Assembly: GCA_964403585.1 (NCBI GenBank)
Contig: CAYOFQ010000001.1
Location: forward strand, 1,344,826 to 1,408,825
Direction: 5' to 3'
Length of the DNA stretch: 64,000 nucleotides
Source of the DNA: an uncultured Gammaproteobacteria bacterium
GTDB taxonomy: Bacteria; Patescibacteriota; Microgenomatia; JALYQM01
Shown: positions 1-64,000 of the stretch, piece by piece
Position numbering within the stretch: position 1 is the first letter of the stretch
How the letters are laid out: each line of letters opens with the position of its first letter
The notes under the pieces: generated by a model
Told to the model about the DNA's origin: nothing
The model's database searches: none
The model's input: only the letters and a program-made list of their open reading frames with translations
Made by a program: the position numbers and the translations under genes

Positions 1-1
1 T

Positions 2-2560
2 CTGTGGAGATACCAGTTATACACAGACTATAACAAACATGTTGCCGAAGGAGGGTTTGCCGGATATGCAAATAATATTTATGGAAAAATCGATCCGCAA
101 GGACATCCTTCTCTCAAACAAATGCTCGGAATTGAGGCCTTTGAATTTCCCGACAATCGGGTCGCAGTAAATGACCATTCGGCCCAAATATATATGTGGG
201 GGCTAGCTGTTGCTGCCCTCGTTCTCAGCTGGCGGAAATCCAAAAAAATCACCTTTTATGGAATACTTTCACTCTATGGATTGATGAACTACACCACCGA
301 ATTGGGTATCCGATTTCCGTATCTATTTGGCCCGCTCTCAATGTTCCTGGACATTCGGACTGTCTGGATGGTCTATCGCGCCATTCTACCAATTACAGCA
401 GCTTATGGGGCGTATCTGATATGGGAATATAGTTTACTTCCCATCAGTAGCGCACTAAAACATATTGCGCCGCGAGCTCAAAAATATTGGGAAGGAATAG
501 CTAAACCGGCGATTGCCACATCTTTGGCGCTATTTATGGTTGGAGTCTTATTTTTAGCATTCGACATTGTAACACCACCTGCGATTATTCGCGGAGCAAA
601 TACAAAAAAAATCGGACCGAAAATAATTTCTTCAAACAATCTTTGGACAGATAAAAGTACAACCAATAAACAGGACGAAGAATCAATGGATAAAGCGGGA
701 ATAAAAAAGTCAGACGATTATAACCGCAAAACAATGCTCGAAGTTTGTGTCAACTTGGAAAAAGAAATCGGTAATGAAAAAATTCTTACCGATCAGACAC
801 TCTTAGGCAGAATTTGCAGACAAACATTCATTCTTAAGGAAGAACTTAAAACTGATGAGATTCAAGAGGCACAATCCTACTGTCAAAACCAGAAGATTAA
901 CACCTCAAACAAAGCCGGTCTTTGCGACGCCATGTATTTACCGCTCGCCTACCAGTTGGATAGTAATAACTGGCCAAGGCCAAACTACCACGGTATTAAA
1001 AACCCGTACGAAACAGATCAGGATCGGGGGATGTTACGTATAATTCCGGAAGATCCTCTCAACACCAGATACGATTTATCCGGATACAATGGCAAAGTTA
1101 TTACCGAATTAGCATTAAAATCTAACGTTTCTCAATCGCAGGTTTATATTAACCAGTTAAATCTCCACTCGGCGCTATGGAATTACCAGTCCTCGGTTAT
1201 GTATTCAAATCAGCCAATCAACCAAAAACCCGGCGTTATTACCGAACTAGCAAAATACTTTGGCTACGAATATATTCTTCCCGGTGGAGGAAACGATTCA
1301 CCAATTTACTTATATCAACAGGATCCAAATTGGGAGTACAAGCCCCTGGAAATTCCTACCGGAGAGCTCGACGAAGACGGGAATCCGGTGATGACTACCT
1401 ATGAATGGTGGAAATTTAAAAATCCTACCACTCTGACTACCTGGAGCACCAAACCCGCACTGCTATTTATTGGCAACAGTAAGCGATTTTTATATGATCA
1501 GTTATTTAAAATCGCCAACATTGGAGTACTTCCCTACGACACAGGTATTATTTTTGGTGGCAAAGAATATGTTGATGACTACTCCCTTGAGCAGCTTCAG
1601 AAATTTAATGCCATCTATTTGGAATGGTATAAATACCGTGACATACAAAAAGGCCACGATCTTATCGATACCTACGTTAAGAACGGTGGAAGTGTTTTTA
1701 TAGACACAGGATGGAAATATAATAGCCCTGACTGGGAAATAACCGGAGCTCCCGGATTTTTCCCAACAAATGACCTGGCCTGGAAAGAGTTCGGTTCCCG
1801 CACCACTCTCAGTTTAGACAACACCGAGATTATTAACTTTAATCCTGAAGATAATTCCGTGGGGGCACTCACAGAATTGGGTGGAAATTGGGGGGTCTCA
1901 GCACCTAAAGATATTCGCAAAGATAGCCATGTATTAATGCAAAGCAACAACATTCCATTACTTATCGCCCGGGAGTATGGAAAAGGAAAAGTAATCTGGT
2001 CAGGATACAATGCAATCCCTCATATTGAAGGATTTAAGAACGAGAACCAAAAAGAAATTTCCTTAATTAATAAATCACTGGAGTGGTTGCTTAATGGAAA
2101 ACCCAGTCAGGAATTAAATGTGTCGGTTAAACGCACCTCTCCCGACCGGATAGTATTTAATTTCAATGAAGATATTCCGGAAGTAACCACACTATACTGG
2201 CGTGAATCGTACCACCCCAAATGGAAAGCCTATCTTAAAGACACTAATAGCACCAAAACTATTGACGTGTATTCGGCCGGACCACGCCTCTCGGGAATGC
2301 GAATTCCCGCTGTGAGAAAAAACAATCAGCTGGTTTATGAGATTAGGTCAGATGCCATGGAAATTTTGCTCAAAGTACTTGCCCTGTGTACTGCTGCGCT
2401 GCTCATCTTCTATTTGGCAGGATTACTCAAGCCGGTAAAAGCATATATTAAATACTCAATCTTCAAAACTAAAGTAAAGTGGAAAGACGCTGCCGAAAAT
2501 GGCAGCAACTTCAAAGTACACGAGGATCCTAATGAAAGTATCGAAAACGGACAATCCTAG
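2..2560 (+). CDS. Large membrane protein, 5'-partial (continues upstream of window): N-terminal multi-TM region, large soluble domain, C-terminal TM anchor; possibly GT-C/YfhO-like but unassigned
   Basis: The frame has no stop from nt 2 to the listed M at 122. Hydrophobic helices in the first ~170 aa. C-terminal hydrophobic stretch ILLKVLALCTAALLIFYLAGLL. No catalytic motif recognised. Confidence 0.5.
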   Translation: MWRYQLYTDYNKHVAEGGFAGYANNIYGKIDPQGHPSLKQMLGIEAFEFPDNRVAVNDHSAQIYMWGLAVAALVLSWRKSKKITFYGILSLYGLMNYTTELGIRFPYLFGPLSMFLDIRTVWMVYRAILPITAAYGAYLIWEYSLLPISSALKHIAPRAQKYWEGIAKPAIATSLALFMVGVLFLAFDIVTPPAIIRGANTKKIGPKIISSNNLWTDKSTTNKQDEESMDKAGIKKSDDYNRKTMLEVCVNLEKEIGNEKILTDQTLLGRICRQTFILKEELKTDEIQEAQSYCQNQKINTSNKAGLCDAMYLPLAYQLDSNNWPRPNYHGIKNPYETDQDRGMLRIIPEDPLNTRYDLSGYNGKVITELALKSNVSQSQVYINQLNLHSALWNYQSSVMYSNQPINQKPGVITELAKYFGYEYILPGGGNDSPIYLYQQDPNWEYKPLEIPTGELDEDGNPVMTTYEWWKFKNPTTLTTWSTKPALLFIGNSKRFLYDQLFKIANIGVLPYDTGIIFGGKEYVDDYSLEQLQKFNAIYLEWYKYRDIQKGHDLIDTYVKNGGSVFIDTGWKYNSPDWEITGAPGFFPTNDLAWKEFGSRTTLSLDNTEIINFNPEDNSVGALTELGGNWGVSAPKDIRKDSHVLMQSNNIPLLIAREYGKGKVIWSGYNAIPHIEGFKNENQKEISLINKSLEWLLNGKPSQELNVSVKRTSPDRIVFNFNEDIPEVTTLYWRESYHPKWKAYLKDTNSTKTIDVYSAGPRLSGMRIPAVRKNNQLVYEIRSDAMEILLKVLALCTAALLIFYLAGLLKPVKAYIKYSIFKTKVKWKDAAENGSNFKVHEDPNESIENGQS

Positions 2561-3177
2561 TCCGCAATCTCATCCTCATAATCATCTTCTTCGGTAAGGA
2601 ATGCGTAGATATCACTAAAGCAAACGGTTAACGCCAGCAATGACTGCTCTATAATCACCGCATCCCTGTTCCAGTTAAACGCTGAATCATCAGACATACT
2701 TTCCAGTAAGAAAGTCTGCAAGTATATTTCTGAGGGAATAGTGTTATAAATATCTTCAATTTGAACTTCCGTCAATTGCTCATCAACAAGACCCAAGTCA
2801 TATTTTTCGGCAAAAGACTCAATTGTCAGGGCAAACACCATTTTCGCAAAAGAAGAATAGGCCTTTTTAGTAAAATACTCCCGGGTTAATATTCCTACTT
2901 GCTCCAGGCTTTTACGCTCATACTCAGTAACCAAATCATCCTCTGAGGTGTCTGAAAAGGAGGAGAAAATATCCATAACTCTATTCAATCCTCCTTCAAG
3001 ATTGAGTTTCTTGTACTCAATATCCAGGTCAAGCGGGTCAAGCATCCGCAGTATCGCCGTCTTGTGCATTTCAGCATCATGTGTCGTAGTGAAAACACGG
3101 AGATAATCGCGAAATTCATTCAATTCCATAAGAATAAAATATACCAGAAACAGTCTTCGCTGTATACCCGTCAGCAA
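2557..3177 (-). CDS. Hypothetical acidic protein
   Basis: 206-aa ORF with a very acidic C-terminus (EEDDYEDEIAD). No recognisable motif. A terminator hairpin lies directly upstream. Confidence 0.4.
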   Translation of the reverse strand: MLTGIQRRLFLVYFILMELNEFRDYLRVFTTTHDAEMHKTAILRMLDPLDLDIEYKKLNLEGGLNRVMDIFSSFSDTSEDDLVTEYERKSLEQVGILTREYFTKKAYSSFAKMVFALTIESFAEKYDLGLVDEQLTEVQIEDIYNTIPSEIYLQTFLLESMSDDSAFNWNRDAVIIEQSLLALTVCFSDIYAFLTEEDDYEDEIAD

Positions 3178-3202
3178 AAAGCCCTCAATAAGAGGGCCTT
3201 TT
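3176..3202 (-). terminator. Rho-independent terminator hairpin (GCCCTC-AATAA-GAGGGC) flanked by A-run and T-run; terminates the 3227..4450 minus-strand gene
   Basis: 6-bp GC stem (extendable to ~11 bp with one mismatch) at 3181..3197, with TTTT on both strands. Sits immediately 3' of the minus-strand stop at 3227. Confidence 0.6.
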
Positions 3203-3226
3203 AGGAGTATCCGAGCTCAAACAGTA

Positions 3227-4450
3227 TTATTGGGCACACCACGCCTCACTGGCTTTCTGAAGGACACCATTCGCCGAAGCCGCGGTAAAAGTTGCATTTT
3301 TGGAAGCTGCAACTGTTCGGTCAAGTCCAAAGAACGGATTGCTTCCGAAAAGCAAATTGACGTTACGTACAGACACCAGCTGTACCTGTAACGAAACATT
3401 AGGTGGAGTATTTACAAAATTTTGGACATTCCAGGTTCCTCGCAGTAAAGTAACCGCATCCAATTTGTCGGTCCGTACTTGCGTATTATTGTTAATCAAA
3501 GTTGCCGTACACGCTGTCCGACGGAAAACAGAAAACAGTGGCAGCACTTCACCTGCCGGCGTTGGGCTGGGGCTCACAGTCGGTACCGGTGTTGCCGTTA
3601 TTACCGGAGTCGCAGTCGGAACAACCGTGGGGCTAACTGTCGGTACGGCTGTTGGAGTAGCCGACGCCGTGACTGTTGGAACTACGGTTGGACTTGCTGT
3701 TGCAGTAGCCGTCGGCACAATTGTGGGTGTTATCGTAGGTACAACAGTTGGACTTGCAGTTGGCGTAGCGGAAGGTGAAGCTGTTACGGTCGGAGCCACC
3801 GTTGGCGTAACTGTCGGTACCGGAGTCGGAGTTGCGGTCATTGTTGGAGTTATAGTGGGACTGGCTGTAGGTGTTGCGGTTGGCGATTCAGTCGGAGCAA
3901 TTGTCGGTGATGCGGTAGCAGTTGGCACCACTGTCGGTGAAGCCGAAGGCGTCGCAGTTATCACAGGTGAAGCTGTTACAACCGGTGTAGCGGTAGCAGT
4001 TGCCGTCGGACTGGCACTGGCAGTTGAAGTAGGTGTTGCAGTGGCCGTAACTGTCGGTGTCGCAAAAGGAGTTGGTGTAACGAATGACGGGAAAATAGTT
4101 AAGTATCCGGAAATAGTCGCATCCAAGCGGTAGACAAAATTACCTTCGGTATTAAATTTGCGTGACAGAGTTCTACCGGCAGTAGAAGTTGAAACTTTTG
4201 GTGATAACATGTCTCCAACTATCAAAGAACTGTCAGTTGCCGACAGGATATCCAATCGATGAGCAACAGTGTCATTATTTAACCAGACTACTGTATCACC
4301 GGCATTGGCGATCGAAATATCTGTCGAAAAGGCATTATTCGAAATAGTAATCGTCTTCGTAGCTGCGTTGGTTGGAAGGCTGGAATTAAGGTATAAACCA
4401 AAAAAGGCTACGCCAACACTTCCTCCGATCAGAAGATTTTTGAGTTTCAT
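3227..4450 (-). CDS. Secreted protein: signal peptide, cupredoxin-like N-domain lacking Cu ligands, ~200-aa Pro/Thr/Ala/Val low-complexity linker, C-terminal unknown domain
   Basis: N-terminus MKLKNLLIGGSVGVAFFGLYL...NAAT looks like a signal peptide. ITISNNAFSTDISIANAGDTVVWLNNDTVAHRL resembles the plastocyanin/pseudoazurin beta-sandwich entry motif, but the Cys/His/Met ligands are absent. Long (TPTATATATP...) repeat follows. The plus-strand ORF 3300..4133 is its GV-rich antisense shadow. Confidence 0.6.
   Translation of the reverse strand: MKLKNLLIGGSVGVAFFGLYLNSSLPTNAATKTITISNNAFSTDISIANAGDTVVWLNNDTVAHRLDILSATDSSLIVGDMLSPKVSTSTAGRTLSRKFNTEGNFVYRLDATISGYLTIFPSFVTPTPFATPTVTATATPTSTASASPTATATATPVVTASPVITATPSASPTVVPTATASPTIAPTESPTATPTASPTITPTMTATPTPVPTVTPTVAPTVTASPSATPTASPTVVPTITPTIVPTATATASPTVVPTVTASATPTAVPTVSPTVVPTATPVITATPVPTVSPSPTPAGEVLPLFSVFRRTACTATLINNNTQVRTDKLDAVTLLRGTWNVQNFVNTPPNVSLQVQLVSVRNVNLLFGSNPFFGLDRTVAASKNATFTAASANGVLQKASEAWCAQ
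3545..4085 (-). repeat. Tandem low-complexity coding repeat (Pro/Thr/Ala/Val linker) inside the 3227..4450 gene
   Basis: Repetitive GTnGGnACnGTnGG-type units on the plus strand. They translate to a PT-rich linker on the minus strand. Confidence 0.6.
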
Positions 4451-4513
4451 AGAGTTCTCCTTCTAATAATAAAAGATTAATAACTCTACTGTAGATGGAG
4501 AAAAACACCAGTG

Positions 4514-4828
4514 TCAAGTATGTCTAAATGATATAAAAAGCAAAATGAGGAAGAAAACAAACGCGACAATTAATACTTTCCAGTACGTAACCAGGCTTGC
4601 CACATAATAGAAAATTATTTGTAAAAATACATTGAATAGACCGGGAAGATAAAAGATAAAAAGTATAATAATTGCCGACACCACAAAAGTCCCGATAAAA
4701 AGTGTCAGCAAATTGGTACGGATAATTTCTCTCTTAAGATTAATTTGATCAGGATCAGATTGTGCTACAATATCCGGATCCGAAAGATCCTTTATATATT
4801 CTAATGTGGTTCGATCTAGTTTAAACAT
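4514..4828 (-). CDS. Small integral membrane protein (3 predicted TM helices)
   Basis: 104-aa ORF dominated by three hydrophobic segments. Confidence 0.4.
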   Translation of the reverse strand: MFKLDRTTLEYIKDLSDPDIVAQSDPDQINLKREIIRTNLLTLFIGTFVVSAIIILFIFYLPGLFNVFLQIIFYYVASLVTYWKVLIVAFVFFLILLFISFRHT

Positions 4829-4853
4829 AACTGGCCTTAGTATAATCAGTGTA

Positions 4854-6275
4854 ATGACAGAGGTAAAGATGAACAGTGCCCCGAATTCAAGAGCAAAAAA
4901 AACGCTCCGCTTTGTTTACTACACAACGATATCAATACTGGCTTTTACGATCCTGATCTTTCTATTCCTGCTCCTGTTTCCCAAATTACCGATTAGTCAT
5001 GGACCAATAGCCAAGTTTCAGGCATATACATACTCTACACGAAAAATTCTTCTGTACAGTATCAGTTCAAAAAAAGAAAGCACTATTGTCAAAGACAATG
5101 CAAAATCAACCGTAAAAGAAATAGTACATATCCGAAGTAAAAATAAGTACCTGTATACCGGTGGCCATTATACAGATTTCTATATCCGGAATCTCGGTAC
5201 ATTCGCTAATAAGTTAGTTAATGCCACAGCTGCCGACTCGGCTGAAGAATGGATTGAACGGTTATCCCTGATTGAGCGGTCAACAGATCTCGCACTCAGT
5301 GTTTTTCAGTCGTATAATCAAATTACTACTACTATAGTTCAACTGGAAAACGGTAAATATGTCCCCATTAATATCTATGCTCAACCATCAGACAGTCTCC
5401 CCTCCCTATTACGCATACTTCATCAATTGAATAACTTGGATCAGCAAGTAACACATTTCCCTATATCCACAGAACAACAAACACGCATCCACGAAATTCA
5501 GCGACTCAGTAGGCAACGCACCAGCCAATATAGTGAATTCTTAAAAGAAAAATCAGACGAATATGTTACTGAATTTACGGACAGCACCGGGCTGATTAAA
5601 AAAGATATTGTCTTAAGCGGCATAAAGGATGCCTGGATTCGTAAATCATCACTCTACGACAATGTAATGCTTTTCGCTGTATATAAGTATAATGACGAAT
5701 TAAATCTGCACTCCGGATGGGGAGCCAAAGCCGACCAAATAAAATCACTGTTACTCACAGAAAGATGGGATGGTACGTCAGGCATATTCTATGATGAAGC
5801 ACCTGAAAGTAAATTTAACTATTTTTCAGCGGATAATCTCATCACTTTCGAGATGGGCATGCTTTCAGCGTCAAACCCGCAGGATCGACCATATTTGGAA
5901 TCCATAGTTGCGTATATTCAGAAGAAACAATTGGATCAGCCATTCCCTTTGAAAACAACCGAACTTCGTATCCCATCGAAAGAACATCTCCCGGTACGTA
6001 TTTTCGCCCCCAACTATATTGGTACCACCATTTGGAGCTATTGGGGCATGTTATATATTGACCTACTCACTGAACTCAACCAAAATGAAAAGGCCGCCAA
6101 AGATTTAACCTTCTACTCACAGAACATTCAGAAATATAACGGCTTTCCTGAGCTGTATGCACCTGACGGAACAATCTATAAAACACCGTTTTATCACTCG
6201 GTCAACGATATGATTTGGGGAATTTACTACCTCTATTTAGATAACAAGCTAACTTTCCAGAATAATCGGCAATAA
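4854..6275 (+). CDS. Hypothetical protein with N-terminal TM helix; C-terminal region weakly reminiscent of (alpha/alpha)6-barrel glycosidase-like enzymes (GDE_C/GH63-like)
   Basis: ORF from 4806. The likely start is ATG 4854 (TATAAT at 4841..4846, leaderless) or ATG 4869 (GAGGT SD). TM helix ISILAFTILIFLFLLLF. Motifs IWSYWGMLYIDLL and GFPELYAPDG; the glycosidase assignment is tentative. Confidence 0.35.
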   Translation: MTEVKMNSAPNSRAKKTLRFVYYTTISILAFTILIFLFLLLFPKLPISHGPIAKFQAYTYSTRKILLYSISSKKESTIVKDNAKSTVKEIVHIRSKNKYLYTGGHYTDFYIRNLGTFANKLVNATAADSAEEWIERLSLIERSTDLALSVFQSYNQITTTIVQLENGKYVPINIYAQPSDSLPSLLRILHQLNNLDQQVTHFPISTEQQTRIHEIQRLSRQRTSQYSEFLKEKSDEYVTEFTDSTGLIKKDIVLSGIKDAWIRKSSLYDNVMLFAVYKYNDELNLHSGWGAKADQIKSLLLTERWDGTSGIFYDEAPESKFNYFSADNLITFEMGMLSASNPQDRPYLESIVAYIQKKQLDQPFPLKTTELRIPSKEHLPVRIFAPNYIGTTIWSYWGMLYIDLLTELNQNEKAAKDLTFYSQNIQKYNGFPELYAPDGTIYKTPFYHSVNDMIWGIYYLYLDNKLTFQNNRQ

Positions 6276-6887
6276 TTCAGAAGGATGATTGATTAGGTGA
6301 TCAGGAGATAATTTCTCAAGTGCCTCAACGGCATTGAACCCCCATGAAACAGAAACTATCTGAATACCAGCCCCCCGCGCAGCTTCGATATCTCGTGTTT
6401 CATCACCCACGTACATAACATCTTGTGCAAAAAGCCCTTTTTTCTTCATTAGATTTTTTAAAACCCGCGACTTGCCAAATAAATCTTTTTCACTATATAT
6501 AAAATCGAATAAGTCTATGTTATTTTTCTTGACAAACTCCTCTATCGTATCTACCTTATTTGAAGACACTATACCGACAACATAGCCTTCTTTTTTTAAA
6601 TCCTGCAACATCTCAGAGATACCATCAAATAATTCCAAATCACTGATTTTCTTTCCTAACGCTTCCTTAACAGTAAACAAAAGCTTCGGGATCCGCCAAA
6701 TCGGAATTTTGAAAATTTTAATTATATCCTGTGCCCGCTTATGCCGCAGTGCCGAGATGAGTTCAATACCGAGTGGTTCATATCCGTATTCATGCGCTAA
6801 ACTGTTTACAATCTCGACCACCGTGGAAAAGGTGTCTGCCAGAGTACCGTCGAAATCAAAGATGATAACTTTCTTATTTTGTGCCAT
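6249..6887 (-). CDS. HAD-superfamily hydrolase (phosphoglycolate phosphatase-like)
   Basis: N-terminal HAD motif I (VIIFDFDGTLADT). HAD motif III (GDETRDIEAARGAG). 212 aa. Confidence 0.8.
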   Translation of the reverse strand: MAQNKKVIIFDFDGTLADTFSTVVEIVNSLAHEYGYEPLGIELISALRHKRAQDIIKIFKIPIWRIPKLLFTVKEALGKKISDLELFDGISEMLQDLKKEGYVVGIVSSNKVDTIEEFVKKNNIDLFDFIYSEKDLFGKSRVLKNLMKKKGLFAQDVMYVGDETRDIEAARGAGIQIVSVSWGFNAVEALEKLSPDHLINHPSELLPIILES

Positions 6888-8010
6888 AAACCAGTCGTAT
6901 CTTAATAAGAGGATACAGGCTTGTAACGAGTAAAATCAACACAGTAAGAACAATTAACGGAAAGAAGCTGTGGTCAGCAATAATCAGCCCTCCAACCAGA
7001 GTATATAAAGACTGTCCTATCCGAACTAGAACACTTTTGAATGAAAGGACACTGGCACGTGCCCGGGAAGTGATAGTCTCATTGATCAGCACATCCAGCT
7101 GTGTTTCAATATACCCCCTAAAAAGATACGTCAGCCAAAATCCACCGATGGCAATGGCCGGAATCCACACGATTCCAAGTAACGACAATACCCCGACAAA
7201 AAGCAAGAATGTAAACAATAATTCTATATGAGAAAATGACTTATACAATCGAATACCTAAAGCGGAGAATAAAACCGAAATACTGATAAATATTCCCCAC
7301 CACGGCAACGGTAAATGAATTTCTTCAAAAAAAGGATTAAAAAAGAATTTAAAACTAATAATAAATATTCCGACAAACGTTGAGGGAATAAACAAGTACA
7401 ACAATTTCCCGTTGTTAAACACATGCTGCACACCTTCCTTCGCTGTAGCAAAAATATTTCCCTCACCTTCTCTCTGTTCATACCCGTAAGAACCTCTGGT
7501 TAAAAAAAGTAATACTGTTGAAATAAGAAAAAAGAGCGAAGTTAAATACAACGGAAACCGCAAGTCATATGCTCCAACAATCCCGCCGACTGCCGCAGCA
7601 ATGGAGGTCATAATTAAACCCCACATTTTTACCTGAGCATAATCATTTTTGAAGTCCTTCGATACATTATGCAGCAGCGCCGTATCGCTTCCGGAAGTTA
7701 GCGTAAAAGCGATCGAGCTCACCGCAAGCAGAAAACCGTAATAATAAACGTTACCCTGAAAAGTCTGTAAAAACATACAAATAGCGGATAGCAGATATCC
7801 GATAATTAACGATATCTTAGGCGAAAAATAATCGGCAATTACTCCGGTAGGATATTCAAAAACAAAAGCACAGATTGAATAAAAGCTCAGCAGAAAAAAT
7901 ACTTGTTCGGTTGGTATATGTCGCCATTCAAAATAAACTACCAATGTAGCAAACCAAAACTGACAGTTAGCAAAAATGTCAGAAAGTTTAATTTTGAACA
8001 AATCTGTCAT
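6874..8010 (-). CDS. MFS-type transporter (multi-pass membrane protein)
   Basis: 378 aa with ~10-12 hydrophobic helices. An MFS-like loop region (GVIADYFSPK). Overlaps the HAD gene start by 14 nt, suggesting an operon. Confidence 0.55.
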   Translation of the reverse strand: MTDLFKIKLSDIFANCQFWFATLVVYFEWRHIPTEQVFFLLSFYSICAFVFEYPTGVIADYFSPKISLIIGYLLSAICMFLQTFQGNVYYYGFLLAVSSIAFTLTSGSDTALLHNVSKDFKNDYAQVKMWGLIMTSIAAAVGGIVGAYDLRFPLYLTSLFFLISTVLLFLTRGSYGYEQREGEGNIFATAKEGVQHVFNNGKLLYLFIPSTFVGIFIISFKFFFNPFFEEIHLPLPWWGIFISISVLFSALGIRLYKSFSHIELLFTFLLFVGVLSLLGIVWIPAIAIGGFWLTYLFRGYIETQLDVLINETITSRARASVLSFKSVLVRIGQSLYTLVGGLIIADHSFFPLIVLTVLILLVTSLYPLIKIRLVYGTK

Positions 8011-8027
8011 AAATACGGTATAGTGAG

Positions 8028-9800
8028 CTATTCCTTCTTACCTTGCATGGAATATAGTTCTTGAACCTCTACAACGTTAGTTGCATCCTCGGGTCGCTTA
8101 TCGGCATCCCTAAATGAAACTAAACGGGGGAACCGTAACGCATACCCCGGCTCTGTTTCACTTTTACCTGCGGTATGTAACGGTGAACGGGTAATCTCAT
8201 CAGCAAGCACTTCTATAACCACCTCCGGCTCCACCCAAACCGAAGGTATAATGTCTGATTCAACCCGGGCAGGTTTGTCTTTAGACATAAACTGATCACA
8301 TCGTTCCCGTACCGCCACCCACTCCGCATCGCTCAAACCTGTTCCAATTTTCGAAATAGACACAAACACATCCTTATCTTTATCATAGACACCAACTAAT
8401 AAGGCTCCTACCCCAAACGCCACCCGTTTTCCGCGACCGTAAATATATCCAAGCACTACACAGTCAACAGTATCTTTAAGTTGCTCAGAAGCAGTGTGCT
8501 TTAATTTAATCCAGTTAAAGTTACGGGCACCTGCTTCATAGGGAGACGCTATCTTCTTTATTACTAATCCTTCCAATCCTTTTGTTAAAGCTTCCTCGAG
8601 CATTAAGGCCAACGGCTTTGCCTCACTAATAAACCGGGACTCTGAAACAATCAGAGTGTCTACCCGATTAGGGTCAACATTCTTCTTCACGGTTGCATCC
8701 AGAATTTCCAGGCGTTCACGTACCGGTAAATCAACCAGTGATTTACCGTTCTTATAGAGAATATCAAAGACAAATGCCCGCAGAGGTAACGCCTGAGCCA
8801 TTTCTTCAATCCCGTACTTTCTGCGCCGTTTGGTAGTCTCCTGAAAAGGAAAAAATTCTTCAGACTCCGGATGATACGCTAATGCTTCCGAATCGAGGAT
8901 TACAGAATCAGCATCAATTTGATCAAGCAGTCCTTTGATTAATTCGGGAAACGCGTGCGTAGTTTCCTCAAGGTTTCGTGAATACAACTTTACAATCCCG
9001 GATTTCCGGTCTAAATGCATTTGTGTACGAAATCCGTCATATTTAAACTGCGAAACAACAGTCCCCATTTTTTCGATTGTTTTTTCAGCGTTAGGTAAAC
9101 GCTCACATAGCTCCGAACGAAGTGGTCTGCCAACACTAACCGTCATTTTCTGTACTGCAGCGAGAGCCTTTTCACCTTCATGCCGCCATAGAGCTTCAGC
9201 TATCAGACCTAGGTCACTTGCTTCGTTATACGCTTTCTCCAGATCTTTGCGGTATTTCCTATCACCTAAACGAGCATTTGACAATGCTTCCAAAACGGTT
9301 GGATCTCCAATCCCAAGTCGTAAGCGGCCTGACACAATTCGAACTGCAAACTTTGCTGCATTCGGGTCACTGTGTTGTAAAATTTCGGCTAAAACCGCAA
9401 CTTTACCTTCAACTGACCCTTCACCGCTGGTCTGAGCTATTTTCTGCAGTTGCTCAAACAACTCGTCAACAGATAAACTTTTTGGCCGTTTACCGATTTT
9501 TATGGCCATATCCTCAGCTACCAGACCAAGATCTCCTAACTTGCCGTAGTGTGAGTGTACACTTTCAATCTCACCATCATACGCCTGCGTAATTGCCCGC
9601 TCTATTAATCGATCACCCATCCCGAACTCAATTGGCTCGTAGAAAGCTGCTACTCTCCCCTGGATGAGATAGGTTATTTTCTTGGCCTCCTCGGACGTCT
9701 CAATAGATATAAATAAGCTGGATAAGATATCAATAAGCTCAAGCCGTTTTGTCGTTGACTCGAGTTTTAAAAAAAATTGTGCCAGATCCTTAAAAGTCAT
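8028..9800 (-). CDS. lig: ATP-dependent DNA ligase (Lig1/archaeal-eukaryal type)
   Basis: Adenylation motif I KYDGFR (FKYDGFRTQMH). Motif III ILDSEAL, motif IV EGLVIKK, motif V NWIKLK. 590 aa. Confidence 0.85.
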   Translation of the reverse strand: MTFKDLAQFFLKLESTTKRLELIDILSSLFISIETSEEAKKITYLIQGRVAAFYEPIEFGMGDRLIERAITQAYDGEIESVHSHYGKLGDLGLVAEDMAIKIGKRPKSLSVDELFEQLQKIAQTSGEGSVEGKVAVLAEILQHSDPNAAKFAVRIVSGRLRLGIGDPTVLEALSNARLGDRKYRKDLEKAYNEASDLGLIAEALWRHEGEKALAAVQKMTVSVGRPLRSELCERLPNAEKTIEKMGTVVSQFKYDGFRTQMHLDRKSGIVKLYSRNLEETTHAFPELIKGLLDQIDADSVILDSEALAYHPESEEFFPFQETTKRRRKYGIEEMAQALPLRAFVFDILYKNGKSLVDLPVRERLEILDATVKKNVDPNRVDTLIVSESRFISEAKPLALMLEEALTKGLEGLVIKKIASPYEAGARNFNWIKLKHTASEQLKDTVDCVVLGYIYGRGKRVAFGVGALLVGVYDKDKDVFVSISKIGTGLSDAEWVAVRERCDQFMSKDKPARVESDIIPSVWVEPEVVIEVLADEITRSPLHTAGKSETEPGYALRFPRLVSFRDADKRPEDATNVVEVQELYSMQGKKE

Positions 9801-9820
9801 ATATGCACAATTGTACTATA

Positions 9821-9857
9821 AGATAAAAAAATACTCTACTAAGGGCAGAGTATTTTT
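9821..9857 (-). terminator. Rho-independent terminator (10-11 bp stem AAAATACTCT/AGAGTATTTT, 9-nt loop) followed by a U7 run on the minus strand
   Basis: Perfect inverted repeat 9828..9837 / 9847..9856. The A7 run at 9825..9831 gives the U-tract on the minus strand. Located 3' of the small ORF 9884..9964. Confidence 0.6.
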
Positions 9858-9883
9858 AAGTAAGAAACAGTGTTAAGAAGAGA

Positions 9884-9964
9884 CTATCTGCTTTTTCTTT
9901 TTGCTGTTTTTTTAGCTGCTTTCTTAACTGTCTTTTTCTTAGCTGCTTTTTTCTTTGCTGCCAT
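9884..9964 (-). CDS. Small Lys/Ala-rich basic peptide (26 aa, MAAKKKAAKKKTVKKAAKKTAKRKSR); possibly a ribosome- or nucleic-acid-associated small protein
   Basis: Not in the ORF track (<60 aa). ATG at 9964..9962 is preceded by GGAGGTG at 7-nt spacing. TAG stop at 9886..9884. An intrinsic terminator lies ~25 nt downstream. Confidence 0.4.
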   Translation of the reverse strand: MAAKKKAAKKKTVKKAAKKTAKRKSR

Positions 9965-10066
9965 GGTGAGTTCACCTCCCTCATAAAACTAATAGTATAT
10001 TTTTAGCGTAGCGGGTATTGTGTATGACGTCAACAGTTTAATTAAACAAAACGGGAGTTAGTACCT

Positions 10067-10480
10067 TTAATCAAGTGTTTTCATTACATCCCGACTCCCC
10101 TGGGATGTTTTCAAAATGTCACATTCCTTTTGCGTAAATAAAAACGTTCCCTCGGCCAACTGGCAGGATATCATTTCAGCTTGGGGATCCGGATTGGCAT
10201 CAATCACATTTAACTCATCACATCCTTGTTGACTAATCGTATACGTTCCATAACTTAATACACAATCAATGGGAAAGTCTGATACAAGTTCCGATGAGTC
10301 ACTGGCAGTTGAAGCTATTTCATTTCCCGATTCGTCATCTACAAAAGGATTTAACAATACCGAATTTTTATGCTGCATCATAAAATATGAGTAAGCAAAA
10401 AAAGCTGATATCAATAGTACAATCACACAAATTGTGATCAGGATTTTTTTCATCATCTGCAGTATAACATATGAGTTCAA
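10067..10480 (-). CDS. Small secreted/membrane-anchored protein with two Cys-containing internal repeats
   Basis: N-terminal hydrophobic segment KKILITICVIVLLISAFFAYSYF. Repeats centred on CDELNV and CDILKT. Confidence 0.4.
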   Translation of the reverse strand: MNSYVILQMMKKILITICVIVLLISAFFAYSYFMMQHKNSVLLNPFVDDESGNEIASTASDSSELVSDFPIDCVLSYGTYTISQQGCDELNVIDANPDPQAEMISCQLAEGTFLFTQKECDILKTSQGSRDVMKTLD

Positions 10481-10505
10481 TAACTACCTGAAGGTTGGCT
10501 GAGTA

Positions 10506-11087
10506 TTAATCATTTCTCGTCCACAAAGATAACTCTGTCGGAATTGTAGTGTCATAAAAATCATCCTGCACAGTAATGTCCTCAAGTATCCGCCGAATCA
10601 TCGGATGTACTTCCGGGTGTAGGATGGCTTCGTGCAAAGAAACCCACAACAAAGCACCTTCATCATCATCAAACAAGTAATTACCATGCAGTCCGGTAGC
10701 TACAAACACTTCTCCCCGGCAATTCCCCTGCTCATCATTTTGCCAGGCTATTCGTCCCCTATGCGTTACTATCTTCGCATCATGCCCCACCTCTTCCCGT
10801 AATTCACGCCTCCCTTCACTAGCCAGGTATGACGGAGTAACTGCTTCAGGAGTTATTCGGATATGACCACCTACTGTAGAAATCCAGTCACCGCCTGCCC
10901 GGCCACTCGCCCGGCGCATTAAACAAACCTCAAACTCTCCGGTTTCTTCAACATACCGTAAAGGGAATACAAAAGAAAAATAATTAGGATTATCTACCGG
11001 AGCATGTGGTTCACCTAAAAAATCTGCTTGTTGAGTTTCAATTACACCCATTGCCCCTAAAATAGCTAAAGCGCTTTTTAAAAACAA
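10506..11087 (-). CDS. NUDIX-family hydrolase
   Basis: NUDIX box-like RELREEVGHD preceded by a GGHIRITPE segment. 193 aa. Confidence 0.55.
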   Translation of the reverse strand: MFLKSALAILGAMGVIETQQADFLGEPHAPVDNPNYFSFVFPLRYVEETGEFEVCLMRRASGRAGGDWISTVGGHIRITPEAVTPSYLASEGRRELREEVGHDAKIVTHRGRIAWQNDEQGNCRGEVFVATGLHGNYLFDDDEGALLWVSLHEAILHPEVHPMIRRILEDITVQDDFYDTTIPTELSLWTRND

Positions 11088-11096
11088 GAGGAAATC

Positions 11097-12167
11097 CTAT
11101 ACCAGTTTATATCGTGACGCCTTAGTGGTTCCTTCTTTTTTAACTAAGCGTTTTTTTATCAAATCCTGCATATCACGAAGAATAGTGTCATCAGATACTC
11201 CTGACAACAAATTTCGCCACTCTTTATTGGTTATACCGCCATAGTCCTCCATGTACTCTACAAGTACCATTTGACGTTCATTGAGGGTTATCTGACCGAC
11301 TTTATTCTGTAATTTCAGGTCCACAGAAAGTTTTTTTACTTTTTCTTTGACCCGGGCTAATTCTACTGCCAGCCCTTCCGAAAAATACTCCAGCCATTCG
11401 GTCAAATCACGTTCATTATTATCTACAACCAGTTGATTTGACGTATTTTGTAATGTTTGAAAATAACGCACTGAGTCACGATCAAAATATTCCTCAATCG
11501 AGAAGAAACGTTTAACATCATACCCGCCTTTGAATAACACCAGAATTGCCAGCGCCCGCGAAACACGTCCATTACCATCAACAAATGGATGTATTCGAAC
11601 CAGTTCGTAGTGAGTTATCCCGGCTTTCAGAACAGGATGCAATTCCTCACCTTGTGGGCTATTGAGCCATCCCAGAAACATATTCACCAGGGCAGGAACG
11701 TTGTACTTAGAGGGCGGGCGGAAGCTGGTCATTCCGGTACGTGAACTCTTTAAAACAACCTCAACTTCCCGTAATTGTCCTAAACGCTCAGGCGGCAAAA
11801 TATTCTCCATAACAATTTCGTGAAGCTTAAGTACCGTTCCTAAGTCTACCGGTTTTCCGGCTTCGGTTTCGGTTCGCGACCACTTATCTATATATCTCAG
11901 CACGTTCCGATAATTAATTACTTCCTGAACATCACGCTCACGCGCCGGAACAGCCCTACCTTCAAGGGCACCCTTTACTTCACCAATCGTCATTGGATTT
12001 CCCTCTACGTGAGTACCATGGTGTACCGAACGCAATACGGCTTCTTCCCGGAATTTCACTTCCCACTGAGGAACAAGCGGCGAATTCTCTATTATTTCCT
12101 TCGCCACTTCAATCTGTGAAATGTATTTTAATATTTTCTGGTTGATAATAAACTTCGGCTGAAACAT
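11097..12167 (-). CDS. Fic/DOC family protein (AMPylase-type) with C-terminal winged-helix domain
   Basis: Canonical Fic motif HPFVDGNGRVSRAL. Upstream VEGNPMT segment resembles the auto-inhibitory (S/T)xxxE(G/N) helix. C-terminal ~90 aa are helix-turn-helix-like. Confidence 0.85.
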   Translation of the reverse strand: MFQPKFIINQKILKYISQIEVAKEIIENSPLVPQWEVKFREEAVLRSVHHGTHVEGNPMTIGEVKGALEGRAVPARERDVQEVINYRNVLRYIDKWSRTETEAGKPVDLGTVLKLHEIVMENILPPERLGQLREVEVVLKSSRTGMTSFRPPSKYNVPALVNMFLGWLNSPQGEELHPVLKAGITHYELVRIHPFVDGNGRVSRALAILVLFKGGYDVKRFFSIEEYFDRDSVRYFQTLQNTSNQLVVDNNERDLTEWLEYFSEGLAVELARVKEKVKKLSVDLKLQNKVGQITLNERQMVLVEYMEDYGGITNKEWRNLLSGVSDDTILRDMQDLIKKRLVKKEGTTKASRYKLV

Positions 12168-12261
12168 ATTCTCATGCTGCCATAATTATGCGGGAATTGC
12201 AACTAAAATCACCCTTGCAACTGAAAAATTATAACCATACAATAAAATAAAGCAAAAGTTT

Positions 12262-12993
12262 ATGGAAGATCTCAGCCAACCAAAAACACCGGAAAAAAAC
12301 ATATCCCCTTCAAAATATGTTTTTATCGGCATCCTAATCCTGATCCTTGGATTAATGGTATTCGGCATTTACCGAAACTTTCAGTACGCTACGCAAACTG
12401 AAAAAATTGGCGCCCAACAACAACCAATAACCTTTCCCGCAACCCCAACACCGACACCAATTGCACATGTCTGCGCTGAAAAGGGCAATTATACTATTAA
12501 CCAACCGCAAAACTATACATTTAGTAAAGCATGTTTATTTGTACCTAATCAAATTTATACCGATGATAACCGGTTCACGTTCTTTAATCTTCCTCCCTAC
12601 CTTCGCAATATTTCATACATAAAAACTCCGAACTTCTCAGTTAAAGAAGACAAACAACTTCAGTGGTCAATTTCGCTGCATCAGCGCGCTGACGTGTATA
12701 TCATGTACCGAAAAATTCCGGGTCAAAATCCCCCGGCCTGGATCAAGGATAACTATCAGAAAGTTACCCCGGATAATTTTGTCGAACTGATTACCTACGC
12801 ATTACGCAGAAATGAGCTGGGACTGATTGGTGTGTATGATATCTACAAATACCGCAAAGTAACCACACAAACCAACCAGCGACAATTATTGCCGCTCCCA
12901 ACCGGGACAACAGGTCAAGTAAGTTTCGGACCGGCATCAGACAACACCGTCACTGCCTACTCAATGTATGTGGTCGCAGTACGCTCATACTAA
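12262..12993 (+). CDS. Membrane-anchored secreted protein carrying an unknown conserved domain (paralog family member A)
   Basis: N-terminal TM (YVFIGILILILGLMVFGIY), then a PT linker. Domain has IYTDDNRFTFF ... LQWSISL ... YIMYRKIPGQNPPAWI ... RRNELGLIGVYDIY ... TAYSMYVVA. It is paralogous to parts of the 25144..25758 and 49797..51443 genes. Confidence 0.55.
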   Translation: MEDLSQPKTPEKNISPSKYVFIGILILILGLMVFGIYRNFQYATQTEKIGAQQQPITFPATPTPTPIAHVCAEKGNYTINQPQNYTFSKACLFVPNQIYTDDNRFTFFNLPPYLRNISYIKTPNFSVKEDKQLQWSISLHQRADVYIMYRKIPGQNPPAWIKDNYQKVTPDNFVELITYALRRNELGLIGVYDIYKYRKVTTQTNQRQLLPLPTGTTGQVSFGPASDNTVTAYSMYVVAVRSY

Positions 12994-13040
12994 ATCCAAA
13001 CCGTTGCAACCGCAAACATAATCTCCTACAATAAAATTGC

Positions 13041-15086
13041 ATGCTACGAAAATTTATTGGTTTTTTTACTATAATCGGCATAATCGCACTCGTTCTACAA
13101 CCGCATAATACAATTCCCACTACCGCTGCAGGGTGTACCAAGCCGGCTTCCATGATGTTACTCGTTGATAAATCGAACAGCATGGAAGGCTCAGGAGCCG
13201 AATTTCCTCCCTATGCCGACCGGGAGGATGCAGCTAAAAAAATTACATCCACATTTGTTAACAAAATAAATTTCAGCCAGGACAAAGTTGGATTGATGAC
13301 CTTTGCTGAAACTCCCCGCCTGGAAGCAGCCATTGGATCAAGCAAAACCACTATCTTAAGTAAGCTTGCGGGATATAATAATGAACCGGGCACTCGAATA
13401 TTTGCCGCTTTAAATGCAGCCTACGCCGCCTTGCCAAAAGATAACACCACTGCCAGGTACATTATTATGCCAACCGATGGAAAACATTACGACGATCCGG
13501 GCGAAACGGCCGACTGGCGGGATGCCGAAACGTTGAAAGCCGCCGCGACGATCAAAAACGCCGGAGTAATAATTGTTACCTTAGGAATTGTTGATGCCGA
13601 CAGTAAATTATTAGACAAAGTAGCCACTCCGGGCTATTCCTTTTTTGCCAAAAGCTCAAGAGAACTTGAAAATTTCTTTGATGTGGTTGCCCAGCGGGTT
13701 ATTTGTAACGTCAAAACAGCTACTCCTAAGGCGTCCACTACAGGAACTCCCAAACCGGCCACTGCGACACCAAAACCAACACTCCCTCCAGGTGAATGTG
13801 GAACCACTGGGGTCTGTTCACGCAAGCAAATTGGTACTTACTCACTGAATGTTTTTTCTGAAGAATCTACGCTAATAACCGGTTCAACATATTGGGTTAA
13901 ATTAACAATTAAAGGCCGAACCGACTATAATGACGGCACCTTGGTGATCCATGAGAAACTTAATCCCGGCGCTTTCGAATTAGTTTCTCCCACCAGTAAT
14001 ATTGAAATATATAAAAAAGTAGGTTCGGGTTCACCCATCTACCAAACCGATACTATCTGTAATTCGGGAAGCTGTTTAAGCAATATTGCTGCAGATAGCA
14101 TGGATATTAGTATTCCCAACCTTAAAGCCGATGAAGAAAGTTATATATACTTCGCCGTTAAACCTATCATTGAATCTGCAACTTCCATTGATGTCGATAG
14201 TACCACTAGCAATATTGCCTACCCACAGTTAACAACTGGCATAACCCTCGATAACACCAAAGCTGCAATTCCGGCGTCACAGACTTTCTTTCAAACTTCG
14301 GGAGGAGACACCTACTCGCATGCTGATACCGATGATGCCATCGATTCTTCACTTCCCAAAGATAAATTTTTTACCGGCAGCAACAATCATGTCGTCTTAT
14401 ATAAAGGCGGCAATGCCAGTTTCGGCAAAGGTGAAGTTAATCCTAAAAAATGGCAATCCAATAGTTACTCCATTCATAACACTATAGAATATGAATCACT
14501 ATACAATGAATATAAAAACCAAATCCAGCCGGTTGAAATAAAAGGTGTAAGCAGTTTCAAAAATATTCCCGGTGAAAGTATTTACATTGAGCACTCCAGC
14601 ACCGGAAATAATGACTTAACCATCGGTGGCGGAAACTGGGATAACCAGACCATTCAAGGGAAAAATGTCGTAATATTTGTGAACGGCGATCTTTATATAA
14701 CTCGTCAGGGTGCCAGCAGCTACACTATCGCAGCTGACGGTAAATCCTCACTAACCTTTGTCGTAAAGGGCAGAATAGGAATCGATCCGGGAGTAACCTC
14801 TGTGCAGGGCATCTTTTTATCCGACGGAGTCATTGACACCAGTTGCACAGTACCGGCCGATGCTGCCTGCAGTCCCTCTCTGACGACTTCTCCGCTTAAC
14901 TCAACATTGTCTCTTGAAGGATACTTCTTCTCTTCTGATGCCGGCAATAAAGGAGGCTTCCAACTCGACCGCAAGGGCGTTCCAAACACCTCACCTGGTG
15001 AACTGTTTAAAGCCCGCCCCGATTTCTACCTGGCCGTTACCCATGGACTGGGTCGGGTCCAAATTGATTGGAAAGAAACCATCTAA
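13041..15086 (+). CDS. Secreted von Willebrand factor A (vWA) domain protein with PT linker and large C-terminal beta-rich domain
   Basis: Signal/TM FIGFFTIIGIIALVL. vWA MIDAS motif LLVDKSNSM, plus a later IIMPTDGKH segment. Linker TPKASTTGTPKPATATPKPTLPP. 681 aa. Confidence 0.7.
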   Translation: MLRKFIGFFTIIGIIALVLQPHNTIPTTAAGCTKPASMMLLVDKSNSMEGSGAEFPPYADREDAAKKITSTFVNKINFSQDKVGLMTFAETPRLEAAIGSSKTTILSKLAGYNNEPGTRIFAALNAAYAALPKDNTTARYIIMPTDGKHYDDPGETADWRDAETLKAAATIKNAGVIIVTLGIVDADSKLLDKVATPGYSFFAKSSRELENFFDVVAQRVICNVKTATPKASTTGTPKPATATPKPTLPPGECGTTGVCSRKQIGTYSLNVFSEESTLITGSTYWVKLTIKGRTDYNDGTLVIHEKLNPGAFELVSPTSNIEIYKKVGSGSPIYQTDTICNSGSCLSNIAADSMDISIPNLKADEESYIYFAVKPIIESATSIDVDSTTSNIAYPQLTTGITLDNTKAAIPASQTFFQTSGGDTYSHADTDDAIDSSLPKDKFFTGSNNHVVLYKGGNASFGKGEVNPKKWQSNSYSIHNTIEYESLYNEYKNQIQPVEIKGVSSFKNIPGESIYIEHSSTGNNDLTIGGGNWDNQTIQGKNVVIFVNGDLYITRQGASSYTIAADGKSSLTFVVKGRIGIDPGVTSVQGIFLSDGVIDTSCTVPADAACSPSLTTSPLNSTLSLEGYFFSSDAGNKGGFQLDRKGVPNTSPGELFKARPDFYLAVTHGLGRVQIDWKETI

Positions 15087-15114
15087 GTATCCTTTTGTGT
15101 TACAATTTAAGAGT

Positions 15115-15882
15115 ATGTTTCCAAGTATTCAAGCCGATACCTCATTGTGGTTGAAGATTATCATTGTCCTTTTGGGATCATATATACTCAATGTAATTAT
15201 GCGTCGGGTTTTTGAGCAGATTTTTGCTAAAACCTCAACACCCAAAACCAGAACAGTATTACACCTGTTACAAAACGCGGTATCAGTAGTGATCTTAATA
15301 ATCGCTATACTTACCATTCTGTCGGCACTAAATATTAACATTCTTCCTCTACTCGCCTCCGCCGGTATCGTCGGCTTTACCATCGGTTTTGGCAGCCAGG
15401 CCATTATTAAGGATCTTATTACCGGCCTCTTCTTACTAACCGGCGATGTTTTTTATGAAGGAGATATTATCAAAGTGGGTGAAGTTGAGGGTAAAGTAGA
15501 AAAAGTTGGCATCCGGGCAGTAACGGTTCGCGACATCAACGGCGTTGTGCATACCATTCCCAACGGAACCATCGGCACAATCGCTAATTTAACCAAAGAA
15601 TGGTCCCGTGCCAACATCGATATCGGAGTGTCCACCGAGCATCCGATTGATGATATACTGAAGCTTTTTGAAGAAGAGGCCGAAAAATTAAAAAATGACC
15701 CCAATCTCGGAACGTGGATCATCGGCTCACCTAAAATTGATGGAGTAATCGACATTACCGCCACAAAAATTACCATTAAAACATTGATCAAAACCAATCA
15801 GGCAAAAAAATGGGACATGGAGCGCGAATTCAAATACCGTATCAAGAAACGGTTCGAACAGGACAATTTAAAATTTGCCTAG
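15115..15882 (+). CDS. mscS: Small-conductance mechanosensitive channel (MscS family)
   Basis: ORF listed from 14914, but that overlaps the upstream gene, so the internal ATG 15115 (MFPSIQADTSLWLKII) is preferred. TM helices, then the MscS beta-domain signature GFGSQAIIKDLITGLFLL..GDVFYEGDIIKV..VEGKVEKVGIRAVTVRDINGVVHTIPNG. Confidence 0.75.
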   Translation: MFPSIQADTSLWLKIIIVLLGSYILNVIMRRVFEQIFAKTSTPKTRTVLHLLQNAVSVVILIIAILTILSALNINILPLLASAGIVGFTIGFGSQAIIKDLITGLFLLTGDVFYEGDIIKVGEVEGKVEKVGIRAVTVRDINGVVHTIPNGTIGTIANLTKEWSRANIDIGVSTEHPIDDILKLFEEEAEKLKNDPNLGTWIIGSPKIDGVIDITATKITIKTLIKTNQAKKWDMEREFKYRIKKRFEQDNLKFA

Positions 15883-16244
15883 AAACTATAGCCCCGCACT
15901 TCATCGGGCAAAGTAAACGACATCCGCCGCATCATTGAACCTCCCACGGCTTCACGCAAGGTAAATAACACCGCTTTAGTCAGTTCATGAGCAGATGTTG
16001 ATAAGTTGTGGCGATTAATTTCGTTCTCCAAATACGTAAACCAGTCCGTTTGTCCCGAGCGCTTCTCTGCAACCCACCATAAACCACGAATATCATCAGA
16101 AAGCTTGCCCAGCATCCGGTACGGATCACTCGAAAAATACTCCTTCAACAGAGCAAAGATTAATCGTGTGCCTTGTTGCGCTTCCCGCAGGTTTTCCATG
16201 CGCCCTCTGAACTGAACTTTATGCAGAAAATCTTGAGTCGTCAT
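15879..16244 (-). CDS. DUF2267-like small protein
   Basis: 121 aa. N-terminal FLHKVQFRG and the REAVGG pattern resemble DUF2267 family proteins. Directly upstream of the SDR gene. Confidence 0.4.
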   Translation of the reverse strand: MTTQDFLHKVQFRGRMENLREAQQGTRLIFALLKEYFSSDPYRMLGKLSDDIRGLWWVAEKRSGQTDWFTYLENEINRHNLSTSAHELTKAVLFTLREAVGGSMMRRMSFTLPDEVRGYSF

Positions 16245-16259
16245 AATAAATCCTTTTCT

Positions 16260-17132
16260 TTAACCATTAATTACTGTACCACCATTCGGATGAAGCATTT
16301 GACCGCTCATATAGGAGGACTCGTCACTTGCCAGAAAAACATAGCACGGCGCCACTTCTTCAGGCTGGCCTGCTCTACCAAGCGGCACATCCTTACCAAA
16401 TGAAGCAACCTTTTCCTCATTAAATGTTGAAGGAATAAGTGGTGTCCAGATTGGCCCCGGAGCTACACCATTTACCCGTATTTTCTTTTCAGCCAATGCC
16501 ATCGAAAGCGAACGCGTAAAGGCCACAATGGCACCTTTCGTCGACGAGTAATCAAGGAGCTGCGGACTCCCTTTATAGGCTGTAACAGAAGCAGTATTAA
16601 TAATCGTACTTCCTTCTTTCAAATATTTGAGTGCTGCTTTTACAATGTAGAACATCGAGAAAATGTTAGTACGAAAAGTACGTTCTAACTGCTCTTTGGT
16701 AATTTTTTTGATACTCTCTTGGGGATGCTGTTCCGCAGCGTTGTTGACTACTACGTCAAGCCTGCCCAGTTCCTTGACCGTTTGCTCAACTGACTGTTTG
16801 CAAAAACTCTCATCGCCCACATCGCCTGAGATAAGCAAACACCTACGGTCATATTTCTCAACCATCCGTTTTGTTTCTTCAGCATCCTCATCCTCATCAA
16901 GGTACACAATCGACACATTTGCGCCTTCTTTGGCATACAATACCGCGACCGCACGGCCAATACCACTGTCACCACCGGTTATCAAAGCAACCTTACCGTC
17001 CAGCTTCCCGCTCGCCTTTTGATTCGGATCCTCTGCTTTAGGTTTGGGAGTCATTTCGGATTCAATACCAGGTTGTTGATCTTGATGTTGCGGAGGCTGA
17101 AGTTGTTCATTGTCTTTACCGGACTGTGCCAT
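16260..17132 (-). CDS. Short-chain dehydrogenase/reductase (SDR) family oxidoreductase
   Basis: Rossmann motif ITGGDSGIGRAVAV. NNAA motif (VVVNNAAEQHP). Catalytic YxxxK (SVTAYKGSP). 290 aa with a Pro/Gln-rich N-tail. Confidence 0.85.
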   Translation of the reverse strand: MAQSGKDNEQLQPPQHQDQQPGIESEMTPKPKAEDPNQKASGKLDGKVALITGGDSGIGRAVAVLYAKEGANVSIVYLDEDEDAEETKRMVEKYDRRCLLISGDVGDESFCKQSVEQTVKELGRLDVVVNNAAEQHPQESIKKITKEQLERTFRTNIFSMFYIVKAALKYLKEGSTIINTASVTAYKGSPQLLDYSSTKGAIVAFTRSLSMALAEKKIRVNGVAPGPIWTPLIPSTFNEEKVASFGKDVPLGRAGQPEEVAPCYVFLASDESSYMSGQMLHPNGGTVING

Positions 17133-17247
17133 AGCTTTCTCCTTACAATATTAGTATAATAATTAAGTACAATAAGATTATATACAAAATGTGAAGGATA
17201 CACAACCAAGGCTTTACCCTATACTTATTTTCTAGTACTATTTCCAT

Positions 17248-18300
17248 ATGCTCATTCGCGAATTGTTTATTAACGAAAAAGAACGGTATAACTCGGTCGT
17301 TAAACACATCGTACAGTCCTGGGAGTGGGGTGACGCGAAAGAAGCAACCGGAAAAAAGGTATTTAAATACGGTTTCTTTGATAATACGAATTTATTGGAC
17401 GGGTTCGAATTATCCCTGCACCCGCTGCCCTCCCCTCTCAATATGTGGAACATCGGGTATTTACCAAAATGTACAATGCCAACCGAAGATATGTTGTACT
17501 CGCTTCACGCATTTGGCCAGAAACACAATTGTATTTTTATTAAAATTGAACCAAACATCTACGGACCATCTCAGGATCCTAATGTCCAAAATTATCTGGA
17601 AATGACACGCAAACAGCTAATCAGCACCAAAGATCTTCTGGTCACCCCGGGAAAAGAACTTTTTACACGCTACAATTTCCTGCTCGACATTACCAAACCC
17701 GATGAAGAATTGTTAGCTAATATGCACGAAAAAACACGATACAATATCGGCTTAGCTCAACGAAAAGGAGTTACAGTTCAGGAAAGGACCGACGAAGAAG
17801 GATTCAAGATATTCCTTAAATTATATTTCGAAACAACCAAGCGCCAGGGATATTATGGACACGACGAATTTTATCATCGTAAGATCTGGGAAACCTTGCG
17901 CGCAAATAATATGGTCCGGCTACTTATAGCTTCGTATGAAAACACCCCCACCTCCACCTGGTTACTTACAAACTTTCATAACACCCTCTACTATCAATAC
18001 GGCGGATCAACGACAAAGTTCAGAAACGTGATGTCCTCCAATCTGGTTGCATGGAGCGCCATCCAATTAGGCAAACGAATGGGGCTCAACACCCTGGATT
18101 TATGGGGGGCAATGTCCTCAAAACCTGATCCTTCCGACCCTTGGTACGGATTTCACCGTTTTAAGGAAGGCTACGGTCCGACACATATCGAATACCTCGG
18201 AACGTTCGACTTGGTAATAAACCCGCCGATGTATCAGATATATAATAAGCTTGATAAGTATCGCTCAAAATGGCTGAAACTTAAAGCGAAATTCAGATAA
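17248..18300 (+). CDS. FemAB-family peptidoglycan interpeptide-bridge aminoacyltransferase-like protein
   Basis: FemAB-family landmarks: KTRYNIGLAQRKGV, YYQYGGST, LDLWGA, FHRFKEGYG. 350 aa. Confidence 0.55.
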   Translation: MLIRELFINEKERYNSVVKHIVQSWEWGDAKEATGKKVFKYGFFDNTNLLDGFELSLHPLPSPLNMWNIGYLPKCTMPTEDMLYSLHAFGQKHNCIFIKIEPNIYGPSQDPNVQNYLEMTRKQLISTKDLLVTPGKELFTRYNFLLDITKPDEELLANMHEKTRYNIGLAQRKGVTVQERTDEEGFKIFLKLYFETTKRQGYYGHDEFYHRKIWETLRANNMVRLLIASYENTPTSTWLLTNFHNTLYYQYGGSTTKFRNVMSSNLVAWSAIQLGKRMGLNTLDLWGAMSSKPDPSDPWYGFHRFKEGYGPTHIEYLGTFDLVINPPMYQIYNKLDKYRSKWLKLKAKFR

Positions 18301-18343
18301 GTATCTCTTGACAAATCCTTTTTGATTCCCGAATAATAGATAC

Positions 18344-18637
18344 ATGGCTAGATCAAAAAAAGAATCCAAAAAACCGGTACAGTTAGTCCGCTCGGATAAG
18401 AACCTGCTGGCTTTTGGGCTTTTTGGCGCAGCTTTACTAATTGGCGTATTCCTCTATTTTGATTATTTCGATATTCCACTACCCACCTACATTATGAATG
18501 TCCAGGGTGAGCGAACCTATCGAGTCGAGTCAGTGCCAGCCTCGATCAGTGAAGAAACGCCTATTCAAACACAGGAAACTGACGATGCCGATACAGTTAA
18601 TGCTGAAGAAGATCTGGATGTTGATTCAGATTATTAG
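18344..18637 (+). CDS. Small single-pass membrane protein with acidic C-terminal tail
   Basis: 97 aa. Basic N-terminus, TM LLAFGLFGAALLIGVFLYF, acidic tail. Confidence 0.4.
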   Translation: MARSKKESKKPVQLVRSDKNLLAFGLFGAALLIGVFLYFDYFDIPLPTYIMNVQGERTYRVESVPASISEETPIQTQETDDADTVNAEEDLDVDSDY

Positions 18638-19619
18638 TGAGCATTCTTTCCTCTTCTTTAAATAGTGATTGCAACTTACCTTCTACCACCTGATATTTTA
18701 CCGTTGCATCATCAAAGGCATTGCGGGCATTCCCCAGATGCTTCATGCCCAAACCAAAGGTTTCGGAGAACCGCTTAAACTCCAACTGTAAGGAACGAAA
18801 ATTCCGCATCAGCTCCATAGCCTGTGCCTCAACTTTCCGGCCTTCCAGAGATAGTAATATAACCTGCAAGTATGCATAAAACACTGACGGGCTCACAATA
18901 ATCACCTGTTTGCTCTGCGCATATTCCAGTAATTCATGCTGCTGACAAATAACTTCATAGTAAATTGACTCCGACGGTACATACATAATTGCATAGTCAA
19001 GCGATTTTTCTTCAGGAACAATATACTTCATCGAGATTGCGTCAATATGTCTCCGGACATCCCGAATAAAGTCTTTTCGTGCTCGTTCCTTTTCTTCATC
19101 ATGCGTACATTCATACATTTTTTTAAAGTTCTCCAGTGGAAACTTTGAGTCAATACACAACAAGCCCTGGTCGGTACGAATAATAGCGTCAGCAATATAC
19201 CCGTTCTTAAATGGATACTGTAAATCAAAACTTGTCCGGGGAAGATACTGTGCCAATAAATCTCGCAAAACATACTCCCCGATATTTCCGCGCAATTTTG
19301 GAGATTTCAACAAGTCACCCAAATCCCGCATGCTTCTACCAATTTCGCTCATCTCTCCAACCCGTTGCCCAACAACCGAAAGCATTTCACTGGTTTTATC
19401 AAGACGCGAGCCGATAGTTTCGTTCGTAGCCCGCATACTCCGCTCTAGGACATCAGCATTGCGGTCAAGACGATGCTGCATCTGTTCCATCCATTTACCC
19501 ATAATTTCCAACGAATGTGCATCCTGGTTCCCCTTATTCAATTTCTGGTACAGCAAAAAAAGGAACACTGCAATAATAAGCAAAAAGACAAATAAGAAAA
19601 AAATAAGTATACTATCCAT
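18597..19619 (-). CDS. rmuC: DNA recombination protein RmuC
   Basis: N-terminal TM, coiled coil, then the RmuC core: GNIGEYVLRDLLAQYLP ... DAIIRTDQGLLCIDSKFPLENF ... YAIMYVPSESIYYE. 340 aa. Confidence 0.8.
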   Translation of the reverse strand: MDSILIFFLFVFLLIIAVFLFLLYQKLNKGNQDAHSLEIMGKWMEQMQHRLDRNADVLERSMRATNETIGSRLDKTSEMLSVVGQRVGEMSEIGRSMRDLGDLLKSPKLRGNIGEYVLRDLLAQYLPRTSFDLQYPFKNGYIADAIIRTDQGLLCIDSKFPLENFKKMYECTHDEEKERARKDFIRDVRRHIDAISMKYIVPEEKSLDYAIMYVPSESIYYEVICQQHELLEYAQSKQVIIVSPSVFYAYLQVILLSLEGRKVEAQAMELMRNFRSLQLEFKRFSETFGLGMKHLGNARNAFDDATVKYQVVEGKLQSLFKEEERMLTNNLNQHPDLLQH

Positions 19620-19627
19620 AATTAAAT

Positions 19628-19963
19628 ATGCGAAAGAAAAAAATTATAAAAATTGTAGCTGCAATAGTGAGTAGTACGGCATGTGGGGTTTTTACCTATT
19701 ATTACCAGCCACCATCTCAATTTGCAATAAATAATGCGTTTCCTATTACCCTATTCACCTTCTTTTTATTTTCAGCCGTATTCACTACTTCCCAACTCTT
19801 TACTACGGTCAATAAAGCGCTACTCATTTCACTCACCATTACCAGCACGCTATTTGTAAAACATATCCGTATAATACCCATAATAACATACGCAATTTGT
19901 CTTCCTTTACTTTTATTGCGCACACCTACTGAACTGGATGATGAAAAAGTTGGCGAACTCTGA
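19628..19963 (+). CDS. Small hydrophobic membrane protein (hypothetical)
   Basis: 111-aa ORF with 3 hydrophobic segments. An antisense ORF overlaps it. Weak support only. Confidence 0.3.
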   Translation: MRKKKIIKIVAAIVSSTACGVFTYYYQPPSQFAINNAFPITLFTFFLFSAVFTTSQLFTTVNKALLISLTITSTLFVKHIRIIPIITYAICLPLLLLRTPTELDDEKVGEL

Positions 19964-19975
19964 TAAAAATACCCT

Positions 19976-20604
19976 ATGCTTCTAGAAAACACACCATTAA
20001 CTAATTGGTATGCTATAACCGGAGCACCGCGTGCCGGTAACACATCTTTCCTAAGATATCTTGCATTCTATCAGTACAAATACCAACTTCCCTATTTCAT
20101 TCGTCCGGAAGCAGCTCGTGTAGACATTGATACCAAAATGAGTCAGGGGTTGACTTTAGAAATGATCCGTAAGACGAAAAATCCTGGCAAAAAGAACTTT
20201 TTGCTTTGAAAGATGAGGCTGCTCGACTAAGTGATCCCCATGAACTTATTATTTGGGAACGGACCGTTAAACCGGATACACTCGCATATTTACAAGTAGC
20301 CGAGGCTGACAAAAACAACAATAACCGTTTCTTTTCTGATGAAAAAGCACAACTTATGTTTTCTAAAGAGGTATCCTTATATAGAATAGTATTCCTATTA
20401 GATCCACTTTCTAACTACGAAAAAGACTATGCCCGAACTGAAGATGAGCAACAACAAAAAAGAATTAACGAATTACTAGAGCAGTCGTTAAAGTATATGG
20501 GGTATCGATATAGTAGGGTCCCTGTGGTTCCACTACCAGAACGAGCTGCTATAATCATAAATCACATCAAAGAAGACCTCAAAAAACGCCCGTTCTTGCA
20601 ATAA
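19976..20604 (+). pseudogene. P-loop NTPase-like gene disrupted by a frameshift (two overlapping ORFs, 19976..20209 frame 2 and 20173..20604 frame 1)
   Basis: N-terminal piece carries a degenerate Walker-A-like ITGAPRAGNTSFL. The frames overlap around GGCAAAAAGAACTTTTTGC. A 1-nt shift joins ...KTKNPGKK to ELFALKDEAARL.... The second piece otherwise needs a TTG start. Confidence 0.45.
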
Positions 20605-20623
20605 TAGCGGAAAAAAGTATAAT
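20596..20623 (+). promoter_or_regulatory. Putative sigma-70-type promoter (TTGCAA-16-TATAAT) driving the leader upstream of the SAM hydrolase-metG pair
   Basis: TTGCAA at 20596..20601 and TATAAT at 20618..20623. Confidence 0.4.
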
Positions 20624-20631
20624 AGTATTAA

Positions 20632-20762
20632 TGATTACACGTTTAGTTACAACTATCATGTACATGCGACACCAAGCTTTCAAACCTGGTGAGACTGTGC
20701 ACGCGTAATTAGAAATATAAATATCATTAGAAAGCACAAACCCTCCACCAGGAGGGTTTTTT
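20632..20762 (+). ncRNA. Structured 5' leader / candidate riboregulator ending in an intrinsic terminator (AACCCTCC-ACCA-GGAGGGTT + U6 at 20739..20762)
   Basis: Long-range 10-bp stem AATTACACGT (20633..20642) / ACGCGTAATT (20701..20710). Internal 10-nt palindrome CATGTACATG. Hairpin CACCA-N12-TGGTG. Perfect 8-bp GC-rich terminator stem plus T6 ending 21 nt before the ATG at 20784. Confidence 0.4.
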
Positions 20763-20783
20763 GTTGGTGAAAGGAGCTTATCA

Positions 20784-21539
20784 ATGACCAACCCTATTAT
20801 TACCTTAACCTGCGATTTTGGCGACCGTTTTGCCGCCGGCCAAGTTGAATCAGTAATCTACAGCTTAAACCCGTCAATTAAGTTCCTGCTCGCCAGTCGG
20901 GAAGTTACACCATATTCAATTACTGAAGGTGCTTTCATTATCCAAAAGTTCGTTCAGTTTACTCCTCCGGGAAGCATTCATATTGGGGTAATTGACCCCG
21001 GAGTTGGATCCGACCGTATCGGGCTCGTCGTAAAAACGAAACAGTTCTGGTTTGTGGGTCCCAACAACGGATTGTTCTATCCGGCAGCCGCAGAGGACGG
21101 CATTGAGAAAATCTATCAAATTGATGAGGAAAAAATTGGCTCACTCTCCAATACTTTTCATGGTCGGGATATCTTTGCCAAAGTTGCCGCATACCTGAGT
21201 TTAAACAAACCGATCAGCGAGTATGCCTCCGAAATCGACACGTCTCGCTTAATCTCACTCAAATACTATCCCAATCAAATCCTCCATATTGATCCGTATG
21301 GCAATATCAAACTCAATAATCCCGCACAATATAACCACGGCGACAAATTAGAGCTTAAAATAAATGAAAAATCGTATATAATACCCTTTGTAAAGACCTT
21401 TGCTGAAGTACCACTTGGCCAGCCGCTGGCATATAAAGGCAGTCATGAGACCCTGGAAATTGCCTTTAACCAGGAAAATGCAGCGAATGCTTTACAGGTC
21501 AAAGTCGAAGATACTATTAGCATCCAAAGGAGCATCTAA
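20784..21539 (+). CDS. S-adenosyl-L-methionine hydroxide adenosyltransferase (SAM hydrolase, DUF62/SalL-FlA fold)
   Basis: N-terminal LTCDFGD. Core IGVIDPGVGSDRIGLVV ... FVGPNNGLF matches VVDPGVGS..R...FV.PDNGLL of the family. SD AAAGGAG lies upstream. Stop overlaps the metG ATG (TAATG). Confidence 0.8.
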   Translation: MTNPIITLTCDFGDRFAAGQVESVIYSLNPSIKFLLASREVTPYSITEGAFIIQKFVQFTPPGSIHIGVIDPGVGSDRIGLVVKTKQFWFVGPNNGLFYPAAAEDGIEKIYQIDEEKIGSLSNTFHGRDIFAKVAAYLSLNKPISEYASEIDTSRLISLKYYPNQILHIDPYGNIKLNNPAQYNHGDKLELKINEKSYIIPFVKTFAEVPLGQPLAYKGSHETLEIAFNQENAANALQVKVEDTISIQRSI

Positions 21540-23113
21540 TGAACAAGAAGTTTTATATTACCGTTTCCATTCCCTATGTTAACTCAACACCGCATATCGG
21601 GTATGCTCTTGAGTGTCTGCAGGCTGACGCCCTGGCCCGTCACTATCATACGCTCGGATACGATACGTATTTTCTCTCCGGATCAGATGATAACGCCCTT
21701 AAAAATGTACAGTCGGCTGAAAAAGCCGGCCTAAAGACAAAAGAATTTGTCGACAAAAATGCTGCCGAGTTCGCTAAGCTTAAAAATTTGCTAAACTTAA
21801 CTACCGATCAATTCTTTCAAACATCTACCGAAAAGCATTTTAAAGGAGCCCAAAAACTGTGGTCATCATTTAAAAAAGAGGATCTGTACAAAAAATCATA
21901 TCAGGGACTTTACTGTGTGGGGTGTGAACAGTTTTATGCCGAAGATGAACTGCTTGAAGGTAAAATCTGCCCTATTCATAAGAAAGCAGTAGACGAAGTC
22001 GAAGAAGAAAACTGGTTCTTCAAACTTTCCAACTATCAGGAAAAATTTGAACAGCTTTTTGAAACAAACGAACTCCAGGTTTTACCCGATATCCGCCGAA
22101 ATGAAACCCTTGCTCTTATTAAATCAGGACTGCAGGATTTCTCCATTTCACGCTCTGTAGAACGTTCTAAAGGCTGGGGCGTTCCTGTTCCGGAAGATGA
22201 GTCCCAAATAATGTACGTATGGGTAGACGCACTCAGCAATTACATCACCGCACTTGGTTATGGTGAAGACGACGACAGTTTATTTAAAACATACTGGCCT
22301 GCGGATATTCAGATTATTGGTAAAGACATCAACCGATTCCACACAATCTATTGGCCGGCAATGTTGCTTTCTGCCGGACTTCCCCTGCAAAAACAGGTCT
22401 TTATCCACGGGTTTATAACAGTTAATGGCGAGAAAATGAGCAAATCTATCGGAAACGTCCTTTCGCCCCAGGATTTGATCGAAAAATATGGTCTGGAACC
22501 TACCCGGTATTACCTGCTCAAGGAGATTCCTACTTTTTCCGACGGAGATTTTTCAGATAACCGGATGCTTGAACTGTATAATGCCGACTTGGCCAACGGA
22601 CTCGGCAATCTTGTCTCACGGACAATTTCAATGATACATAAGTACTCTGCAGGTAAAGTTCCCGCACAACCGGTAGCCAATCTCAAGGAACAATCCACCT
22701 CCCCTGTTGATGAAGCTATCCGAAAGCTTGCCTTAACCTGTATTCAAAATGACCCTTCAACATCCGAATATGCCAGACTGCTGGAGCAGCGCGAATTAAG
22801 CAAAGCACTTGAACATTTATGGACAAAAATTCGTGAGTGCGACCAGCTCATTAATACAACCGAACCATGGAAATTATTCAAAGCAGGAGAAACAGAGAAA
22901 GTAAACGCCGTGCTCTATTGGCTGGCTCAAGCAATTCATAACATCGCCTGGGAACTGTATCCATTCTTACCGGAGACATCAATTAAAATCGCTCGCGCGC
23001 TCAATATTGAAAAACTCATGGAAGACAATCCCAATATGTTCCACGGCATGCATGAGTGGGCAGACGAAGTTGAGGTAAACGAGGTTGAGCCGCTATTCCC
23101 CCGACTGGTATAA
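21539..23113 (+). CDS. metG: Methionyl-tRNA synthetase (short form, no C-terminal tRNA-binding domain)
   Basis: Class-I HIGH motif (PYVNSTPHIGYALE). KMSKS motif (KMSKSIGN). Zn knuckle CVGCEQF...CPIH. 524 aa. Confidence 0.9.
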   Translation: MNKKFYITVSIPYVNSTPHIGYALECLQADALARHYHTLGYDTYFLSGSDDNALKNVQSAEKAGLKTKEFVDKNAAEFAKLKNLLNLTTDQFFQTSTEKHFKGAQKLWSSFKKEDLYKKSYQGLYCVGCEQFYAEDELLEGKICPIHKKAVDEVEEENWFFKLSNYQEKFEQLFETNELQVLPDIRRNETLALIKSGLQDFSISRSVERSKGWGVPVPEDESQIMYVWVDALSNYITALGYGEDDDSLFKTYWPADIQIIGKDINRFHTIYWPAMLLSAGLPLQKQVFIHGFITVNGEKMSKSIGNVLSPQDLIEKYGLEPTRYYLLKEIPTFSDGDFSDNRMLELYNADLANGLGNLVSRTISMIHKYSAGKVPAQPVANLKEQSTSPVDEAIRKLALTCIQNDPSTSEYARLLEQRELSKALEHLWTKIRECDQLINTTEPWKLFKAGETEKVNAVLYWLAQAIHNIAWELYPFLPETSIKIARALNIEKLMEDNPNMFHGMHEWADEVEVNEVEPLFPRLV

Positions 23114-23114
23114 G

Positions 23115-23960
23115 TTAACCTAGTCGACTCGTCTCACCTGTTGCAGCCTGAGCCCGAAGTAACACTCCGCGCAGGAAACGTGGCTTTGAATAATTCCAGG
23201 CTGCAGCACCGACTCCCCGATGGTAGAGATCCAGACGCTCAAAAACAGCGTCCATATCACCGTTCGTAGATATCGTCTGCACCGGTTCAGGTAAATTTTC
23301 TACTGGGACGGGGTATACTTCCAACCATTCACCAAGCTCAGTTTGGTAGACAGGATCGAGTCCTTCTATAAGTCGCCGTAAATTCCCTGTTTGTAGATAA
23401 ACACCAACACCAGCTGATTCGATAGCATAACTACCGGTATGTTCCACCACACGGGCACTACCATGCGGGTTGTTATGATAATAATGAGTAGACCGACGGC
23501 CGGCTGCCGCACGATTCTTTTTTCCGGCTGCCTCATTATAGAGGTATTGCCATGCTGAAGTTCCCATTTGTTTTTCATATTTAGCCTTTACTTCAGGATG
23601 CAAAGCCATTCCGGGTTCAACAGCAACAAATACGGCACCGTTGGAAGATAACCGGCTAGGAATGTGCTCACCAGAGAAACTCGGTGACAAAGAAACATGT
23701 AACGCAGTCTCAGCACCATCTAAAGACGGCACGGCCAGACTATGCGCAATACTATAATCATACAACGAATTGAATCTACCCGGAAGTTCTTTTATTAAAA
23801 CGTCCTCCACTTGGTGAATTGTTCTCAACCGTACGTTACTTGCTCCGGTCAATTCTGCCGATAATTCAACGAGCGCTTGTGCGGCTTCAACTGCATTGCG
23901 GTCCTCAACGGCCGCAATCACTTTATCATAATTTCTCGATCGTATTTCCATAGATAACAT
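23115..23960 (-). CDS. Hypothetical protein
   Basis: 281-aa ORF convergent with metG. No recognised motif. Confidence 0.4.
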   Translation of the reverse strand: MLSMEIRSRNYDKVIAAVEDRNAVEAAQALVELSAELTGASNVRLRTIHQVEDVLIKELPGRFNSLYDYSIAHSLAVPSLDGAETALHVSLSPSFSGEHIPSRLSSNGAVFVAVEPGMALHPEVKAKYEKQMGTSAWQYLYNEAAGKKNRAAAGRRSTHYYHNNPHGSARVVEHTGSYAIESAGVGVYLQTGNLRRLIEGLDPVYQTELGEWLEVYPVPVENLPEPVQTISTNGDMDAVFERLDLYHRGVGAAAWNYSKPRFLRGVLLRAQAATGETSRLG

Positions 23961-24039
23961 ATAGTAATAGTAACATATAAAGGTATATTATTAAAGAAAC
24001 AATTACAAAAACTGATAATCGCCTAAATATGATATAAAC

Positions 24040-24068
24040 TTGCCCTACTACCCTATAAGTGGTATAAT
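24040..24068 (+). promoter_or_regulatory. Sigma-70-like promoter TTGCCC-17-TATAAT positioned for a leaderless transcript of the 24075 gene
   Basis: TTGCCC at 24040..24045, 17-nt spacer, TATAAT at 24063..24068, ATG at 24075 (7 nt after the -10). Confidence 0.5.
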
Positions 24069-24074
24069 CCCGGC

Positions 24075-25127
24075 ATGGAATTAAATAAACTAAAGCAAAT
24101 GAGCCTCGTGCTCGTAACTGCCTATAAAGGTCCTGACCTCGACGGCTATGCCTCCGCCCATGCCTACGCTCAATATTTGAGCTCAAATGGCGTAAAAGCC
24201 CAGGCTGCTATTTCGGGCAATCCGGACGCTGAAACCGAATTCCTGCTCAAAAAATATAAAATTAAGCCGCTCACCAACGCCAAAAAGCTCATCGAAAAGG
24301 CCGACGCGGTTATTTTGGTTGATGCCAGTGATACATTTGGAATCGATGAGGCTATTAAACCGTCTAAAGTCGTTCAAATTATTGACCATCGGGCACACAA
24401 TGACGTCGAAAGTTTCAAGAAAGCCGTTGTTGAAATAGAGACTATTGGAGCAACCTCTACCTTGATTGCCGAAAAGTTTATTGAAACAAATACCGAGCTT
24501 CCCACCGATTGCGCCATCTTGTTGTATGGTGGAATTATCTCCAACACCATCAATTTCAAGAATAAATTAACGGCCAACCGGGATAAACGCACCGCAGCAT
24601 GGTTAACCACAAAATTCAACGTACCGGCCGACTTTACCGAAAAAATGTTTAAAGCGAAGTCAAATTTCAAAGACAAGACAATTTATCAAATCGTCGAAGA
24701 CCGTTTGGCGGTGTTTAAATTCCATCGAACCCGCGTCGCTATTTCTCAGATAGAAATCATCGATGCCGAAAAATTTGTCAGCAAAAATCTGGATGACATA
24801 ATTAAAGCGTTACGCAGATTAGCAACCAAGCACGATGTCCATCATATCTTTGTTAAGGTAATTGATGTTATGCAGGGACGAAATATTTTCATTGCCGAAG
24901 AGCTTGAAACCCAGAAATTATTGGTTAAAAACTTCCAATTGGAATTTGAAGACCACATCGCTCATACCCATCATGTCCTGGTTCGCAAAGAAATTGTTCC
25001 GGTTCTCAAAAGCTATTTTGAAGGCAGTGAGTTTGATATTTCAGCTATCCGTCCAAAAGATTTCAATCATTTCGTCCGTCACCACGACGACGATGAAGAA
25101 GAATTTTCTGAACCGATGATTGCTTAA
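24075..25127 (+). CDS. DHH-family phosphoesterase (family-II inorganic pyrophosphatase-like, DHH + DHHA2)
   Basis: GPDLDGYASAHAYAQYL aligns to the NPDTDTICSAIAYA motif. VILVDASD aligns to VILVDHNE. IIDHRAH aligns to VIDHHR. Acidic C-tail. Metal ligands partly substituted, so the PPase activity is uncertain. Confidence 0.6.
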   Translation: MELNKLKQMSLVLVTAYKGPDLDGYASAHAYAQYLSSNGVKAQAAISGNPDAETEFLLKKYKIKPLTNAKKLIEKADAVILVDASDTFGIDEAIKPSKVVQIIDHRAHNDVESFKKAVVEIETIGATSTLIAEKFIETNTELPTDCAILLYGGIISNTINFKNKLTANRDKRTAAWLTTKFNVPADFTEKMFKAKSNFKDKTIYQIVEDRLAVFKFHRTRVAISQIEIIDAEKFVSKNLDDIIKALRRLATKHDVHHIFVKVIDVMQGRNIFIAEELETQKLLVKNFQLEFEDHIAHTHHVLVRKEIVPVLKSYFEGSEFDISAIRPKDFNHFVRHHDDDEEEFSEPMIA

Positions 25128-25143
25128 AGAGGCTTAACCCCTA

Positions 25144-25964
25144 CTAAATACATAGAATACGCAGAGGTCGTACTATCTGAGGCCGGAATTGGGAAACATC
25201 CTCAAAAGAATTAGGCGTACGTTTCTCATAATTTTGCGTTATCCATGCCGGTGCAGCTTGACCAGGTATTTTACGGTAAAAAATAAAAACAGTAGCCGGA
25301 GACTTCAAGTTAATTGACCATGATAAATCACGATCATCTTTCTCACGCACATTACCCGTTTGGATATAATGCATATCCGCAAACAAGGAACGTGTATTAA
25401 AGAAAGTAAACCGCAAATCATCCGAATAAATGGTTTTACACTGGCTGAAACAACGAGGTATAAAAGCATATCCGGGAGGAGTATAGATAGAATATGGAGC
25501 ATTCGACTCAGAGCAAGGTTGAGGACTATTATTCGGGCTTCCTGAAGGTGTTACTATTGGAGGTAACGTTACCGGTGTACCTAATTGAACTGAAACTGTA
25601 ATCTCCTGCGGAGTCTTCGACAACACTTCCACTGTCGCACCCGTTGCCTGATCGGTAAATGTTTTGCCTGCTCCCAGTGAAGAGTTACACCACGAACCGG
25701 GAGGATCCGCTGCAATCAGCCAGGATTCGTCTATATCTCCATACCCGACATGAAACACTGACGATATTCGACGTATAACTCTCTAAAAAATGATACACTC
25801 CCTCTCTTAATTTTAAGTGCCTTCACAGAGAAGTCATTCGAAGACATCACATCAACCAAATCACCATACTCTTCACGGGAACAGTCCTTAGGATATCCGT
25901 TTTCCATTATCGGATTTATACTCAAATTACCGCAGCCAAGAAATTTTGAATGTGATAGGCCCAA
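25144..25964 (-). pseudogene. Remnant of a paralog-family gene (member B): no signal peptide, frame break near 25731..25758, C-terminally truncated domain
   Basis: ORF 25144..25758 has IYSDDLRFTFF ... LSWSINL ... FIFYRKIPGQAAPAWI but stops before the LGLIG/TAYSMY segment seen in members A and C. The upstream ORF 25731..25964 is in another frame. Confidence 0.4.
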
Positions 25965-26024
25965 ATTGCAGCTGTCCGCTTACAACCATAGTTCCACAGC
26001 CCAATAAGGAAGTCAATCTAAAAG

Positions 26025-29000
26025 CTAGAAACCCTCCGAATCTCCAACCTTCAGTATATTTTTACAATAATCACATTCCCCAAACGGCTCACGGCAACTG
26101 AATTTTAGTTCCTGAAGTTCTGCCCACATTTCCCTAATCTGTTCCGATACCACCTTCAGATCATCATCAGTTACACTCAATTCGACTGTTGTGAAATTAC
26201 CCTCTTTATCCGGTTCCAAAAATTCCACAATTCCCCGCTCCATCACATGCCCGAACCGTCGGGACATCTTGGTCAATAACTTATAAAAAACAATTTGCCG
26301 CCAGATATCTTCATCAAACGCAACTTTCTTAGCAGCTTTAGAAGAATCGCCTGTTTTAAAGTCATACACGATACATTTACGCGAGACATCATCCGTATAC
26401 TCAATCATATCAATCTTTCCAGTCAATCGGATCTCGTCAAGACAAATCCCATGGTACGAAAAATCGGTTTCTATCTTTACAATCTTAGGTAAGGTACCAA
26501 TTCTATTTTCATAATATTTCGGTAAAAATAACCGACCCCGTTCCAGAGCATCGGCATACTTTGCTCCCACCAGCCAACTCCGCTCCAGCATTTTTTGGTA
26601 AATATTCACCATCTCTTCACTGCTGATCACCTTACCATGTACATTACTTTCAAATAACGCTTCAACGGCCTTGTGCGCAGCAGTTCCAACAACAAGTGCC
26701 GTGTCAGGAACAATGGGGGCACGAATAAAATATTGGTAATAAAACATCCGCGGACATTTCCGGTACGCATTTAAGTGAGAAGCAGATAACGCATAATCCT
26801 GTAACCGTTCTCGTAAATACGCTTTAACTTCGGCATCATAGGATTCGGGTCGCTTTAAGCCAACTAACCGCATGGTCAATTTCTCTTTCTCTGCTTGAGC
26901 ATCAAACCCCATTTCTTCTTTTACAATACCGTCATCTCCCAATTCGGTTACAAATTGAGTCGGTATCTGTTTCTTGCCGTCACCATCAGCTCGGGCATAC
27001 GAAATCACCAGTTCTTGCTTCGCACGCGTTACAGCAACATAAAATAAACGGCGTGCTTCTTCCTCCTGCTGTCTGGCCGCCACTCCTAAATCATTTTCAA
27101 ATAAGTTAAGCGGTAACGGCAGTCGGTCAGCCCGACCTCCTTTTTCCCACTTCCGCTCAATAGAATTCATCAGAAACACGTGTCCATATTCGAGACCCTT
27201 GGATTTATGTACGGTAGTCAAAGAAACTCTTCCTGAAGCCGTTCCTCTGTCACCGAGCGGCAAGGCCAAATTATGCTCCAGCATTTCCACGGCCAACTGT
27301 ACTAAACTGTCAAATGTGGCATTTCGGTCGGACTGAATCGCTCGGCCGAACTCGTTAACCAATGCACCTAATGCCCGTAAGTTCTCCAACTCATTTTCCC
27401 CGGAAGAACTGCACTGTTCTAGAATACCGCTGCTGGAAACAATCTCGCCGATAATCTCCATTGGACTCAATATCCCAATCAAATCTCTCCAGCGCAAAAT
27501 ATTGTTATATAAAGCAGAACAGGAAATTGTATCAATAACACCTGCTTCCATTAATCGCCTGGTATCGCCTAATAAATCAAAATACATCAAAGCTTCCCGG
27601 CGATGTTCAATCGCATACTTATTCATCCGTAGGAATTCCAGCGCCGGAATACCTCCCGCAGCCGATTCCAATAGGTAAAAGAAATTAACATTATCATACG
27701 GATTTCTAATCGCCAGCAGCAATCGCAGAAACTGGCTCACGACCACATTCTCAAACGCATTCTCGCTTCGGGACAACGAGAACGGAATCTCCATACGCTT
27801 CATAAACGGAACCAGTTCCATTAGTTCATTATTTGTTTTCGCCAATACGGCAATTTCATGTGGTTCCACTCCATGATGAATAAGATCCAGTATCTGACGG
27901 GCTATCCAATACTGTTCCGATACACTGTCATCAAAAGACACTATCCGGATTGGCCGCTCTTCAATGGTAAGCCCAGGCTGCAACGCTTTTATAACATCAG
28001 GAATAGCCACCGCAGCTCGGAATTGATTATTCGAAATAAGCAAATCCGCGACTTTTAATATCCTGGGCTGTGAACGATAGTTGTGTACAAGAGAAACCAC
28101 CTTTACCGAATCCTGATATTGACGGGTAAATCCTACAACATTCTCCAATGAAGCTCCCTGAAACCTGAAAATGGATTGATCATCATCTCCCACCACAAAA
28201 ACATTCGGCGAATCGACATCCAATCCAAAGACATCAACCAGTTTATTTTGCGCAGTATTCGTATCCTGATACTCATCTACCAGCACATATTGATACCGCT
28301 CCTGAAAATCCAGACGCATGTTCTGATCACTGGACATCAGGCTAAGGACATTATTGATCATATCCTCGAAGTCATAGCGGCCATTATCGGCCAGCGTCTT
28401 GAGGTACACACGGTAAACTTCGTTAAGCGCTTTCTGATGCTCTATCTTTCCGGATACATGCGTGTAAAAACGCTTCATTTCTTCCTTTAGTTTAGAATAG
28501 CTCACCTTTCCGGTTTTAGTCGGATTCAATAACGCCAACTCCCGGGCTCGAGCAAGCAATAAGCCCGCACTCCGGTACAGATAATCACTTCCATCAACTG
28601 TTTTAGACAGTTCAACAAACGTATCACCAATCTGATCAAGTAATGAATCAGTATACTGCCCGGCATTCTTCCCCATCATTTCCTCAAACAAATCCTTGGT
28701 TCTTTCAGCAAAAACAGCCTGTTCATGAATAAAATGATCCAGCCGATCCGGATCCACACCTTCACGTTTTAATTCACTGATACGCGAAGAGATATCATTT
28801 AAATACAAAACCGGATTATTGACGTGCTTCAAAGGACTTCCGTAGGGAAGTTCTTCCAGTATCCGTGTCAGGTATCTGACACGTTCCAAATCGGTCAGCG
28901 GCAGCAGCTCGGTAGTTTTTATAAACTTCTCCGGATATTCAGACATCACCTCATTGGAAAATGAGTGAAAAGTAGCAACCTTTGAACTATGGCCATCATT

Positions 29001-29240
29001 TCCTAATATTCGAATTAATCGTTCACGCATTGCCGTTACACCGGCATCGGTAAAAGTGAGACACAAAATATTTCCTACCCCAACACCGGTCATACGCATC
29101 AGATTACCGATACGCATGGCCAGAACTTGTGTTTTACCTGTTCCTGCCCCCGCAAGAACCATCATCGGTCCATCAATATGATCAACAGCTTCACGTTGTT
29201 TTTCATTGAGCCGCTTATATAAATCATCAAAGGAAGACAT
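26025..29240 (-). CDS. UvrD/PcrA-family SF1 helicase fused to a C-terminal Cas4/AddB-type PD-(D/E)XK nuclease with 4Fe-4S cysteine cluster
   Basis: Walker A VLAGAGTGKTQVLAMR, then UvrD-like helicase motifs through ~aa 700. C-terminal nuclease has CPRMFYYQY (first Cys), GKIDMIEY, VYDFKTG, and terminal CREPFGECDYC (three Cys). 1071 aa. Confidence 0.8.
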   Translation of the reverse strand: MSSFDDLYKRLNEKQREAVDHIDGPMMVLAGAGTGKTQVLAMRIGNLMRMTGVGVGNILCLTFTDAGVTAMRERLIRILGNDGHSSKVATFHSFSNEVMSEYPEKFIKTTELLPLTDLERVRYLTRILEELPYGSPLKHVNNPVLYLNDISSRISELKREGVDPDRLDHFIHEQAVFAERTKDLFEEMMGKNAGQYTDSLLDQIGDTFVELSKTVDGSDYLYRSAGLLLARARELALLNPTKTGKVSYSKLKEEMKRFYTHVSGKIEHQKALNEVYRVYLKTLADNGRYDFEDMINNVLSLMSSDQNMRLDFQERYQYVLVDEYQDTNTAQNKLVDVFGLDVDSPNVFVVGDDDQSIFRFQGASLENVVGFTRQYQDSVKVVSLVHNYRSQPRILKVADLLISNNQFRAAVAIPDVIKALQPGLTIEERPIRIVSFDDSVSEQYWIARQILDLIHHGVEPHEIAVLAKTNNELMELVPFMKRMEIPFSLSRSENAFENVVVSQFLRLLLAIRNPYDNVNFFYLLESAAGGIPALEFLRMNKYAIEHRREALMYFDLLGDTRRLMEAGVIDTISCSALYNNILRWRDLIGILSPMEIIGEIVSSSGILEQCSSSGENELENLRALGALVNEFGRAIQSDRNATFDSLVQLAVEMLEHNLALPLGDRGTASGRVSLTTVHKSKGLEYGHVFLMNSIERKWEKGGRADRLPLPLNLFENDLGVAARQQEEEARRLFYVAVTRAKQELVISYARADGDGKKQIPTQFVTELGDDGIVKEEMGFDAQAEKEKLTMRLVGLKRPESYDAEVKAYLRERLQDYALSASHLNAYRKCPRMFYYQYFIRAPIVPDTALVVGTAAHKAVEALFESNVHGKVISSEEMVNIYQKMLERSWLVGAKYADALERGRLFLPKYYENRIGTLPKIVKIETDFSYHGICLDEIRLTGKIDMIEYTDDVSRKCIVYDFKTGDSSKAAKKVAFDEDIWRQIVFYKLLTKMSRRFGHVMERGIVEFLEPDKEGNFTTVELSVTDDDLKVVSEQIREMWAELQELKFSCREPFGECDYCKNILKVGDSEGF

Positions 29241-29282
29241 CGCAAGTTATATTAACACAGGAAGTGGTATATAAAAACAACT

Positions 29283-29753
29283 TCAGGAGGCTTCACGAAC
29301 CATCAGAACTTTTTGTTCCTTAAAACCAAGCTTTTTATATAAGTGTAATGCTTTTTCATTCGCAAAATCACAACTCAGTTCCGTATATTCAGTTCCCTGG
29401 CGCTTAAAATAGTCGAATAGTGTTTCAAGTAACCGTGTACCAATGCCTTGACCTCTATAGTCACCATCAACAAATATATTATCAACCTTACCTATACGCT
29501 CTATTTCAAGTTGCGGATTACGCAGGACAACATACCCGCTCACAAAACCAACAACCCGCCCACTCACCTCAGCTACAAAAAAAATACAACTCCGCTGGAG
29601 TAATTCGCGCACATGATCGGCCAGGACAGACTCGGTATCGCGCTTAACCTGATAATATTTTGCATACAGTTCATGATGAAGACTCAAGTTATACCATAAC
29701 CTGCCAACTTCTTCAGCATCCCGTGTTTCTATTCGACGTACAATTTCTGACAT
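29283..29753 (-). CDS. GNAT-family N-acetyltransferase
   Basis: Acetyl-CoA binding motif A (RGQGIGTRLLE). 156 aa. Confidence 0.8.
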   Translation of the reverse strand: MSEIVRRIETRDAEEVGRLWYNLSLHHELYAKYYQVKRDTESVLADHVRELLQRSCIFFVAEVSGRVVGFVSGYVVLRNPQLEIERIGKVDNIFVDGDYRGQGIGTRLLETLFDYFKRQGTEYTELSCDFANEKALHLYKKLGFKEQKVLMVREAS

Positions 29754-29819
29754 GATTACAGTAGTCTATCACCAATTACGGCTCTGGCCAACAATACATT
29801 TTTTCCCTATACTTTACTC

Positions 29820-31901
29820 ATGGATCTTCTGCCGCTGTTACATCCGCAAAGCATTGCCGTGGTCGGTGCCTCCCGTGATCCGGCCAAAATCGGCGCCCAA
29901 ATCCTGGCTAACCTGATTAAAAATAATTTTTCCGGGACAATTATTCCAATAAACCCTAAAGGAGAAGTTATTCAGGGGCACCAGTCGCTAACGTCCATTT
30001 CTGAATACAAAGAACGCCTGGACCTGACCATTATTGCCGTACCACAACCGGTAGTGGAACAAATTATTGATGAATGTATCCGGAATCAAGCCCGCTCTGT
30101 CATCATCATTACTGCTGGATTCAAAGAAGTAGGTAAAGAAGGACAGGAACACGAAGCACGTATTAAAGAAAAACTATTGCAGGCCAAAATACCAGCTTTA
30201 GGGCCAAACTGTTTAGGGCTTATCGCTCCCGGACATAATCTCAACGCCTCATTCGCAGCGCAAATGCCACAGCCCGGAAATATTATGTTTATCTCACAAT
30301 CGGGTGCTTTTGGAACCGCTGCTATTGATTGGGCATCGCATCATCATATTGGGTTCAGCTACTTCATCTCGTTAGGAAATAAAGCCGTCCTTACCGAAAA
30401 CGATTTTCTGCAAAAAGTACCTGAAAATACGAAAGTGATTTCTTTATATTTGGAAGAAATTAGCAACGGCAAAGCATTTATGGAGCAAGCCCAACGCTTG
30501 ACAGTCCGCACACCGATTCTGTTATTAAAACCGGGCAAAAGCGAGAAAGCTGCTTTAGCAGTCAAATCGCACACCGGTTCACTCACCGGCTCAGATAAGA
30601 TACTTTCTGTTGCGGCTCAGCAATCCGGTATTCTTCGTGTTGATTCAACACAGCAATTGTTCGATTTAACCAAAGCGTTCTCCAACTTACCGGAATTAAA
30701 AGGAAATCGGATAGCGGTAATAACCAATGCCGGTGGCCCGGGTATCATCACCACGGATGCACTTGAAACATCCGGACTCGAGCTTGCGCCTATTTCACCC
30801 AAAACCCAGGAAGAGTTAAGCCAACACCTGCCCCGTGAAGCCAATATCCATGACCCGATCGATCTGATTGGTGACGCCAAAGCCGATCGGTATGATCATG
30901 CCTTAAAGGCCGTGATCAACGAAGATACCGTCGATGCCTGTATAGTTATTTTAACCCCGCAATCCTCAACAGAAATTCAAAAAACAGCCGAGAGTATCAT
31001 GTCCCATGTCCAACAAACCCACAAACCGATTTTAGCTGCCTTTTTAGGGGGAACACTGGTAGCGGAAGCCACTCAAACTCTTACTGAACACAATATTCCA
31101 TGCTACACCTATCCCGAACAAGCCGTGTATGTTTTGTCACGCATGTGGGAATACCACAGACAAAAAACCCGCTACCAAACCTTACCGCCATTACAAAACA
31201 TCACGCACATTCAGGATCCTGCGCATCAGGGTCTACTGACAAAAGCTAAGCACGAAAATCGCCCAAGCTTATTACAGGACGAAGTAGAGATTTTCTTTAA
31301 GAAATCGGCAATCAGCTTTCCTCCCCGCGTTACCGTTACTTCAAGCCCAGACGCCATCCAACAAGCAAAGAAAATGGGAACACCGGTTGTGATGAAAGTA
31401 TCTTCGGAAAAAATTATTCATAAGACCGAACAAAAAGCAGTCTACTTAAACCTGCATGATGAAGCACAAATTAAAGAAGCCTATACACAACTTGCCGCGC
31501 TGCTCAAAAAAAATCCTTCTAAAAACAGCTCAATTTATGTACAAAAACAATTACCACCCGGGCTGGAAATACTGCTCGGGATGAAAAGGGATCCCACCTT
31601 TGGACCGGTAATAGTCATTGGCACCGGCGGCACCTACACTGAACTATATCAGGACACTGCTTCTAGAATCGCCCCCTTAACAAAAAACCAGGCAGAGGAA
31701 ATGCTTAAGGAAACTAAAATCTACCAGATCCTCAATGGATATCGCGGCAAAGAAGCCTTTCCACTTGATCCGGTTATACATGCCATATTAAAACTGGCCG
31801 ACCTGAGTCTTACCTACCCGGAAATATCTGAAATCGACATCAACCCGCTCATTGCTACACAATCAGGCATAATAGCCTTGGATGCGCGTATTCTCCTCTA
31901 A
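29820..31901 (+). CDS. Acetyl-CoA synthetase (ADP-forming), fused alpha/beta type (CoA-binding + CoA-ligase + ATP-grasp)
   Basis: N-terminal CoA-binding LHPQSIAVVGASRDPAKIG. Phosphohistidine-loop-like SGSLTGSD/QSGAFGTA. C-terminal ATP-grasp (VVMKVSSEKIIHKTE). 693 aa. TATACT 6 nt upstream of the ATG suggests a leaderless start. Confidence 0.75.
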   Translation: MDLLPLLHPQSIAVVGASRDPAKIGAQILANLIKNNFSGTIIPINPKGEVIQGHQSLTSISEYKERLDLTIIAVPQPVVEQIIDECIRNQARSVIIITAGFKEVGKEGQEHEARIKEKLLQAKIPALGPNCLGLIAPGHNLNASFAAQMPQPGNIMFISQSGAFGTAAIDWASHHHIGFSYFISLGNKAVLTENDFLQKVPENTKVISLYLEEISNGKAFMEQAQRLTVRTPILLLKPGKSEKAALAVKSHTGSLTGSDKILSVAAQQSGILRVDSTQQLFDLTKAFSNLPELKGNRIAVITNAGGPGIITTDALETSGLELAPISPKTQEELSQHLPREANIHDPIDLIGDAKADRYDHALKAVINEDTVDACIVILTPQSSTEIQKTAESIMSHVQQTHKPILAAFLGGTLVAEATQTLTEHNIPCYTYPEQAVYVLSRMWEYHRQKTRYQTLPPLQNITHIQDPAHQGLLTKAKHENRPSLLQDEVEIFFKKSAISFPPRVTVTSSPDAIQQAKKMGTPVVMKVSSEKIIHKTEQKAVYLNLHDEAQIKEAYTQLAALLKKNPSKNSSIYVQKQLPPGLEILLGMKRDPTFGPVIVIGTGGTYTELYQDTASRIAPLTKNQAEEMLKETKIYQILNGYRGKEAFPLDPVIHAILKLADLSLTYPEISEIDINPLIATQSGIIALDARILL

Positions 31902-31928
31902 ATGATATAATGCCTCTCATCAAATAAG

Positions 31929-32702
31929 ATGCATTACCTGGAAATGTCTACCACTATTGAAAGCTTAAGGCTCATCAACCGCACCATCGACGAACGACCA
32001 AAATTGGTCCGGGCGTTACGTCGTATCCACTACTCAGGAGAAATGATCCTGGCTGCGATACTCTTGGCCCGCTGCGGTCAGCCACTGCAAATCCCTCCCA
32101 CCACCATACCTGATCAATCCCGTCCGACAACAGCAGTTGGTACCGAAGGAACCGCACAATCACTTACCCCCATCGGCTCGACTCCCGTTAGCGAGGCAAC
32201 ACCAAACATCGAGGCAGGACGCCAGTTACTGTTTGACGGTTTTTTGGACATTGCGGATCCACAAAGATTAGGTATTACCCAAAACGACTCGGAAGTTGTC
32301 CTGGAAGCCGCCGGAGTAACCGGAATTTCCGGACCACGGTTTCGCAATATATTCAAAGATGCGATAGTCAGTGAAATCTACGACAAAGATACCGAGATTG
32401 GCCGCAGATACGGCCCGTCAATATGTCTACTAGTTGGAAAAAATCAGAAACTATGTATTAATAACCTGTATATTATTAGTGAAGATGCCCGAAGCTCCTA
32501 TGCAAACAAAACTCCACTTCCTATTGATGCCGTCCTGGGGAGTATGGGCTTAACCGCTACCCTTCCAAACTATCCAAATATTCTTCCGGATAGCAATTAC
32601 CGGTCTCCAGTCAGTGCTTTCCGGGACAACAATAAGGTACCGTTACAACAGTTGATTCCCGGATTTACACCGTTTGACACACGACAATTTCCCAGTAACT
32701 AA
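31929..32702 (+). CDS. Hypothetical protein (possible N-terminal membrane anchor)
   Basis: 257-aa ORF. No recognised motif. Confidence 0.35.
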   Translation: MHYLEMSTTIESLRLINRTIDERPKLVRALRRIHYSGEMILAAILLARCGQPLQIPPTTIPDQSRPTTAVGTEGTAQSLTPIGSTPVSEATPNIEAGRQLLFDGFLDIADPQRLGITQNDSEVVLEAAGVTGISGPRFRNIFKDAIVSEIYDKDTEIGRRYGPSICLLVGKNQKLCINNLYIISEDARSSYANKTPLPIDAVLGSMGLTATLPNYPNILPDSNYRSPVSAFRDNNKVPLQQLIPGFTPFDTRQFPSN

Positions 32703-33424
32703 AGAGAGATATCAGTATACACACTGCACGCACGCAGCTCATTCCAAACTGTAGCCGGAGTAGCTGCTACAGTCCCCTCCTTGTTTACTACTCTGCTTAA
32801 AGCCGGTCGCTTGTTTGCCCCCACCACATACGCAAACGTACGGTCAAATTTCATTAAAGCTGGTACTGTTAACGTTATCCGCTCACGATACTGGTTCTTA
32901 TCACCCACATCATATCCCACCGCCAAACGAGAAGTAGCAACCATCTCCCCATTAAAAAAGACTTCATTCTCCGGATACGGAAACATTCCTGCAGTATGGC
33001 CATCCGGCCCCATACCGAGAATACCGAGAATCAGTCCATCACCCATATGTACCTGGTCACTCTCTACGCGCACCCACTCACTGAACCAATACGCACAGTC
33101 TTCAAAAGAATGACCATGCGCCAAAACATCCAAAAAGCGTACCCCACGCTTCTCAAAGTCCGGATAACAGTCCAAAGCAGCTAAAGCACGATAATTACTC
33201 GCAGTTACATCAAACCGTTCATCTACCGGCACAAACCAGGCATCAACGTTCGTAATGCCCTCCACATTTAAGGACACATTTAGTTTCGGGAACAACTCCA
33301 GCACCGAACCACCGGAATAAAAAACCAGTAGTTTTTTACCGGCATTGTTCAAAATAGTCGAAACCAGATCATCAACTAAACTTTGCTGCACTTTTGGTAT
33401 GGAATCCTGGAATACAATCTCCAT
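32699..33424 (-). CDS. pgl: 6-phosphogluconolactonase (Pgl/DevB; NagB-RpiA-like fold)
   Basis: YSGGS, WFVPVDERF and LGMGPDGHTAGMFP match GGSTP ... DER ... LGMGEDGHTASLFP of 6PGL. 241 aa. Confidence 0.7.
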   Translation of the reverse strand: MEIVFQDSIPKVQQSLVDDLVSTILNNAGKKLLVFYSGGSVLELFPKLNVSLNVEGITNVDAWFVPVDERFDVTASNYRALAALDCYPDFEKRGVRFLDVLAHGHSFEDCAYWFSEWVRVESDQVHMGDGLILGILGMGPDGHTAGMFPYPENEVFFNGEMVATSRLAVGYDVGDKNQYRERITLTVPALMKFDRTFAYVVGANKRPALSRVVNKEGTVAATPATVWNELRACSVYTDISL

Positions 33425-33426
33425 AA

Positions 33427-35262
33427 TTAAATTTTCCCTGCACGTGCTTTATTCGTCACACGGAACTTCATGTACTGACCAAGCATTAACCGGGTTTGTG
33501 CATCCAACGCCGGAATCGTACCAAAGGTCAAAATAATGACCGGAATCAGCAGCCATTGCAAAAACGTAAATATCTTGCTGTACCAGCGCCACCCCTTAGG
33601 TCGAGGTGGAACTATTTTTTCATGCATATAGATTGTTAAGAAAAGACTAAGAAATGTAAACGTCAATATATACGACGAAAAGATTGGTAAATTCTGCGAA
33701 GCGGTTGTTTTATCAAAAGTCGGGTTAAATATCGGAATAACCATGCCACCAAACGTAACCAGCAAGGCTAAAGTTGCCCACGAGCCGTAAGACCATAAGA
33801 CAAACAGCAACTTTCCGGTCTTATCAAAGAAAGGAACGTCTTTATTTTTAAAATAGCTGGTTACAATATACGGAATATGTTCCACTCCATATGCCCAACG
33901 GCGGTACTGCAAATACTGGTTCTGAAGCGTTTTTACAAAAGTAACATCCTGTACTGCGTCAGCCGATAACGGCAAAAAGTGCGGAACAACACGGTAGTCC
34001 CCATTGAAGTGATAATACGCTTTCCAATAAAACCCGGAGTCGTCGTTAACTTTATCCGGCATCCATAAACCTAATTCCCATAACGACTGAAAGTTCATGG
34101 TTAAAGAAGCAAAATTAACGTATTTATCACTGTACGCCATTTCCGACAACTGCCAGAAAGCAGTAGATACCGCCATCACACGCATTGGCGCCGGAGTCGT
34201 CCAATAATTATTATTGTATAAAAAGACTCCTGTTAGTGAACGCTTATCACGTTCCTCTGCCGGCAATGACAGATACTTATACGTTGCTCCAGCTATAAAT
34301 TGTGGATGAATGACAAAATCTGCATCTAAAGTAGTAACCAGTACATCCTTTAAATTAACACCCATTTTATCGAACTCTAACTTGGCATTGCGCAGTGCAC
34401 TGTTACGATTGGTTGCCGGACCTTGCAGCTCCCCTTCCTGTAAACGGTTTACCGAAACAAATATGCCGCCAATTTTATCTCCATACTTCTCGCGTAAATA
34501 CTGGGCATTACGTGGACCAATCTCGGTATCCCGTTCTTCCAGACCAAGCGCTATAAATAGCCTGTCTTTCGGATAGTTAGACTCGGCTATCGCCTTAAAA
34601 TTCGGCTCTAACACTTCCAGGCTCTCTTTATACGTAGGAATAGCAAACAGATGGTAAATCCGCTTCACATCTTCAGGATAGTCCTGCTCAACTTTAGCTT
34701 TCCAGTCGATCTTTTCCGCTTCACGCATCTTGCGATACCCGATAATAACAAAAAAAGCAATTCGCATAGCTTTAAAGAACCAGTAAACATCCGCGACAAT
34801 AACCAGATAAATTAAGGCTAAAGGCAATCGCAGCGCCAGTAAAATTGGTGAGAGCAAAACAAGATAAGTAAGGAACCCGGGAAGAATTTCCAGCCCGCGA
34901 TTGATCTGCTTCTGGTACCGTTGCGCTGCCGAAAGTTCTCTATCCTGAGACAACAAAAACCCTTTATACAGAATGTGATGAACAACAATTCCCACACCAA
35001 AGGCGTAAATAAATGAGTATAAACCGGTGGAAATACTCATACCATTCACCAGTGACATAATATGCAAAACCGCACCGAGAAAAACAAATAACAACCCCGT
35101 ATAGGTATAATTATATTCTCTGATCCGCTCATGCATTTTCTCAAACAAACGGCGAACAAAAATGTCCGTTACAAAAAAACCGGACATGAAGGAGATGAAC
35201 AAAATAGCAAGGATATACATAAATGTATAGTAATTATACCAACCTTCCTTGGGAATAACCAA
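33427..35262 (-). CDS. Membrane-embedded processive family-2 glycosyltransferase (cellulose/PNAG/hyaluronan-synthase-like)
   Basis: DxD-type TLDADFVIHPQF. Processive GT2 QxxRW motif QYRRWAYG. Multiple N- and C-terminal TM helices. The true start may be the internal ATG at 35220. Confidence 0.8.
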   Translation of the reverse strand: MVIPKEGWYNYYTFMYILAILFISFMSGFFVTDIFVRRLFEKMHERIREYNYTYTGLLFVFLGAVLHIMSLVNGMSISTGLYSFIYAFGVGIVVHHILYKGFLLSQDRELSAAQRYQKQINRGLEILPGFLTYLVLLSPILLALRLPLALIYLVIVADVYWFFKAMRIAFFVIIGYRKMREAEKIDWKAKVEQDYPEDVKRIYHLFAIPTYKESLEVLEPNFKAIAESNYPKDRLFIALGLEERDTEIGPRNAQYLREKYGDKIGGIFVSVNRLQEGELQGPATNRNSALRNAKLEFDKMGVNLKDVLVTTLDADFVIHPQFIAGATYKYLSLPAEERDKRSLTGVFLYNNNYWTTPAPMRVMAVSTAFWQLSEMAYSDKYVNFASLTMNFQSLWELGLWMPDKVNDDSGFYWKAYYHFNGDYRVVPHFLPLSADAVQDVTFVKTLQNQYLQYRRWAYGVEHIPYIVTSYFKNKDVPFFDKTGKLLFVLWSYGSWATLALLVTFGGMVIPIFNPTFDKTTASQNLPIFSSYILTFTFLSLFLTIYMHEKIVPPRPKGWRWYSKIFTFLQWLLIPVIILTFGTIPALDAQTRLMLGQYMKFRVTNKARAGKI

Positions 35263-35268
35263 ATAAGC

Positions 35269-35300
35269 AAAAAGGCTATTCTTCTTAGAAGAATAGCCTT
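35269..35300 (-). terminator. Rho-independent terminator (13-bp perfect stem AAGGCTATTCTTC/GAAGAATAGCCTT, 3-nt loop) followed by U-run on the minus strand; terminates ppa
   Basis: Perfect palindrome 35272..35300. The A-run at 35269..35273 gives the U-tract on the minus strand. Lies 3' of the ppa stop (35319). Confidence 0.65.
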
Positions 35301-35318
35301 AGAGTAGCAGTCTGGAAA

Positions 35319-35837
35319 CTACTTTATTCCCTTTTTCACTTCTTCCAACGCCACATCTGCACCCTTCCAGTCACGAATCTTGATCCACTTACCCGGCTCA
35401 AGTTCTTTATAGTGCTCAAAGAAATGCTTCATTTTATTTCGCAAAGCTTCAGGAAGCTCGGAAATATCTTTATAAACACCATACACAGGATCAATTTTAG
35501 CAGTAGGTACAGCTACCAGTTTGGTATCAATTCCCTCTTCATCTTCCATATCCAACATACCAATTACTACTGAAGGAATAACTACACCCGGTACAACCGA
35601 TTTATCCGAAAGAACCAGTACATCGAGTGGATCTCCGTCATCAGCCAAAGTTCCGGGTATAAAACCATAGTTAAACGGATACGACATCGCGGTATAGAGG
35701 AATCGATCAACGAATACCACACCTGAATCTTTGTCTAATTCGTACTTAATTGACCCGCCCTGCGGAATCTCAATAAATACATTTAAAATCTTCTTCTCTT
35801 CCTTGTTCCAAGGCTTGAGTGACAAAACACCGGACAT
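35319..35837 (-). CDS. ppa: Inorganic pyrophosphatase, family I
   Basis: [27 protein letters not shown] ... [10 protein letters not shown] are classic family-I PPase signatures. 172 aa. GGGAGGT SD. Confidence 0.9.
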
Positions 35838-36161
35838 AAGACCTCCCGTAAATTAGGTAATAACAAAGCGATTGTACCGATTTTAAGGCTAATTGTCGAT
35901 ACTCGACACGTGACCTATAGCACTCTCAAAAAGCCAATTTTTATGGTATAATACACCATCCTGAAGTACTGGCCAGAATATTTGAGTTCAAAACCGGTAT
36001 GCAGGATAATTGTTCTTTAACATACCGCATATATCTACATTCCTAATAGAGGTTCAGGCCACTTGCGCGTGCAAGCCGGCAACGTAATAATCCCAATTGT
36101 TACGCTCCCGGTTTGCGCGACAGCAGACAATCGAAACCTGAACTGAAAAAAAGGAAAGACC

Positions 36162-37085
36162 ATGAACCTCAACCTTCGCAGACCGGCAACGCTGCTGGCT
36201 CTGCTCATGCTCATCTTGATGGGCACCACACCACCACCCGCCCGCGCTCAAGGAGACGGCTGCTTCGACAACGGCTTCTGCATCTCAGGCCGCATCCGTG
36301 AGTTTTGGGAACAGAACGGCGGCCTGCCGGTATTTGGCTTGCCGGTCGGCCCGCAACACAGCGAAAACATCGGTGGGAAAGTCTACCAGGTGCAACAGTT
36401 CGAGCGCAACAGGCTCGAGCTGCACCCCGAGAACGCCCGCCCGTACGATGTACTTCTCGGCCGATTAGGCGCCGCAGCCTTCAATGGCGACGCCTGGATG
36501 ACCTGGCCAAAGGCGATCCCCGAGGAATCGCCACGCTATTTCGCCGAAACCGGGCACACCATCCACACGGCATTCTGGCCGACCTGGAGTAATCGCTGCT
36601 TGAGGGCCGATCCCGCCGCACAATTCCCATGCACCCGGGCTGAGAGTCTTGCACTCTTTGGCCTGCCGTTAACCGAAGCATGGACGGAGAAAGGCTCAGA
36701 TGGTAAGAGCTACCTGACCCAATGGTTCGAACGGGCGCGTTTCGAGTATCACCCCGAGAATATCGGGACTCCGTACGATGTGCTGCTGGGGCTACTCGGC
36801 TCGCAACCGACCAAGGCCATCTATCCGGCTCACTTCTCCTACGACAGATCGACATACAGCGACTACACTACTAAATTCGCCAGCAAGACCGTCGGAGGCC
36901 TTGTGTACTACATTCAAAACAACGGTGGTGCAGTTAACTACTGGAAAGAAGGCGATCTCCTAGCAACGCCAATCATCACAGGTAACGCATCCTACGAAAT
37001 CGCAGACGGGCTAATAGTATACCTCAACGACCACGATCACATCTCCATCGACATCGAGCCCGCCAAATGGGAACTTACGTTCTAG
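36162..37085 (+). CDS. Secreted repeat protein encoded in a high-GC island (signal peptide; two repeats of an FGLP ... RFEYHPEN..PYDVLLG motif, LGFP-repeat-like)
   Basis: Signal peptide MNLNLRRPATLLALLMLILMG...ARAQG. Repeats VFGLPVGPQ..QQFERNRLELHPENARPYDVLLGRLG and LFGLPLTEA..QWFERARFEYHPENIGTPYDVLLGLLG. Codon usage is shifted to GC-rich codons (CTG, GGC, CGC, CCG). The overlapping ORFs 36035..36855 are GC-driven artefacts. Confidence 0.6.
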   Translation: MNLNLRRPATLLALLMLILMGTTPPPARAQGDGCFDNGFCISGRIREFWEQNGGLPVFGLPVGPQHSENIGGKVYQVQQFERNRLELHPENARPYDVLLGRLGAAAFNGDAWMTWPKAIPEESPRYFAETGHTIHTAFWPTWSNRCLRADPAAQFPCTRAESLALFGLPLTEAWTEKGSDGKSYLTQWFERARFEYHPENIGTPYDVLLGLLGSQPTKAIYPAHFSYDRSTYSDYTTKFASKTVGGLVYYIQNNGGAVNYWKEGDLLATPIITGNASYEIADGLIVYLNDHDHISIDIEPAKWELTF

Positions 37086-37122
37086 CTTCTTGATCGGTAC
37101 GCACGTCAGTATGCAACGTAAA

Positions 37123-38106
37123 CTATTTTGCGTATTTCTTACCCAAATCAGTCAATATCCGTCCGCGTGGTGTACGCTGTAAAAATCCTTTTTGAAGTAA
37201 AAACGGTTCCAGAACATCCTCAAGTGTCCCAACATCTTCAGATAAAGCCGCGGCTAATGTCTCCAATCCTACCGGTCCGTCACCAAATTTTTTATGGATT
37301 GTCTCTAACACCCGACGGTCACTTGCGTCCATCCCGTGTTCATCTACATCCAGCATTTCCAAAGCTTTATTTACTACATTTTTATCTATATCCTTACCAC
37401 CATGTTTCACTTGCACAAAATCCCTCACTCGTTTTAACAGTCTGTTGGCAATACGAGGCGTACCTCTACTTCTTTTCGCCAACTCCTGAGCGGCTTCCAT
37501 ATCTATCACTACACCAAGTACTTCGGATGCCCGAACAATAATCTTGAAAAGTGCATTATCGCTGTAATATTCCAACCGGTGAATAATTCCAAAACGATCG
37601 CGCAGTGGCGAGGACAGTAACCCTACCCGGGTTGTCGCTCCGATAATCGTAAACTTCGGCAAATCCAGCCGTACATTTCGTGCCGAAGGCCCCTTGCCAA
37701 TCACAATATCCAACGCATAATCTTCCATTGCCGGATACAGCACTTCTTCCACTACCCTGTTCAAACGATGAATTTCATCAATAAAAAGAATATCTCCCGG
37801 CTGTAAATTAGTTAAAATCGATGCCAAGTCGCCCGCCCGCTCAATAGCCGGACCGGAAGTCACACGAATCGATACCCCCATCTCATTCGCAATGACATGG
37901 GATATCGTTGTTTTTCCAAGCCCTGGGGGTCCGTAAAACAACAAATGATCCAGTGAATCTCCACGCTGTCGCGCGGCTTCCAAAGAGATGATCAAGTTTT
38001 CTTTCATCTTCTCCTGGCCGATATACTCATCAAGTTTCTTCGGTCGAAGCGAAAGATCCAATTGTTCATCTTCGGTATTTTCAATTTTTGAAGATACTAT
38101 TGACAT
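37123..38106 (-). CDS. ruvB: Holliday junction branch-migration helicase RuvB
   Basis: Walker [13 protein letters not shown]. Walker [11 protein letters not shown]. Sensor and C-terminal winged helix. 327 aa. Confidence 0.95.
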
Positions 38107-38110
38107 AATA

Positions 38111-38743
38111 TTATTTCATTTTTACCTGACTTAGTTTTTTTCTATCCATCTGACGTAAACCCACATCCAGCAGGACTCCATTAAGATGTCCTTTCATACG
38201 ATCTCCATCAGGTCGAGCATTAAACTTCTGCTGCACATCTGGAAAAGCACCTCCAAAGCTAAGGGAATTTTCTTTAGTGGTACCGGTAATTACAACCAAT
38301 TCACCATCATCACTACGTTCCAAATGCAAATCTTCCGGTTTCGGACCTCTCTCATCAAGCAAGGCCACTCCCGCAGGAACAATATTAACCAGGACATCCG
38401 GTAAAACAACCGGCCGCTTATCAGTAAAAAGAGGTGCATGATCAAAAACCCTCATCGAAACGGTTACTCCCCCAACAGAATCAACAACAGCCTGCTTAAA
38501 AGGAATTTCTGATTGTTGCAATACTGTCCCCACTGCAGCAAGTAACCGCAGTTGATCTGCTTCTCCCATGTCACCAAACTTTTGTTCCTCTGCTACATTA
38601 GGATGTTCACCCATAAATTTCATTGTAATACGTGTTGGAACGAGTTTCTCCCCATTACGTTCAGGTATTTTAGGAAGTACCATCGTTTCTCCAACATAGC
38701 TACTACCTTTACCGGTGTGTAACTCAGATCCAAAATCACTCAT
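38111..38743 (-). CDS. Hypothetical protein, paralog 1 of a tandem pair embedded between ruvA and ruvB
   Basis: Starts MSDFGSE. Shares a conserved segment ([16 protein letters not shown]...GGVTV) with the upstream paralog. No known domain recognised. Confidence 0.45.
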
Positions 38744-38752
38744 ATATATCCT

Positions 38753-39442
38753 TTACTTATGCGCAACACCTTCTAGTTTGGAAGGTTCAGCCTTTTCAAT
38801 AGTAACTCGACCATCAGATTTCCGTACCAAATGTGCAACTGCTTTCTTTTCAGGCGGGCGCGCCATCGAATTTTCACTTACACCGTATCCCCCGTTTGTT
38901 AATCGTTTACCGGTAATAATAGTACGGTACGTTACTCCTGCATCATCTGTTTCAAGCCGGGCATTTGGTTGTTTATCAGAGTATAGAAGTACATCGAGTC
39001 CACCTTCCAATACCCCATTAAGATAACAACTGGTAAACGGCACCTGTGTTTCCTGTAAATAATGGGCCACTGCTCCCAGCAGAGCTTCCTGTTCTTCCGG
39101 ACGATAACGTGCAATAGAAACCATCGCTCCCTCTCTTTTTTCTCTCTCCAACCAAACTCGTTTCTTCCCTTCACGGTATTTTTCTGCTATGACCTCACGC
39201 CAGCTCAAAGGCTCTTCTTTCGGACCAGAGGACGAAGAAAAAAGATACTTTAACGTAATTTTCGGCAAAGAATAATCGGGTACTTTCTCCGGTCGTGGTG
39301 GTGGAACGGGAAAAGTAATTTGTGCCTGCTCAAGATGCGGGGCTGTTTCCCAATACTCTGAATTTCCCCAATGAGTTTCAGTAAGTACAAGAGTTTGTCT
39401 TGAGTCAACTGCGGCTCCATACTCTCCTCCAAAGTCACTCAT
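38753..39442 (-). CDS. Hypothetical protein, paralog 2 of the tandem pair embedded between ruvA and ruvB
   Basis: Starts MSDFGGE. Has LLGAVAHYLQETQVPF...GGLDVLLY homologous to paralog 1. 9-nt gap to paralog 1 and 17-nt gap from ruvA. Confidence 0.45.
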   Translation of the reverse strand: MSDFGGEYGAAVDSRQTLVLTETHWGNSEYWETAPHLEQAQITFPVPPPRPEKVPDYSLPKITLKYLFSSSSGPKEEPLSWREVIAEKYREGKKRVWLEREKREGAMVSIARYRPEEQEALLGAVAHYLQETQVPFTSCYLNGVLEGGLDVLLYSDKQPNARLETDDAGVTYRTIITGKRLTNGGYGVSENSMARPPEKKAVAHLVRKSDGRVTIEKAEPSKLEGVAHK

Positions 39443-39459
39443 ACACTACCCCTTATAGA

Positions 39460-40050
39460 TTATCGTTTAGCCAATAAAGAAAGAGCTTGTTTAATCTGCT
39501 CGTTAAGACTTTTCGCAGTATCGATATCCTTAACATGCGCATAAATCTCTTTTTCAGAATAACCCAAACTTACCAGAGCATCAACCAAATCATTCGTCGA
39601 AGTAGTTACAAAACTTTCCTGCACCCCTACCGATCCTGCTGGAGCACCTACTCCGGACACTTTGCCTTTTAACTCAATTACAATTTTAGCCGCACCTTTT
39701 TTTCCAATTCCGGAAACACTGGCAAATAAACGGTCATCACCACGGTTTACCGCTGCAATAATATCGTCACTGGAATAAGCAGAAAGTATGGCCAAGCCGG
39801 CTTTTGGTCCAACACCGTTTACACTTAACAATAATTTGAATATTTCCAAATCGCGTGCATCCAAAAAACCGAATAACCGTACATCATCTTCGCGTACATG
39901 ATGATAGGTATATAGTTTATTTGACTGACCAACAGTAACTCGCGTTAACACCGATACTGGAACCCACACTTCATACCCCACACCATGCACATCAATAAAC
40001 AAAGATTGTGCAAGAACAGAATCAATAACACCATTAAGAAATGCAATCAT
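39460..40050 (-). CDS. ruvA: Holliday junction DNA helicase subunit RuvA
   Basis: N-terminal MIAFLNGVIDSV..FIDVHGVGYEVWVP OB-fold signature. HhH motifs (GVGPKAGLAIL, GIGKKGAAKIV). C-terminal domain III. 196 aa. Confidence 0.9.
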   Translation of the reverse strand: MIAFLNGVIDSVLAQSLFIDVHGVGYEVWVPVSVLTRVTVGQSNKLYTYHHVREDDVRLFGFLDARDLEIFKLLLSVNGVGPKAGLAILSAYSSDDIIAAVNRGDDRLFASVSGIGKKGAAKIVIELKGKVSGVGAPAGSVGVQESFVTTSTNDLVDALVSLGYSEKEIYAHVKDIDTAKSLNEQIKQALSLLAKR

Positions 40051-40108
40051 AGGTATCTACAATTATTGATAACACAGACCTCTTAATAATACAAATGAAA
40101 CCCAAAGA

Positions 40109-40597
40109 TTAGCGCATACTGACACTATGACAATACGCTATAGCTAACGCATCGGCAGCATCATCAGGCTTCGGAATTTCAGGTAGACCGAAAATCAGCT
40201 GTACCATTTTTTGCATCTGCTTTTTTTCAGCACGACCATATCCGGTTAACGACATCTTCACTTGTAATGGAGTATATTCAAAATAAGGCACATTAAAATG
40301 TGCCGAAGCGAGTAAAATCACTCCCCGTGCTTGCCCAACCGTAATTCCAGTAGTGACATTAGTGTTAAAAAACAATTCTTCAACTACAAAGGCATCCGGT
40401 TTATACTCCCGCAATAACTCACTGATACCTTTATAGAGAAGTACCAATCGCTCCTGCAGAGTCTGTTTCGGTTCCGTAATCACACACCCGTAATCCAGCA
40501 TGAGCAGGTCTTTGCCTTTTAACCCCGCTTTCTCACCTTTTTCCACAACACCCCAACCGGTAGTAGCAATACCGGGATCAATCCCTAAAATCACCAT
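40109..40597 (-). CDS. ruvC: Crossover junction endodeoxyribonuclease RuvC
   Basis: [16 protein letters not shown] catalytic Asp motif and RNase-H-like fold. ORF listed to 40630, but the likely start is the internal ATG at 40597 (MVILGIDPG). Confidence 0.85.
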
Positions 40598-40747
40598 AGA
40601 CAGAACATAGCAGGATCTGATAAAAATCACAAGCTAAGCACTTATGAGCGAAACCGAAGAAAATTTTGATCAACTCCTAGCCAGAATTGAAGATTCCCCA
40701 AAAGTATTACGCGAAATACTTTCCCGCATAACTTTACACCACAAAGT

Positions 40748-41341
40748 TTGAGAAGAATTGGGGAATTACTTGATGATCTGATTATTGGTAATCAGCCTGC
40801 AACAGGTTATTCTGTACCTGAGCTCTTTACCGCAACCCGATTGGCACACAACATTCACCAGTTAGCCACCCAAATCGACGCTCCCGGCGGATCTGAACGT
40901 TCAGTAAACATCTTTAGAGTACTTCGCAACTACACTCACCTGCTTCTGGAAAGTAGTTCTCCGGAGACAACACAAAAACCATTGTTACCGGAATCAACAG
41001 TAGTACTTGATCGGCGGGCACTGACTATATCACCGTTTACCGGCAAAGTAGTCTTCGATCATCGGGAAGACTATCTTACCGATACTCAAATACTGATTCT
41101 CTATTATGCGGCACAATTAAAAATAAGCGATCCGGAGAAACGAATTCCGGGTGCTGAATTAGCCGAACTGGTAGGGTTAGGTCATGACAGCCTCCACTCC
41201 ATAGTCAGGAAAATGAAAATGATCATGCCCGACATTCCTTTTGCCGGAGAAAACCATGAAGGATATAGCTTGATCGGTGAACTAAACGAAAGTGACGGCG
41301 GTGGAAATAGTACTGATTTCGAGCCAATACGCCCAATCTGA
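40748..41341 (+). CDS. OmpR/PhoB-type winged-helix DNA-binding protein without a receiver domain
   Basis: C-terminal trans_reg_C-like segment YLTDTQILILYYAAQLKISDPEKRIPGAELAELVGLGHDSLHSIVRKMKMIMPD...EGYSLIG. The ORF would need a TTG start at 40748. A 35-codon ATG ORF (40644..40751) lies just upstream in another frame, so the true N-terminus is uncertain. Confidence 0.45.
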   Translation: MRRIGELLDDLIIGNQPATGYSVPELFTATRLAHNIHQLATQIDAPGGSERSVNIFRVLRNYTHLLLESSSPETTQKPLLPESTVVLDRRALTISPFTGKVVFDHREDYLTDTQILILYYAAQLKISDPEKRIPGAELAELVGLGHDSLHSIVRKMKMIMPDIPFAGENHEGYSLIGELNESDGGGNSTDFEPIRPI

Positions 41342-41395
41342 TACCGGAATGAGGAGTTTAGACTAGCAGCAGATTTCTTAAAGGAAGAAATTACT

Positions 41396-41645
41396 TTGAA
41401 CAACACCGGCAAACGTGCTTCGAGAACTACGATACGTGGCTTAATTTATTTAATAGACAAAAAAAAAGGAAAACGACCATCCTCTCTACGCAGGCAGAGA
41501 CGAACTCACCCAAGTCTTGTGGCGCCCCGATCTACCCCCGCCCAATCCGGCCAGTATCGCATACAAGCTGCGAAAGTTGTTTCGTAACTTTCCGATACAA
41601 ACCGAAATCGGACAGGGATATCGTTTAGCGACTGAGAAACTATAA
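41396..41645 (+). pseudogene. Second small OmpR-type winged-helix gene interrupted by a frameshift at an A9 homopolymer (41459..41467)
   Basis: Frame A (41396..) gives MNNTGKRASRTTIRGLIYLIDKKK. Frame B continues ENDHPLYAGRDELTQVLWRPDL..IAYKLRKLFRNFPIQTEIGQGYRLATEKL, an OmpR-type recognition helix and wing, to the stop at 41645. Frame B has no start codon of its own. Confidence 0.4.
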
Positions 41646-42626
41646 TTCCAGTCCGGTCGCGCCTTTTTCCAACCGTTCATTAACTGCCTTAATATTCCGT
41701 ACCCCTTCATCCAATAACCAGGCACGAAGTCCTGCTTCACCACCGGTACCAAAGGCCTTAACCCCATTTTGCCAGGTCGCACGTCCACAAAGAACTCCGG
41801 AATAAGCAACACCTGCCTCCGCTACTAATTCCAGCGATGCCAGGAATTGATCAATAGTTACTCCGGCACTTAAGTAGATAAACGGAATTTCACACTGTGC
41901 AGCTGCTTCCTGAGCGATTTTCTTGGCCTCATCGCGGGTATACGCTATCTCACCACCTGAAACAATACCTTCAACAAATAACACATTAAACGGCATCTCT
42001 ACCTTCAGTACGTCTACTTTATATTCCGGAGCAGAAAATTCTTTCATATATGCCTTTACCATCTCCGGTTTAGCTTTAGCAAATTCCAGGCTCTTAGCAT
42101 CTCCAACGGTATCCGAATAAGAAACTATCTCCAGAAAATACGGCATCTCTTCCCGCTCACATTCTTCACCAACTTGTCGAATAAAGTCTTTTTTAATGGT
42201 ATTAACCTCATCAGTATCAAAGGGATCGTAGTACACCAGTAACTTCACCGCATCTGCACCTTCTTCCCGCAAGCGTGCAGCAGTGTACCCGTCAAGTAAA
42301 TCCGGCAACCGACCTTTAACCGTAGCATCATATCCGGTCTTTTCATACGCCAGCAAAACACCGGTATCTGCATTTTTAACCTGTAAAGCCGGCATACCAA
42401 ATTCCGAATCCAGCAATACCGCGCTGGCATACGGAGTTAATACCTCCACACAAACTTTCTTAAAAAGTTCAACCTCATGCTGAGAAGCTTCATGTCCCAA
42501 AGCCGAACCCAGCATCTTTGCCAATGATCCACGCTGATCAATTGCCATGGCACTCACGACATTTTTATCATTCAGAAGATTTTGTAATCGCTCTTTTTTA
42601 CCGGCAGAAATTGCTCGCATTTTCAT
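41640..42626 (-). CDS. lacD: Tagatose-1,6-bisphosphate aldolase LacD-family class I aldolase
   Basis: Near-collinear similarity to LacD landmarks: SAMAIDQRGSL, ELTPYASAVLLDSEFG, LLAYEKTGYD, GADAVKLLVYYD, EEMPYFLEIVSY, DVLKVEMP, IPFIYLSAGV, GVLCGRATWQ. 328 aa. Confidence 0.8.
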   Translation of the reverse strand: MKMRAISAGKKERLQNLLNDKNVVSAMAIDQRGSLAKMLGSALGHEASQHEVELFKKVCVEVLTPYASAVLLDSEFGMPALQVKNADTGVLLAYEKTGYDATVKGRLPDLLDGYTAARLREEGADAVKLLVYYDPFDTDEVNTIKKDFIRQVGEECEREEMPYFLEIVSYSDTVGDAKSLEFAKAKPEMVKAYMKEFSAPEYKVDVLKVEMPFNVLFVEGIVSGGEIAYTRDEAKKIAQEAAAQCEIPFIYLSAGVTIDQFLASLELVAEAGVAYSGVLCGRATWQNGVKAFGTGGEAGLRAWLLDEGVRNIKAVNERLEKGATGLEL

Positions 42627-42677
42627 AACACTGACCTTTCTGTAAATCTAAACAGTTGATTTATATCACTAGTACGA

Positions 42678-43343
42678 CTAAAGCACAAATGGGCGCTCGT
42701 TCTCATCAACTTCCCGGTCCCACTCTAAACGCGTATTTGCCAAGTCCATATCCAACGCCCGCAAGGCACTCAGTGCTTCGGGAGCCGAATCAACAATCGT
42801 AAAGACATTCAACTCTTCATCCCGAATCTTCATATTGCGGGAAAATGCGGCAATGATTTCATACCAGTGCTTTCCGCATAAAACTAACGGCTTATGGTGG
42901 CCAAAATAAAGTCTGGCCATTCCCCATGCCATCGCAAATTCACTAATTGTTCCCGTACCGCCGTTAAAGATCATATAAACCTGTCCATATTCAAGTAAAC
43001 GGAGTGTTCTTTCCAGATAGTTTTTAGTTACAATTTCTTCATCGAGCACATTGCTGGTTGCTTTACCTTCAAAATTAACCGCGTTCTGTGGATAAAAAGT
43101 GACACCTATTGTTTTACCGCCACCCGCCTTTGCACCTCTCGATGCAGCTTCCATAACCCCCGGACCGCCACCGTCGACCACGGTGTAACCGGCTTCGGCC
43201 ACTAGTTGCGCCGTTTCAAATGCCAGCTTATATTCTGCATCTGCTCGGGTAGAATCGGCAAAACCGAAGAATGCTACCCGCTCAATCTTAGCTGCAGGAA
43301 ATGTTTTCTTCTTCTCTTTGTTTGATAATTTAATATCAGCCAT
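42678..43343 (-). CDS. LOG-family protein (cytokinin-riboside 5'-monophosphate phosphoribohydrolase-like / Rossmann-fold nucleotide-binding)
   Basis: GGGPGVMEAASRGAKAGGGKTIGV and the PGGxGTxxE-type motif FNGGTGTISE. 221 aa. Confidence 0.75.
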   Translation of the reverse strand: MADIKLSNKEKKKTFPAAKIERVAFFGFADSTRADAEYKLAFETAQLVAEAGYTVVDGGGPGVMEAASRGAKAGGGKTIGVTFYPQNAVNFEGKATSNVLDEEIVTKNYLERTLRLLEYGQVYMIFNGGTGTISEFAMAWGMARLYFGHHKPLVLCGKHWYEIIAAFSRNMKIRDEELNVFTIVDSAPEALSALRALDMDLANTRLEWDREVDENERPFVL

Positions 43344-43345
43344 AG

Positions 43346-43981
43346 TTATACACCTTTCAATCGTTGGTAATGCGCGATAATATCTTTTCCACTTAAATAA
43401 GACGTTCCCACTACCTCAGTTGCTCCGGCAGCTTTCAGTACAGTAATGGTTTCATCATTAACATGCCCGTCAACTTTGATCGAAATGTCCGGACAATACG
43501 CTCTAATTTTCCGTACCTCTTCCACTTGCTCAGGGATAAAAGGCAACCCGGAACCTCCCGGTATAATAGTCATAACTAATATCTGATCAAAATTACACAA
43601 ATCAGCATGCAATTCCACAGGATTATCATGAGTAAATACAAGACCAAACTCCAGACCAAGTTTATGAGCTTGCTGCTGCACAAGTAAAGCCTGCGCATAC
43701 GTTTCTAAGCCAAGTGAGTCAAAATGTACCAGTACACGGTTAAACCCGGCCTGTTTGCATTTCTCAAAATAGCCTACCGGATTATTAACCATTAAATGGG
43801 CTTCAAAGAAACAATTTTCAGGCAGTATCCCCATTTCTTCAACCGGAAGAAGTGTTGTATGCACATAATGGCCGTCGGCGATATCAATATGAATACCGTC
43901 ATCACTGATGCCCTTAATCTCTTCAAGACGCGCAGAAAATTCTTCTTTGGAATGTACAAGTACACCTGGATAAACAATCAT
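43346..43981 (-). CDS. rpe: Ribulose-phosphate 3-epimerase
   Basis: IHIDIADGHYV, HLMV, IIPGGSGLPFI and KVDGHVN correspond to the Rpe motifs H.DVMDG.FVPN / HLMV / PGFGGQ.FI / VDGG. 211 aa. Confidence 0.75.
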   Translation of the reverse strand: MIVYPGVLVHSKEEFSARLEEIKGISDDGIHIDIADGHYVHTTLLPVEEMGILPENCFFEAHLMVNNPVGYFEKCKQAGFNRVLVHFDSLGLETYAQALLVQQQAHKLGLEFGLVFTHDNPVELHADLCNFDQILVMTIIPGGSGLPFIPEQVEEVRKIRAYCPDISIKVDGHVNDETITVLKAAGATEVVGTSYLSGKDIIAHYQRLKGV

Positions 43982-43999
43982 ACCTCATTATGCCGTAAG

Positions 44000-44452
44000 T
44001 TAGTCTAATTTCAAGACCCTCTCAACCATCTCAATTTTTTTGAGACGCTGAATATGACGTTCGTCGCCGCTGAATTGTGTATCCAGCCAAACACGAACAA
44101 TTTCATTTATTTCAACCGGAGTATTAACAGCAGCACCAAGAACCAGAATATTGGCATTATTATGCTCTTTTGACCGTTGCGCCATAAACACGGAGGTACA
44201 CAACGCTGCCCGAACACCTTTAATTTTGTTGGCAGCAATATCCATCCCTATACCGGTATCACAGATGAGAATCCCCTGTCCAAATCCTTTGGCCACTCGT
44301 ACTGCCACTTTTTGTGCATAATCAACATAGTCATCACCGGGCAACAATACCTCAGCCCCCAAATCTTCAAAAGGAACTTCAATCTGGTGCAGCAAATCCT
44401 TGATTAAATCCTTTGTCTCAAAACCGGCATGATCAGCACCAAGAAATATCAT
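44000..44452 (-). CDS. rpiB: Ribose-5-phosphate isomerase B
   Basis: MIFLGADHAGFETKDLI and ILICDTGIGMDIAANK match RpiB/LacAB signatures. 150 aa. Confidence 0.85.
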   Translation of the reverse strand: MIFLGADHAGFETKDLIKDLLHQIEVPFEDLGAEVLLPGDDYVDYAQKVAVRVAKGFGQGILICDTGIGMDIAANKIKGVRAALCTSVFMAQRSKEHNNANILVLGAAVNTPVEINEIVRVWLDTQFSGDERHIQRLKKIEMVERVLKLD

Positions 44453-44526
44453 AGTAATACCACTTTAGCATGCCTGGAGAAGTGAATCAATTTGTAATTT
44501 CGCCCCGATTCTTCTACAGTAAAAGT

Positions 44527-45825
44527 ATGTCTGCTCAAATTGTCATCACTACAGCCCCAACGGGACTAGGCCATATTCGTGTAACTAATGCCTTAGTCAG
44601 TGGTCTTCCAGCTGGTGAAAAAGCCCACATTCTCGGCGTTCAGGATGAGTCAATATCCTTTACCTATCACCTAATAAGCACCAATTACTATCTTCGTAAA
44701 ATTCTCGAGTTTACCCAAACCAACCCGACAGCCGAAAAAATAGTCACGCCGCTTCTTGCGTATATTCAAACCAGGAAGGTAAATGAAACTATTCAACAAC
44801 TACAGCACATAATTACCAGCGAGAATGCCGACAAATTGATTATTGTATCTACCCACGCTTTTATTGCGCACAAAATATCCCGGATCATCCGACATAATCA
44901 GGTCAATATACCCGTCTACCATGCCGTTGTAGTAACTGACGATTCACCGCAACGGTTTTGGATGGTTGATGCCGATAGTATCTTTGTACCCAGCTTTCAA
45001 ACCAAAACCAAACTTGAAACGCTATTTAAAGAGGAGCACCGAAAAGCTCCTCCCATCACTGTTGCCCCGTACCCTATCAATCCCAAATACTGTCAGCTGC
45101 TCGAAAAACCGGTGTTATTTAATAAAACGGAACAACTAACGCCGGATAATCCACAAAAAGCGCGTATTTGTATACCGGTAAGCGGTGCAGCCGTGCAGCT
45201 GGATTTCTATAAAGACCTTATCAACGAACTAACCTGTCCTGACACCCGCGCCGAATGCCGGGAGTTCAAATTTTCAATAGTTACCCGTGAAGGCAACTAT
45301 ACCAGACCGTTTATTGAATATTTTAGAGAAAATCCCGAAGTTATTTTCCATATAGGTGCCAATGATATGCAAACAGTACAGCTCTACGATAGATTATATG
45401 AACAAGTTAACCCGCCATCACTGGAAATCACTAAACCGTCCGAACAATGTTTCAAAGTGCTAACCAGGCCGGACACCATTGCCGGACCGATCCTGCTGCT
45501 TACCGAACCGGTCGGCCGACAAGAATACGACAACATCAATTATCTGGAAAGATTTAAATTTTTACCTGACGGCGAAACACACCACCAACTCTATAGCCGG
45601 TTATGCACAAAAAATTACCCTATGAACATCAATCCATTTCCCCAATCGAATACCTGGCGTGCACTTCGGCTGCCAACCGACCCACAGGCTGCGGCCTTAT
45701 TTATTATGAATGGATATAACTCGGGAATCTTTCTTTCCATGCAAAACTACCGGGGATATCAAACAACCGAAGAACTCGCCCCTAATGGCGTAGAACAAAT
45801 TTGGCAAAAAGTGCTATCCGCTTAA
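44527..45825 (+). CDS. Putative GT-B fold glycosyltransferase (MGDG-synthase/UgtP-like N-terminal motif)
   Basis: Start placed at internal ATG 44527 (MSAQIVITTAPTGLGHIRVTNAL), which resembles the GGGHxxxAxAL motif of MGDG synthase/GT28 N-domains. The rest is not confidently assigned. Confidence 0.35.
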   Translation: MSAQIVITTAPTGLGHIRVTNALVSGLPAGEKAHILGVQDESISFTYHLISTNYYLRKILEFTQTNPTAEKIVTPLLAYIQTRKVNETIQQLQHIITSENADKLIIVSTHAFIAHKISRIIRHNQVNIPVYHAVVVTDDSPQRFWMVDADSIFVPSFQTKTKLETLFKEEHRKAPPITVAPYPINPKYCQLLEKPVLFNKTEQLTPDNPQKARICIPVSGAAVQLDFYKDLINELTCPDTRAECREFKFSIVTREGNYTRPFIEYFRENPEVIFHIGANDMQTVQLYDRLYEQVNPPSLEITKPSEQCFKVLTRPDTIAGPILLLTEPVGRQEYDNINYLERFKFLPDGETHHQLYSRLCTKNYPMNINPFPQSNTWRALRLPTDPQAAALFIMNGYNSGIFLSMQNYRGYQTTEELAPNGVEQIWQKVLSA

Positions 45826-47024
45826 ACAACGAACTTTCCATCATCGTAAATAACTTTAGTCGAACCGTCCGGCAAATACGCAGTGACTTTCCGCTTCTCG
45901 GTAGAAATAATATCTGTATGTACTGCGCTATCATTAAAACCCATTTCTTCCCACTGAGCAGCACTCACTGTTGCCATATCACCGGCGTATGAATCCTTAT
46001 ACGACATGCCTACTGCCAAATGAGTGTTGCCTTGCTCCCCTCCGAAGTTCTCATCAAAAAGCGTCTCACCCATCAAACGGGTTATCCGAGACATCCGACT
46101 ATCGGTAAGTGAATACTCTCCAATTTTATCAGCATTATGTACGGCAATCATATCTTTCAGTAATTGCTCATTCTCCGAAGCTGTAGCTTCAACAATAACT
46201 CCATCTTTAAACACTAATTTAATATCACTTATTCTATTCCCGTACCGGTATAACGGCTGGTTAAAATAAATGTGTCCATTAGTGCCCCGCCAATCTGGAG
46301 AAATAAATAGTTCGAAGGACGGAATATTTCTTCCCGATCCCCCCAGCCATTGGCGAGTAGCACCCAGCCGGACCCATAAATCACTGTGATCTCCTTCAAC
46401 ATGCAGCTTCTCAATTTTCATCTCATTCAACGTTGTTTTGAGCCGCTCCTGCTCGGAAAAAATTTCTCTCCAGCGTGAAATTGGATCATCCAGGTCCAGA
46501 TAACAGGCTTTAATTATCTGTTCCCAATACTCTTCAAGCGTCATCCCGACATCCTGGGCCATCGCTTCAGTTCCAAAGCTGGCCAACACCCAGGTAAGCT
46601 TTCCTTTGTTCTCTTTATCAAACCGCCATTCCATATACGGTTTTTGTGCCTTACTATGATCCATCAATTTTTTGCTATCCACCCCTTTTAGCTCGTATTT
46701 ATCATGTTCGGCGAGCATGCGAAGTATATGATCTGCCTGATCCACAATTCCCCGATAAAACTTATCTGCAAAAAAAGTCAGCTGTTCATCATTCGCCAAC
46801 TCATAAAACTCACGGGCTGCTACCTCATCAGGCAAATAGTAAAATAATGGATGGCCTCCGGCAGAAAGAACAGACCTGCGCAGTGGCACAATCATAGCCT
46901 TTGCCGATTCGGGAATTGTCATAAAAACAACTTCACCTTTTTGTATACCGGTACCTCCACCCAACGCAAATTTAATCAGTAAATCAGCATATTTCTGTAA
47001 AATTTCATCTGATGGTCTATACAT
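45822..47024 (-). CDS. M29-family aminopeptidase (AmpS/PepS-like)
   Basis: Length and pattern typical of aminopeptidase T/II. C-terminal SLTDSRMSRITRLMGETLFDENFGGEQGNTHLAVG and metal-ligand His/Glu/Asp positions are conserved. 400 aa. Confidence 0.65.
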   Translation of the reverse strand: MYRPSDEILQKYADLLIKFALGGGTGIQKGEVVFMTIPESAKAMIVPLRRSVLSAGGHPLFYYLPDEVAAREFYELANDEQLTFFADKFYRGIVDQADHILRMLAEHDKYELKGVDSKKLMDHSKAQKPYMEWRFDKENKGKLTWVLASFGTEAMAQDVGMTLEEYWEQIIKACYLDLDDPISRWREIFSEQERLKTTLNEMKIEKLHVEGDHSDLWVRLGATRQWLGGSGRNIPSFELFISPDWRGTNGHIYFNQPLYRYGNRISDIKLVFKDGVIVEATASENEQLLKDMIAVHNADKIGEYSLTDSRMSRITRLMGETLFDENFGGEQGNTHLAVGMSYKDSYAGDMATVSAAQWEEMGFNDSAVHTDIISTEKRKVTAYLPDGSTKVIYDDGKFVV

Positions 47025-47117
47025 AACGGCTCCTAAGAAATCAGTAACAGATAAAGATATAACAGTTATATCAGATTTAAGTAGGAAAAATAAGACGGTT
47101 ATGGTAAAATTGCATCA

Positions 47118-48092
47118 ATGGCAAAAATGGAACATCCCCTCAGCTGGAAAGCGTTATTCCGAATTGTAACAATTATCGGGATTATTTGGCTCTGTTGGTA
47201 CCTATTCGATACCATTCTCTTGATCGCGGTCTCAATAATGTTAGCCACAGCCTTATTTCCGATCGTCTATCGCCTAACTAAAAGAGGCTTATCTATTACC
47301 CTTGCATCGATTCTGGTCGTCTTTGTATTATTTATTCCTATCATTCTGATTATTGTGTCTATAGTCCCCGGACTTATTCAACAGTTCCCCGAAATAGGTA
47401 CAAAATTAAGCGCTGCCCTAAACCGGTCAACATTACTGCCACCCGAATTGCGAAATATTAATCTCGGTCAGTATTCACAAAACGCAGCTTCGTATGTATG
47501 GCAATCAACTTCACGTATAACGGGGTATATCGCCAGTTTCTTTACCGTCATTTTCCTAACGCTCTATTTCCTGATTGATTCCAAACGGTTAAATGAAATA
47601 GTCCTCTCACTCATTCCTGAGGACAATCAGGAAAAAGTTAAAAAGCTCGCCGACGAAGTAACACGCATCAATGGACAATATATTCGCGGAAATTTATTAA
47701 TCTCGGCTATCTGCGGAACGGTAACCTTTATTGGCCTCTCCATCTTCAACGTTCCTTACGCAGGTGCCCTGGCCCTGTTTGCAGCACTCACCGATCTTCT
47801 CCCTCAAATTGGAGCATTCATCGGTGCAACACCGGCAGTAATTATTGCTTTTGCAATATCACCCTCTACCGGGGTTCTCACACTGCTGCTCTTCATTGTG
47901 TACCAGCAAATTGAAAACAATATTCTTTCACCAAACATTTACAACAAAGCCCTGGATCTTTCCCCTGCACTGAGCTTCATTGCTGTTCTTATTGGTGGAT
48001 CTTTAGCTGGAATAATCGGGGCATTTATTGCACTTCCTATCGCCGCCAGTGTTCCCACTATCGTCGAATATCTTACCGATCAGCAAAAATAA
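47118..48092 (+). CDS. AI-2E family transporter (PerM/YdiK/TqsA-like membrane protein)
   Basis: 8 TM topology. Conserved LPxIG-type segment LLPQIGAFIGATPAV and a C-terminal ALPIAASV motif typical of UPF0118/AI-2E. 324 aa. Confidence 0.65.
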   Translation: MAKMEHPLSWKALFRIVTIIGIIWLCWYLFDTILLIAVSIMLATALFPIVYRLTKRGLSITLASILVVFVLFIPIILIIVSIVPGLIQQFPEIGTKLSAALNRSTLLPPELRNINLGQYSQNAASYVWQSTSRITGYIASFFTVIFLTLYFLIDSKRLNEIVLSLIPEDNQEKVKKLADEVTRINGQYIRGNLLISAICGTVTFIGLSIFNVPYAGALALFAALTDLLPQIGAFIGATPAVIIAFAISPSTGVLTLLLFIVYQQIENNILSPNIYNKALDLSPALSFIAVLIGGSLAGIIGAFIALPIAASVPTIVEYLTDQQK

Positions 48093-48095
48093 TAA

Positions 48096-48974
48096 TCAAT
48101 GAGATTCCAGATACCGGCTTTTCTTACTACACTCTTCACTGCAACCGCCCATAAATTTTTGATCACACGCAACACAGCACACAAACTGCTCGTTACACAA
48201 AACATTGGCACAGTTGATCATCCGGGGGGTAGCAATACCGCAATGTAAACAATGCGAAACAATAATCTCTTTTTCCGGAGTATTAATATCCACCATAATC
48301 CGCTTATCAAATACGTAACATTTACCTTCCCAGCCGTCATCGGGAAATTGTTCACCATAGGTTACGATTCCACCATCCAGCTGGTATACATTTTCAAATC
48401 CTTCTTTTTTCATTAAAGCTGAAAATTTCTCGCAACGAACACCACCTGTACAATACGTTACTACTTTCTTATTTTTCAAAAACTCATATTCTTTAAGTTT
48501 AGCCGGCAGATCGCGAAAATTTTCAACATCCGGAGTTATGGCATTGCGGAATTTACCTACTGCCGATTCATAATTATTACGGGCATCAAACAAATAAAAC
48601 TCCTCACCGCTATGCAGCAAGGCATTTAAATCCGCAGGCGAAATATGCTGGGCACCTTCTGCAGCACGCACATCATCACTGGTTCCCAGCGTCACAATTT
48701 CGTTCCGTACAGCGACTCGCAATTTAGGAAATACCTGCTCATCAGCAGTACTGACTTTGTAAATTATATCTGCGAATCGTGAATCATTTCCCGTAATTCG
48801 TTTGTATTCTTCAATCTGCTCAGGCTCGCCACAAACAGTTCCATTGATACCTTCTGTAGCGATCAAAATACGACCTTTGAGACCCAACTGCTCGCACAGT
48901 GTAAATTGCCAATCCCGAACTTCCTGGGGATCAGCGATATCAACGTATTTATAATAAAGAAGAACCGTATACAT
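48096..48974 (-). CDS. trhO: tRNA uridine(34) hydroxylase TrhO (YceA, rhodanese-domain protein) with C-terminal Cys-rich zinc-ribbon tail
   Basis: UPF0176 N-domain MYTVLLYYKYVDI..LGLKGRILIATEGINGTV. Rhodanese active-site loop YCTGGVRCEK. C-terminal CLHCG..CANVLC..CCVACDQ..CSEEC. Confidence 0.85.
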   Translation of the reverse strand: MYTVLLYYKYVDIADPQEVRDWQFTLCEQLGLKGRILIATEGINGTVCGEPEQIEEYKRITGNDSRFADIIYKVSTADEQVFPKLRVAVRNEIVTLGTSDDVRAAEGAQHISPADLNALLHSGEEFYLFDARNNYESAVGKFRNAITPDVENFRDLPAKLKEYEFLKNKKVVTYCTGGVRCEKFSALMKKEGFENVYQLDGGIVTYGEQFPDDGWEGKCYVFDKRIMVDINTPEKEIIVSHCLHCGIATPRMINCANVLCNEQFVCCVACDQKFMGGCSEECSKKSRYLESH

Positions 48975-48978
48975 GAGA

Positions 48979-49536
48979 TTACCTTCCTATACCAAAATAC
49001 TGCGCAAAAGCAGCATAAAGTTTCTCCCGGTACTCAGGATTATATAACACAAAACGCGGATCGGTGCTATTTACATATTTCTCCAGATCGGCAATTGGCA
49101 CAAAGGCCACCTCCTGTGTTTCTGTGGCATCAGGCGTAAAGATATCTACATTTGCATCAATAACATAGATATACACATCATTAAACTCATTATCAATAAA
49201 TGCGGAGTCCGTATGATCCATGTGACGCTTAATAGTAAAAAGATAGGCTAAGGAATTAGTATCAATCGGAACACCCAATTCCTCACCGATCTCCCGTTCG
49301 GCAGTAGTGAGAGAATCGTCTCCTGCTGAAATATGTCCGGCGCACGAAATATCCCAGGCGCCGGCAGCGGTATCTTTATCTGCAGCCCGCTTTTGAACTA
49401 GTACTTCACCTCGAGGATTGATAATCCAGACATGAACTGACCGGTGCCAGTCACCATTCTGGTGAACTGCAACCCGGGGCTTCTGAAGACCGGTCTTAAT
49501 GCCGTTTTCGTTTAAGATATCGAATAATTCACTCAT
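48979..49536 (-). CDS. idi: Isopentenyl-diphosphate delta-isomerase, type 1 (NUDIX-fold)
   Basis: HQNGDWHRSVHVWIIN, AGAWDISCAGH and AEREIGEELGV align with IDI-1 landmarks H..G.LHRAFS, WTNSCCGHP (active Cys) and E..RRL.EELGI. 185 aa. Confidence 0.65.
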   Translation of the reverse strand: MSELFDILNENGIKTGLQKPRVAVHQNGDWHRSVHVWIINPRGEVLVQKRAADKDTAAGAWDISCAGHISAGDDSLTTAEREIGEELGVPIDTNSLAYLFTIKRHMDHTDSAFIDNEFNDVYIYVIDANVDIFTPDATETQEVAFVPIADLEKYVNSTDPRFVLYNPEYREKLYAAFAQYFGIGR

Positions 49537-49586
49537 CCGATCATTTTACTATAGTAAGGCCGAAAAATAAAGACATCTGGAAGACA

Positions 49587-49793
49587 TCAGGATGTAAAAT
49601 AAAGCGCCCCATAAATACCAATGATCACCCCGACTATTATGATAAGCAGAAAAAAAAGTACAAAGAACATCAAACTATCACTAAAATGCTCTTTTTGAGG
49701 CTTCTTAACAATTTGGCCTTCCAGCTGATCCAAATACGGATCTTCACGGTAATTCGTAGGATTCACTACTTCAGGCATGCTTCTACTGTACAC
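49587..49793 (-). CDS. Small single-pass membrane protein
   Basis: 68 aa. C-terminal TM FFVLFFLLIIIVGVIIGIYGALYF. Only 3 nt from the upstream gene. Confidence 0.35.
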   Translation of the reverse strand: MYSRSMPEVVNPTNYREDPYLDQLEGQIVKKPQKEHFSDSLMFFVLFFLLIIIVGVIIGIYGALYFTS

Positions 49794-49796
49794 TAC

Positions 49797-51443
49797 CTAA
49801 CGGGCATGAGTCCAGTCAGTATACCCCATATTCTTACCGGAACTGGCCGATTGGGTCGGATAGCTTGTTCCCCCATAGTAATTAACTACCCAGGGAATCC
49901 AGGTATCGTCTCCTGAAGCCGGATTGGTATATCCGGAACCGGCCGACTCCCCCCGCTGATACAAAATATCCATTGCTCGCACCACCGCCGAATCCCCATC
50001 ACTAAAAGGAACCAGTCCTGCGCGATGGAGAATAACTGCCGTCACCACATAGCCCTGCATTCCTTCCCACATATAACCGGTTGCTGCGGGCGGCCATTTG
50101 TAGTCTGCAGCCCGGCGCCAATCCTCAGGTAAGACACCGGAAACATTTCGACCTTGAATCGTTGCCCCTTTCCGGTTAACTCCGGCCTTATTATTCGGAT
50201 CGGCATGCCAGTTAGTATCAGTAAAAACCATCTTCGGAGATTTGGCAGTACCGTTAAAGGCTTTATGTGCCAATACAACCGTTTGCTTCAAGCTTGAATC
50301 ATTAAGATATATTGCCGCGGCAGCCAGAGACGCCCGTGCATGACCTCCCCAGTTATTAGACGAATTTTCAGCAGTTCCAAGTACTCCCGAGCCTCCACTA
50401 TGACCGGAAACATTCACCGTTAACATTCTTCGTACCCACGCCTCAAAGGCGGCATCATGGTACCCGATAATATCTGCGGCAATGATATACGTCTGAAGCC
50501 CGCGCGAAAGCTCAAGTGCACGGGAAAGACTGGACGAAGTAGCTGCAGTCAGTCCGGCAATTGTTTTCGCCCGCATAGCCGAATCATTGTTACGAACAGC
50601 AACGAGTGCCCCGGCTAACGTATGCACGTCATGATCACAATTATTATCATTTAAGCATGCTCCGCCCCAACTACTATTTGCAGCACTTACAACCACGTTC
50701 CAGGCTGAACCACTGGTTGGCAGCTTCATAATTTCATCTTTAGATAACCACACTCCCTGACTTTGACCAACGGGAGGCAGTGATGGAGACGGTCGAACTG
50801 TTGGGGATGCTGTTGGCTCACCGGTCGAAGTAGGGGCAGTCAATGGTTGAAGCGCAACTAAATACATTGAATATGCAGTACCGTCATCCGAAGCCGAATA
50901 AAACGGTATATTCCCTGCTGAAACATCCCGATAATATATTTCATATAAACCAATCAAGCCCAAATCATTTTTACGCAACACAAATTGCTGTAAATTAGTC
51001 ATGTCGTCATTAGTCATACGGGTATACTGGCTTCGGATCCACGCAGGTGCCTGCTTTCCCGGAATATACCGGGAAAGAATATATACTCGCGCCGAACGGT
51101 TGGTTTGTATTGACCAGTTAAGGGATAAACTATCTTTAATCCCGACATTTGGGCTTCGTACATAGGGCAACGCCTGCAATGCACTGGGCATACCAAAAAA
51201 AGTGAACCGGGAATCATCGGTATAAATTTGTTGACCAGTAGTTAAGCACCCATTTACAAAAGAATATCCTGCCGGAGAATTAACCGTATAGAAACTTGAA
51301 TCACATGCAGCAGTACAGGGTTCAATTTTTTGGAGATCCCTCGCCCGGTATTCCCGGACCGCAATAACGAAGGTTACAGAAAAAAGTATAAAAAGAACTA
51401 TAGTAAGGTATAAATGAAGCTTTTTTTTAAGAAATTTAGGCAT
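49797..51443 (-). CDS. Secreted protein: paralog-family domain (member C) + PT linker + C-terminal alginate-lyase-like (alpha/alpha)-toroid domain (tentative)
   Basis: Signal/TM LHLYLTIVLFILFSVTFVIAV. Domain IYTDDSRFTFF..LNWSIQT..YILSRYIPGKQAPAWI..RKNDLGLIGLYEIY..TAYSMYLVA is paralogous to the 12262 gene. Linker PTSTGEPTASPTVRPSPSLPP. C-terminal NNWGGHARASLAAAAIYLND loosely resembles the NNHSYW region of alginate lyases. Confidence 0.5.
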   Translation of the reverse strand: MPKFLKKKLHLYLTIVLFILFSVTFVIAVREYRARDLQKIEPCTAACDSSFYTVNSPAGYSFVNGCLTTGQQIYTDDSRFTFFGMPSALQALPYVRSPNVGIKDSLSLNWSIQTNRSARVYILSRYIPGKQAPAWIRSQYTRMTNDDMTNLQQFVLRKNDLGLIGLYEIYYRDVSAGNIPFYSASDDGTAYSMYLVALQPLTAPTSTGEPTASPTVRPSPSLPPVGQSQGVWLSKDEIMKLPTSGSAWNVVVSAANSSWGGACLNDNNCDHDVHTLAGALVAVRNNDSAMRAKTIAGLTAATSSSLSRALELSRGLQTYIIAADIIGYHDAAFEAWVRRMLTVNVSGHSGGSGVLGTAENSSNNWGGHARASLAAAAIYLNDSSLKQTVVLAHKAFNGTAKSPKMVFTDTNWHADPNNKAGVNRKGATIQGRNVSGVLPEDWRRAADYKWPPAATGYMWEGMQGYVVTAVILHRAGLVPFSDGDSAVVRAMDILYQRGESAGSGYTNPASGDDTWIPWVVNYYGGTSYPTQSASSGKNMGYTDWTHAR

Positions 51444-51498
51444 GCTTTAATTATCATAGGCAAAACCTGCAGGAAATAAAAGTGACGAAAATCACTGC

Positions 51499-51525
51499 TT
51501 AGCACTCTAATTCAACGATTGCTAA
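51499..51525. promoter_or_regulatory. CIRCE-like inverted repeat (TTAGCACTC-N9-GATTGCTAA), putative HrcA operator upstream of clpB
   Basis: Left arm matches CIRCE TTAGCACTC exactly, with a 9-nt spacer. Right arm matches GAGTGCTAA at 8 of 9. A TTGACA hexamer follows at 51528..51533. clpB starts at 51736. Confidence 0.5.
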
Positions 51526-51735
51526 ATTTGACAAAATTATTTATAATAATTTAAGAATTATATAAAGAGTAGCTGCGCATCTAAGTCGGTTTTGCGCTAT
51601 CGAACTTCCGCCCTGGGGAAAGCTTAAGATTATGACTTAACCTATTTCTTGACCAAGGTTAAGTGAGGCTGACTGGAGCTTGTGAGATAGTGCAAAAACG
51701 ACTTAAGTAAGCAAGTTACAAACTTAAGGATTACT

Positions 51736-53826
51736 ATGAACACCAACCTACCACCAGACTACGATGACGGGAGCGAAAACGCTCTGCAGAAATTTACCCA
51801 CAACCTCACCGAAGACGCCAGAAACGGCAAACTTGACCCTGTCATTGGACGCAATGAAGAAATACGCCGTGTAATGCAAGTACTTTCCCGGCGCACTAAA
51901 AACAACCCTGTTTTGATCGGTGATCCCGGGGTTGGAAAAACAGCCATAGTTGAAGGGCTTGCTCAACGTATCATTTCCAAAGATGTACCTGAGACATTAC
52001 AAAATAAAGAACTCCTCGTTTTGGATATTGCCATGGTTCTCGCAGGAGCAAAGTATCGTGGTGAGTTTGAAGAACGAATTAAAAACATTGTCAAAACTAT
52101 TGAGAAGGACCCGGACAAATACATCCTCTTTATTGATGAATTACATATCCTTGTCGGTGCCGGAGGCGGTGGAGAAGGTGCTATGGATGCGGCAAATATC
52201 CTGAAACCGGCTCTCGCTCGTGGCCAACTTCGTTGTATTGGCGCAACTACAGTCAAAGAATATCGGCACTATATCGAAAAAGACCAGGCACTGGAACGCC
52301 GCTTTCAGCCGGTCTTTGTTGGAGAACCATCTCACGAAGACTCAATTACCATTCTACGGGGAATTAAAGAAAAATATGAACTGCATCATGGCATCCGCAT
52401 TACCGACGATGCCTTGATTGCAGCAGTCGAACTTTCGACTAGATATATAACCGACCGCTTTCTGCCCGACAAAGCCGTTGATTTAATCGATGAAGCAACC
52501 AGTGCCCTTAAAATCGAAACACAGTCCATGCCCATCGAACTCGACACTATGAAACGCCGCATGATCCAGTTGGAAATCGAACAGGCAGCCTTAAAAAAAG
52601 AAAAAACAGAAAGTGCCAAAGAAAGACTAACCCACATCGCCGCCGAATTACTCACTCTTAAAGATAAATCGCAGGAAATGGAAAAAGAATGGCAGGAGCA
52701 GAAAAAACTGATTGCCGAAATTCAAAAAGCCAAAACTGAAATCGACAAAACGCGAGCTGAGCTGGAAAAAGCCCAGCGGGAAGTAGACCTGCAGAAAGCA
52801 GCCGAACTCCAATATGGAAAAATTCCTCAACTCGAAGAAAAATTAAAGCAAGCCGATAAAGAGTGGACACAAATACCTGAAGAGAAACGCATTCTACGCG
52901 AGGAGGTAACTTCTGAAGATATTGCCAAAGTAGTTGCCCGGTGGACCGGTATACCCGTTACTAAATTAATGATGTCCGAATCACAAAAACTGGAACATCT
53001 CGAAGCGGAACTTCAGAAGCGGGTTATTGGCCAGGATGAAGCACTGCATAAAGTTGCCAACGCTATTCGCCGATCACGTGTCGGACTGTCACAACCCAAC
53101 AAGCCGATCGGATCTTTCCTTTTTCTCGGACCAACAGGTGTTGGTAAAACTGAGACCGCCAAAGCCCTCGCGGAGTTCCTCTTTAATGACGAGAGTGCTC
53201 TAATCCGCATTGATATGACCGAATACACCGAACCCCACAACGTTGCCCGTTTAATCGGCGCACCTCCGGGCTATGTCGGATATGAAGAAGGAGGTCAACT
53301 TTCCGAAGCTGTCAGGCGCCGACCGTATTCTGTCGTTCTCTTCGACGAAGTGGAGAAAGCCCATCCTCAAGTTTTTAACGTTTTCCTGCAAATACTGGAC
53401 GATGGACGCTTAACCGACGGTAATGGCCGGGTTATCGACTTCAAAAACACCGTGATTATCATGACCTCTAACCTGCCCGAAGAAGAACTCAAAACCTTTT
53501 TCCGTCCCGAATTCCTGAATCGGCTCGACAATATCGTGCTCTTTAATAAACTAACTGAGTCGAACCTCGAACATATCGTCGATATACAGCTGGAGCAAAT
53601 TCGACAACGTCTCGAAAGGCAACTTCTCAAAATGGAAATATCGCCAAAGGTTAAAACCTTATTAGCTAAAATTGGCTATGACCCGGTGTATGGAGCCCGC
53701 CCGCTTCGTCGCATGCTGGAATCGACCATTCTCGATGAAGTTGCCTTACAAGTCATCGAAGGCCGGAAAAAGCCCGGAGACGGAATAAAAATTGAGGTTA
53801 GCAACGGAAAAATAGTGATTGACTAA
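51736..53826 (+). CDS. clpB: ClpB-type AAA+ disaggregase lacking the N-terminal domain
   Basis: Starts directly at the NBD1 lead-in ([47 protein letters not shown]). Long coiled-coil M-domain. NBD2 Walker [10 protein letters not shown] and sensor-2 GARPLRR. 696 aa. Confidence 0.9.
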
Positions 53827-53899
53827 TTGAGTTCAGTGCTACTTGCTTTTACCATAAAAAAGTGTAAAATAGCTGATTACTATAGGTCAGCAAGATTTT

Positions 53900-56800
53900 A
53901 TGCTTAAAAAAGGTAAAAATACCCTCCTCGGATTCATCATAATAGCTCTGTTTACCTATATACTTTCACTTGTAGTACCTCCTGCCAACTTTTCACCTAC
54001 CCCGGTTAACGCTGAAGGCGGGTTCACGTTTGTCACCACCGGCGACTATGGATATAACAGCATCGCTACAGCCACGCTCAACAAAATTAAAGAACTCAAC
54101 CCGGCGTTTAGCCTCACAAACGGCGATCTAAGCTACGATGAGATCACTCCTGAATCAGCCTGGTGCTCCTACGTTAAAGGAATTGTCGGGGAAACTTTTC
54201 CCTTCGAAATTGTAGCAGGGAACCACGAAGCCGGCGACCCTCCCGGTGGACATATTGATAACTTTACCCCATGTCTTCCTCACCGCATGGATAATATTTC
54301 CGGCACCTATGGCTGGGAATACTACTTTGACCATCAAAACGCCCGGTTTATTCAAATATCTCCTGGAATGGCCGAAGGGCCGCTACTACTGGATTACAGC
54401 CTTGGATCGAGCCATTACAACTGGACAGCCAATGCGATTGACTCAGCTCGTGCTAAAGGTATCAAATGGATCATTGTAACCATGCACGAAAACTGCATTA
54501 CCATGGGCGACAAAACCTGTGATATCGGCCCGGATATACTTAATCTCCTTATAGAAAAGAAAGTTGATCTCATTTTTCAGGGTCATGATCACACGTACCA
54601 GCGGAGCAAACAGCTGGCGTTTAACCCTAATTGTCCCCGAATTATCCCTGGCAACTACAATAGCAATTGCGTGTCCAATACGGGGTCAAATGGAGCATAT
54701 GCTAAAGGGGCAGGAAGCATCTTGAATATTGTTGGAACAGCCGGAGCTGGACTATATACAGTCAACACAGCCGACTCGGAAGCTGGATACTTCGCTAAAT
54801 GGATGGGCTCCAATAACCAGCCACGACACGGACTGGTTAAAGTTACCGTTACCGAAAATCAGCTGGTAGCTTCATTTGTCGGCTCAACTACCGAATCATC
54901 CTTCACAGATTCATATACAATTACCGACACATCCGTAACACCTACTCCAAGCTCGTCGGTAGCACCAACAGCTACCCCGATTCCCACCTTTACGCCAATA
55001 CGACTCACCACCGGCAATAACTATACCGATCCAAGCAATAACCAGTGGAATCATGACGCCAGCTACGCCGACGGCGGCTCTACCTACACCACTACCAACA
55101 CAATCGCAAATACCACAACACCGAAATTGTATCAGTCTGAACGATACGGTAAGGACATTAACTATGGATTTAATGTACCCAATGGAACATATGAAGTAAA
55201 AGTTAAGTTTTCGGAAATTTATTTTACCCAAGCCGGCGAACGAATTTTTAACCTCAATCTAAACGGAAACCTGGTTCTCGAAAATTTTGACATTCTCTCC
55301 GAAGTTGCACCCTTCTCCGCACTCGACAAGACCTTTACGGTAAATGTAACCGATCAAAAAATTAACCTGGATTTCTCTACAACCAAAGATAATGCCAAAC
55401 TTGCTGCACTCGAGATTACTCGTATCAGCGGCCCATCACCAACCGTATCTCCAACTCCCAGCCCATCAGTGAGCCCAACAGCGACCCCCACTCCAAGCTT
55501 CACTCCAATTCGACTCAACACCGGTACAACAACAGTAGATACACAAAACCAAACCTGGATCAGCGACAATGGCAAAGTTTCAGGAGGAACTACCTACACG
55601 GTTAATAGCACAATCGCTAATACAAGTAACCAGAAACTCTTCCAATCCGAACGCTACGGAAATACATTTAACTATACATTTACTGTCCCTAATGGCAATT
55701 ACACCGTTAACCTTAACTTCTCTGAAATATATTTCACGCAGGCTGGTGAACGCATTTTTAACGTTGATATCAACGGGAACCGGGTACTGTCAAATTACGA
55801 TATCCTGGCACAAACAGCTCCATATGCTGCCGTCACTAAATCCTTTCCGGCAACAGTTACCGACGGTAAAATTGTCATAAATTTCACTACCGTAAAGGAC
55901 AATGCTAAAATTGCCTCCTTAGAGATTGTATCGTCATCTGGGCCAACTACTTCACCAACAGCCAGTCCATCCCCAACACCAACTACTACCCCAACTCCAA
56001 CCCCGACAACAACCCCTACACCAACCCCTACTTTCTCACCGATTCGACTGAATACCGGAACGTCAGTGCTCGACACACAAAACAATACCTGGTCTACCGA
56101 TACAGCTCAAAACGCAGGTGGAGAAACGTATACGGTCAATAACACGATCGCCAATACTGCCAATCCAAAATTATTCCAGTCCGAACGCTATGGTCAAACC
56201 CTTACCTACAACTTTACCGTCCCCAACGGTTCGTATAACCTCAACTTAAATCTTTCAGAAATCTACTTCACCCAGGCCGGCGAACGTATCTTCAATGTTG
56301 ATATTAATGGAACACGAGTCCTCAGCAACTTTGATATTCTCACCCAGGTTGCACCATTCACCGCACTCACAAAATCCTTCCCGGTTACGGTTACCAATGG
56401 TAAGATCCAAATTGTCTTTACGACAATTAAAGACAACGCCAAATTGGCTTCACTGGAAATTGTACCGGCAACCAATCCGACAGCAACTCCACAACCAACA
56501 ATTACACCAACGCCTACCGTTACACCAACCCCATCAACCACGGCAACACCCACCCCTACTCCAACCACAACGCCAACTCCGGTCCCCAGTGGTGTTGTTA
56601 ACGGACTAAACGCCACCTATTACGATAATATGGATTTTACAGGCACATCTGTTACCCGAATTGATCCACAAGTATACTTTGACTGGATGCACGGAGCGCC
56701 AACACCATCCATGGGCACCGATACCTTCTCCGCCCGTTGGACAGGATTCATCGTACCCAATTACTCCGAGAACTATACTTTTTACACCGATTCCGACGAC

Positions 56801-57019
56801 GGGGTTCGCGTTTGGATAAATAACGTTCTGATTATAGATAAATGGATCGACCAGGGAGTAACTGAGCATTCGGGGTCAATCGTTTTACAAGCCAACCAGA
56901 AGTATGCGGTTAAAGTTGAGTATTACGATAACTCGGGTGGTGCCAGCTGCAAACTGCGCTGGAGCTCCGTATCTCAAGTTAAACAAACTGTTCCACAAAG
57001 CGCCTTCTTAACGCAGTAA
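53900..57019 (+). CDS. Large secreted multidomain protein: calcineurin-like metallophosphoesterase (purple-acid-phosphatase-like) + 3 tandem malectin-like carbohydrate-binding domains separated by PT linkers + C-terminal PA14 domain
   Basis: Signal/TM. MPE motifs GDLSYDE, GNHEAG, GHDHTYQRS. Three ~170-aa repeats each with LYQSERYG/LFQSERYG ... SEIYFTQAGERIFN ... DILS/DILAQ ... DNAK(L/I)A(A/S)LEI, the malectin-like pattern. PA14 region ATYYDNMDFTG..FSARWTGFIVPNYSENYTFYTDSDDGVRVWINN..YAVKVEYYDN. Confidence 0.8.
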   Translation: MLKKGKNTLLGFIIIALFTYILSLVVPPANFSPTPVNAEGGFTFVTTGDYGYNSIATATLNKIKELNPAFSLTNGDLSYDEITPESAWCSYVKGIVGETFPFEIVAGNHEAGDPPGGHIDNFTPCLPHRMDNISGTYGWEYYFDHQNARFIQISPGMAEGPLLLDYSLGSSHYNWTANAIDSARAKGIKWIIVTMHENCITMGDKTCDIGPDILNLLIEKKVDLIFQGHDHTYQRSKQLAFNPNCPRIIPGNYNSNCVSNTGSNGAYAKGAGSILNIVGTAGAGLYTVNTADSEAGYFAKWMGSNNQPRHGLVKVTVTENQLVASFVGSTTESSFTDSYTITDTSVTPTPSSSVAPTATPIPTFTPIRLTTGNNYTDPSNNQWNHDASYADGGSTYTTTNTIANTTTPKLYQSERYGKDINYGFNVPNGTYEVKVKFSEIYFTQAGERIFNLNLNGNLVLENFDILSEVAPFSALDKTFTVNVTDQKINLDFSTTKDNAKLAALEITRISGPSPTVSPTPSPSVSPTATPTPSFTPIRLNTGTTTVDTQNQTWISDNGKVSGGTTYTVNSTIANTSNQKLFQSERYGNTFNYTFTVPNGNYTVNLNFSEIYFTQAGERIFNVDINGNRVLSNYDILAQTAPYAAVTKSFPATVTDGKIVINFTTVKDNAKIASLEIVSSSGPTTSPTASPSPTPTTTPTPTPTTTPTPTPTFSPIRLNTGTSVLDTQNNTWSTDTAQNAGGETYTVNNTIANTANPKLFQSERYGQTLTYNFTVPNGSYNLNLNLSEIYFTQAGERIFNVDINGTRVLSNFDILTQVAPFTALTKSFPVTVTNGKIQIVFTTIKDNAKLASLEIVPATNPTATPQPTITPTPTVTPTPSTTATPTPTPTTTPTPVPSGVVNGLNATYYDNMDFTGTSVTRIDPQVYFDWMHGAPTPSMGTDTFSARWTGFIVPNYSENYTFYTDSDDGVRVWINNVLIIDKWIDQGVTEHSGSIVLQANQKYAVKVEYYDNSGGASCKLRWSSVSQVKQTVPQSAFLTQ

Positions 57020-57025
57020 TCAAAC

Positions 57026-57685
57026 TTATATAATCCGTTTCCAACACCATTTCCGCATTGGACAATGTTCACAATCGGGCATTTTATTAGCAAAACAATA
57101 CTGTCGTCCTATTAATATCACTTGTTTCGGAGCATTAACCCAATTCTCTTGTGGCCATTGCTCTATTAAATCAAGTTCTATCTTCTTTGGATCAGTAGCG
57201 TCCGTCCAACCGATACGATACGACACCCGCTTTACGTGGGTATCTACCACAACCCCAAGTGCTTTTTTATAAATATCAGCAATAATCACATTCGCCACTT
57301 TCCGCCCCACTCCAGGTAACCGAAGTAAATCATCAATTGTATCCGGAACGTTCCCCTCAAACTCCTCATCAATAATTCTAGCCATCGCTACTAAATTTTT
57401 AGCTTTCGTTCGAAAATAGTTAATCCGGTTAATAAGCAAATTAACCTCCTCCACTCGGGCATCCTTTAATGCTTTTGCGTCAGGAAACCGCTCAAAGAGT
57501 GCCGGGGTAACTTTATTTACCAGCAGGTCCGTTGTTTGAGCAGATAAAATAACCGCAACCAGTAGTTCAAATGGAGTTTTATGATTTAAAAAAGGCAGTA
57601 CCTCACCATAAACCTCATCAAGTTTTTGCAGCATCGCCAATGTATCTTCACTGTTTCGCATATTTTGATTGTACCAGACACACAA
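57026..57685 (-). CDS. nth: Endonuclease III (Nth), HhH-GPD DNA glycosylase with 4Fe-4S cluster
   Basis: HhH-GPD region (LLRLPGVGRKVANVI). C-terminal Cys ladder C-X6-C-X2-C-X5-C (CFANKMPDCEHCPMRKWC). 219 aa. Confidence 0.9.
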   Translation of the reverse strand: MCVWYNQNMRNSEDTLAMLQKLDEVYGEVLPFLNHKTPFELLVAVILSAQTTDLLVNKVTPALFERFPDAKALKDARVEEVNLLINRINYFRTKAKNLVAMARIIDEEFEGNVPDTIDDLLRLPGVGRKVANVIIADIYKKALGVVVDTHVKRVSYRIGWTDATDPKKIELDLIEQWPQENWVNAPKQVILIGRQYCFANKMPDCEHCPMRKWCWKRII

Positions 57686-57707
57686 TACAAAATGTTATAA
57701 TAATACA

Positions 57708-59519
57708 ATGACAAAACTAAACATTTCAAAAACAAATTGGGATTTATCCCCCTTATTACATTCAGATGACGATCCACAAATCGAGCAGCAAAAACAAAAA
57801 GTAACTGAAGAATCTAATAAATTTATCAATAAATGGAAAGACCGCGAAGATTACCTTCAAAATCCTAGTGTGCTCAAAGAAGCATTAGATGAGTACGAAA
57901 ATTGGCAACACCACTATGGCACGTCGGGAGATTTCGGCTATTATTTTTCTCTACGAAGTGCACAAGACTCGGTTAGCCCGGAAATTAAGGCTAAAGAAAA
58001 CCAGATCGAAGATTTTGCCAATAAAATTCAAAATGATATTCAATTTTTTGAAATGCGTATCTCCAAAATTCCTAAGGAACAACAACAAAAGTTTCTTGAT
58101 GAACCTTCCTTGGCATCGTATAAACACTACATAGAAAATCTCTTTAAGCAGTCGAAATATCTCTTAAGCGAAGCCGAAGAAAAAATAATGAACCTGAAAT
58201 CCAGCACCTCACACTATAACTGGGTCAAAATGACATCCACTTTTCTTTCTAAAGAGGAAGCCGAAATTATCATGGAAGACGGTACCGGAAAAGTACAAAA
58301 CTTTTCCGAAATCGCCACCTTAACTTCGAGTAAAAATAAAGCAACCCGGGATAGTGCAGCCGAAGCGTTTCATACAATTAATGCCAAATGGGCTGAAGTT
58401 GCTGAAAATGAAATCAACTCAATATTCTCCAATAAAAAAACCAACGATGAATTACGCGGCATGGAACGACCCGACACCGCTCGACACCTAGCTGATGACA
58501 TTGAAACAGAAGTCGTCGACGCACTTGTCGAAGCAGTTTCTTCCCGCAACAGTATCCCCCGGAAATTCTATCAAATAAAAGCAAAACTCATGGGGCAATC
58601 GAAACTTGCCTATCACGAACGCAATGTCGAATATGGTGAAATAGATAAAAAGTATACCTATCAGGAGGCAGTTGATCTCGTTTACCATGTCTTTACCCAA
58701 CTCGATCCTAAATTTGCCGAAATCGCCAAAATGTTTGTAGAAACCGGCAAAGTCGACGCCCTTCCTCAAAAAGGCAAGCGCGGCGGTGCTTTCTGTGCAT
58801 ATAATCTTAAATCCCAACCAACCTACACCTTATTAAACTTCACTGAACGACTGAACGATGTACTCACCATCGCCCACGAATTCGGCCATGGCATCAATGA
58901 CGAATTAATGAAAGAAAAACAAAATGCACTTAACTTCGGCACACCAACCTCTACCGCCGAAGTAGCCAGTACCTTTATGGAAGATTTTGTCCTGCAGGAA
59001 CTCGTAAAAGAATCCGACGATGAACTTAAATTAGCAATTATGATGATGAAATTAAACGACGATGTTTCGTCTATTTTCCGACAGGTAGCCTGTTATAAAT
59101 TTGAACAGGATCTTCATGCAGCATTCCGCGCCAAAGGTTACCTTTCCAAAGAAGATATTGGCGAGATTTTTACCAAAAATATGTCCGCCTATATGGGGGA
59201 AGCGGTTGAACAATCCGAAGGAGCGCAAAACTGGTGGGTTTACTGGTCACATATTCGCTCATTCTTCTACGTATATTCTTATGCCAGTGGCCTGCTGATC
59301 TCGAAATCCTTACAAGGTGCAGTCAAAGAGGATGCTTCGTTTGTTGAAAAAGTCAAAGAATTTTTATCTTCCGGCACATCAGACTCACCAAAAAATATCT
59401 TTGCCAAAATGGATGTAAACATTGCTGATAAAAATTTCTGGAACAAAGGATTGGACGAAATTGAAAGTTTACTGTCTGAAACCGAAGAGTTGGCCAGAAA
59501 ACTCAAGAAAATAGACTAG
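57708..59519 (+). CDS. pepF: Oligoendopeptidase F (M3B family)
   Basis: Zinc motif HEFGHG (TIAHEFGHGINDE) and the M3 C-terminal fold. Start placed at ATG 57708 (MTKLNISK) to avoid overlap with nth. Confidence 0.85.
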   Translation: MTKLNISKTNWDLSPLLHSDDDPQIEQQKQKVTEESNKFINKWKDREDYLQNPSVLKEALDEYENWQHHYGTSGDFGYYFSLRSAQDSVSPEIKAKENQIEDFANKIQNDIQFFEMRISKIPKEQQQKFLDEPSLASYKHYIENLFKQSKYLLSEAEEKIMNLKSSTSHYNWVKMTSTFLSKEEAEIIMEDGTGKVQNFSEIATLTSSKNKATRDSAAEAFHTINAKWAEVAENEINSIFSNKKTNDELRGMERPDTARHLADDIETEVVDALVEAVSSRNSIPRKFYQIKAKLMGQSKLAYHERNVEYGEIDKKYTYQEAVDLVYHVFTQLDPKFAEIAKMFVETGKVDALPQKGKRGGAFCAYNLKSQPTYTLLNFTERLNDVLTIAHEFGHGINDELMKEKQNALNFGTPTSTAEVASTFMEDFVLQELVKESDDELKLAIMMMKLNDDVSSIFRQVACYKFEQDLHAAFRAKGYLSKEDIGEIFTKNMSAYMGEAVEQSEGAQNWWVYWSHIRSFFYVYSYASGLLISKSLQGAVKEDASFVEKVKEFLSSGTSDSPKNIFAKMDVNIADKNFWNKGLDEIESLLSETEELARKLKKID

Positions 59520-59521
59520 AA

Positions 59522-60670
59522 TTATAAAACGGTATCAATAACACCACCACCCAGAAGCACCCGATCTCGGTAAAACACCGCGCTCTGTCCTGGCGTAATG
59601 CCCCGTTGCGGCGTTGCCAACTCAACTCGTACGGTATCTCCATCTTTAACAACTTTTCCTTCGTTAAATCCACCCATGTGCCGCAACCGAACCTGACAAT
59701 CAACCTCGACAGCTATTTCGTCAGCAAAGGTTGAAGAATGCACAGTAAATGAAGTTTTATCAGTTTGACCGCTTTTACCGACAATCAACTGATTAAGATC
59801 CTTGTTAAAGCCAACAACATAATAAGGAACTACTTTATTAGTAGTAAATCCTCGACGCTGGCCAATCGCATAAAATGGCAACCCGTTATGTTTGCCTATA
59901 ATTTCACCTTCAACAGTCACTACATCACCGGGCACCACATATTCAGGCATATGACGCATGAGAAAATCACGATAGTTATCTCCCGGAATAAAACAAATAT
60001 CAAAACTCTCCTTGGAAGAAGCCACCGGTAAATTCCAGTCAACCGCCAGTTTACGAACATCATCCTTCACCATATTTCCCAACGGAAATACGAGGCGCAC
60101 CAGATCTTCCTGCTTCATCGTATACAAAAAATACGACTGATCCTTTTTATCATCATTACCCATCTTCAGAAATAATGGATCGTGATTAGGAAACGCTTCC
60201 AGTATCTCTGCGCGTTTCTCCATTGCGTCATATGCTAAAACCTCATATTGATCACCATGCTGTTGCACTACATTAATATAATGCCCGGTTGCCAGCATAT
60301 CAAAACCAAGCCCTTGCACATATTTAACTAATCGTCCGGTCTTAATTTTTCGGTTACAGACAACACAAGGATTAGGCGTTCGTAAAGATTTAAATTCATC
60401 AAGGAAATACTCAACAACTGTTTCCTTGAAGATATCTTCAAAGTTGAAAGTATAGAACGGAATACCCAGCATATCACACGTCTTTCGGGCCGCCATTAAG
60501 CTCTCGGTCGAACAACACTTGTTCTCCCGGGATAAATAGGGGTCATATTCGGCCCAAAAATGCAGATGCACACCGGCCACATCGTATCCGGCATCTACCA
60601 GAAGTTTCGCCGAAACCCCTGAGTCAACGCCACCGGACATCCCGACAGCCACTTTTAACCGTTTTGCCAT
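59522..60670 (-). CDS. mnmA: tRNA-specific 2-thiouridylase MnmA
   Basis: PP-loop SGGVDS (VAVGMSGGVDSGVSAKLL). Catalytic Cys CCS and NPCVVCN. C-terminal beta-barrel. 382 aa. Confidence 0.9.
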   Translation of the reverse strand: MAKRLKVAVGMSGGVDSGVSAKLLVDAGYDVAGVHLHFWAEYDPYLSRENKCCSTESLMAARKTCDMLGIPFYTFNFEDIFKETVVEYFLDEFKSLRTPNPCVVCNRKIKTGRLVKYVQGLGFDMLATGHYINVVQQHGDQYEVLAYDAMEKRAEILEAFPNHDPLFLKMGNDDKKDQSYFLYTMKQEDLVRLVFPLGNMVKDDVRKLAVDWNLPVASSKESFDICFIPGDNYRDFLMRHMPEYVVPGDVVTVEGEIIGKHNGLPFYAIGQRRGFTTNKVVPYYVVGFNKDLNQLIVGKSGQTDKTSFTVHSSTFADEIAVEVDCQVRLRHMGGFNEGKVVKDGDTVRVELATPQRGITPGQSAVFYRDRVLLGGGVIDTVL

Positions 60671-60706
60671 GAGGATATTATACCAGATAGACGGGCAAAA
60701 CCCGAA

Positions 60707-63385
60707 TTAGTCCTGTTTTGTGAGTTTACGAAAAGCAAACTGCAATTTACGCAGGGCCGTAACCTCAATTTGTCTTACCCGCTCCCGCTTAATACCATAC
60801 TCTTTACCTATTGCTTCTAGGGTATCTCGCTCTCCCGAAGGCTGTATTCTCCGCAGTAAGATATCTCTTTCTCGGTTGGTTAACGCTTCAAGAGCTTGAG
60901 TTAGTCGTGGTCCAAAAATATGGTCCATCTCTGTGAAATCATGCGCAGTAGCATCAGGTATTATCTCAGCAAACGTAGTTTGTGATTCGCCACTTGCGTC
61001 AACATTTTGATCAAAGGAAACTGATGAGTTTTCAGCAACTATAGGATCCACAAGTCGTATCAAGTTAGATATACGAGTAAAGGAATACTTGCCGTTCCCC
61101 AGTAATTGAGCGACGGCCTCCTCTACGGCAACCGTTGCCTGAACCTCGTTCATTCGCTCAGCAGTATACCGTACCAGTTTTTCAAGAGCCATTTCGACAG
61201 AAGTAAACGGTAATCCTAACGCAGTGGCTTCAGCTATAATACGTTGTTTCAATGTATGATACGCATATCGAGCCTCACGCCGCATCAAAATCTGCCTGTT
61301 ACGTAACACTTCTCCATACATATCGACTTTCACATATTTCATAAAGTAGCTCGAATACTGACTACCGTGTCGCCAATCATACGTATCAATTGCTCTCAAA
61401 GCACCAATTACTCCACTACCGTATAAATCCTGTAACAAAGATACATCAGGCACCAGACCTTTGTACTTAAATACGATATCCAACACCATCCGTAAATTCC
61501 TGAACAAAAGCTCTTGACGGTATGGCTCCGACTCCAGCCCAAGCAATAACGCACGCTCCAGATCCTGAGTAAGAAGAACATTCTCGGCCGGGCTTGCTTG
61601 TTTAAAATAACCCGCTAAATTAAACATCTGCTGCATGGAATCTATTGGTGGAATATCGGCAGGTACTTCAAATAGTGGACGTAATACCGGCTTATCCGTC
61701 TTCGATAGTTGGGGCTCAACAACACTAACTATTTGACCAAGATTATCAACATTATTTGCTAAGCCGACTTTCTCATATAAAATTTCAGGAATAAAATCGC
61801 GAAGAAATGCAACAACTACTGTCGCCTCAAGCCCTGCTGCCACCGCTACGCTAGATACAAAATATGCAGTATACGCATAAAACAGATCATCCTTATTGGG
61901 AGTATCACCACTCAATATGTTGAGATCAGAGAGGTGCAAGCCCAAATCCCGGGAAATAGCAGGAGCATACATCGACATAAAATCTCTTAAATTTAGAGTA
62001 CGCACGGCTTTTTCTACTGATGTATTTTTAGCATCTATACTGCGTTGTAACAGTTGACCATAGCTCGCAATTGCATCTTCATGGATTATTCTTTTAATAG
62101 TATCAGGATCCACAGATTCACCACTCTCTAAGCGTCGCTTCAATAACTCGAGTGGCATCAAGGATTTTACATCGACCTCTCCATCTCTGATGGCTTTTCT
62201 ACGGCTTTTTCTCCTATCGCCTTTACTTGTTGTATCTTGAGGTTGAAAGCCCGTAGTCTCCTCCTCAGCCGAAGGCGGATTAAGGTGAGAAGTGATCAGA
62301 CCAATCATCCGATTATGGTGTTCTAAATCTTGCACTATTTCCCGTGGTAAGTGGTTACTGCCTGGCAAAGAAACAATATGATCCCGTGCGTGCTCGTGAA
62401 GCAATAAAACTCTTTCCGGAGACCGTGCGAATAACCGGTTCTGAAGAATTGTTCGCACTGCCGGAAGAATAGTTATATCAAGGCCATCTCCTAGGGTATA
62501 TCCAGTTCGTTGTAACGCTAAAAACAAATTCTGCTGGGATAGAAAATCCGGAATTGTAATTTCCGGAAAAAACCGTTTACATACTATTACCATCTGCTCG
62601 CGATCAAACCGATTTAAGGAACACAGTGCTTCAAATAAATTTCCAATTTTTGTGTCATGTAATATTTCAGATTGAGCCAAAATCAAATCTCCAAGCTCAT
62701 CATATACTCCCGCTGCATTTTGTAGTAAATATTCTACTGGGTTTTCCCTGTTCAATAGCTCTGCAACTCGTCGGTTCAACAAAGGTACACCTTGGGTAAA
62801 TCTAAAAATTAATTCGGCAACGTCATTTCCGACTCCAAGCTGCTCCGCCGTCTCAGATATCGAAAGTGCATCCAAAACAACAGTCTCGAACTTACTTTCA
62901 AGAGAAGGTGCTAAGCTCGGGACAGATCTCCCAAGGAGCATAATCAACGACTTATGATTCGGATTGGATATTTTTGTTCCGAATATTTGACCAATACTCA
63001 TCTGTTCTTTACGGGGTAGCTCACTCATTCCGTCAATAAGCACCGCACGTCGCGTTTCCGAAGTACTATCTAAAATTTCCCGTAAACGTTCGATATCTTC
63101 CCCGGGAAAACGCAACTGTTGTTCGTGCTGACCAGGAGCATGGATCTTTACATGCATTAAATCATCACGGTATTGAATCAAAATTGCGTTTGGCAATGTG
63201 TTCAGAATAGAATCAACAAAATGGGTTTTACCATAACCTGGTGGTCCTTGAACCATAACTGCACGTCCATTGATTTCCTCGGCTTCCCAACGAGCAACGA
63301 GTTTTTTAAGACGAGATCTCGGACGCTCAGTGGTAACCACTTCAGGTTGTGCATCAACACTAAATGCCGTTTGTTCTATACCCAT
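60707..63385 (-). CDS. Fusion protein: N-terminal MalT/STAND-like P-loop NTPase + ~450-aa helical region + C-terminal sigma-70-family regions 2, 3 and 4
   Basis: Walker A MVQGPPGYGKTHF (MalT-like PAGYGKT). Walker B VLIDGMSE. Sigma region 2 has LRMVLDIVFKYKG..LLQDLYGSGVIGALRAIDTYDWRHGSQYSSYFMKYV. Region 4 has LTNRERDILLRR..GERDTLEAIGKEYGIKRERVRQIEVTALRKLQ. Preceded by AGAGGTAAG SD. Confidence 0.75.
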   Translation of the reverse strand: MGIEQTAFSVDAQPEVVTTERPRSRLKKLVARWEAEEINGRAVMVQGPPGYGKTHFVDSILNTLPNAILIQYRDDLMHVKIHAPGQHEQQLRFPGEDIERLREILDSTSETRRAVLIDGMSELPRKEQMSIGQIFGTKISNPNHKSLIMLLGRSVPSLAPSLESKFETVVLDALSISETAEQLGVGNDVAELIFRFTQGVPLLNRRVAELLNRENPVEYLLQNAAGVYDELGDLILAQSEILHDTKIGNLFEALCSLNRFDREQMVIVCKRFFPEITIPDFLSQQNLFLALQRTGYTLGDGLDITILPAVRTILQNRLFARSPERVLLLHEHARDHIVSLPGSNHLPREIVQDLEHHNRMIGLITSHLNPPSAEEETTGFQPQDTTSKGDRRKSRRKAIRDGEVDVKSLMPLELLKRRLESGESVDPDTIKRIIHEDAIASYGQLLQRSIDAKNTSVEKAVRTLNLRDFMSMYAPAISRDLGLHLSDLNILSGDTPNKDDLFYAYTAYFVSSVAVAAGLEATVVVAFLRDFIPEILYEKVGLANNVDNLGQIVSVVEPQLSKTDKPVLRPLFEVPADIPPIDSMQQMFNLAGYFKQASPAENVLLTQDLERALLLGLESEPYRQELLFRNLRMVLDIVFKYKGLVPDVSLLQDLYGSGVIGALRAIDTYDWRHGSQYSSYFMKYVKVDMYGEVLRNRQILMRREARYAYHTLKQRIIAEATALGLPFTSVEMALEKLVRYTAERMNEVQATVAVEEAVAQLLGNGKYSFTRISNLIRLVDPIVAENSSVSFDQNVDASGESQTTFAEIIPDATAHDFTEMDHIFGPRLTQALEALTNRERDILLRRIQPSGERDTLEAIGKEYGIKRERVRQIEVTALRKLQFAFRKLTKQD

Positions 63386-63403
63386 CTTACCTCTTTTCGA
63401 AGC

Positions 63404-63637
63404 TTACGCCGCCACACTCAACTCTCTAAATTTCCGATGGTGTCTATCAAGTAATGCACAATCTTCCAAATCACCTAACGTCTCCGGCACATCATTGGCC
63501 GCAATAGCGCGCAATGGCTTACCATCGGCAAACAAGTTATAATCCTTATCACGCATTACTTGGTATGTATTGCCTGACTCATCATGATGTTTCATACCTT
63601 CCACAGGAACTAACCCTTCAATTGAATATCCAAACAT
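63404..63637 (-). CDS. Small hypothetical protein (77 aa) co-operonic with the NTPase-sigma fusion
   Basis: AAGGAGGA SD 5 nt upstream. Stop lies 18 nt before the fusion gene ATG. No recognised motif. Confidence 0.45.
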   Translation of the reverse strand: MFGYSIEGLVPVEGMKHHDESGNTYQVMRDKDYNLFADGKPLRAIAANDVPETLGDLEDCALLDRHHRKFRELSVAA

Positions 63638-63645
63638 AATCCTCC

Positions 63646-64000
63646 TTATGCACTTTCAATCCCGTCTGAGCTAACCCACACTAAGGGAACAGAACCTAAC
63701 TGCATATCTGCTAAAACTTGGGCCACCATCGGCCGGAGTACCCCGTCTTCTACGATCAACGGAATCGAATGAGTCTGGGCAAATTTTATCAGCGTTCGTA
63801 AACTGCTATCAGACAAGTAAGCTGAAATTGTACTTAACAGCACTAGGGCGGTAACTCGTTTTCCCCTTACTTTAGCTCTAAATAAGCTATTTACGAGAGT
63901 TCCACGGGTAAGAATTACAGAATCCATGTCGGGATTTCCATAGGGGATACTGTCGATTTTGAGCTCATGAAGCAGGTGCTTCCCGAAAACCTCAGCATGA
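63646..64000 (-). CDS. STAS-like (anti-sigma-factor-antagonist-like) protein, 5'-partial (continues beyond window end)
   Basis: Open frame to the window edge with no stop upstream of the listed M. ISAYLSDSSLRTLIKF resembles the STAS DSSG-loop (FMDSSGLGVIL), and a C-terminal alpha/beta pattern follows. Assignment is tentative. Confidence 0.35.
   Translation of the reverse strand, partial: HAEVFGKHLLHELKIDSIPYGNPDMDSVILTRGTLVNSLFRAKVRGKRVTALVLLSTISAYLSDSSLRTLIKFAQTHSIPLIVEDGVLRPMVAQVLADMQLGSVPLVWVSSDGIESA

Follow-up and report, generated by a model that had tools for sequence, protein, structure and literature searches.

A probable single-gene acquisition from a Chloroflexota-type donor in the ruvB-ppa interval of a low-GC, small-genome bacterial lineage

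Within the 64-kb stretch of DNA analysed here (the window), part of a 1.57-Mb contig from a genome of approximately 43% GC, a GC-rich islet of about 1 kb lies between ppa and ruvB. This raises the question of whether the islet was acquired from another organism, was misjoined in the course of assembly or is instead an old native gene of unusual composition. A preliminary description had placed a single gene in this interval, and this is indeed the case, with both flanking genes being identified by Pfam (Table 1).

Table 1. Features of the ppa-ruvB interval (positions are those of the window)
Feature	Position	Strand	Remarks
ppa (inorganic pyrophosphatase), conserved left flank	35319..35837	-	Pfam PF00719, E 1.7e-56
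Sigma-70-like promoter candidate for ppa, TCGACA-17-TACAAT	35871..35899	-	Predicted; 10/12 matches
AT-rich spacer, native or co-transferred, housing candidate promoters of the islet gene	35903..36049	.	No DNA match in relatives
Candidate extended -10 element, TGGTATAAT	35944..35952	+	210 nt 5' of the islet-gene ATG
Second promoter-like site, TTGAGT-17-GATAAT	35982..36010	+	9/12 matches; consensus match only
GC-richer 5' leader (GC 0.51)	36050..36161	+	From sequence and composition; no homology to relatives
Islet gene (probably acquired)	36162..37085	+	307 aa; GC 0.575; GC3 0.695
Sec-type signal peptide, MNLNLRRPATLLALLMLILMGTTPPPARA, followed by QG	36162..36248	+	Predicted, read from sequence
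Chloroflexi-type N-terminal double-repeat module, residues 31-215	36252..36806	+	Includes conserved C34-x5-C40
Repeat core 1, residues 54-104, GLPVFGLP...QQFERNRLELHPEN..PYDVLLGRLG	36321..36473	+	Repeat families D1, D2
Repeat core 2, residues 162-214, SLALFGLP...QWFERARFEYHPEN..PYDVLLGLLG	36645..36803	+	Repeat families D1, D2
C-terminal beta-rich tail, residues 216-307, near-orphan	36807..37082	+	GC3 0.645
Interval separating the islet gene from ruvB, stop codons convergent	37086..37122	.	37 bp
ruvB, conserved right flank	37123..38106	-	Pfam RuvB_N, AAA_lid_4, RuvB_C

The sharp rise in GC content described earlier was apparent in 200-bp sliding windows, where 0.41 at 35900-36099 gave way to values of 0.575-0.635 across 36100-36699, followed by a fall to 0.50 by 36800 and to 0.43 by 37100. 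The 800-bp bin of highest GC content in the window corresponds to 36001-36800 (0.576), while the block spanning 36050-37085 presented a value of 0.568, as compared to 0.428 +/- 0.025 (maximum 0.513) for other blocks of the same size (z=5.6). Of the limits originally assigned to the islet (36045-37110), the left edge at ~36050 is visible in the sequence, yet the core delimited by raw GC content in a two-change-point fit is narrower (36177-36829) owing to an abundance of Y, N, I, K and T in the last 92 codons. Since these same codons retain a GC3 of 0.645, the entire ORF is compositionally foreign. Indeed, the GC3 of the islet gene (0.695) far exceeds the mean of the 52 ORFs in the window (0.402, sd 0.062), with the second-highest value being 0.508. 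Codons rich in G and C are as prominent as had been reported, with GGC accounting for 16 of 28 glycines, CGC for 7 of 16 arginines, CCG for 10 of 22 prolines, CTG and CTC for 9 each of 31 leucines and GCC for 11 of 27 alanines. The expected pile-up of noise ORFs was likewise seen, with six overlapping ORFs, each 60 aa or longer, occurring in other frames.

The same interval was considered in relatives gathered via the 90% ppa cluster and a list of RuvB homologs. These share the gene order ruvC-ruvA-ruvB-slot-ppa-597aa-GlcN_iso, where the slot is the ruvB-ppa interval, and encode RuvB proteins 79-93% identical across the group. At the DNA level, ppa is 80-83% identical to its counterparts, with homology ceasing at 35839-35902, and ruvB is 73-78% identical, with homology ceasing at 37131-37163. 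In seven syntenic lineages, the slot was found to hold different cargo or none. Specifically, L088 contains an empty 116-bp spacer, L083 a 104-aa ORF, L084 and L085 an unrelated 302-aa gene, L086 and L087 a RelA_SpoT gene, L090 ORFs of 75 and 53 aa and one further relative a 171-aa gene. The closest relative (RuvB 93% identical) contains genes of 733 and 131 aa, the former being judged a non-ortholog solely by length, with no 733-aa protein appearing among the best homolog matches. None of the seven shares the islet gene and its composition, the pattern that the preliminary description had associated with an ancient native gene. The cargo proteins with available sequence are unrelated to one another, and three of the four that were read begin with signal- or lipoprotein-type leaders. 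No remnants of the relatives' cargo genes were detected in the window. The possibility that only part of the gene was transferred, with translation running on into native DNA for the C-terminal third of the islet protein, was rejected, given the GC3 of this region and its lack of any match in the slots of the relatives.

These observations bear on whether the islet could be an old native gene, with its high GC content stemming from amino-acid composition or from expression-linked codon choice. Raw GC content is in part driven by the encoded amino acids, with GC2 being 0.46 in the islet gene and 0.30-0.36 in the adjacent genes, and the ORF at 3227-4450 reaches a GC content of 0.49 through amino-acid content alone. 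The excess in the islet gene is, however, strongest at synonymous sites, and the gene is missing from all seven syntenic relatives, including that with the empty site. Moreover, neither the window nor the loci of the relatives contains a second copy of the N-terminal module, and all named homologs of the protein are from Chloroflexota. As such, a native origin is considered highly unlikely.

Integration or turnover hotspots located between conserved core genes are a concept drawn from comparative genomics of cultivated bacteria. The slot resembles such hotspots in that conserved core flanks enclose unrelated accessory genes, or nothing, lineage by lineage, and can be considered a gene-turnover hotspot in the sampled relatives of this lineage. 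Unlike known hotspots, the slot offers no integrase, tRNA, transposase or flanking repeats, carries cargo of only one or two genes and belongs to an uncultured, small-genome lineage. In terms of mobile elements, no tRNA was found in the window, searches of PHROGs and PADLOC returned no match for the islet protein, and the sole gene of the insert is not a mobility gene. Searches for target-site duplications and terminal inverted repeats yielded only chance-level matches of 10-18 nt. As to the identity of the host, the names on distant homologs, which are the only basis for this placement, suggest an affiliation near Patescibacteria/CPR. A scan of genome contigs with the ppa protein returned, among the matches listed, ppa sequences of 48-72% identity from unrelated phyla and none from close relatives. 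In Patescibacteria MAG L008, ppa adjoins ruvC-ruvA-ruvB.

A chimeric assembly join, raised earlier as an alternative to transfer, would imply that a Chloroflexi fragment had been misjoined into the source genome. Such an error could account for the abrupt shift in composition at ~36050, and the source is metagenomic, such that Chloroflexi may co-occur. Two single-run assemblies (SRR16481186 and SRR16481187) nonetheless carry ppa, the islet and ruvB with 100% identity across both junctions and, at this assembly level, agree base for base with the 1.57-Mb NCBI contig. The two Logan runs are independent assemblies that may share a project with the NCBI genome, and are not necessarily independent samples. 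The respective contigs match the window over 26162-37795 (L001) and 31346-37795 (L002), such that the host portion on the ppa side amounts to 10 and 4.8 kb, respectively, and 0.67 kb of ruvB is covered in both. That both end at base 37795, within ruvB, could be taken as favoring a misjoin, since the shared end means that the assembly graph branches nearby. This break, however, falls in the Walker B codons (DILFIDEIH); RuvB is most conserved there, such that k-mers common to other species would suffice to explain it. Furthermore, the insert comprises one complete gene positioned exactly between intact flanks, the slot is also variable in the seven relatives and no junction repeat able to seed a false join was found. 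Chimerism or contamination is accordingly viewed as very improbable.

Turning to the protein itself, the predicted signal peptide includes an RR n-region, a hydrophobic core and an A-x-A cleavage motif; AlphaFold2 modeled a helix at residues 8-21, within this segment, and the N-terminal leaders of homologs align with it. The two internal repeats noted in the preliminary description are real, with residues 54-104 and 162-214 sharing 53% identity (E 2e-14) and being spaced 330 nt apart in the DNA. The module containing them was modeled with confidence by AlphaFold2 (pLDDT 87, pTM 0.80). By contrast, the eight strands predicted for the tail are of low confidence (pLDDT 27-55). Among 1.84 billion representative proteins, the tail found only three matches, all weak and all in large proteins with repeated Ig-like domains, namely Big_13 (P0258) and Ig_7 (P0259 and P0260), together with a weak match to PDB entry 5hon_A (E 0.003). 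The tail may thus be an Ig-like beta-sandwich payload.

The earlier likening of the repeats to LGFP repeats was retained only in part. The LGFP repeat has been proposed to serve as a cell-wall anchor for proteins. Its occurrence as tandem units of ~54 aa or more in proteins bearing signal peptides may have a counterpart in the module, and the two appear to follow a common periodic pattern, in which a G-x-I-x3-W-x3-G helix leads to (L/F)G(L/F)P and then to G...Q-x-F...aromatic strands. The LGFP repeat (Pfam PF08310) occurs in cell-surface proteins of Actinobacteria, with Corynebacterium PS1 as one example (Adindla et al., 2004; PMC2447325). The islet repeats contain F-G-L-P motifs that lie ~108 aa apart with a linker between them, and the islet protein gave no PF08310 match even at E<=1, with the gathering cut-off (22 bits) not being reached. 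In the family as a whole, similarity is marginal: 44 of 80 members presented sub-threshold matches, the best scoring 21.0 bits, and these were confined to positions 32-51 of the 53 in the profile (about 18 residues). Unlike LGFP proteins, the family carries the signature Q-x-F-E-R-x-R-x-E-x-H-P-E-N...P-Y-D-V-L-L-G, always contains exactly two repeats joined by a linker of ~50 aa and begins with C-x5-C. Moreover, its named members are from Chloroflexota, whereas the LGFP comparison group is from Actinobacteria.

The family to which the module belongs is unnamed, and alignments A2 and A3 serve to define it here. Some 4,941 homologs were detected at E<=1e-3, on high-GC contigs, and the search for a donor lineage that had been proposed earlier gave a uniform answer, with every named homolog being assigned to Kouleothrix, Roseiflexaceae, Chloroflexales or Chloroflexota. 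Matches of the module to the family range from E 1e-60 to 1e-71, with 60-70% of the query aligned at 55-64% identity. The islet protein retains all 31 invariant columns of the family, including W49, G53, Q78-x-F80, R82, R84, E86, H88-P89, D96-V97 and G100-R101, as well as Q187-x-F189-E190, R193, E195, H197 and N200. It also retains 74 of the 83 columns conserved at 90% or more, a score at the lower limit of those seen in the family, with departures being mainly conservative; this score would also fit relaxed constraint. In family members, the module directly follows the signal peptide and precedes a variable payload, as seen in alignment A1 and a Pfam census, with payloads in Chloroflexi including CAP, lamin-tail, SMP-30 beta-propeller, glucosaminidase, SH3 and GH99-like domains. 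The islet protein thus resembles secreted proteins of Chloroflexales, such as Kouleothrix P0002 (UniRef name 'SMP-30/gluconolactonase/LRE'), Roseiflexaceae P0045 (lamin tail domain) and P0090 (CAP domain), in its identity over residues ~31-215, in the invariant positions and in the placement of the module behind a signal peptide. It differs from them in being encoded by a low-GC, Patescibacteria-affiliated genome, in lacking, as does P0004, both cysteines of the consensus G-C-R-F-F...V-C-G linker, and in bearing a unique tail of ~90 aa where the Chloroflexales proteins present recognisable Pfam domains. The exact islet protein forms a singleton cluster, being found only in the source genome (1,573,555-bp NCBI contig) and the two Logan assemblies. 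No match to the islet protein was found in Pfam or NCBIfam, sequence and profile searches of the PDB revealed no relative of the module, and Foldseek comparison with the PDB returned only noise (E>=0.047 for the full model and E>=0.6 for the module alone, with a TM of about 0.15). A family of thousands of members, a confident predicted fold and no counterpart in Pfam, NCBIfam or the PDB make the module a candidate new envelope-targeting domain.

The view of the islet as derived from a high-GC donor is supported by these named homologs, by matching GC content and by tetranucleotide usage, all of which point to Chloroflexota as the type of donor. The closest homolog, P0005, is 63-64% identical at the protein level and 69% identical at the DNA level; its contig (L091) has a GC content of 0.588, its gene has a GC3 of 0.77 and its module has a GC content of 0.605, as compared to 0.606 in the islet. 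At such distances from the nearest sampled homolog, the description of the acquisition as recent holds only as a relative term. In the tetranucleotide comparison called for previously, no other 1-kb piece of the window came as close to a Kouleothrix contig as the islet did, with composition-normalised correlations of 0.52 for the islet and 0.19 +/- 0.11 (maximum 0.40) for the remaining pieces. Native genes favor host codon usage over that of Kouleothrix by 120-250 log-likelihood units, and the islet fits the two equally (-383 vs -384). A metagenome scan with the islet protein revealed ten distant loci of 24-57% identity, each with a GC content like that of its own contig. The donor would best be read as an organism of the Chloroflexota type with a GC content of some 59-60%. 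The opposite direction would have the module arising in the low-GC lineage and then spreading to Chloroflexi. Yet thousands of diverse paralogous copies reside in high-GC genomes with GC content like that of their surroundings, while a single copy, at odds with its host in composition, is found here, rendering such reverse transfer exceedingly improbable.

The islet thus combines deviation at synonymous sites, absence from the orthologous site in relatives and the existence elsewhere of homologs of matching composition. The most probable explanation is acquisition of a single gene from a Chloroflexota-type donor into a turnover slot, together with a proposed role in which the product is expressed, exported and serves as an anchor. 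In such a scenario, a host of ~43% GC would have taken up about 1.0 kb of DNA comprising a short leader and one complete gene, with the incoming DNA settling in the ruvB-ppa intergenic slot. By default, this DNA may be supposed to have been taken up from the environment and then integrated by illegitimate or flank-guided recombination. The 5' leader, which closes with a Shine-Dalgarno-like AAGGA at 36151-36155, appears to have come in together with the gene.

Transcription would probably start in the AT-rich, host-type promoter region at 35903-36049; the whole interval at 35838-36049 has a GC content of 0.37. The extended -10 element noted earlier is present, 2 nt from its originally reported position. 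As this pattern occurs seven times in the window, as compared to 3.6 expected occurrences, the element alone constitutes weak evidence. Several other copies directly precede start codons in the window; the host seems to employ the extended -10 element, and that at 35944-35952 may be used for the islet gene. The promoter candidate for ppa, on the other strand, falls within a stretch still conserved in relatives, with DNA homology to L083 and L084 extending to 35878-35902. No terminator-like hairpin was found in the 37-bp gap downstream of the islet gene. Translation would rely on the AAGGA ribosome-binding site and export on the Sec pathway, yielding a mature protein in which the two-repeat module is followed by a small beta-rich domain, with this tail presumably acting as payload. 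Because the same module heads hundreds of differing secreted proteins in Chloroflexi, its most likely task would be binding to, or anchorage on, a polymer of the cell envelope; the marginal LGFP matches of 44 of the 80 family members point the same way. The islet protein itself may be a cell-envelope or glycan-binding surface protein.

It is also conceivable, albeit unlikely, that the transfer was real and that its product is a functionless passenger heading to decay, with the orphan tail perhaps being what is left of a larger, truncated payload. Such a fate would be consistent with the singleton status of the protein, its conserved-position score at the family minimum, the near absence of homologs and low-confidence fold of its tail, its length of 307 aa, which is shorter than most homologs (320-530 aa), and the lack of a convincing promoter near the ATG. 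Against this, the reading frame, signal peptide, Shine-Dalgarno-like site and both repeats are intact, no invariant family position has been lost, and the prediction for the tail is eight beta strands in compact succession rather than disorder. Moreover, domain-only members of ~220 aa exist (P0004 and P0005), such that short forms are normal in the family.

A more specific version of the anchor role, regarded as quite unlikely, would have the host be a Patescibacteria-type cell-surface symbiont that captured the envelope-targeting module with which filamentous Chloroflexi would position secreted proteins of their own on the wall or sheath; once secreted by the symbiont, the module would act as an adhesin for docking to such filaments, of the Kouleothrix/Roseiflexaceae type. 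A search of the literature on Patescibacteria together with Kouleothrix found nothing relevant. Were this version true, the islet gene would identify the host of the symbiont, with the ruvB-ppa slot serving as a cassette site for the exchange of host-interaction genes between strains.

Returning to the favored explanation, namely acquisition from a Chloroflexota-type donor, the islet would represent a well-documented and fairly ordinary single-gene transfer from Chloroflexota to a sparsely sampled small-genome lineage near Patescibacteria, at a slot where turnover is seen in every sampled relative without visible mobile-element machinery. If the recipient is an episymbiont, then the donor lineage would suggest its partner organism.

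Examination of base composition revealed the abrupt changes that the preliminary description had placed at ~36050 and ~37100. In 200-bp windows, GC content climbs from 0.41 at 35900-36099 to 0.575-0.635 at 36100-36699, before declining again (0.50 by 36800, 0.43 by 37100), with 36001-36800 being the top 800-bp GC bin of the 64-kb window (0.576). The 1,036-bp block at 36050-37085 has a GC content of 0.568 (z=5.6), as compared to a mean of 0.428 +/- 0.025 and a maximum of 0.513 for all other blocks of that size, and a two-change-point likelihood fit delineated a raw-GC core at 36177-36829 (0.611 inside vs. 0.424 outside; log-likelihood ratio 36.8). The sole real ORF of this island encodes a 307-aa protein and is flanked, as had been read, by ppa and ruvB. 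Six further ORFs overlap it in other frames, a pile-up that had been foreseen and that is expected in stop-poor, GC-rich DNA. Codon counts showed CTG, GGC, CGC, CCG and GCC to be favoured in the island gene, again as described, and its GC3 is 0.695 (mean 0.402, sd 0.062 and next highest 0.508 among the window's 52 ORFs that are >= 120 aa long and do not overlap). Since GC3 remains at 0.645 in the last 92 codons, where raw GC is 0.50, the foreign character extends over the entire gene. The second-highest GC bin (0.52, 3201-4000) lies over a 407-aa ORF with no Pfam match, a GC content of 0.49 and a GC3 of just 0.375; its GC excess thus reflects amino-acid composition, and it was rejected as a second foreign island.

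Such sharp boundaries had also raised the possibility of a chimeric assembly join. The exact 307-aa protein is, however, found not only on the 1,573,555-bp NCBI contig but also on two Logan contigs (L001 and L002), which come from separate assemblies of the runs SRR16481186 and SRR16481187. They match the window at 100% identity, L001 over 26162-37795 and L002 over 31346-37795, such that each crosses both island junctions, continuing past ppa for kilobases of host sequence and, on the opposite side, for 0.67 kb into ruvB. A repeat search found nothing at the junctions able to seed a false join. At the level of assembly, the chimera is disfavoured. Both Logan contigs end at the same base, 37795, within the stretch encoding the Walker B motif of RuvB, a stop that likely reflects either branching of the assembly graph at k-mers common to the ruvB genes of other species, or strain variation.

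The donor was next considered. A search recovered 4,941 homologs (E<=1e-3) of the N-terminal two-thirds of the protein, the top ones sharing 55-64% identity across 60-70% of the query, and all organism-named homologs are from Chloroflexota (Kouleothrix, Roseiflexaceae, Chloroflexales and 'Chloroflexota bacterium'). The closest homolog for which DNA was read (P0005) shares 63% protein identity and 69% DNA identity over 543 nt with the island; its contig has a GC content of 0.588, and its conserved module a GC content of 0.605 and a GC3 of 0.78, where the module of the island has 0.606 and 0.72, respectively. The Kouleothrix locus is more extreme (GC 0.66, GC3 0.89). Native genes prefer host over Kouleothrix codon usage by 120-250 log-likelihood units, while the island gene fits both equally, as expected from a donor of ~59% GC or from partial adaptation to host composition. 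Likewise, the composition-normalised tetranucleotide correlation with the Kouleothrix locus is 0.52 for the island, higher than for any other 1-kb piece of the window (0.19 +/- 0.11, maximum 0.40), and the correlation with the host is 0.42, vs. 0.58 +/- 0.075 for the other pieces. Because homolog loci match the GC content of their own contigs in 10 of 10 further metagenome loci, transfer was directed into the low-GC genome. As such, the earlier proposal of acquisition from a high-GC donor, Chloroflexi or Actinobacteria, was largely right, with named homologs and composition bearing out the Chloroflexi side.

As to the recipient, MnmA belongs to a tight clade of ~24 relatives at 63-88% identity, followed by a gap down to 41-49%, the level at which named matches begin, all of them assigned to the Patescibacteria group, Microgenomates group, Shapirobacteria or Falkowbacteria. 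For ppa, the named homologs of higher similarity, among the matches listed, include genes of a Roizmanbacteria assembly and of a Patescibacteria MAG in which ppa adjoins ruvC-ruvA-ruvB. Given these affinities, the 1.57-Mb contig and the GC content of 0.43, the host was treated as Patescibacteria/CPR-affiliated; we infer, rather than classify, a discrete, sparsely sampled lineage.

Two routes, the 90% ppa cluster and the nearest RuvB homologs, led to syntenic loci that share the gene order ruvC-ruvA-(x)-ruvB-slot-ppa-597-aa membrane protein-GlcN isomerase. Comparison of their ppa-ruvB intervals, which the preliminary description had advised, revealed other cargo or an empty slot and no shared gene. 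The slot is empty (116-bp spacer) in L088 (RuvB 89% identical to that of the window), and contains a 104-aa ORF with a lipoprotein-like leader in L083 (90%), a 302-aa leader-bearing protein on the opposite strand in L084 and L085 (89%), a 286-aa RelA_SpoT-domain protein in L086 and L087 (82-83%), a 171-aa protein in JGI 3300071358 (84%), 75-aa and 53-aa ORFs in L090 (79%) and, in the closest relative, JGI 3300050046 (93%), 733-aa and 131-aa proteins known here by size alone. Pairwise comparison of the sequenced cargo proteins detected no relationship to one another or to the window protein. DNA homology between the window and its relatives ends at 35839-35902, just past a good ppa promoter candidate, and at 37131-37163 on the ruvB side, defining a non-homologous interval of ~35903-37130, of which 36050-37085 is the GC-rich portion. 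Strong mismatch between cargo and host composition is seen only in the window lineage, other cargo genes being within ~0.06 GC of their own loci. The window contains no tRNA, the island encodes no integrase, no repeats flank it, and PHROGs and PADLOC searches of the island returned no matches. Judged from these sequences, the ruvB-ppa slot is a gene-turnover hotspot and the island gene is absent from the syntenic relatives. With a donor of Chloroflexi type and this hotspot as the target, the island is a clean case of horizontal transfer of one gene.

The RelA_SpoT protein is stand-alone and small alarmone-synthetase-like; given a faint PADLOC candidate match (PDC-S33, E 7.8e-4), it may be toxin- or defence-type cargo. 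A second variable slot lies between ruvA and ruvB, where two genes of the window, neither of them matched in Pfam or NCBIfam, show weak paralogy (E 2.7e-5) and an unusually low GC3 (0.29 and 0.32). This slot holds no gene in L088, L086 and L090 and one in L083 (201 aa) and L084 (169 aa), with only faint similarity between the window 210-aa and L083 201-aa proteins (E 3.6e-4). The gene conserved beside ppa codes for a multi-pass membrane protein of ~597-611 aa. Its identity across the clade is 75-86%, yet domain searches gave just a faint match to GT2 (E 0.013) and none in NCBIfam; an extended -10 within the gene suggests that the true start is that of the shorter 597-aa form, as called in L002. 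Elsewhere, this small genome encodes a large protein (1039 aa) of carbohydrate-binding, surface type, as read from its domains (one metallophosphoesterase, three malectin and one PA14).

Features of the window and of two syntenic loci (positions are those of the window unless a locus is named)
Feature	Position	Strand	Remark
407-aa ORF	3227-4450	-	
TGNTATAAT	24060-24068	+	7 nt before ATG 24075
TGNTATAAT	31903-31911	+	
Membrane protein gene	33427-35262	-	
TGNTATAAT	35233-35241	-	
ppa	35319-35837	-	left neighbour of island
ppa promoter candidate	35871-35899		
Extended -10, TGGTATAAT	35944-35952	+	
TTGAGT-17-GATAAT	35982-36010		promoter candidate in AT-rich region upstream of island gene
Island gene	36162-37085	+	307 aa
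ruvB	37123-38106	-	right neighbour of island
ruvA-ruvB slot gene	38111-38743	-	210 aa
ruvA-ruvB slot gene	38753-39442	-	229 aa
1039-aa protein gene	53900-57019	+	
TGNTATAAT	57693-57701	+	
TGNTATAAT	60677-60685	-	7 nt before start 60670
RelA_SpoT gene, L086	6942-7802	-	286 aa
RelA_SpoT gene, L087	34-894	-	286 aa

Upstream of the island gene, the extended -10 previously placed at ~35942..35950 is present, but at the position tabulated, where it is a candidate promoter for that gene, and an AAGGA ribosome-binding site lies 6 nt upstream of the ATG. The extended -10 motif occurs 7 times in the window, vs. 3.6 expected, and several copies are found 7-18 nt before start codons, suggesting that mRNAs of this genome are leaderless or have very short leaders.

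Residues 1-29 of the island protein read as a Sec signal peptide (RR n-region, hydrophobic core, A-R-A|Q), in agreement with the predicted secretion noted earlier, and AlphaFold2 predicted a helix at residues 8-21. The conserved module (residues 31-215) comprises a C34-x5-C40 pair and two repeats, each with a G-x-I-x3-W helix, an F-G-L-P motif and a Q-x-F-E-R-x-R-x-E-x-H-P-E-N...P-Y-D-V-L-L-G-x-L-G strand region. Aligned with each other, the cores of the two repeats (residues 54-104 and 162-214) share 53% identity (E 2e-14). The module was modelled with confidence (AlphaFold2 on an 80-sequence alignment; pLDDT 87, pTM 0.80), with no PDB relatives detectable by Foldseek or profile search, and is in neither Pfam nor NCBIfam. 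The repeats described as LGFP-like were confirmed in number; the island protein has no match to PF08310. Among family members, 44 of 80 present sub-threshold PF08310 matches (best 21.0 bits vs. a cut-off of 22), limited to profile positions 32-51, namely, the G-x-I-x3-W-x3-G helix before the second F-G-L-P motif. 'LGFP-like' is therefore a fair label for a resemblance that falls short of membership in the LGFP family.

Across the family, the module directly follows the signal peptide and precedes a wide variety of payloads (CAP, lamin-tail, SMP-30 beta-propeller, glucosaminidase, SH3_3, PD40, GH99-like and Excalibur), the pattern of a putative targeting or anchoring module. In the island protein, the payload is residues 216-307, predicted by AlphaFold2 at low confidence to be all-beta. 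Among 1.84 billion representative proteins, it has only three weak matches, each to a large protein in which Ig-like domains recur (Big_13 in one case, Ig_7 in the other two), together with a weak PDB match (5hon_A, E 0.003). The main rival to a functional reading is that the island gene is a passenger under relaxed constraint. The island protein keeps 31 of 31 invariant family positions; it retains 74 of the 83 positions conserved at >= 90%, the family minimum, with mostly conservative changes. On the functional reading, the product is likely secreted or placed at the surface, with an envelope polymer as the ligand of its two-repeat module. Foreign DNA would have been taken up and integrated in a permissive intergenic slot, with the gene being expressed from one of the candidate promoters in the AT-rich upstream region and translated via AAGGA, and the protein being exported through Sec. 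That a symbiont has borrowed the envelope-targeting module of its host is an attractive but unsupported idea. Single-gene horizontal transfer is a well-known kind of event; a Chloroflexi module without annotation, together with the hotspot, is what makes this instance modestly interesting.

What the first reader, a model, noticed from the sequence alone, without database searches (positions are those of the whole stretch)
53900..57019. Surface protein combining metallophosphoesterase, three malectin-like repeats and PA14
One 1039-aa secreted protein carries a purple-acid-phosphatase-like catalytic domain (GDxxY, GNHE, GHDH motifs). It is followed by three tandem ~170-aa malectin-like glycan-binding modules separated by Pro/Thr linkers, and a terminal PA14 domain. 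The three modules are also ~75% identical at the DNA level, a recent tandem duplication that could recombine. The architecture suggests a glycan-targeted phosphoesterase, possibly for host or partner surface interaction in an episymbiont.
Basis: partly seen in the sequence, partly recalled or inferred. Interest (0 to 1): 0.55.

Follow-up and report, generated by a model that had tools for sequence, protein, structure and literature searches.

The report
Secreted phosphatase tethered to sugar-binding modules
A candidate-phyla (Patescibacteria) bacterium encodes an exported enzyme that joins a purple-acid-phosphatase-like domain to three malectin modules and one PA14 sugar-binding module, probably to harvest phosphate on or near polysaccharides; the domains are real but the combination is a modest variation on known modular enzymes and its repeats are ancient, not recent.

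Summary
The ORF (53900..57019, +, 1039 aa) and its architecture are real. It has an export signal, a purple-acid-phosphatase (PAP)-like metallophosphoesterase, three malectin/CBM57 modules and a PA14 module, separated by Pro/Thr/Ser linkers. Pfam supports all three domain types. All seven PAP metal ligands are present and are 99-100% conserved in 100 relatives. An AlphaFold model (pLDDT 91.9) matches PAPs best.

The repeat claim fails. The modules are 64.5-68% identical in DNA, not ~75%. Synonymous sites are saturated, the longest shared exact word is 11 nt, and module clades pre-date the split from two orthologues that carry 3 and 2 modules. The duplication is therefore ancient and not a recombination substrate.

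The catalytic domain belongs to an unnamed, uncharacterised exported clade (~1000 clusters at 50% identity) found in Chloroflexota, Patescibacteria, Actinomycetota and DPANN archaea. It is repeatedly fused to carbohydrate-binding modules and glycan enzymes (CBM96, GH16, GH99-like, GT2, dockerin). The full MPE+malectin+PA14 combination occurs in only three protein clusters, all syntenic.

Best reading: a secreted phosphoesterase tethered to glycan, used for phosphate scavenging; the substrate is unknown. Nothing tested supports wall anchoring or a host-surface role. Verdict: new variant of a known kind, moderate interest.

The parts
53900..57019 (+). Complete CDS, 1039 aa plus stop codon
   Evidence: ORF list. 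An identical protein, P0001, is present in NCBI on a 1.57-Mb contig and in a Logan assembly.
53900..54013 (+). Export signal, aa 1-38: basic n-region MLKKGK, hydrophobic core aa 6-32, and a VNA|E site resembling a signal-peptidase I site
   Evidence: This is the only hydrophobic segment in the protein. It is modelled as helix 5-25. The orthologues have VKA|E and ARA|Q at the same place. Cleavage is inferred, not shown.
54014..54934 (+). PAP-like binuclear metallophosphoesterase domain, aa 39-345. Ligands are D49, D76, Y79, N108, H196, H229 and H231, with catalytic H109. Six conserved Cys at 89, 125, 199, 207, 245 and 257.
   Evidence: Pfam Metallophos hit. Alignment to kidney-bean PAP. Conservation in 99-100 of 100 relatives. 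AF2 model with pLDDT 91.9. The top 31 Foldseek PDB hits are all PAPs.
54923..54994 (+). Pro/Thr/Ser linker L0, aa 342-365
   Evidence: 71% P+T+S. Low pLDDT in this stretch.
54995..55420 (+). Malectin/CBM57 module M1, aa 366-507
   Evidence: Pfam Malectin. SERY at 413, EIYF at 439, KDNAK at 496. Orthologous to M1 of P0002 and P0003 at 75-79% aa identity.
55421..55504 (+). Pro/Thr/Ser linker L1, aa 508-535
   Evidence: 75% P+T+S.
55505..55930 (+). Malectin/CBM57 module M2, aa 536-677
   Evidence: Pfam Malectin, best stretch 538-671. SERY at 583, EIYF at 609, KDNAK at 666. Groups with the M3-type clade.
55931..56038 (+). Pro/Thr linker L2, aa 678-713. It contains the only true tandem DNA repeat in the gene (12-nt period, 55973-56032).
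   Evidence: 92% P+T+S. TRF reports 4.9 copies of a 12-nt unit with 78% matches. Also reported by the repeat finder.
56039..56464 (+). Malectin/CBM57 module M3, aa 714-855
   Evidence: Pfam Malectin. phmmer to Xenopus malectin 2jwp/2k46 at E 1e-11, with E87, Y89, Y116 and F117 aligned. 75% aa identity to M3 of P0002.
56465..56599 (+). Pro/Thr linker L3, aa 856-900
   Evidence: 81% P+T+S. pLDDT below 50.
56600..57016 (+). PA14 lectin module, aa 901-1039. D-cis-D motif DSDDG at 964-968 and calcium-binding loop 2 'DNSGG' at 1010-1014.
   Evidence: Pfam PA14 at E 3.8e-28. E 3.8e-45 to PA14-A of C. thermocellum RsgI3, PDB 6qe7. Loop motifs located and compared with PMC6852018.

Best explanation
This is a Sec-exported, modular extracellular enzyme of a Microgenomates-group Patescibacteria bacterium.

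Proposed mechanism:
- The signal peptide is probably removed after Ala38.
- The mature protein starts with a ~310-aa binuclear metallophosphoesterase of purple-acid-phosphatase type. Asp49, Asp76, Tyr79 and His231 would hold one metal, Fe(III)-like because of the Tyr ligand. Asp76, Asn108, His196 and His229 would hold a divalent metal. A metal-bound hydroxide attacks a phosphate ester, with His109 assisting. Three probable disulfides stabilise the domain outside the cell.
- Flexible Pro/Thr/Ser linkers of 24-46 aa connect this domain to three malectin/CBM57 modules and one Ca2+-dependent PA14 module.
- Together these give multivalent attachment to a polysaccharide. That holds the phosphoesterase on or next to a glycan surface.
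- There it releases phosphate from, or cleaves phosphodiesters in, glycan-borne or glycan-adjacent organophosphates. This supplies phosphorus to a metabolically reduced cell.

Shown: domain identities, ligand conservation, fold, export-type N-terminus, independent folding of the modules, family distribution and fusion partners.

Inferred: catalysis, metal identity, signal cleavage, disulfides, which glycan is bound, which ester is cleaved, and the physiological role.
For: Domains and active site:
- All domains score above the Pfam cutoffs.
- All five PAP motifs align residue for residue with kidney-bean PAP.
- The seven ligands plus H109 are present in 99-100 of 100 relatives, and the six Cys in 98-100.
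- The AF2 model has pLDDT 91.9 and pTM 0.90. Its top 31 PDB matches are all PAPs, led by lupin PPD1 at E 1e-16. GpdQ and the teichoicase PhoD follow further down.
- A family profile search of the PDB also hits PAPs first, at E 1.4e-11.

Export:
- There is a single N-terminal hydrophobic segment followed by an AXA-type site, and no other anchor.
- 87 of 99 family members have an N-terminal hydrophobic segment.

Lectin modules look functional:
- SERY and EIYF, corresponding to Xenopus malectin E87/Y89 and Y116/F117, are present in all three modules.
- The PA14 keeps the D-cis-D motif and a calcium-binding loop 2.
- dN/dS is far below 1 between modules, so each copy is under purifying selection.

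Glycan context of the catalytic clade:
- Among 53 members, 13 carry CBM96 and 6 a polysaccharide-lyase-like domain. LamG and PA14 also occur, and single proteins carry GH16 x2, a GH99/WbsX-like domain, GT2 or a dockerin.

Architecture:
- In the full-length AF2 model the catalytic domain is confident, the lectin cores fold, the linkers have pLDDT below 40 and pTM is 0.45. This indicates beads on a string.
Against: - There is no experimental data for any member of this clade, and no paper in the library describes it.
- Gene neighbourhood gives no functional hint. ClpB, endonuclease III and PepF flank the gene here and in the orthologues. The neighbours in Leifsonia and Roizmanbacteria are uninformative.
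- The plant-PAP second-shell histidines (kbPAP H295/H296) align to K205/T206, so substrate handling differs from studied PAPs.
- The lectin modules could serve to retain the protein on the producer's own wall rather than to target a substrate.
- Glycan specificity cannot be read from sequence. The CBL2 'DNSGG' only loosely resembles the xylan-type NNTGN.
- The lectin parts of the full-length model rest on a shallow alignment and have low confidence over the first third of each module.
Confidence: 0.6

Rival explanations
1. Self-retention model. The enzyme is a general phosphate- or nucleotide-scavenging phosphatase. The malectin and PA14 modules act only as cell-wall-binding modules that keep it on the producer's own envelope glycans, as choline-binding or LysM repeats do in Firmicutes. 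The substrate is soluble, for example nucleotides, sugar phosphates or phytate.
For: - The best structural match is lupin PPD1, a diphosphonucleotide phosphatase/phosphodiesterase, followed by purple acid phytases.
- There is no membrane or sortase anchor, so another way of retaining the protein would be useful.
- Many clade members carry Ig-like, PKD or cadherin-like modules rather than CBMs.
Against: - The nearest relatives of the PA14 and malectin modules sit in proteins that sense or degrade exogenous polysaccharides: RsgI3, GH16 proteins, GH2 glucuronidases and a gum-arabic enzyme.
- Fusions of the clade to GH16, a GH99-like domain and a dockerin point to external glycans.
Confidence: 0.2
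2. Host-interaction model. The lectin array binds surface glycopolymers of a host or partner cell. The phosphoesterase then cuts phosphodiester-linked wall polymers such as teichoic acids or phosphoglycans, to attach to, remodel or feed on the host envelope.
For: - The organism is a Patescibacteria member, and the clade is also present in Saccharibacteria and DPANN archaea.
- PhoD, a secreted endo-teichoicase (PMC7086022), is a detectable structural relative at E 7e-7.
- The architecture is lineage-specific, occurring in three clusters only.
Against: - An episymbiotic lifestyle is not established for this lineage by any data here.
- The same catalytic clade is abundant in free-living Chloroflexota and Actinomycetota.
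- There is no linkage to pili, secretion systems or other host-interaction genes in the conserved neighbourhood.
- Relatives of the lectin modules bind plant-type polysaccharides.
Confidence: 0.1
3. The catalytic clade uses the PAP scaffold for chemistry other than phosphate-ester hydrolysis, for example on sulfate or other esters decorating polysaccharides, and is in effect a new glycan-modifying enzyme family.
For: - Partner domains are overwhelmingly glycan-related.
- Second-shell residues differ from those of studied PAPs.
- The clade is 15-20% identical to any solved protein.
Against: - Every ligand of the phosphoesterase centre is invariant, including the Tyr.
- Every protein named among the significant PDB fold matches belongs to the metallophosphoesterase fold: mostly phosphoesterases, plus non-catalytic members such as GAP50 and Vps29. 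None is reported to carry out another chemistry.
Confidence: 0.05
4. The protein is a pure adhesin or lectin, and the metallophosphoesterase domain is a catalytically dead scaffold.
For: The protein carries four lectin modules and long linkers typical of adhesins.
Against: - All seven ligands and H109 are intact here and in 99-100% of relatives.
- The catalytic domain is 68-71% identical between orthologues, comparable with or above most malectin modules at 63-79%. It is therefore at least as constrained as they are.
Confidence: 0.03

Closest known systems
Purple acid phosphatases: kidney bean PAP 2qfp/1kbp, sweet potato PAP 1xzw, lupin PPD1 3zk4, wheat purple acid phytase 6gja, mammalian PAPs 1ute/1war
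   Same: - It has the same five motifs and the same seven metal ligands, including the diagnostic Tyr (GDxxY), plus the GNH histidine.
- PAPs are the best fold matches, at TM 0.65-0.69 and probability 1.0.
- PAPs are also the best hits when a family profile is searched against the PDB.
   Different: - Sequence identity is only 15-20% and rmsd is above 4 A.
- It lacks the plant-PAP N-terminal domain and has no Metallophos_C hit.
- The kbPAP H295/H296 positions are K205/T206 here.
- It has six clade-specific Cys.
- It is fused to lectin modules and occurs in bacteria and archaea. No enzymology exists for it.
PA14 dyad of Clostridium thermocellum anti-sigma factor RsgI3 (6qe7) and C. clariflavum RsgI4 (6qdi), PMC6852018
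   Same: - Very close in sequence, at E 3.8e-45 over 135 aa.
- The D-cis-D motif and calcium-binding loop architecture are conserved.
- Those modules bind pectin or xylan, Ca2+-dependently in the case of xylan.
   Different: - There is a single PA14 here, not a dyad.
- It is attached to an enzyme rather than to a transmembrane anti-sigma sensor.
- The CBL2 is DNSGG, identical to neither the pectin type (QHVRA) nor the xylan type (NNTGN). The ligand is unknown.
Malectin (2jwp/2k46, 9ikp) and bacterial CBM57-type modules of GH2 beta-glucuronidases (5uj6, 6d50, 6ed1) and of the Bifidobacterium glucuronidase/arabinofuranosidase (NCBIfam NF049877)
   Same: - The Pfam Malectin model matches three times.
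- Four of the six Xenopus sugar-contact residues align and are conserved in all three modules.
- As in bacterial CAZymes, the module is appended to a catalytic domain.
   Different: - The modules are appended to a phosphoesterase instead of a glycoside hydrolase.
- There are three tandem copies.
- The Y67 and D186 equivalents could not be aligned by HMMER. The invariant 'DNAK' motif is a candidate for D186 by inference only.
Glucan phosphatases laforin and SEX4 (CBM20/CBM48 plus a dual-specificity phosphatase domain; PMC3724922)
   Same: The design logic is the same: a carbohydrate-binding module delivers a phosphatase to a polysaccharide, whose phosphate esters it removes.
   Different: - The catalytic fold and mechanism are unrelated: Cys-based CX5R dual-specificity phosphatase versus a binuclear metal centre.
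- Those enzymes are intracellular and eukaryotic, and use a different CBM family.
- This is an analogy only, not membership (one search shows no DSP domain).
Bacillus subtilis PhoD, a secreted endo-acting teichoicase (2yeq; PMC7086022)
   Same: It is an exported metallophosphoesterase-fold enzyme that degrades a phosphodiester-linked wall glycopolymer during phosphate starvation. It is a detectable structural relative, at Foldseek E 7e-7 and TM 0.56.
   Different: - It is much more distant than the PAPs.
- Its metal site differs (Fe/Ca in PhoD, from my own knowledge).
- It is exported by Tat and carries no lectin modules.

Membership tests
Calcineurin-like metallophosphoesterase superfamily (Pfam PF00149) | Profile HMM match above the curated gathering score | tested here: met
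   35.5 bits against a cutoff of 21.5, covering aa 57-233.
Calcineurin-like metallophosphoesterase superfamily (Pfam PF00149) | Five-block metal-binding signature (D / GDxx[DY] / GNH[DE] / H / GHxH) and the beta-sandwich fold | tested here: met
   The motifs lie at 48-49, 75-79, 107-110, 195-196 and 228-231. The AF2 model matches MPE-fold proteins exclusively.
Purple acid phosphatases | Seven invariant ligands D, D, Y, N, H, H, H, including the Tyr of GDxxY | tested here: met
   D49, D76, Y79, N108, H196, H229 and H231 align to the kbPAP ligands. They are conserved in 99-100 of 100 relatives.
Purple acid phosphatases | Closest structural relatives are PAPs | tested here: met
   Foldseek ranks 1-31 are all PAPs, at E 1e-16 to 8e-11 and TMq up to 0.69. 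Identity is only 15-20%, so this is a distant sister clade.
Purple acid phosphatases | Plant-type accessory features: N-terminal PAP domain (PF16656), Metallophos_C (PF14008), second-shell His pair (kbPAP H295/H296) | tested here: not met
   Neither Pfam family hits at E<=1. The His pair aligns to K205/T206. I therefore describe the domain as PAP-like and do not file it as a plant- or mammalian-type PAP.
Purple acid phosphatases | Fe(III)-tyrosinate charge-transfer colour, acid pH optimum, tartrate resistance | not testable with these tools
   This needs purified protein, UV-vis spectroscopy, metal analysis and kinetics.
Malectin / CBM57 (Pfam PF11721) | Profile HMM match above the gathering score, three separate stretches | tested here: met
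   295.4 bits against a cutoff of 23, in 3 stretches. tblastn finds exactly three copies in the window.
Malectin / CBM57 (Pfam PF11721) | Sugar-contact residues of Xenopus malectin: Y67, E87, Y89, Y116, F117, D186 (PMC13335976) | tested here: inconclusive
   E87, Y89, Y116 and F117 align to SERY and EIYF in all three modules. Y67 and D186 fall outside the HMMER alignment.
Malectin / CBM57 (Pfam PF11721) | Demonstrated carbohydrate binding | not testable with these tools
   This needs glycan arrays, affinity electrophoresis or ITC.
PA14 domain (Pfam PF07691) | Profile HMM match above the gathering score | tested here: met
   98.6 bits against a cutoff of 24, covering aa 901-1033. E 3.8e-45 to RsgI3 PA14-A.
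PA14 domain (Pfam PF07691) | D-cis-D calcium motif and calcium-binding loop 2 | tested here: met
   DSDDG lies at 964-968 and aligns to the DDG of RsgI3. The CBL2 position reads DNSGG at 1010-1014. The cis-peptide geometry itself was not tested.
Glucan phosphatases (laforin/SEX4) | Dual-specificity phosphatase CX5R catalytic domain | tested here: not met
   No DSP domain appears in the Pfam scan. This is a functional analogy only.
Covalently or membrane-anchored Gram-positive surface proteins | LPXTG sortase signal, lipobox Cys or C-terminal transmembrane anchor | tested here: not met
   There is no LPxT[GAN] motif, no Cys before residue 89, and no hydrophobic segment other than aa 6-32.

The most novel reading that the evidence does not exclude
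The ~1000-cluster PAP-like clade defined here may be a previously unrecognised family of glycan-directed phosphoesterases. They could be teichoicase-like, or enzymes that remove phosphate from phosphoglycans or phosphorylated polysaccharides. They are deployed extracellularly with interchangeable carbohydrate-binding modules. Ultra-small Patescibacteria and DPANN archaea would use them to strip phosphate, or phosphodiester-linked wall polymers, from other cells or from polysaccharide detritus. The window protein would be its most elaborately lectin-armed member.
Probability: 0.15. Interest if true: 0.65.

Novelty: new variant of a known kind. Interest (0 to 1): 0.38.

Why it matters
If the enzyme does act on or beside polysaccharides, it would be a bacterial, extracellular, metal-dependent counterpart of the eukaryotic glucan phosphatases. 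It would also mark an uncharacterised enzyme clade of roughly 1000 sequence clusters that recurs in Chloroflexota, Actinomycetota, Patescibacteria and DPANN archaea, always alongside glycan-binding or glycan-processing domains.

That would add a phosphorus-acquisition route to the sparse known physiology of candidate-phyla bacteria, and a new activity class to polysaccharide turnover.

As it stands, it is a well-supported domain architecture with an inferred function, not a demonstrated mechanism.

Tried and rejected
- **DNA-level repeat detection.** The repeat finder and TRF found only the Pro/Thr linker tracts, not the malectin modules. This agrees with the low DNA identity.
- **Recent duplication or recombination.** Rejected on saturated dS, 10-11-nt maximum shared words and the module tree.
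- **Organism identification through GTDB representatives.** The window genome is not among them; the best match to the catalytic domain is 57%. ClpB gave only a group-level placement in Microgenomates.
- **Neighbourhood inference.** The ClpB / endonuclease III / PepF synteny is conserved but functionally unrelated. The neighbours of clade members in Leifsonia xyli and a Roizmanbacteria MAG gave no useful Pfam hits.
- **Other copies in the window.** There are no paralogous MPE, malectin or PA14 copies elsewhere.
- **RNA features.** No Rfam family or tRNA was found in the 64 kb.
- **Promoter and terminator scan.** Nothing above shuffled expectation.
- **NCBIfam.** It has no model for the catalytic clade.
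- **Literature.** Searches for this architecture or clade returned nothing relevant.
- **Foreign origin of modules.** GC3 per domain (0.41-0.50) is close to neighbouring genes (0.39-0.44), so there is no sign of recent acquisition.
- **Full-length AF2.** It gave no confident inter-domain packing, with pTM 0.45.


Full report
**1. Observation**

The ORF is exactly as reported: 53900..57019 on the + strand, 1039 aa. Pfam-A supports the three domain types well above the curated cutoffs:
- Metallophos, aa 57-233, 35.5 bits against 21.5.
- Malectin in three stretches, 295 bits, E 1.4e-88.
- PA14, aa 901-1033, 98.6 bits.

So are the two other PAP blocks, GD 48-49 and MH 195-196. The malectin modules occupy aa 366-507, 536-677 and 714-855. 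They are separated by linkers of 24-46 aa that are 71-92% Pro/Thr/Ser.

The protein has one hydrophobic segment (aa 6-32), preceded by MLKKGK and followed by VNA|E. The two orthologues have VKA|E and ARA|Q at the same position. It has no LPXTG motif, no lipobox Cys and no C-terminal anchor. 'Secreted' is therefore plausible, but 'surface protein' is not shown.

**2. The repeat claim fails**

- Pairwise DNA identity of the modules is 67.8%, 64.5% and 66.2%, not ~75%. Only the amino-acid identity of M2/M3 reaches 74.6%.
- Third-codon positions are 34-42% identical, against 27% expected from composition.
- Nei-Gojobori dS is 2.2 or not computable because of saturation. dN is 0.19-0.34.
- The longest exact word shared by two modules is 10-11 nt.
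- The repeat finder and TRF see only the linkers. The one true tandem tract has a 12-nt period at 55973-56032 in linker L2.

Only two other proteins among 5.8 billion share the full architecture. P0002 is 69% identical and has three modules. P0003 is 62% identical and has two. In a tree of all eight modules:
- M1 is orthologous in all three proteins, at 75-79% aa identity.
- P0002-M2 pairs with P0003-M2.
- Window M2 falls with the M3 type. Window M2/M3 identity (75%) equals window-M3/P0002-M3 identity (75%).

The duplications are therefore at least as old as the split between these organisms, whose ClpB proteins already differ by about 12%. Each copy has been kept by purifying selection. Copy number does vary (3, 3, 2), and linker lengths vary as well. 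This is old modular evolution, not a recent and recombination-prone array.

**3. The catalytic domain**

phmmer against the PDB finds only purple acid phosphatases, at E 1.4e-05. All five motif blocks align to kidney-bean PAP: D49, D76, Y79, N108, H109, H196, H229 and H231 correspond to its ligand and catalytic positions. The kbPAP residue numbering is from my own knowledge.

An alignment of 100 relatives shows these eight residues in 99-100 sequences, and six cysteines in 98-100. The cysteines are probably three extracellular disulfides; this is inference.

The AlphaFold2 model of aa 38-365 has pLDDT 91.9 and pTM 0.90. Foldseek ranks 1-31 are all PAPs:
- Lupin PPD1 at E 1e-16.
- Sweet potato and kidney bean PAPs at TM 0.69.
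- Wheat purple acid phytase and the mammalian PAPs.

GAP50, Lmo2642, GpdQ and PhoD follow. A family profile also hits PAPs first, at E 1.4e-11, and no solved structure lies inside the clade.

Identity to any solved protein is only 15-20%. The plant-type N- and C-terminal PAP Pfam domains are absent. The kbPAP second-shell His pair aligns to K205/T206. I therefore call the domain PAP-like, a distant sister clade, and not a plant- or mammalian-type PAP.

**4. The clade**

More than 100 proteins share the ~320-aa module at 40-57% identity. It sits at either the N- or the C-terminal end of the protein.

A profile search of 1.84 billion representatives gives 992 clusters at E<=1e-30. The profile also included some partner-domain columns, so this count is approximate.

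In GTDB species representatives there are 497 relatives. The best 78 loci break down as follows:
- 28 Chloroflexota
- 24 Actinomycetota, including cultured Leifsonia xyli, Arthrobacter and Cryobacterium
- 11 Patescibacteria (Roizman-, Gottesman-, Ames- and Woesebacteria, WWE3, Saccharibacteria)
- 4 Acidobacteriota
- 4 archaea (Woesearchaeota, Nanoarchaeota, Methanosarcinales)
- 3 Proteobacteria
- 2 Omnitrophota
- 2 Rokubacteria

87 of 99 members have an N-terminal hydrophobic segment, so the clade is largely exported.

Partner domains among 53 members are CBM96 (13), a polysaccharide-lyase-like domain (6), LamG, PKD, Big_9/cadherin-like and PA14 (4), and malectin (3, namely the window protein and its two orthologues). 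Single proteins carry two GH16 domains, a GH99/WbsX-like domain, GT2 plus two CBM96, or CARDB plus a dockerin. This recurrent fusion pattern is the main evidence that the catalytic module works in a glycan context.

No NCBIfam model covers the clade, and no paper in the library describes it.

**5. The lectin modules**

Module M3 aligns to Xenopus and human malectin at E 1e-11. E87, Y89, Y116 and F117, four of the six reported sugar-contact residues (PMC13335976), correspond to SERY and EIYF, which are present in all three modules. An invariant DNAK motif is a candidate for D186 but was not aligned.

The next relatives are CBM57-type modules of GH2 beta-glucuronidases and of a Bifidobacterium glucuronidase/arabinofuranosidase.

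The PA14 is strikingly close to PA14-A of the C. thermocellum RsgI3 sensor, at E 3.8e-45. It keeps the D-cis-D motif, DSDDG at 964-968. Its calcium-binding loop 2 reads DNSGG. That is nearer the xylan-type NNTGN than the pectin-type QHVRA described in PMC6852018, but identical to neither.

The full-length AF2 model has mean pLDDT 65.6 and pTM 0.45. The catalytic domain is confident, the lectin beta-cores fold, and the linkers have pLDDT below 40. This indicates independent modules on flexible tethers.

**6. Organism and context**

Named ClpB relatives, at 63-64% identity, are Blackburn-, Woese- and Roizmanbacteria, which belong to the Patescibacteria group, Microgenomates group. The identical protein lies on a 1.57-Mb NCBI contig.

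The synteny ClpB - this gene - endonuclease III - PepF is conserved in both orthologue contigs but is functionally unrelated. Per-domain GC3 (0.41-0.50) is similar to that of neighbouring genes, so there is no sign of recent acquisition.

Nothing tested shows an episymbiotic lifestyle or a host-directed role.

**7. Explanation and rivals**

*Best supported (0.6).* An exported PAP-like phosphoesterase is held on or next to a polysaccharide by a multivalent array of three CBM57 modules and one PA14 module. It releases phosphate from, or cuts phosphodiesters in, glycan-borne or nearby organophosphates. This serves phosphorus scavenging by a metabolically reduced cell.

*Rivals:*
- The lectins only retain a general phosphatase or nucleotidase on the producer's own envelope (0.2).
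- Host-surface binding with teichoicase-like action, in analogy to PhoD (PMC7086022) (0.1).
- Chemistry other than phosphate-ester hydrolysis on the PAP scaffold (0.05).
- A catalytically dead adhesin (0.03), which is contradicted by the intact ligands.

The closest functional analogy is the eukaryotic glucan phosphatases laforin and SEX4, which combine a CBM with a phosphatase domain (PMC3724922). Their catalytic fold is unrelated, so this is an analogy and not membership.

**8. Verdict**

The architecture is real, and as a complete combination it is rare: three clusters in one lineage. Each part is a known domain type, and appending CBMs to secreted enzymes is commonplace. The 'recent recombinogenic repeat' element is wrong.

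The most useful outcome is the recognition of a sizeable, uncharacterised, glycan-associated PAP-like clade. Novelty: new variant of a known kind. Interest: 0.38.

Noticed in passing
window 49797..51443 (-); L002 6181..7701 (-): The 548-aa ORF just upstream of ClpB shares its N-terminal ~220 aa (a TM segment, an unknown ~190-aa module and a Pro/Thr linker) at 52% identity (E 4e-81) with the syntenic gene in the orthologous contig. The C-terminal domains differ: Metallophos in L002, a distant paralogue 25% identical to the target's MPE, versus a sub-threshold Alginate_lyase hit (E 4.8e-4) in the window. This looks like a catalytic-domain swap on a shared anchor or binding module of unknown fold.
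   Followed up: partly
window 55505..55930 (module M2): Window module M2 clusters with the M3-type modules (72% to P0002-M3, 75% to window M3) rather than with the M2 type of the orthologues (63-65%). This suggests an old replacement or conversion of the middle module in this lineage.
   Followed up: yes
window 55973..56032 (linker L2): This is the only true tandem DNA repeat in the gene: a 12-nt unit (CAACCCCAACTA-like, encoding TPTP) in 4.9 copies with 78% matches. Linker lengths differ between orthologues (28/36/46, 34/26/42 and 38/57 aa). Any length change by slippage would occur in linkers, not modules.
   Followed up: partly
window 55795..56085 (-), 56263..56616 (-), 54911..55231 (-): Antisense ORFs of 96-117 aa opposite the Pro/Thr linkers translate to GVGV-rich strings. 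They are by-products of the linker composition, not genes.
   Followed up: no
window 60707..63385 (-): An 892-aa ORF has a weak AAA ATPase hit at its N-terminus and Sigma70 region 2 and region 4 at its extreme C-terminus (aa 629-882). This is an unusually long sigma-factor-like protein.
   Followed up: no
window 51736..53826 (+): ClpB is 696 aa and lacks the Clp_N domain, whereas related hits of 843-865 aa carry PF02861. The window's own ClpB did not appear at 100% in the protein database, where the best hit was 88%, although the target protein did.
   Followed up: no
P0002 (JGI 3300050046 contig, gene 886..4350): The database entry for the 3-module orthologue is 1154 aa and starts with Leu, about 127 aa upstream of the conserved MIKKSK... 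start. This is almost certainly an over-extended gene call that overlaps the neighbouring NUDIX gene.
   Followed up: no
window 1..64000: There is no tRNA, tmRNA or Rfam family in 64 kb. GC skew is negative throughout. The window encodes an ATP-dependent DNA ligase (8028..9800, -) and an ADP-forming acyl-CoA synthetase-type protein (29820..31901, +).
   Followed up: no
P0111 (1176 aa, NCBI/JGI): A second, independent fusion of the same catalytic clade with a PA14 domain: MPE - PKD - PA14 - Big_13, 39% identical to the window protein in the MPE module.
   Followed up: partly
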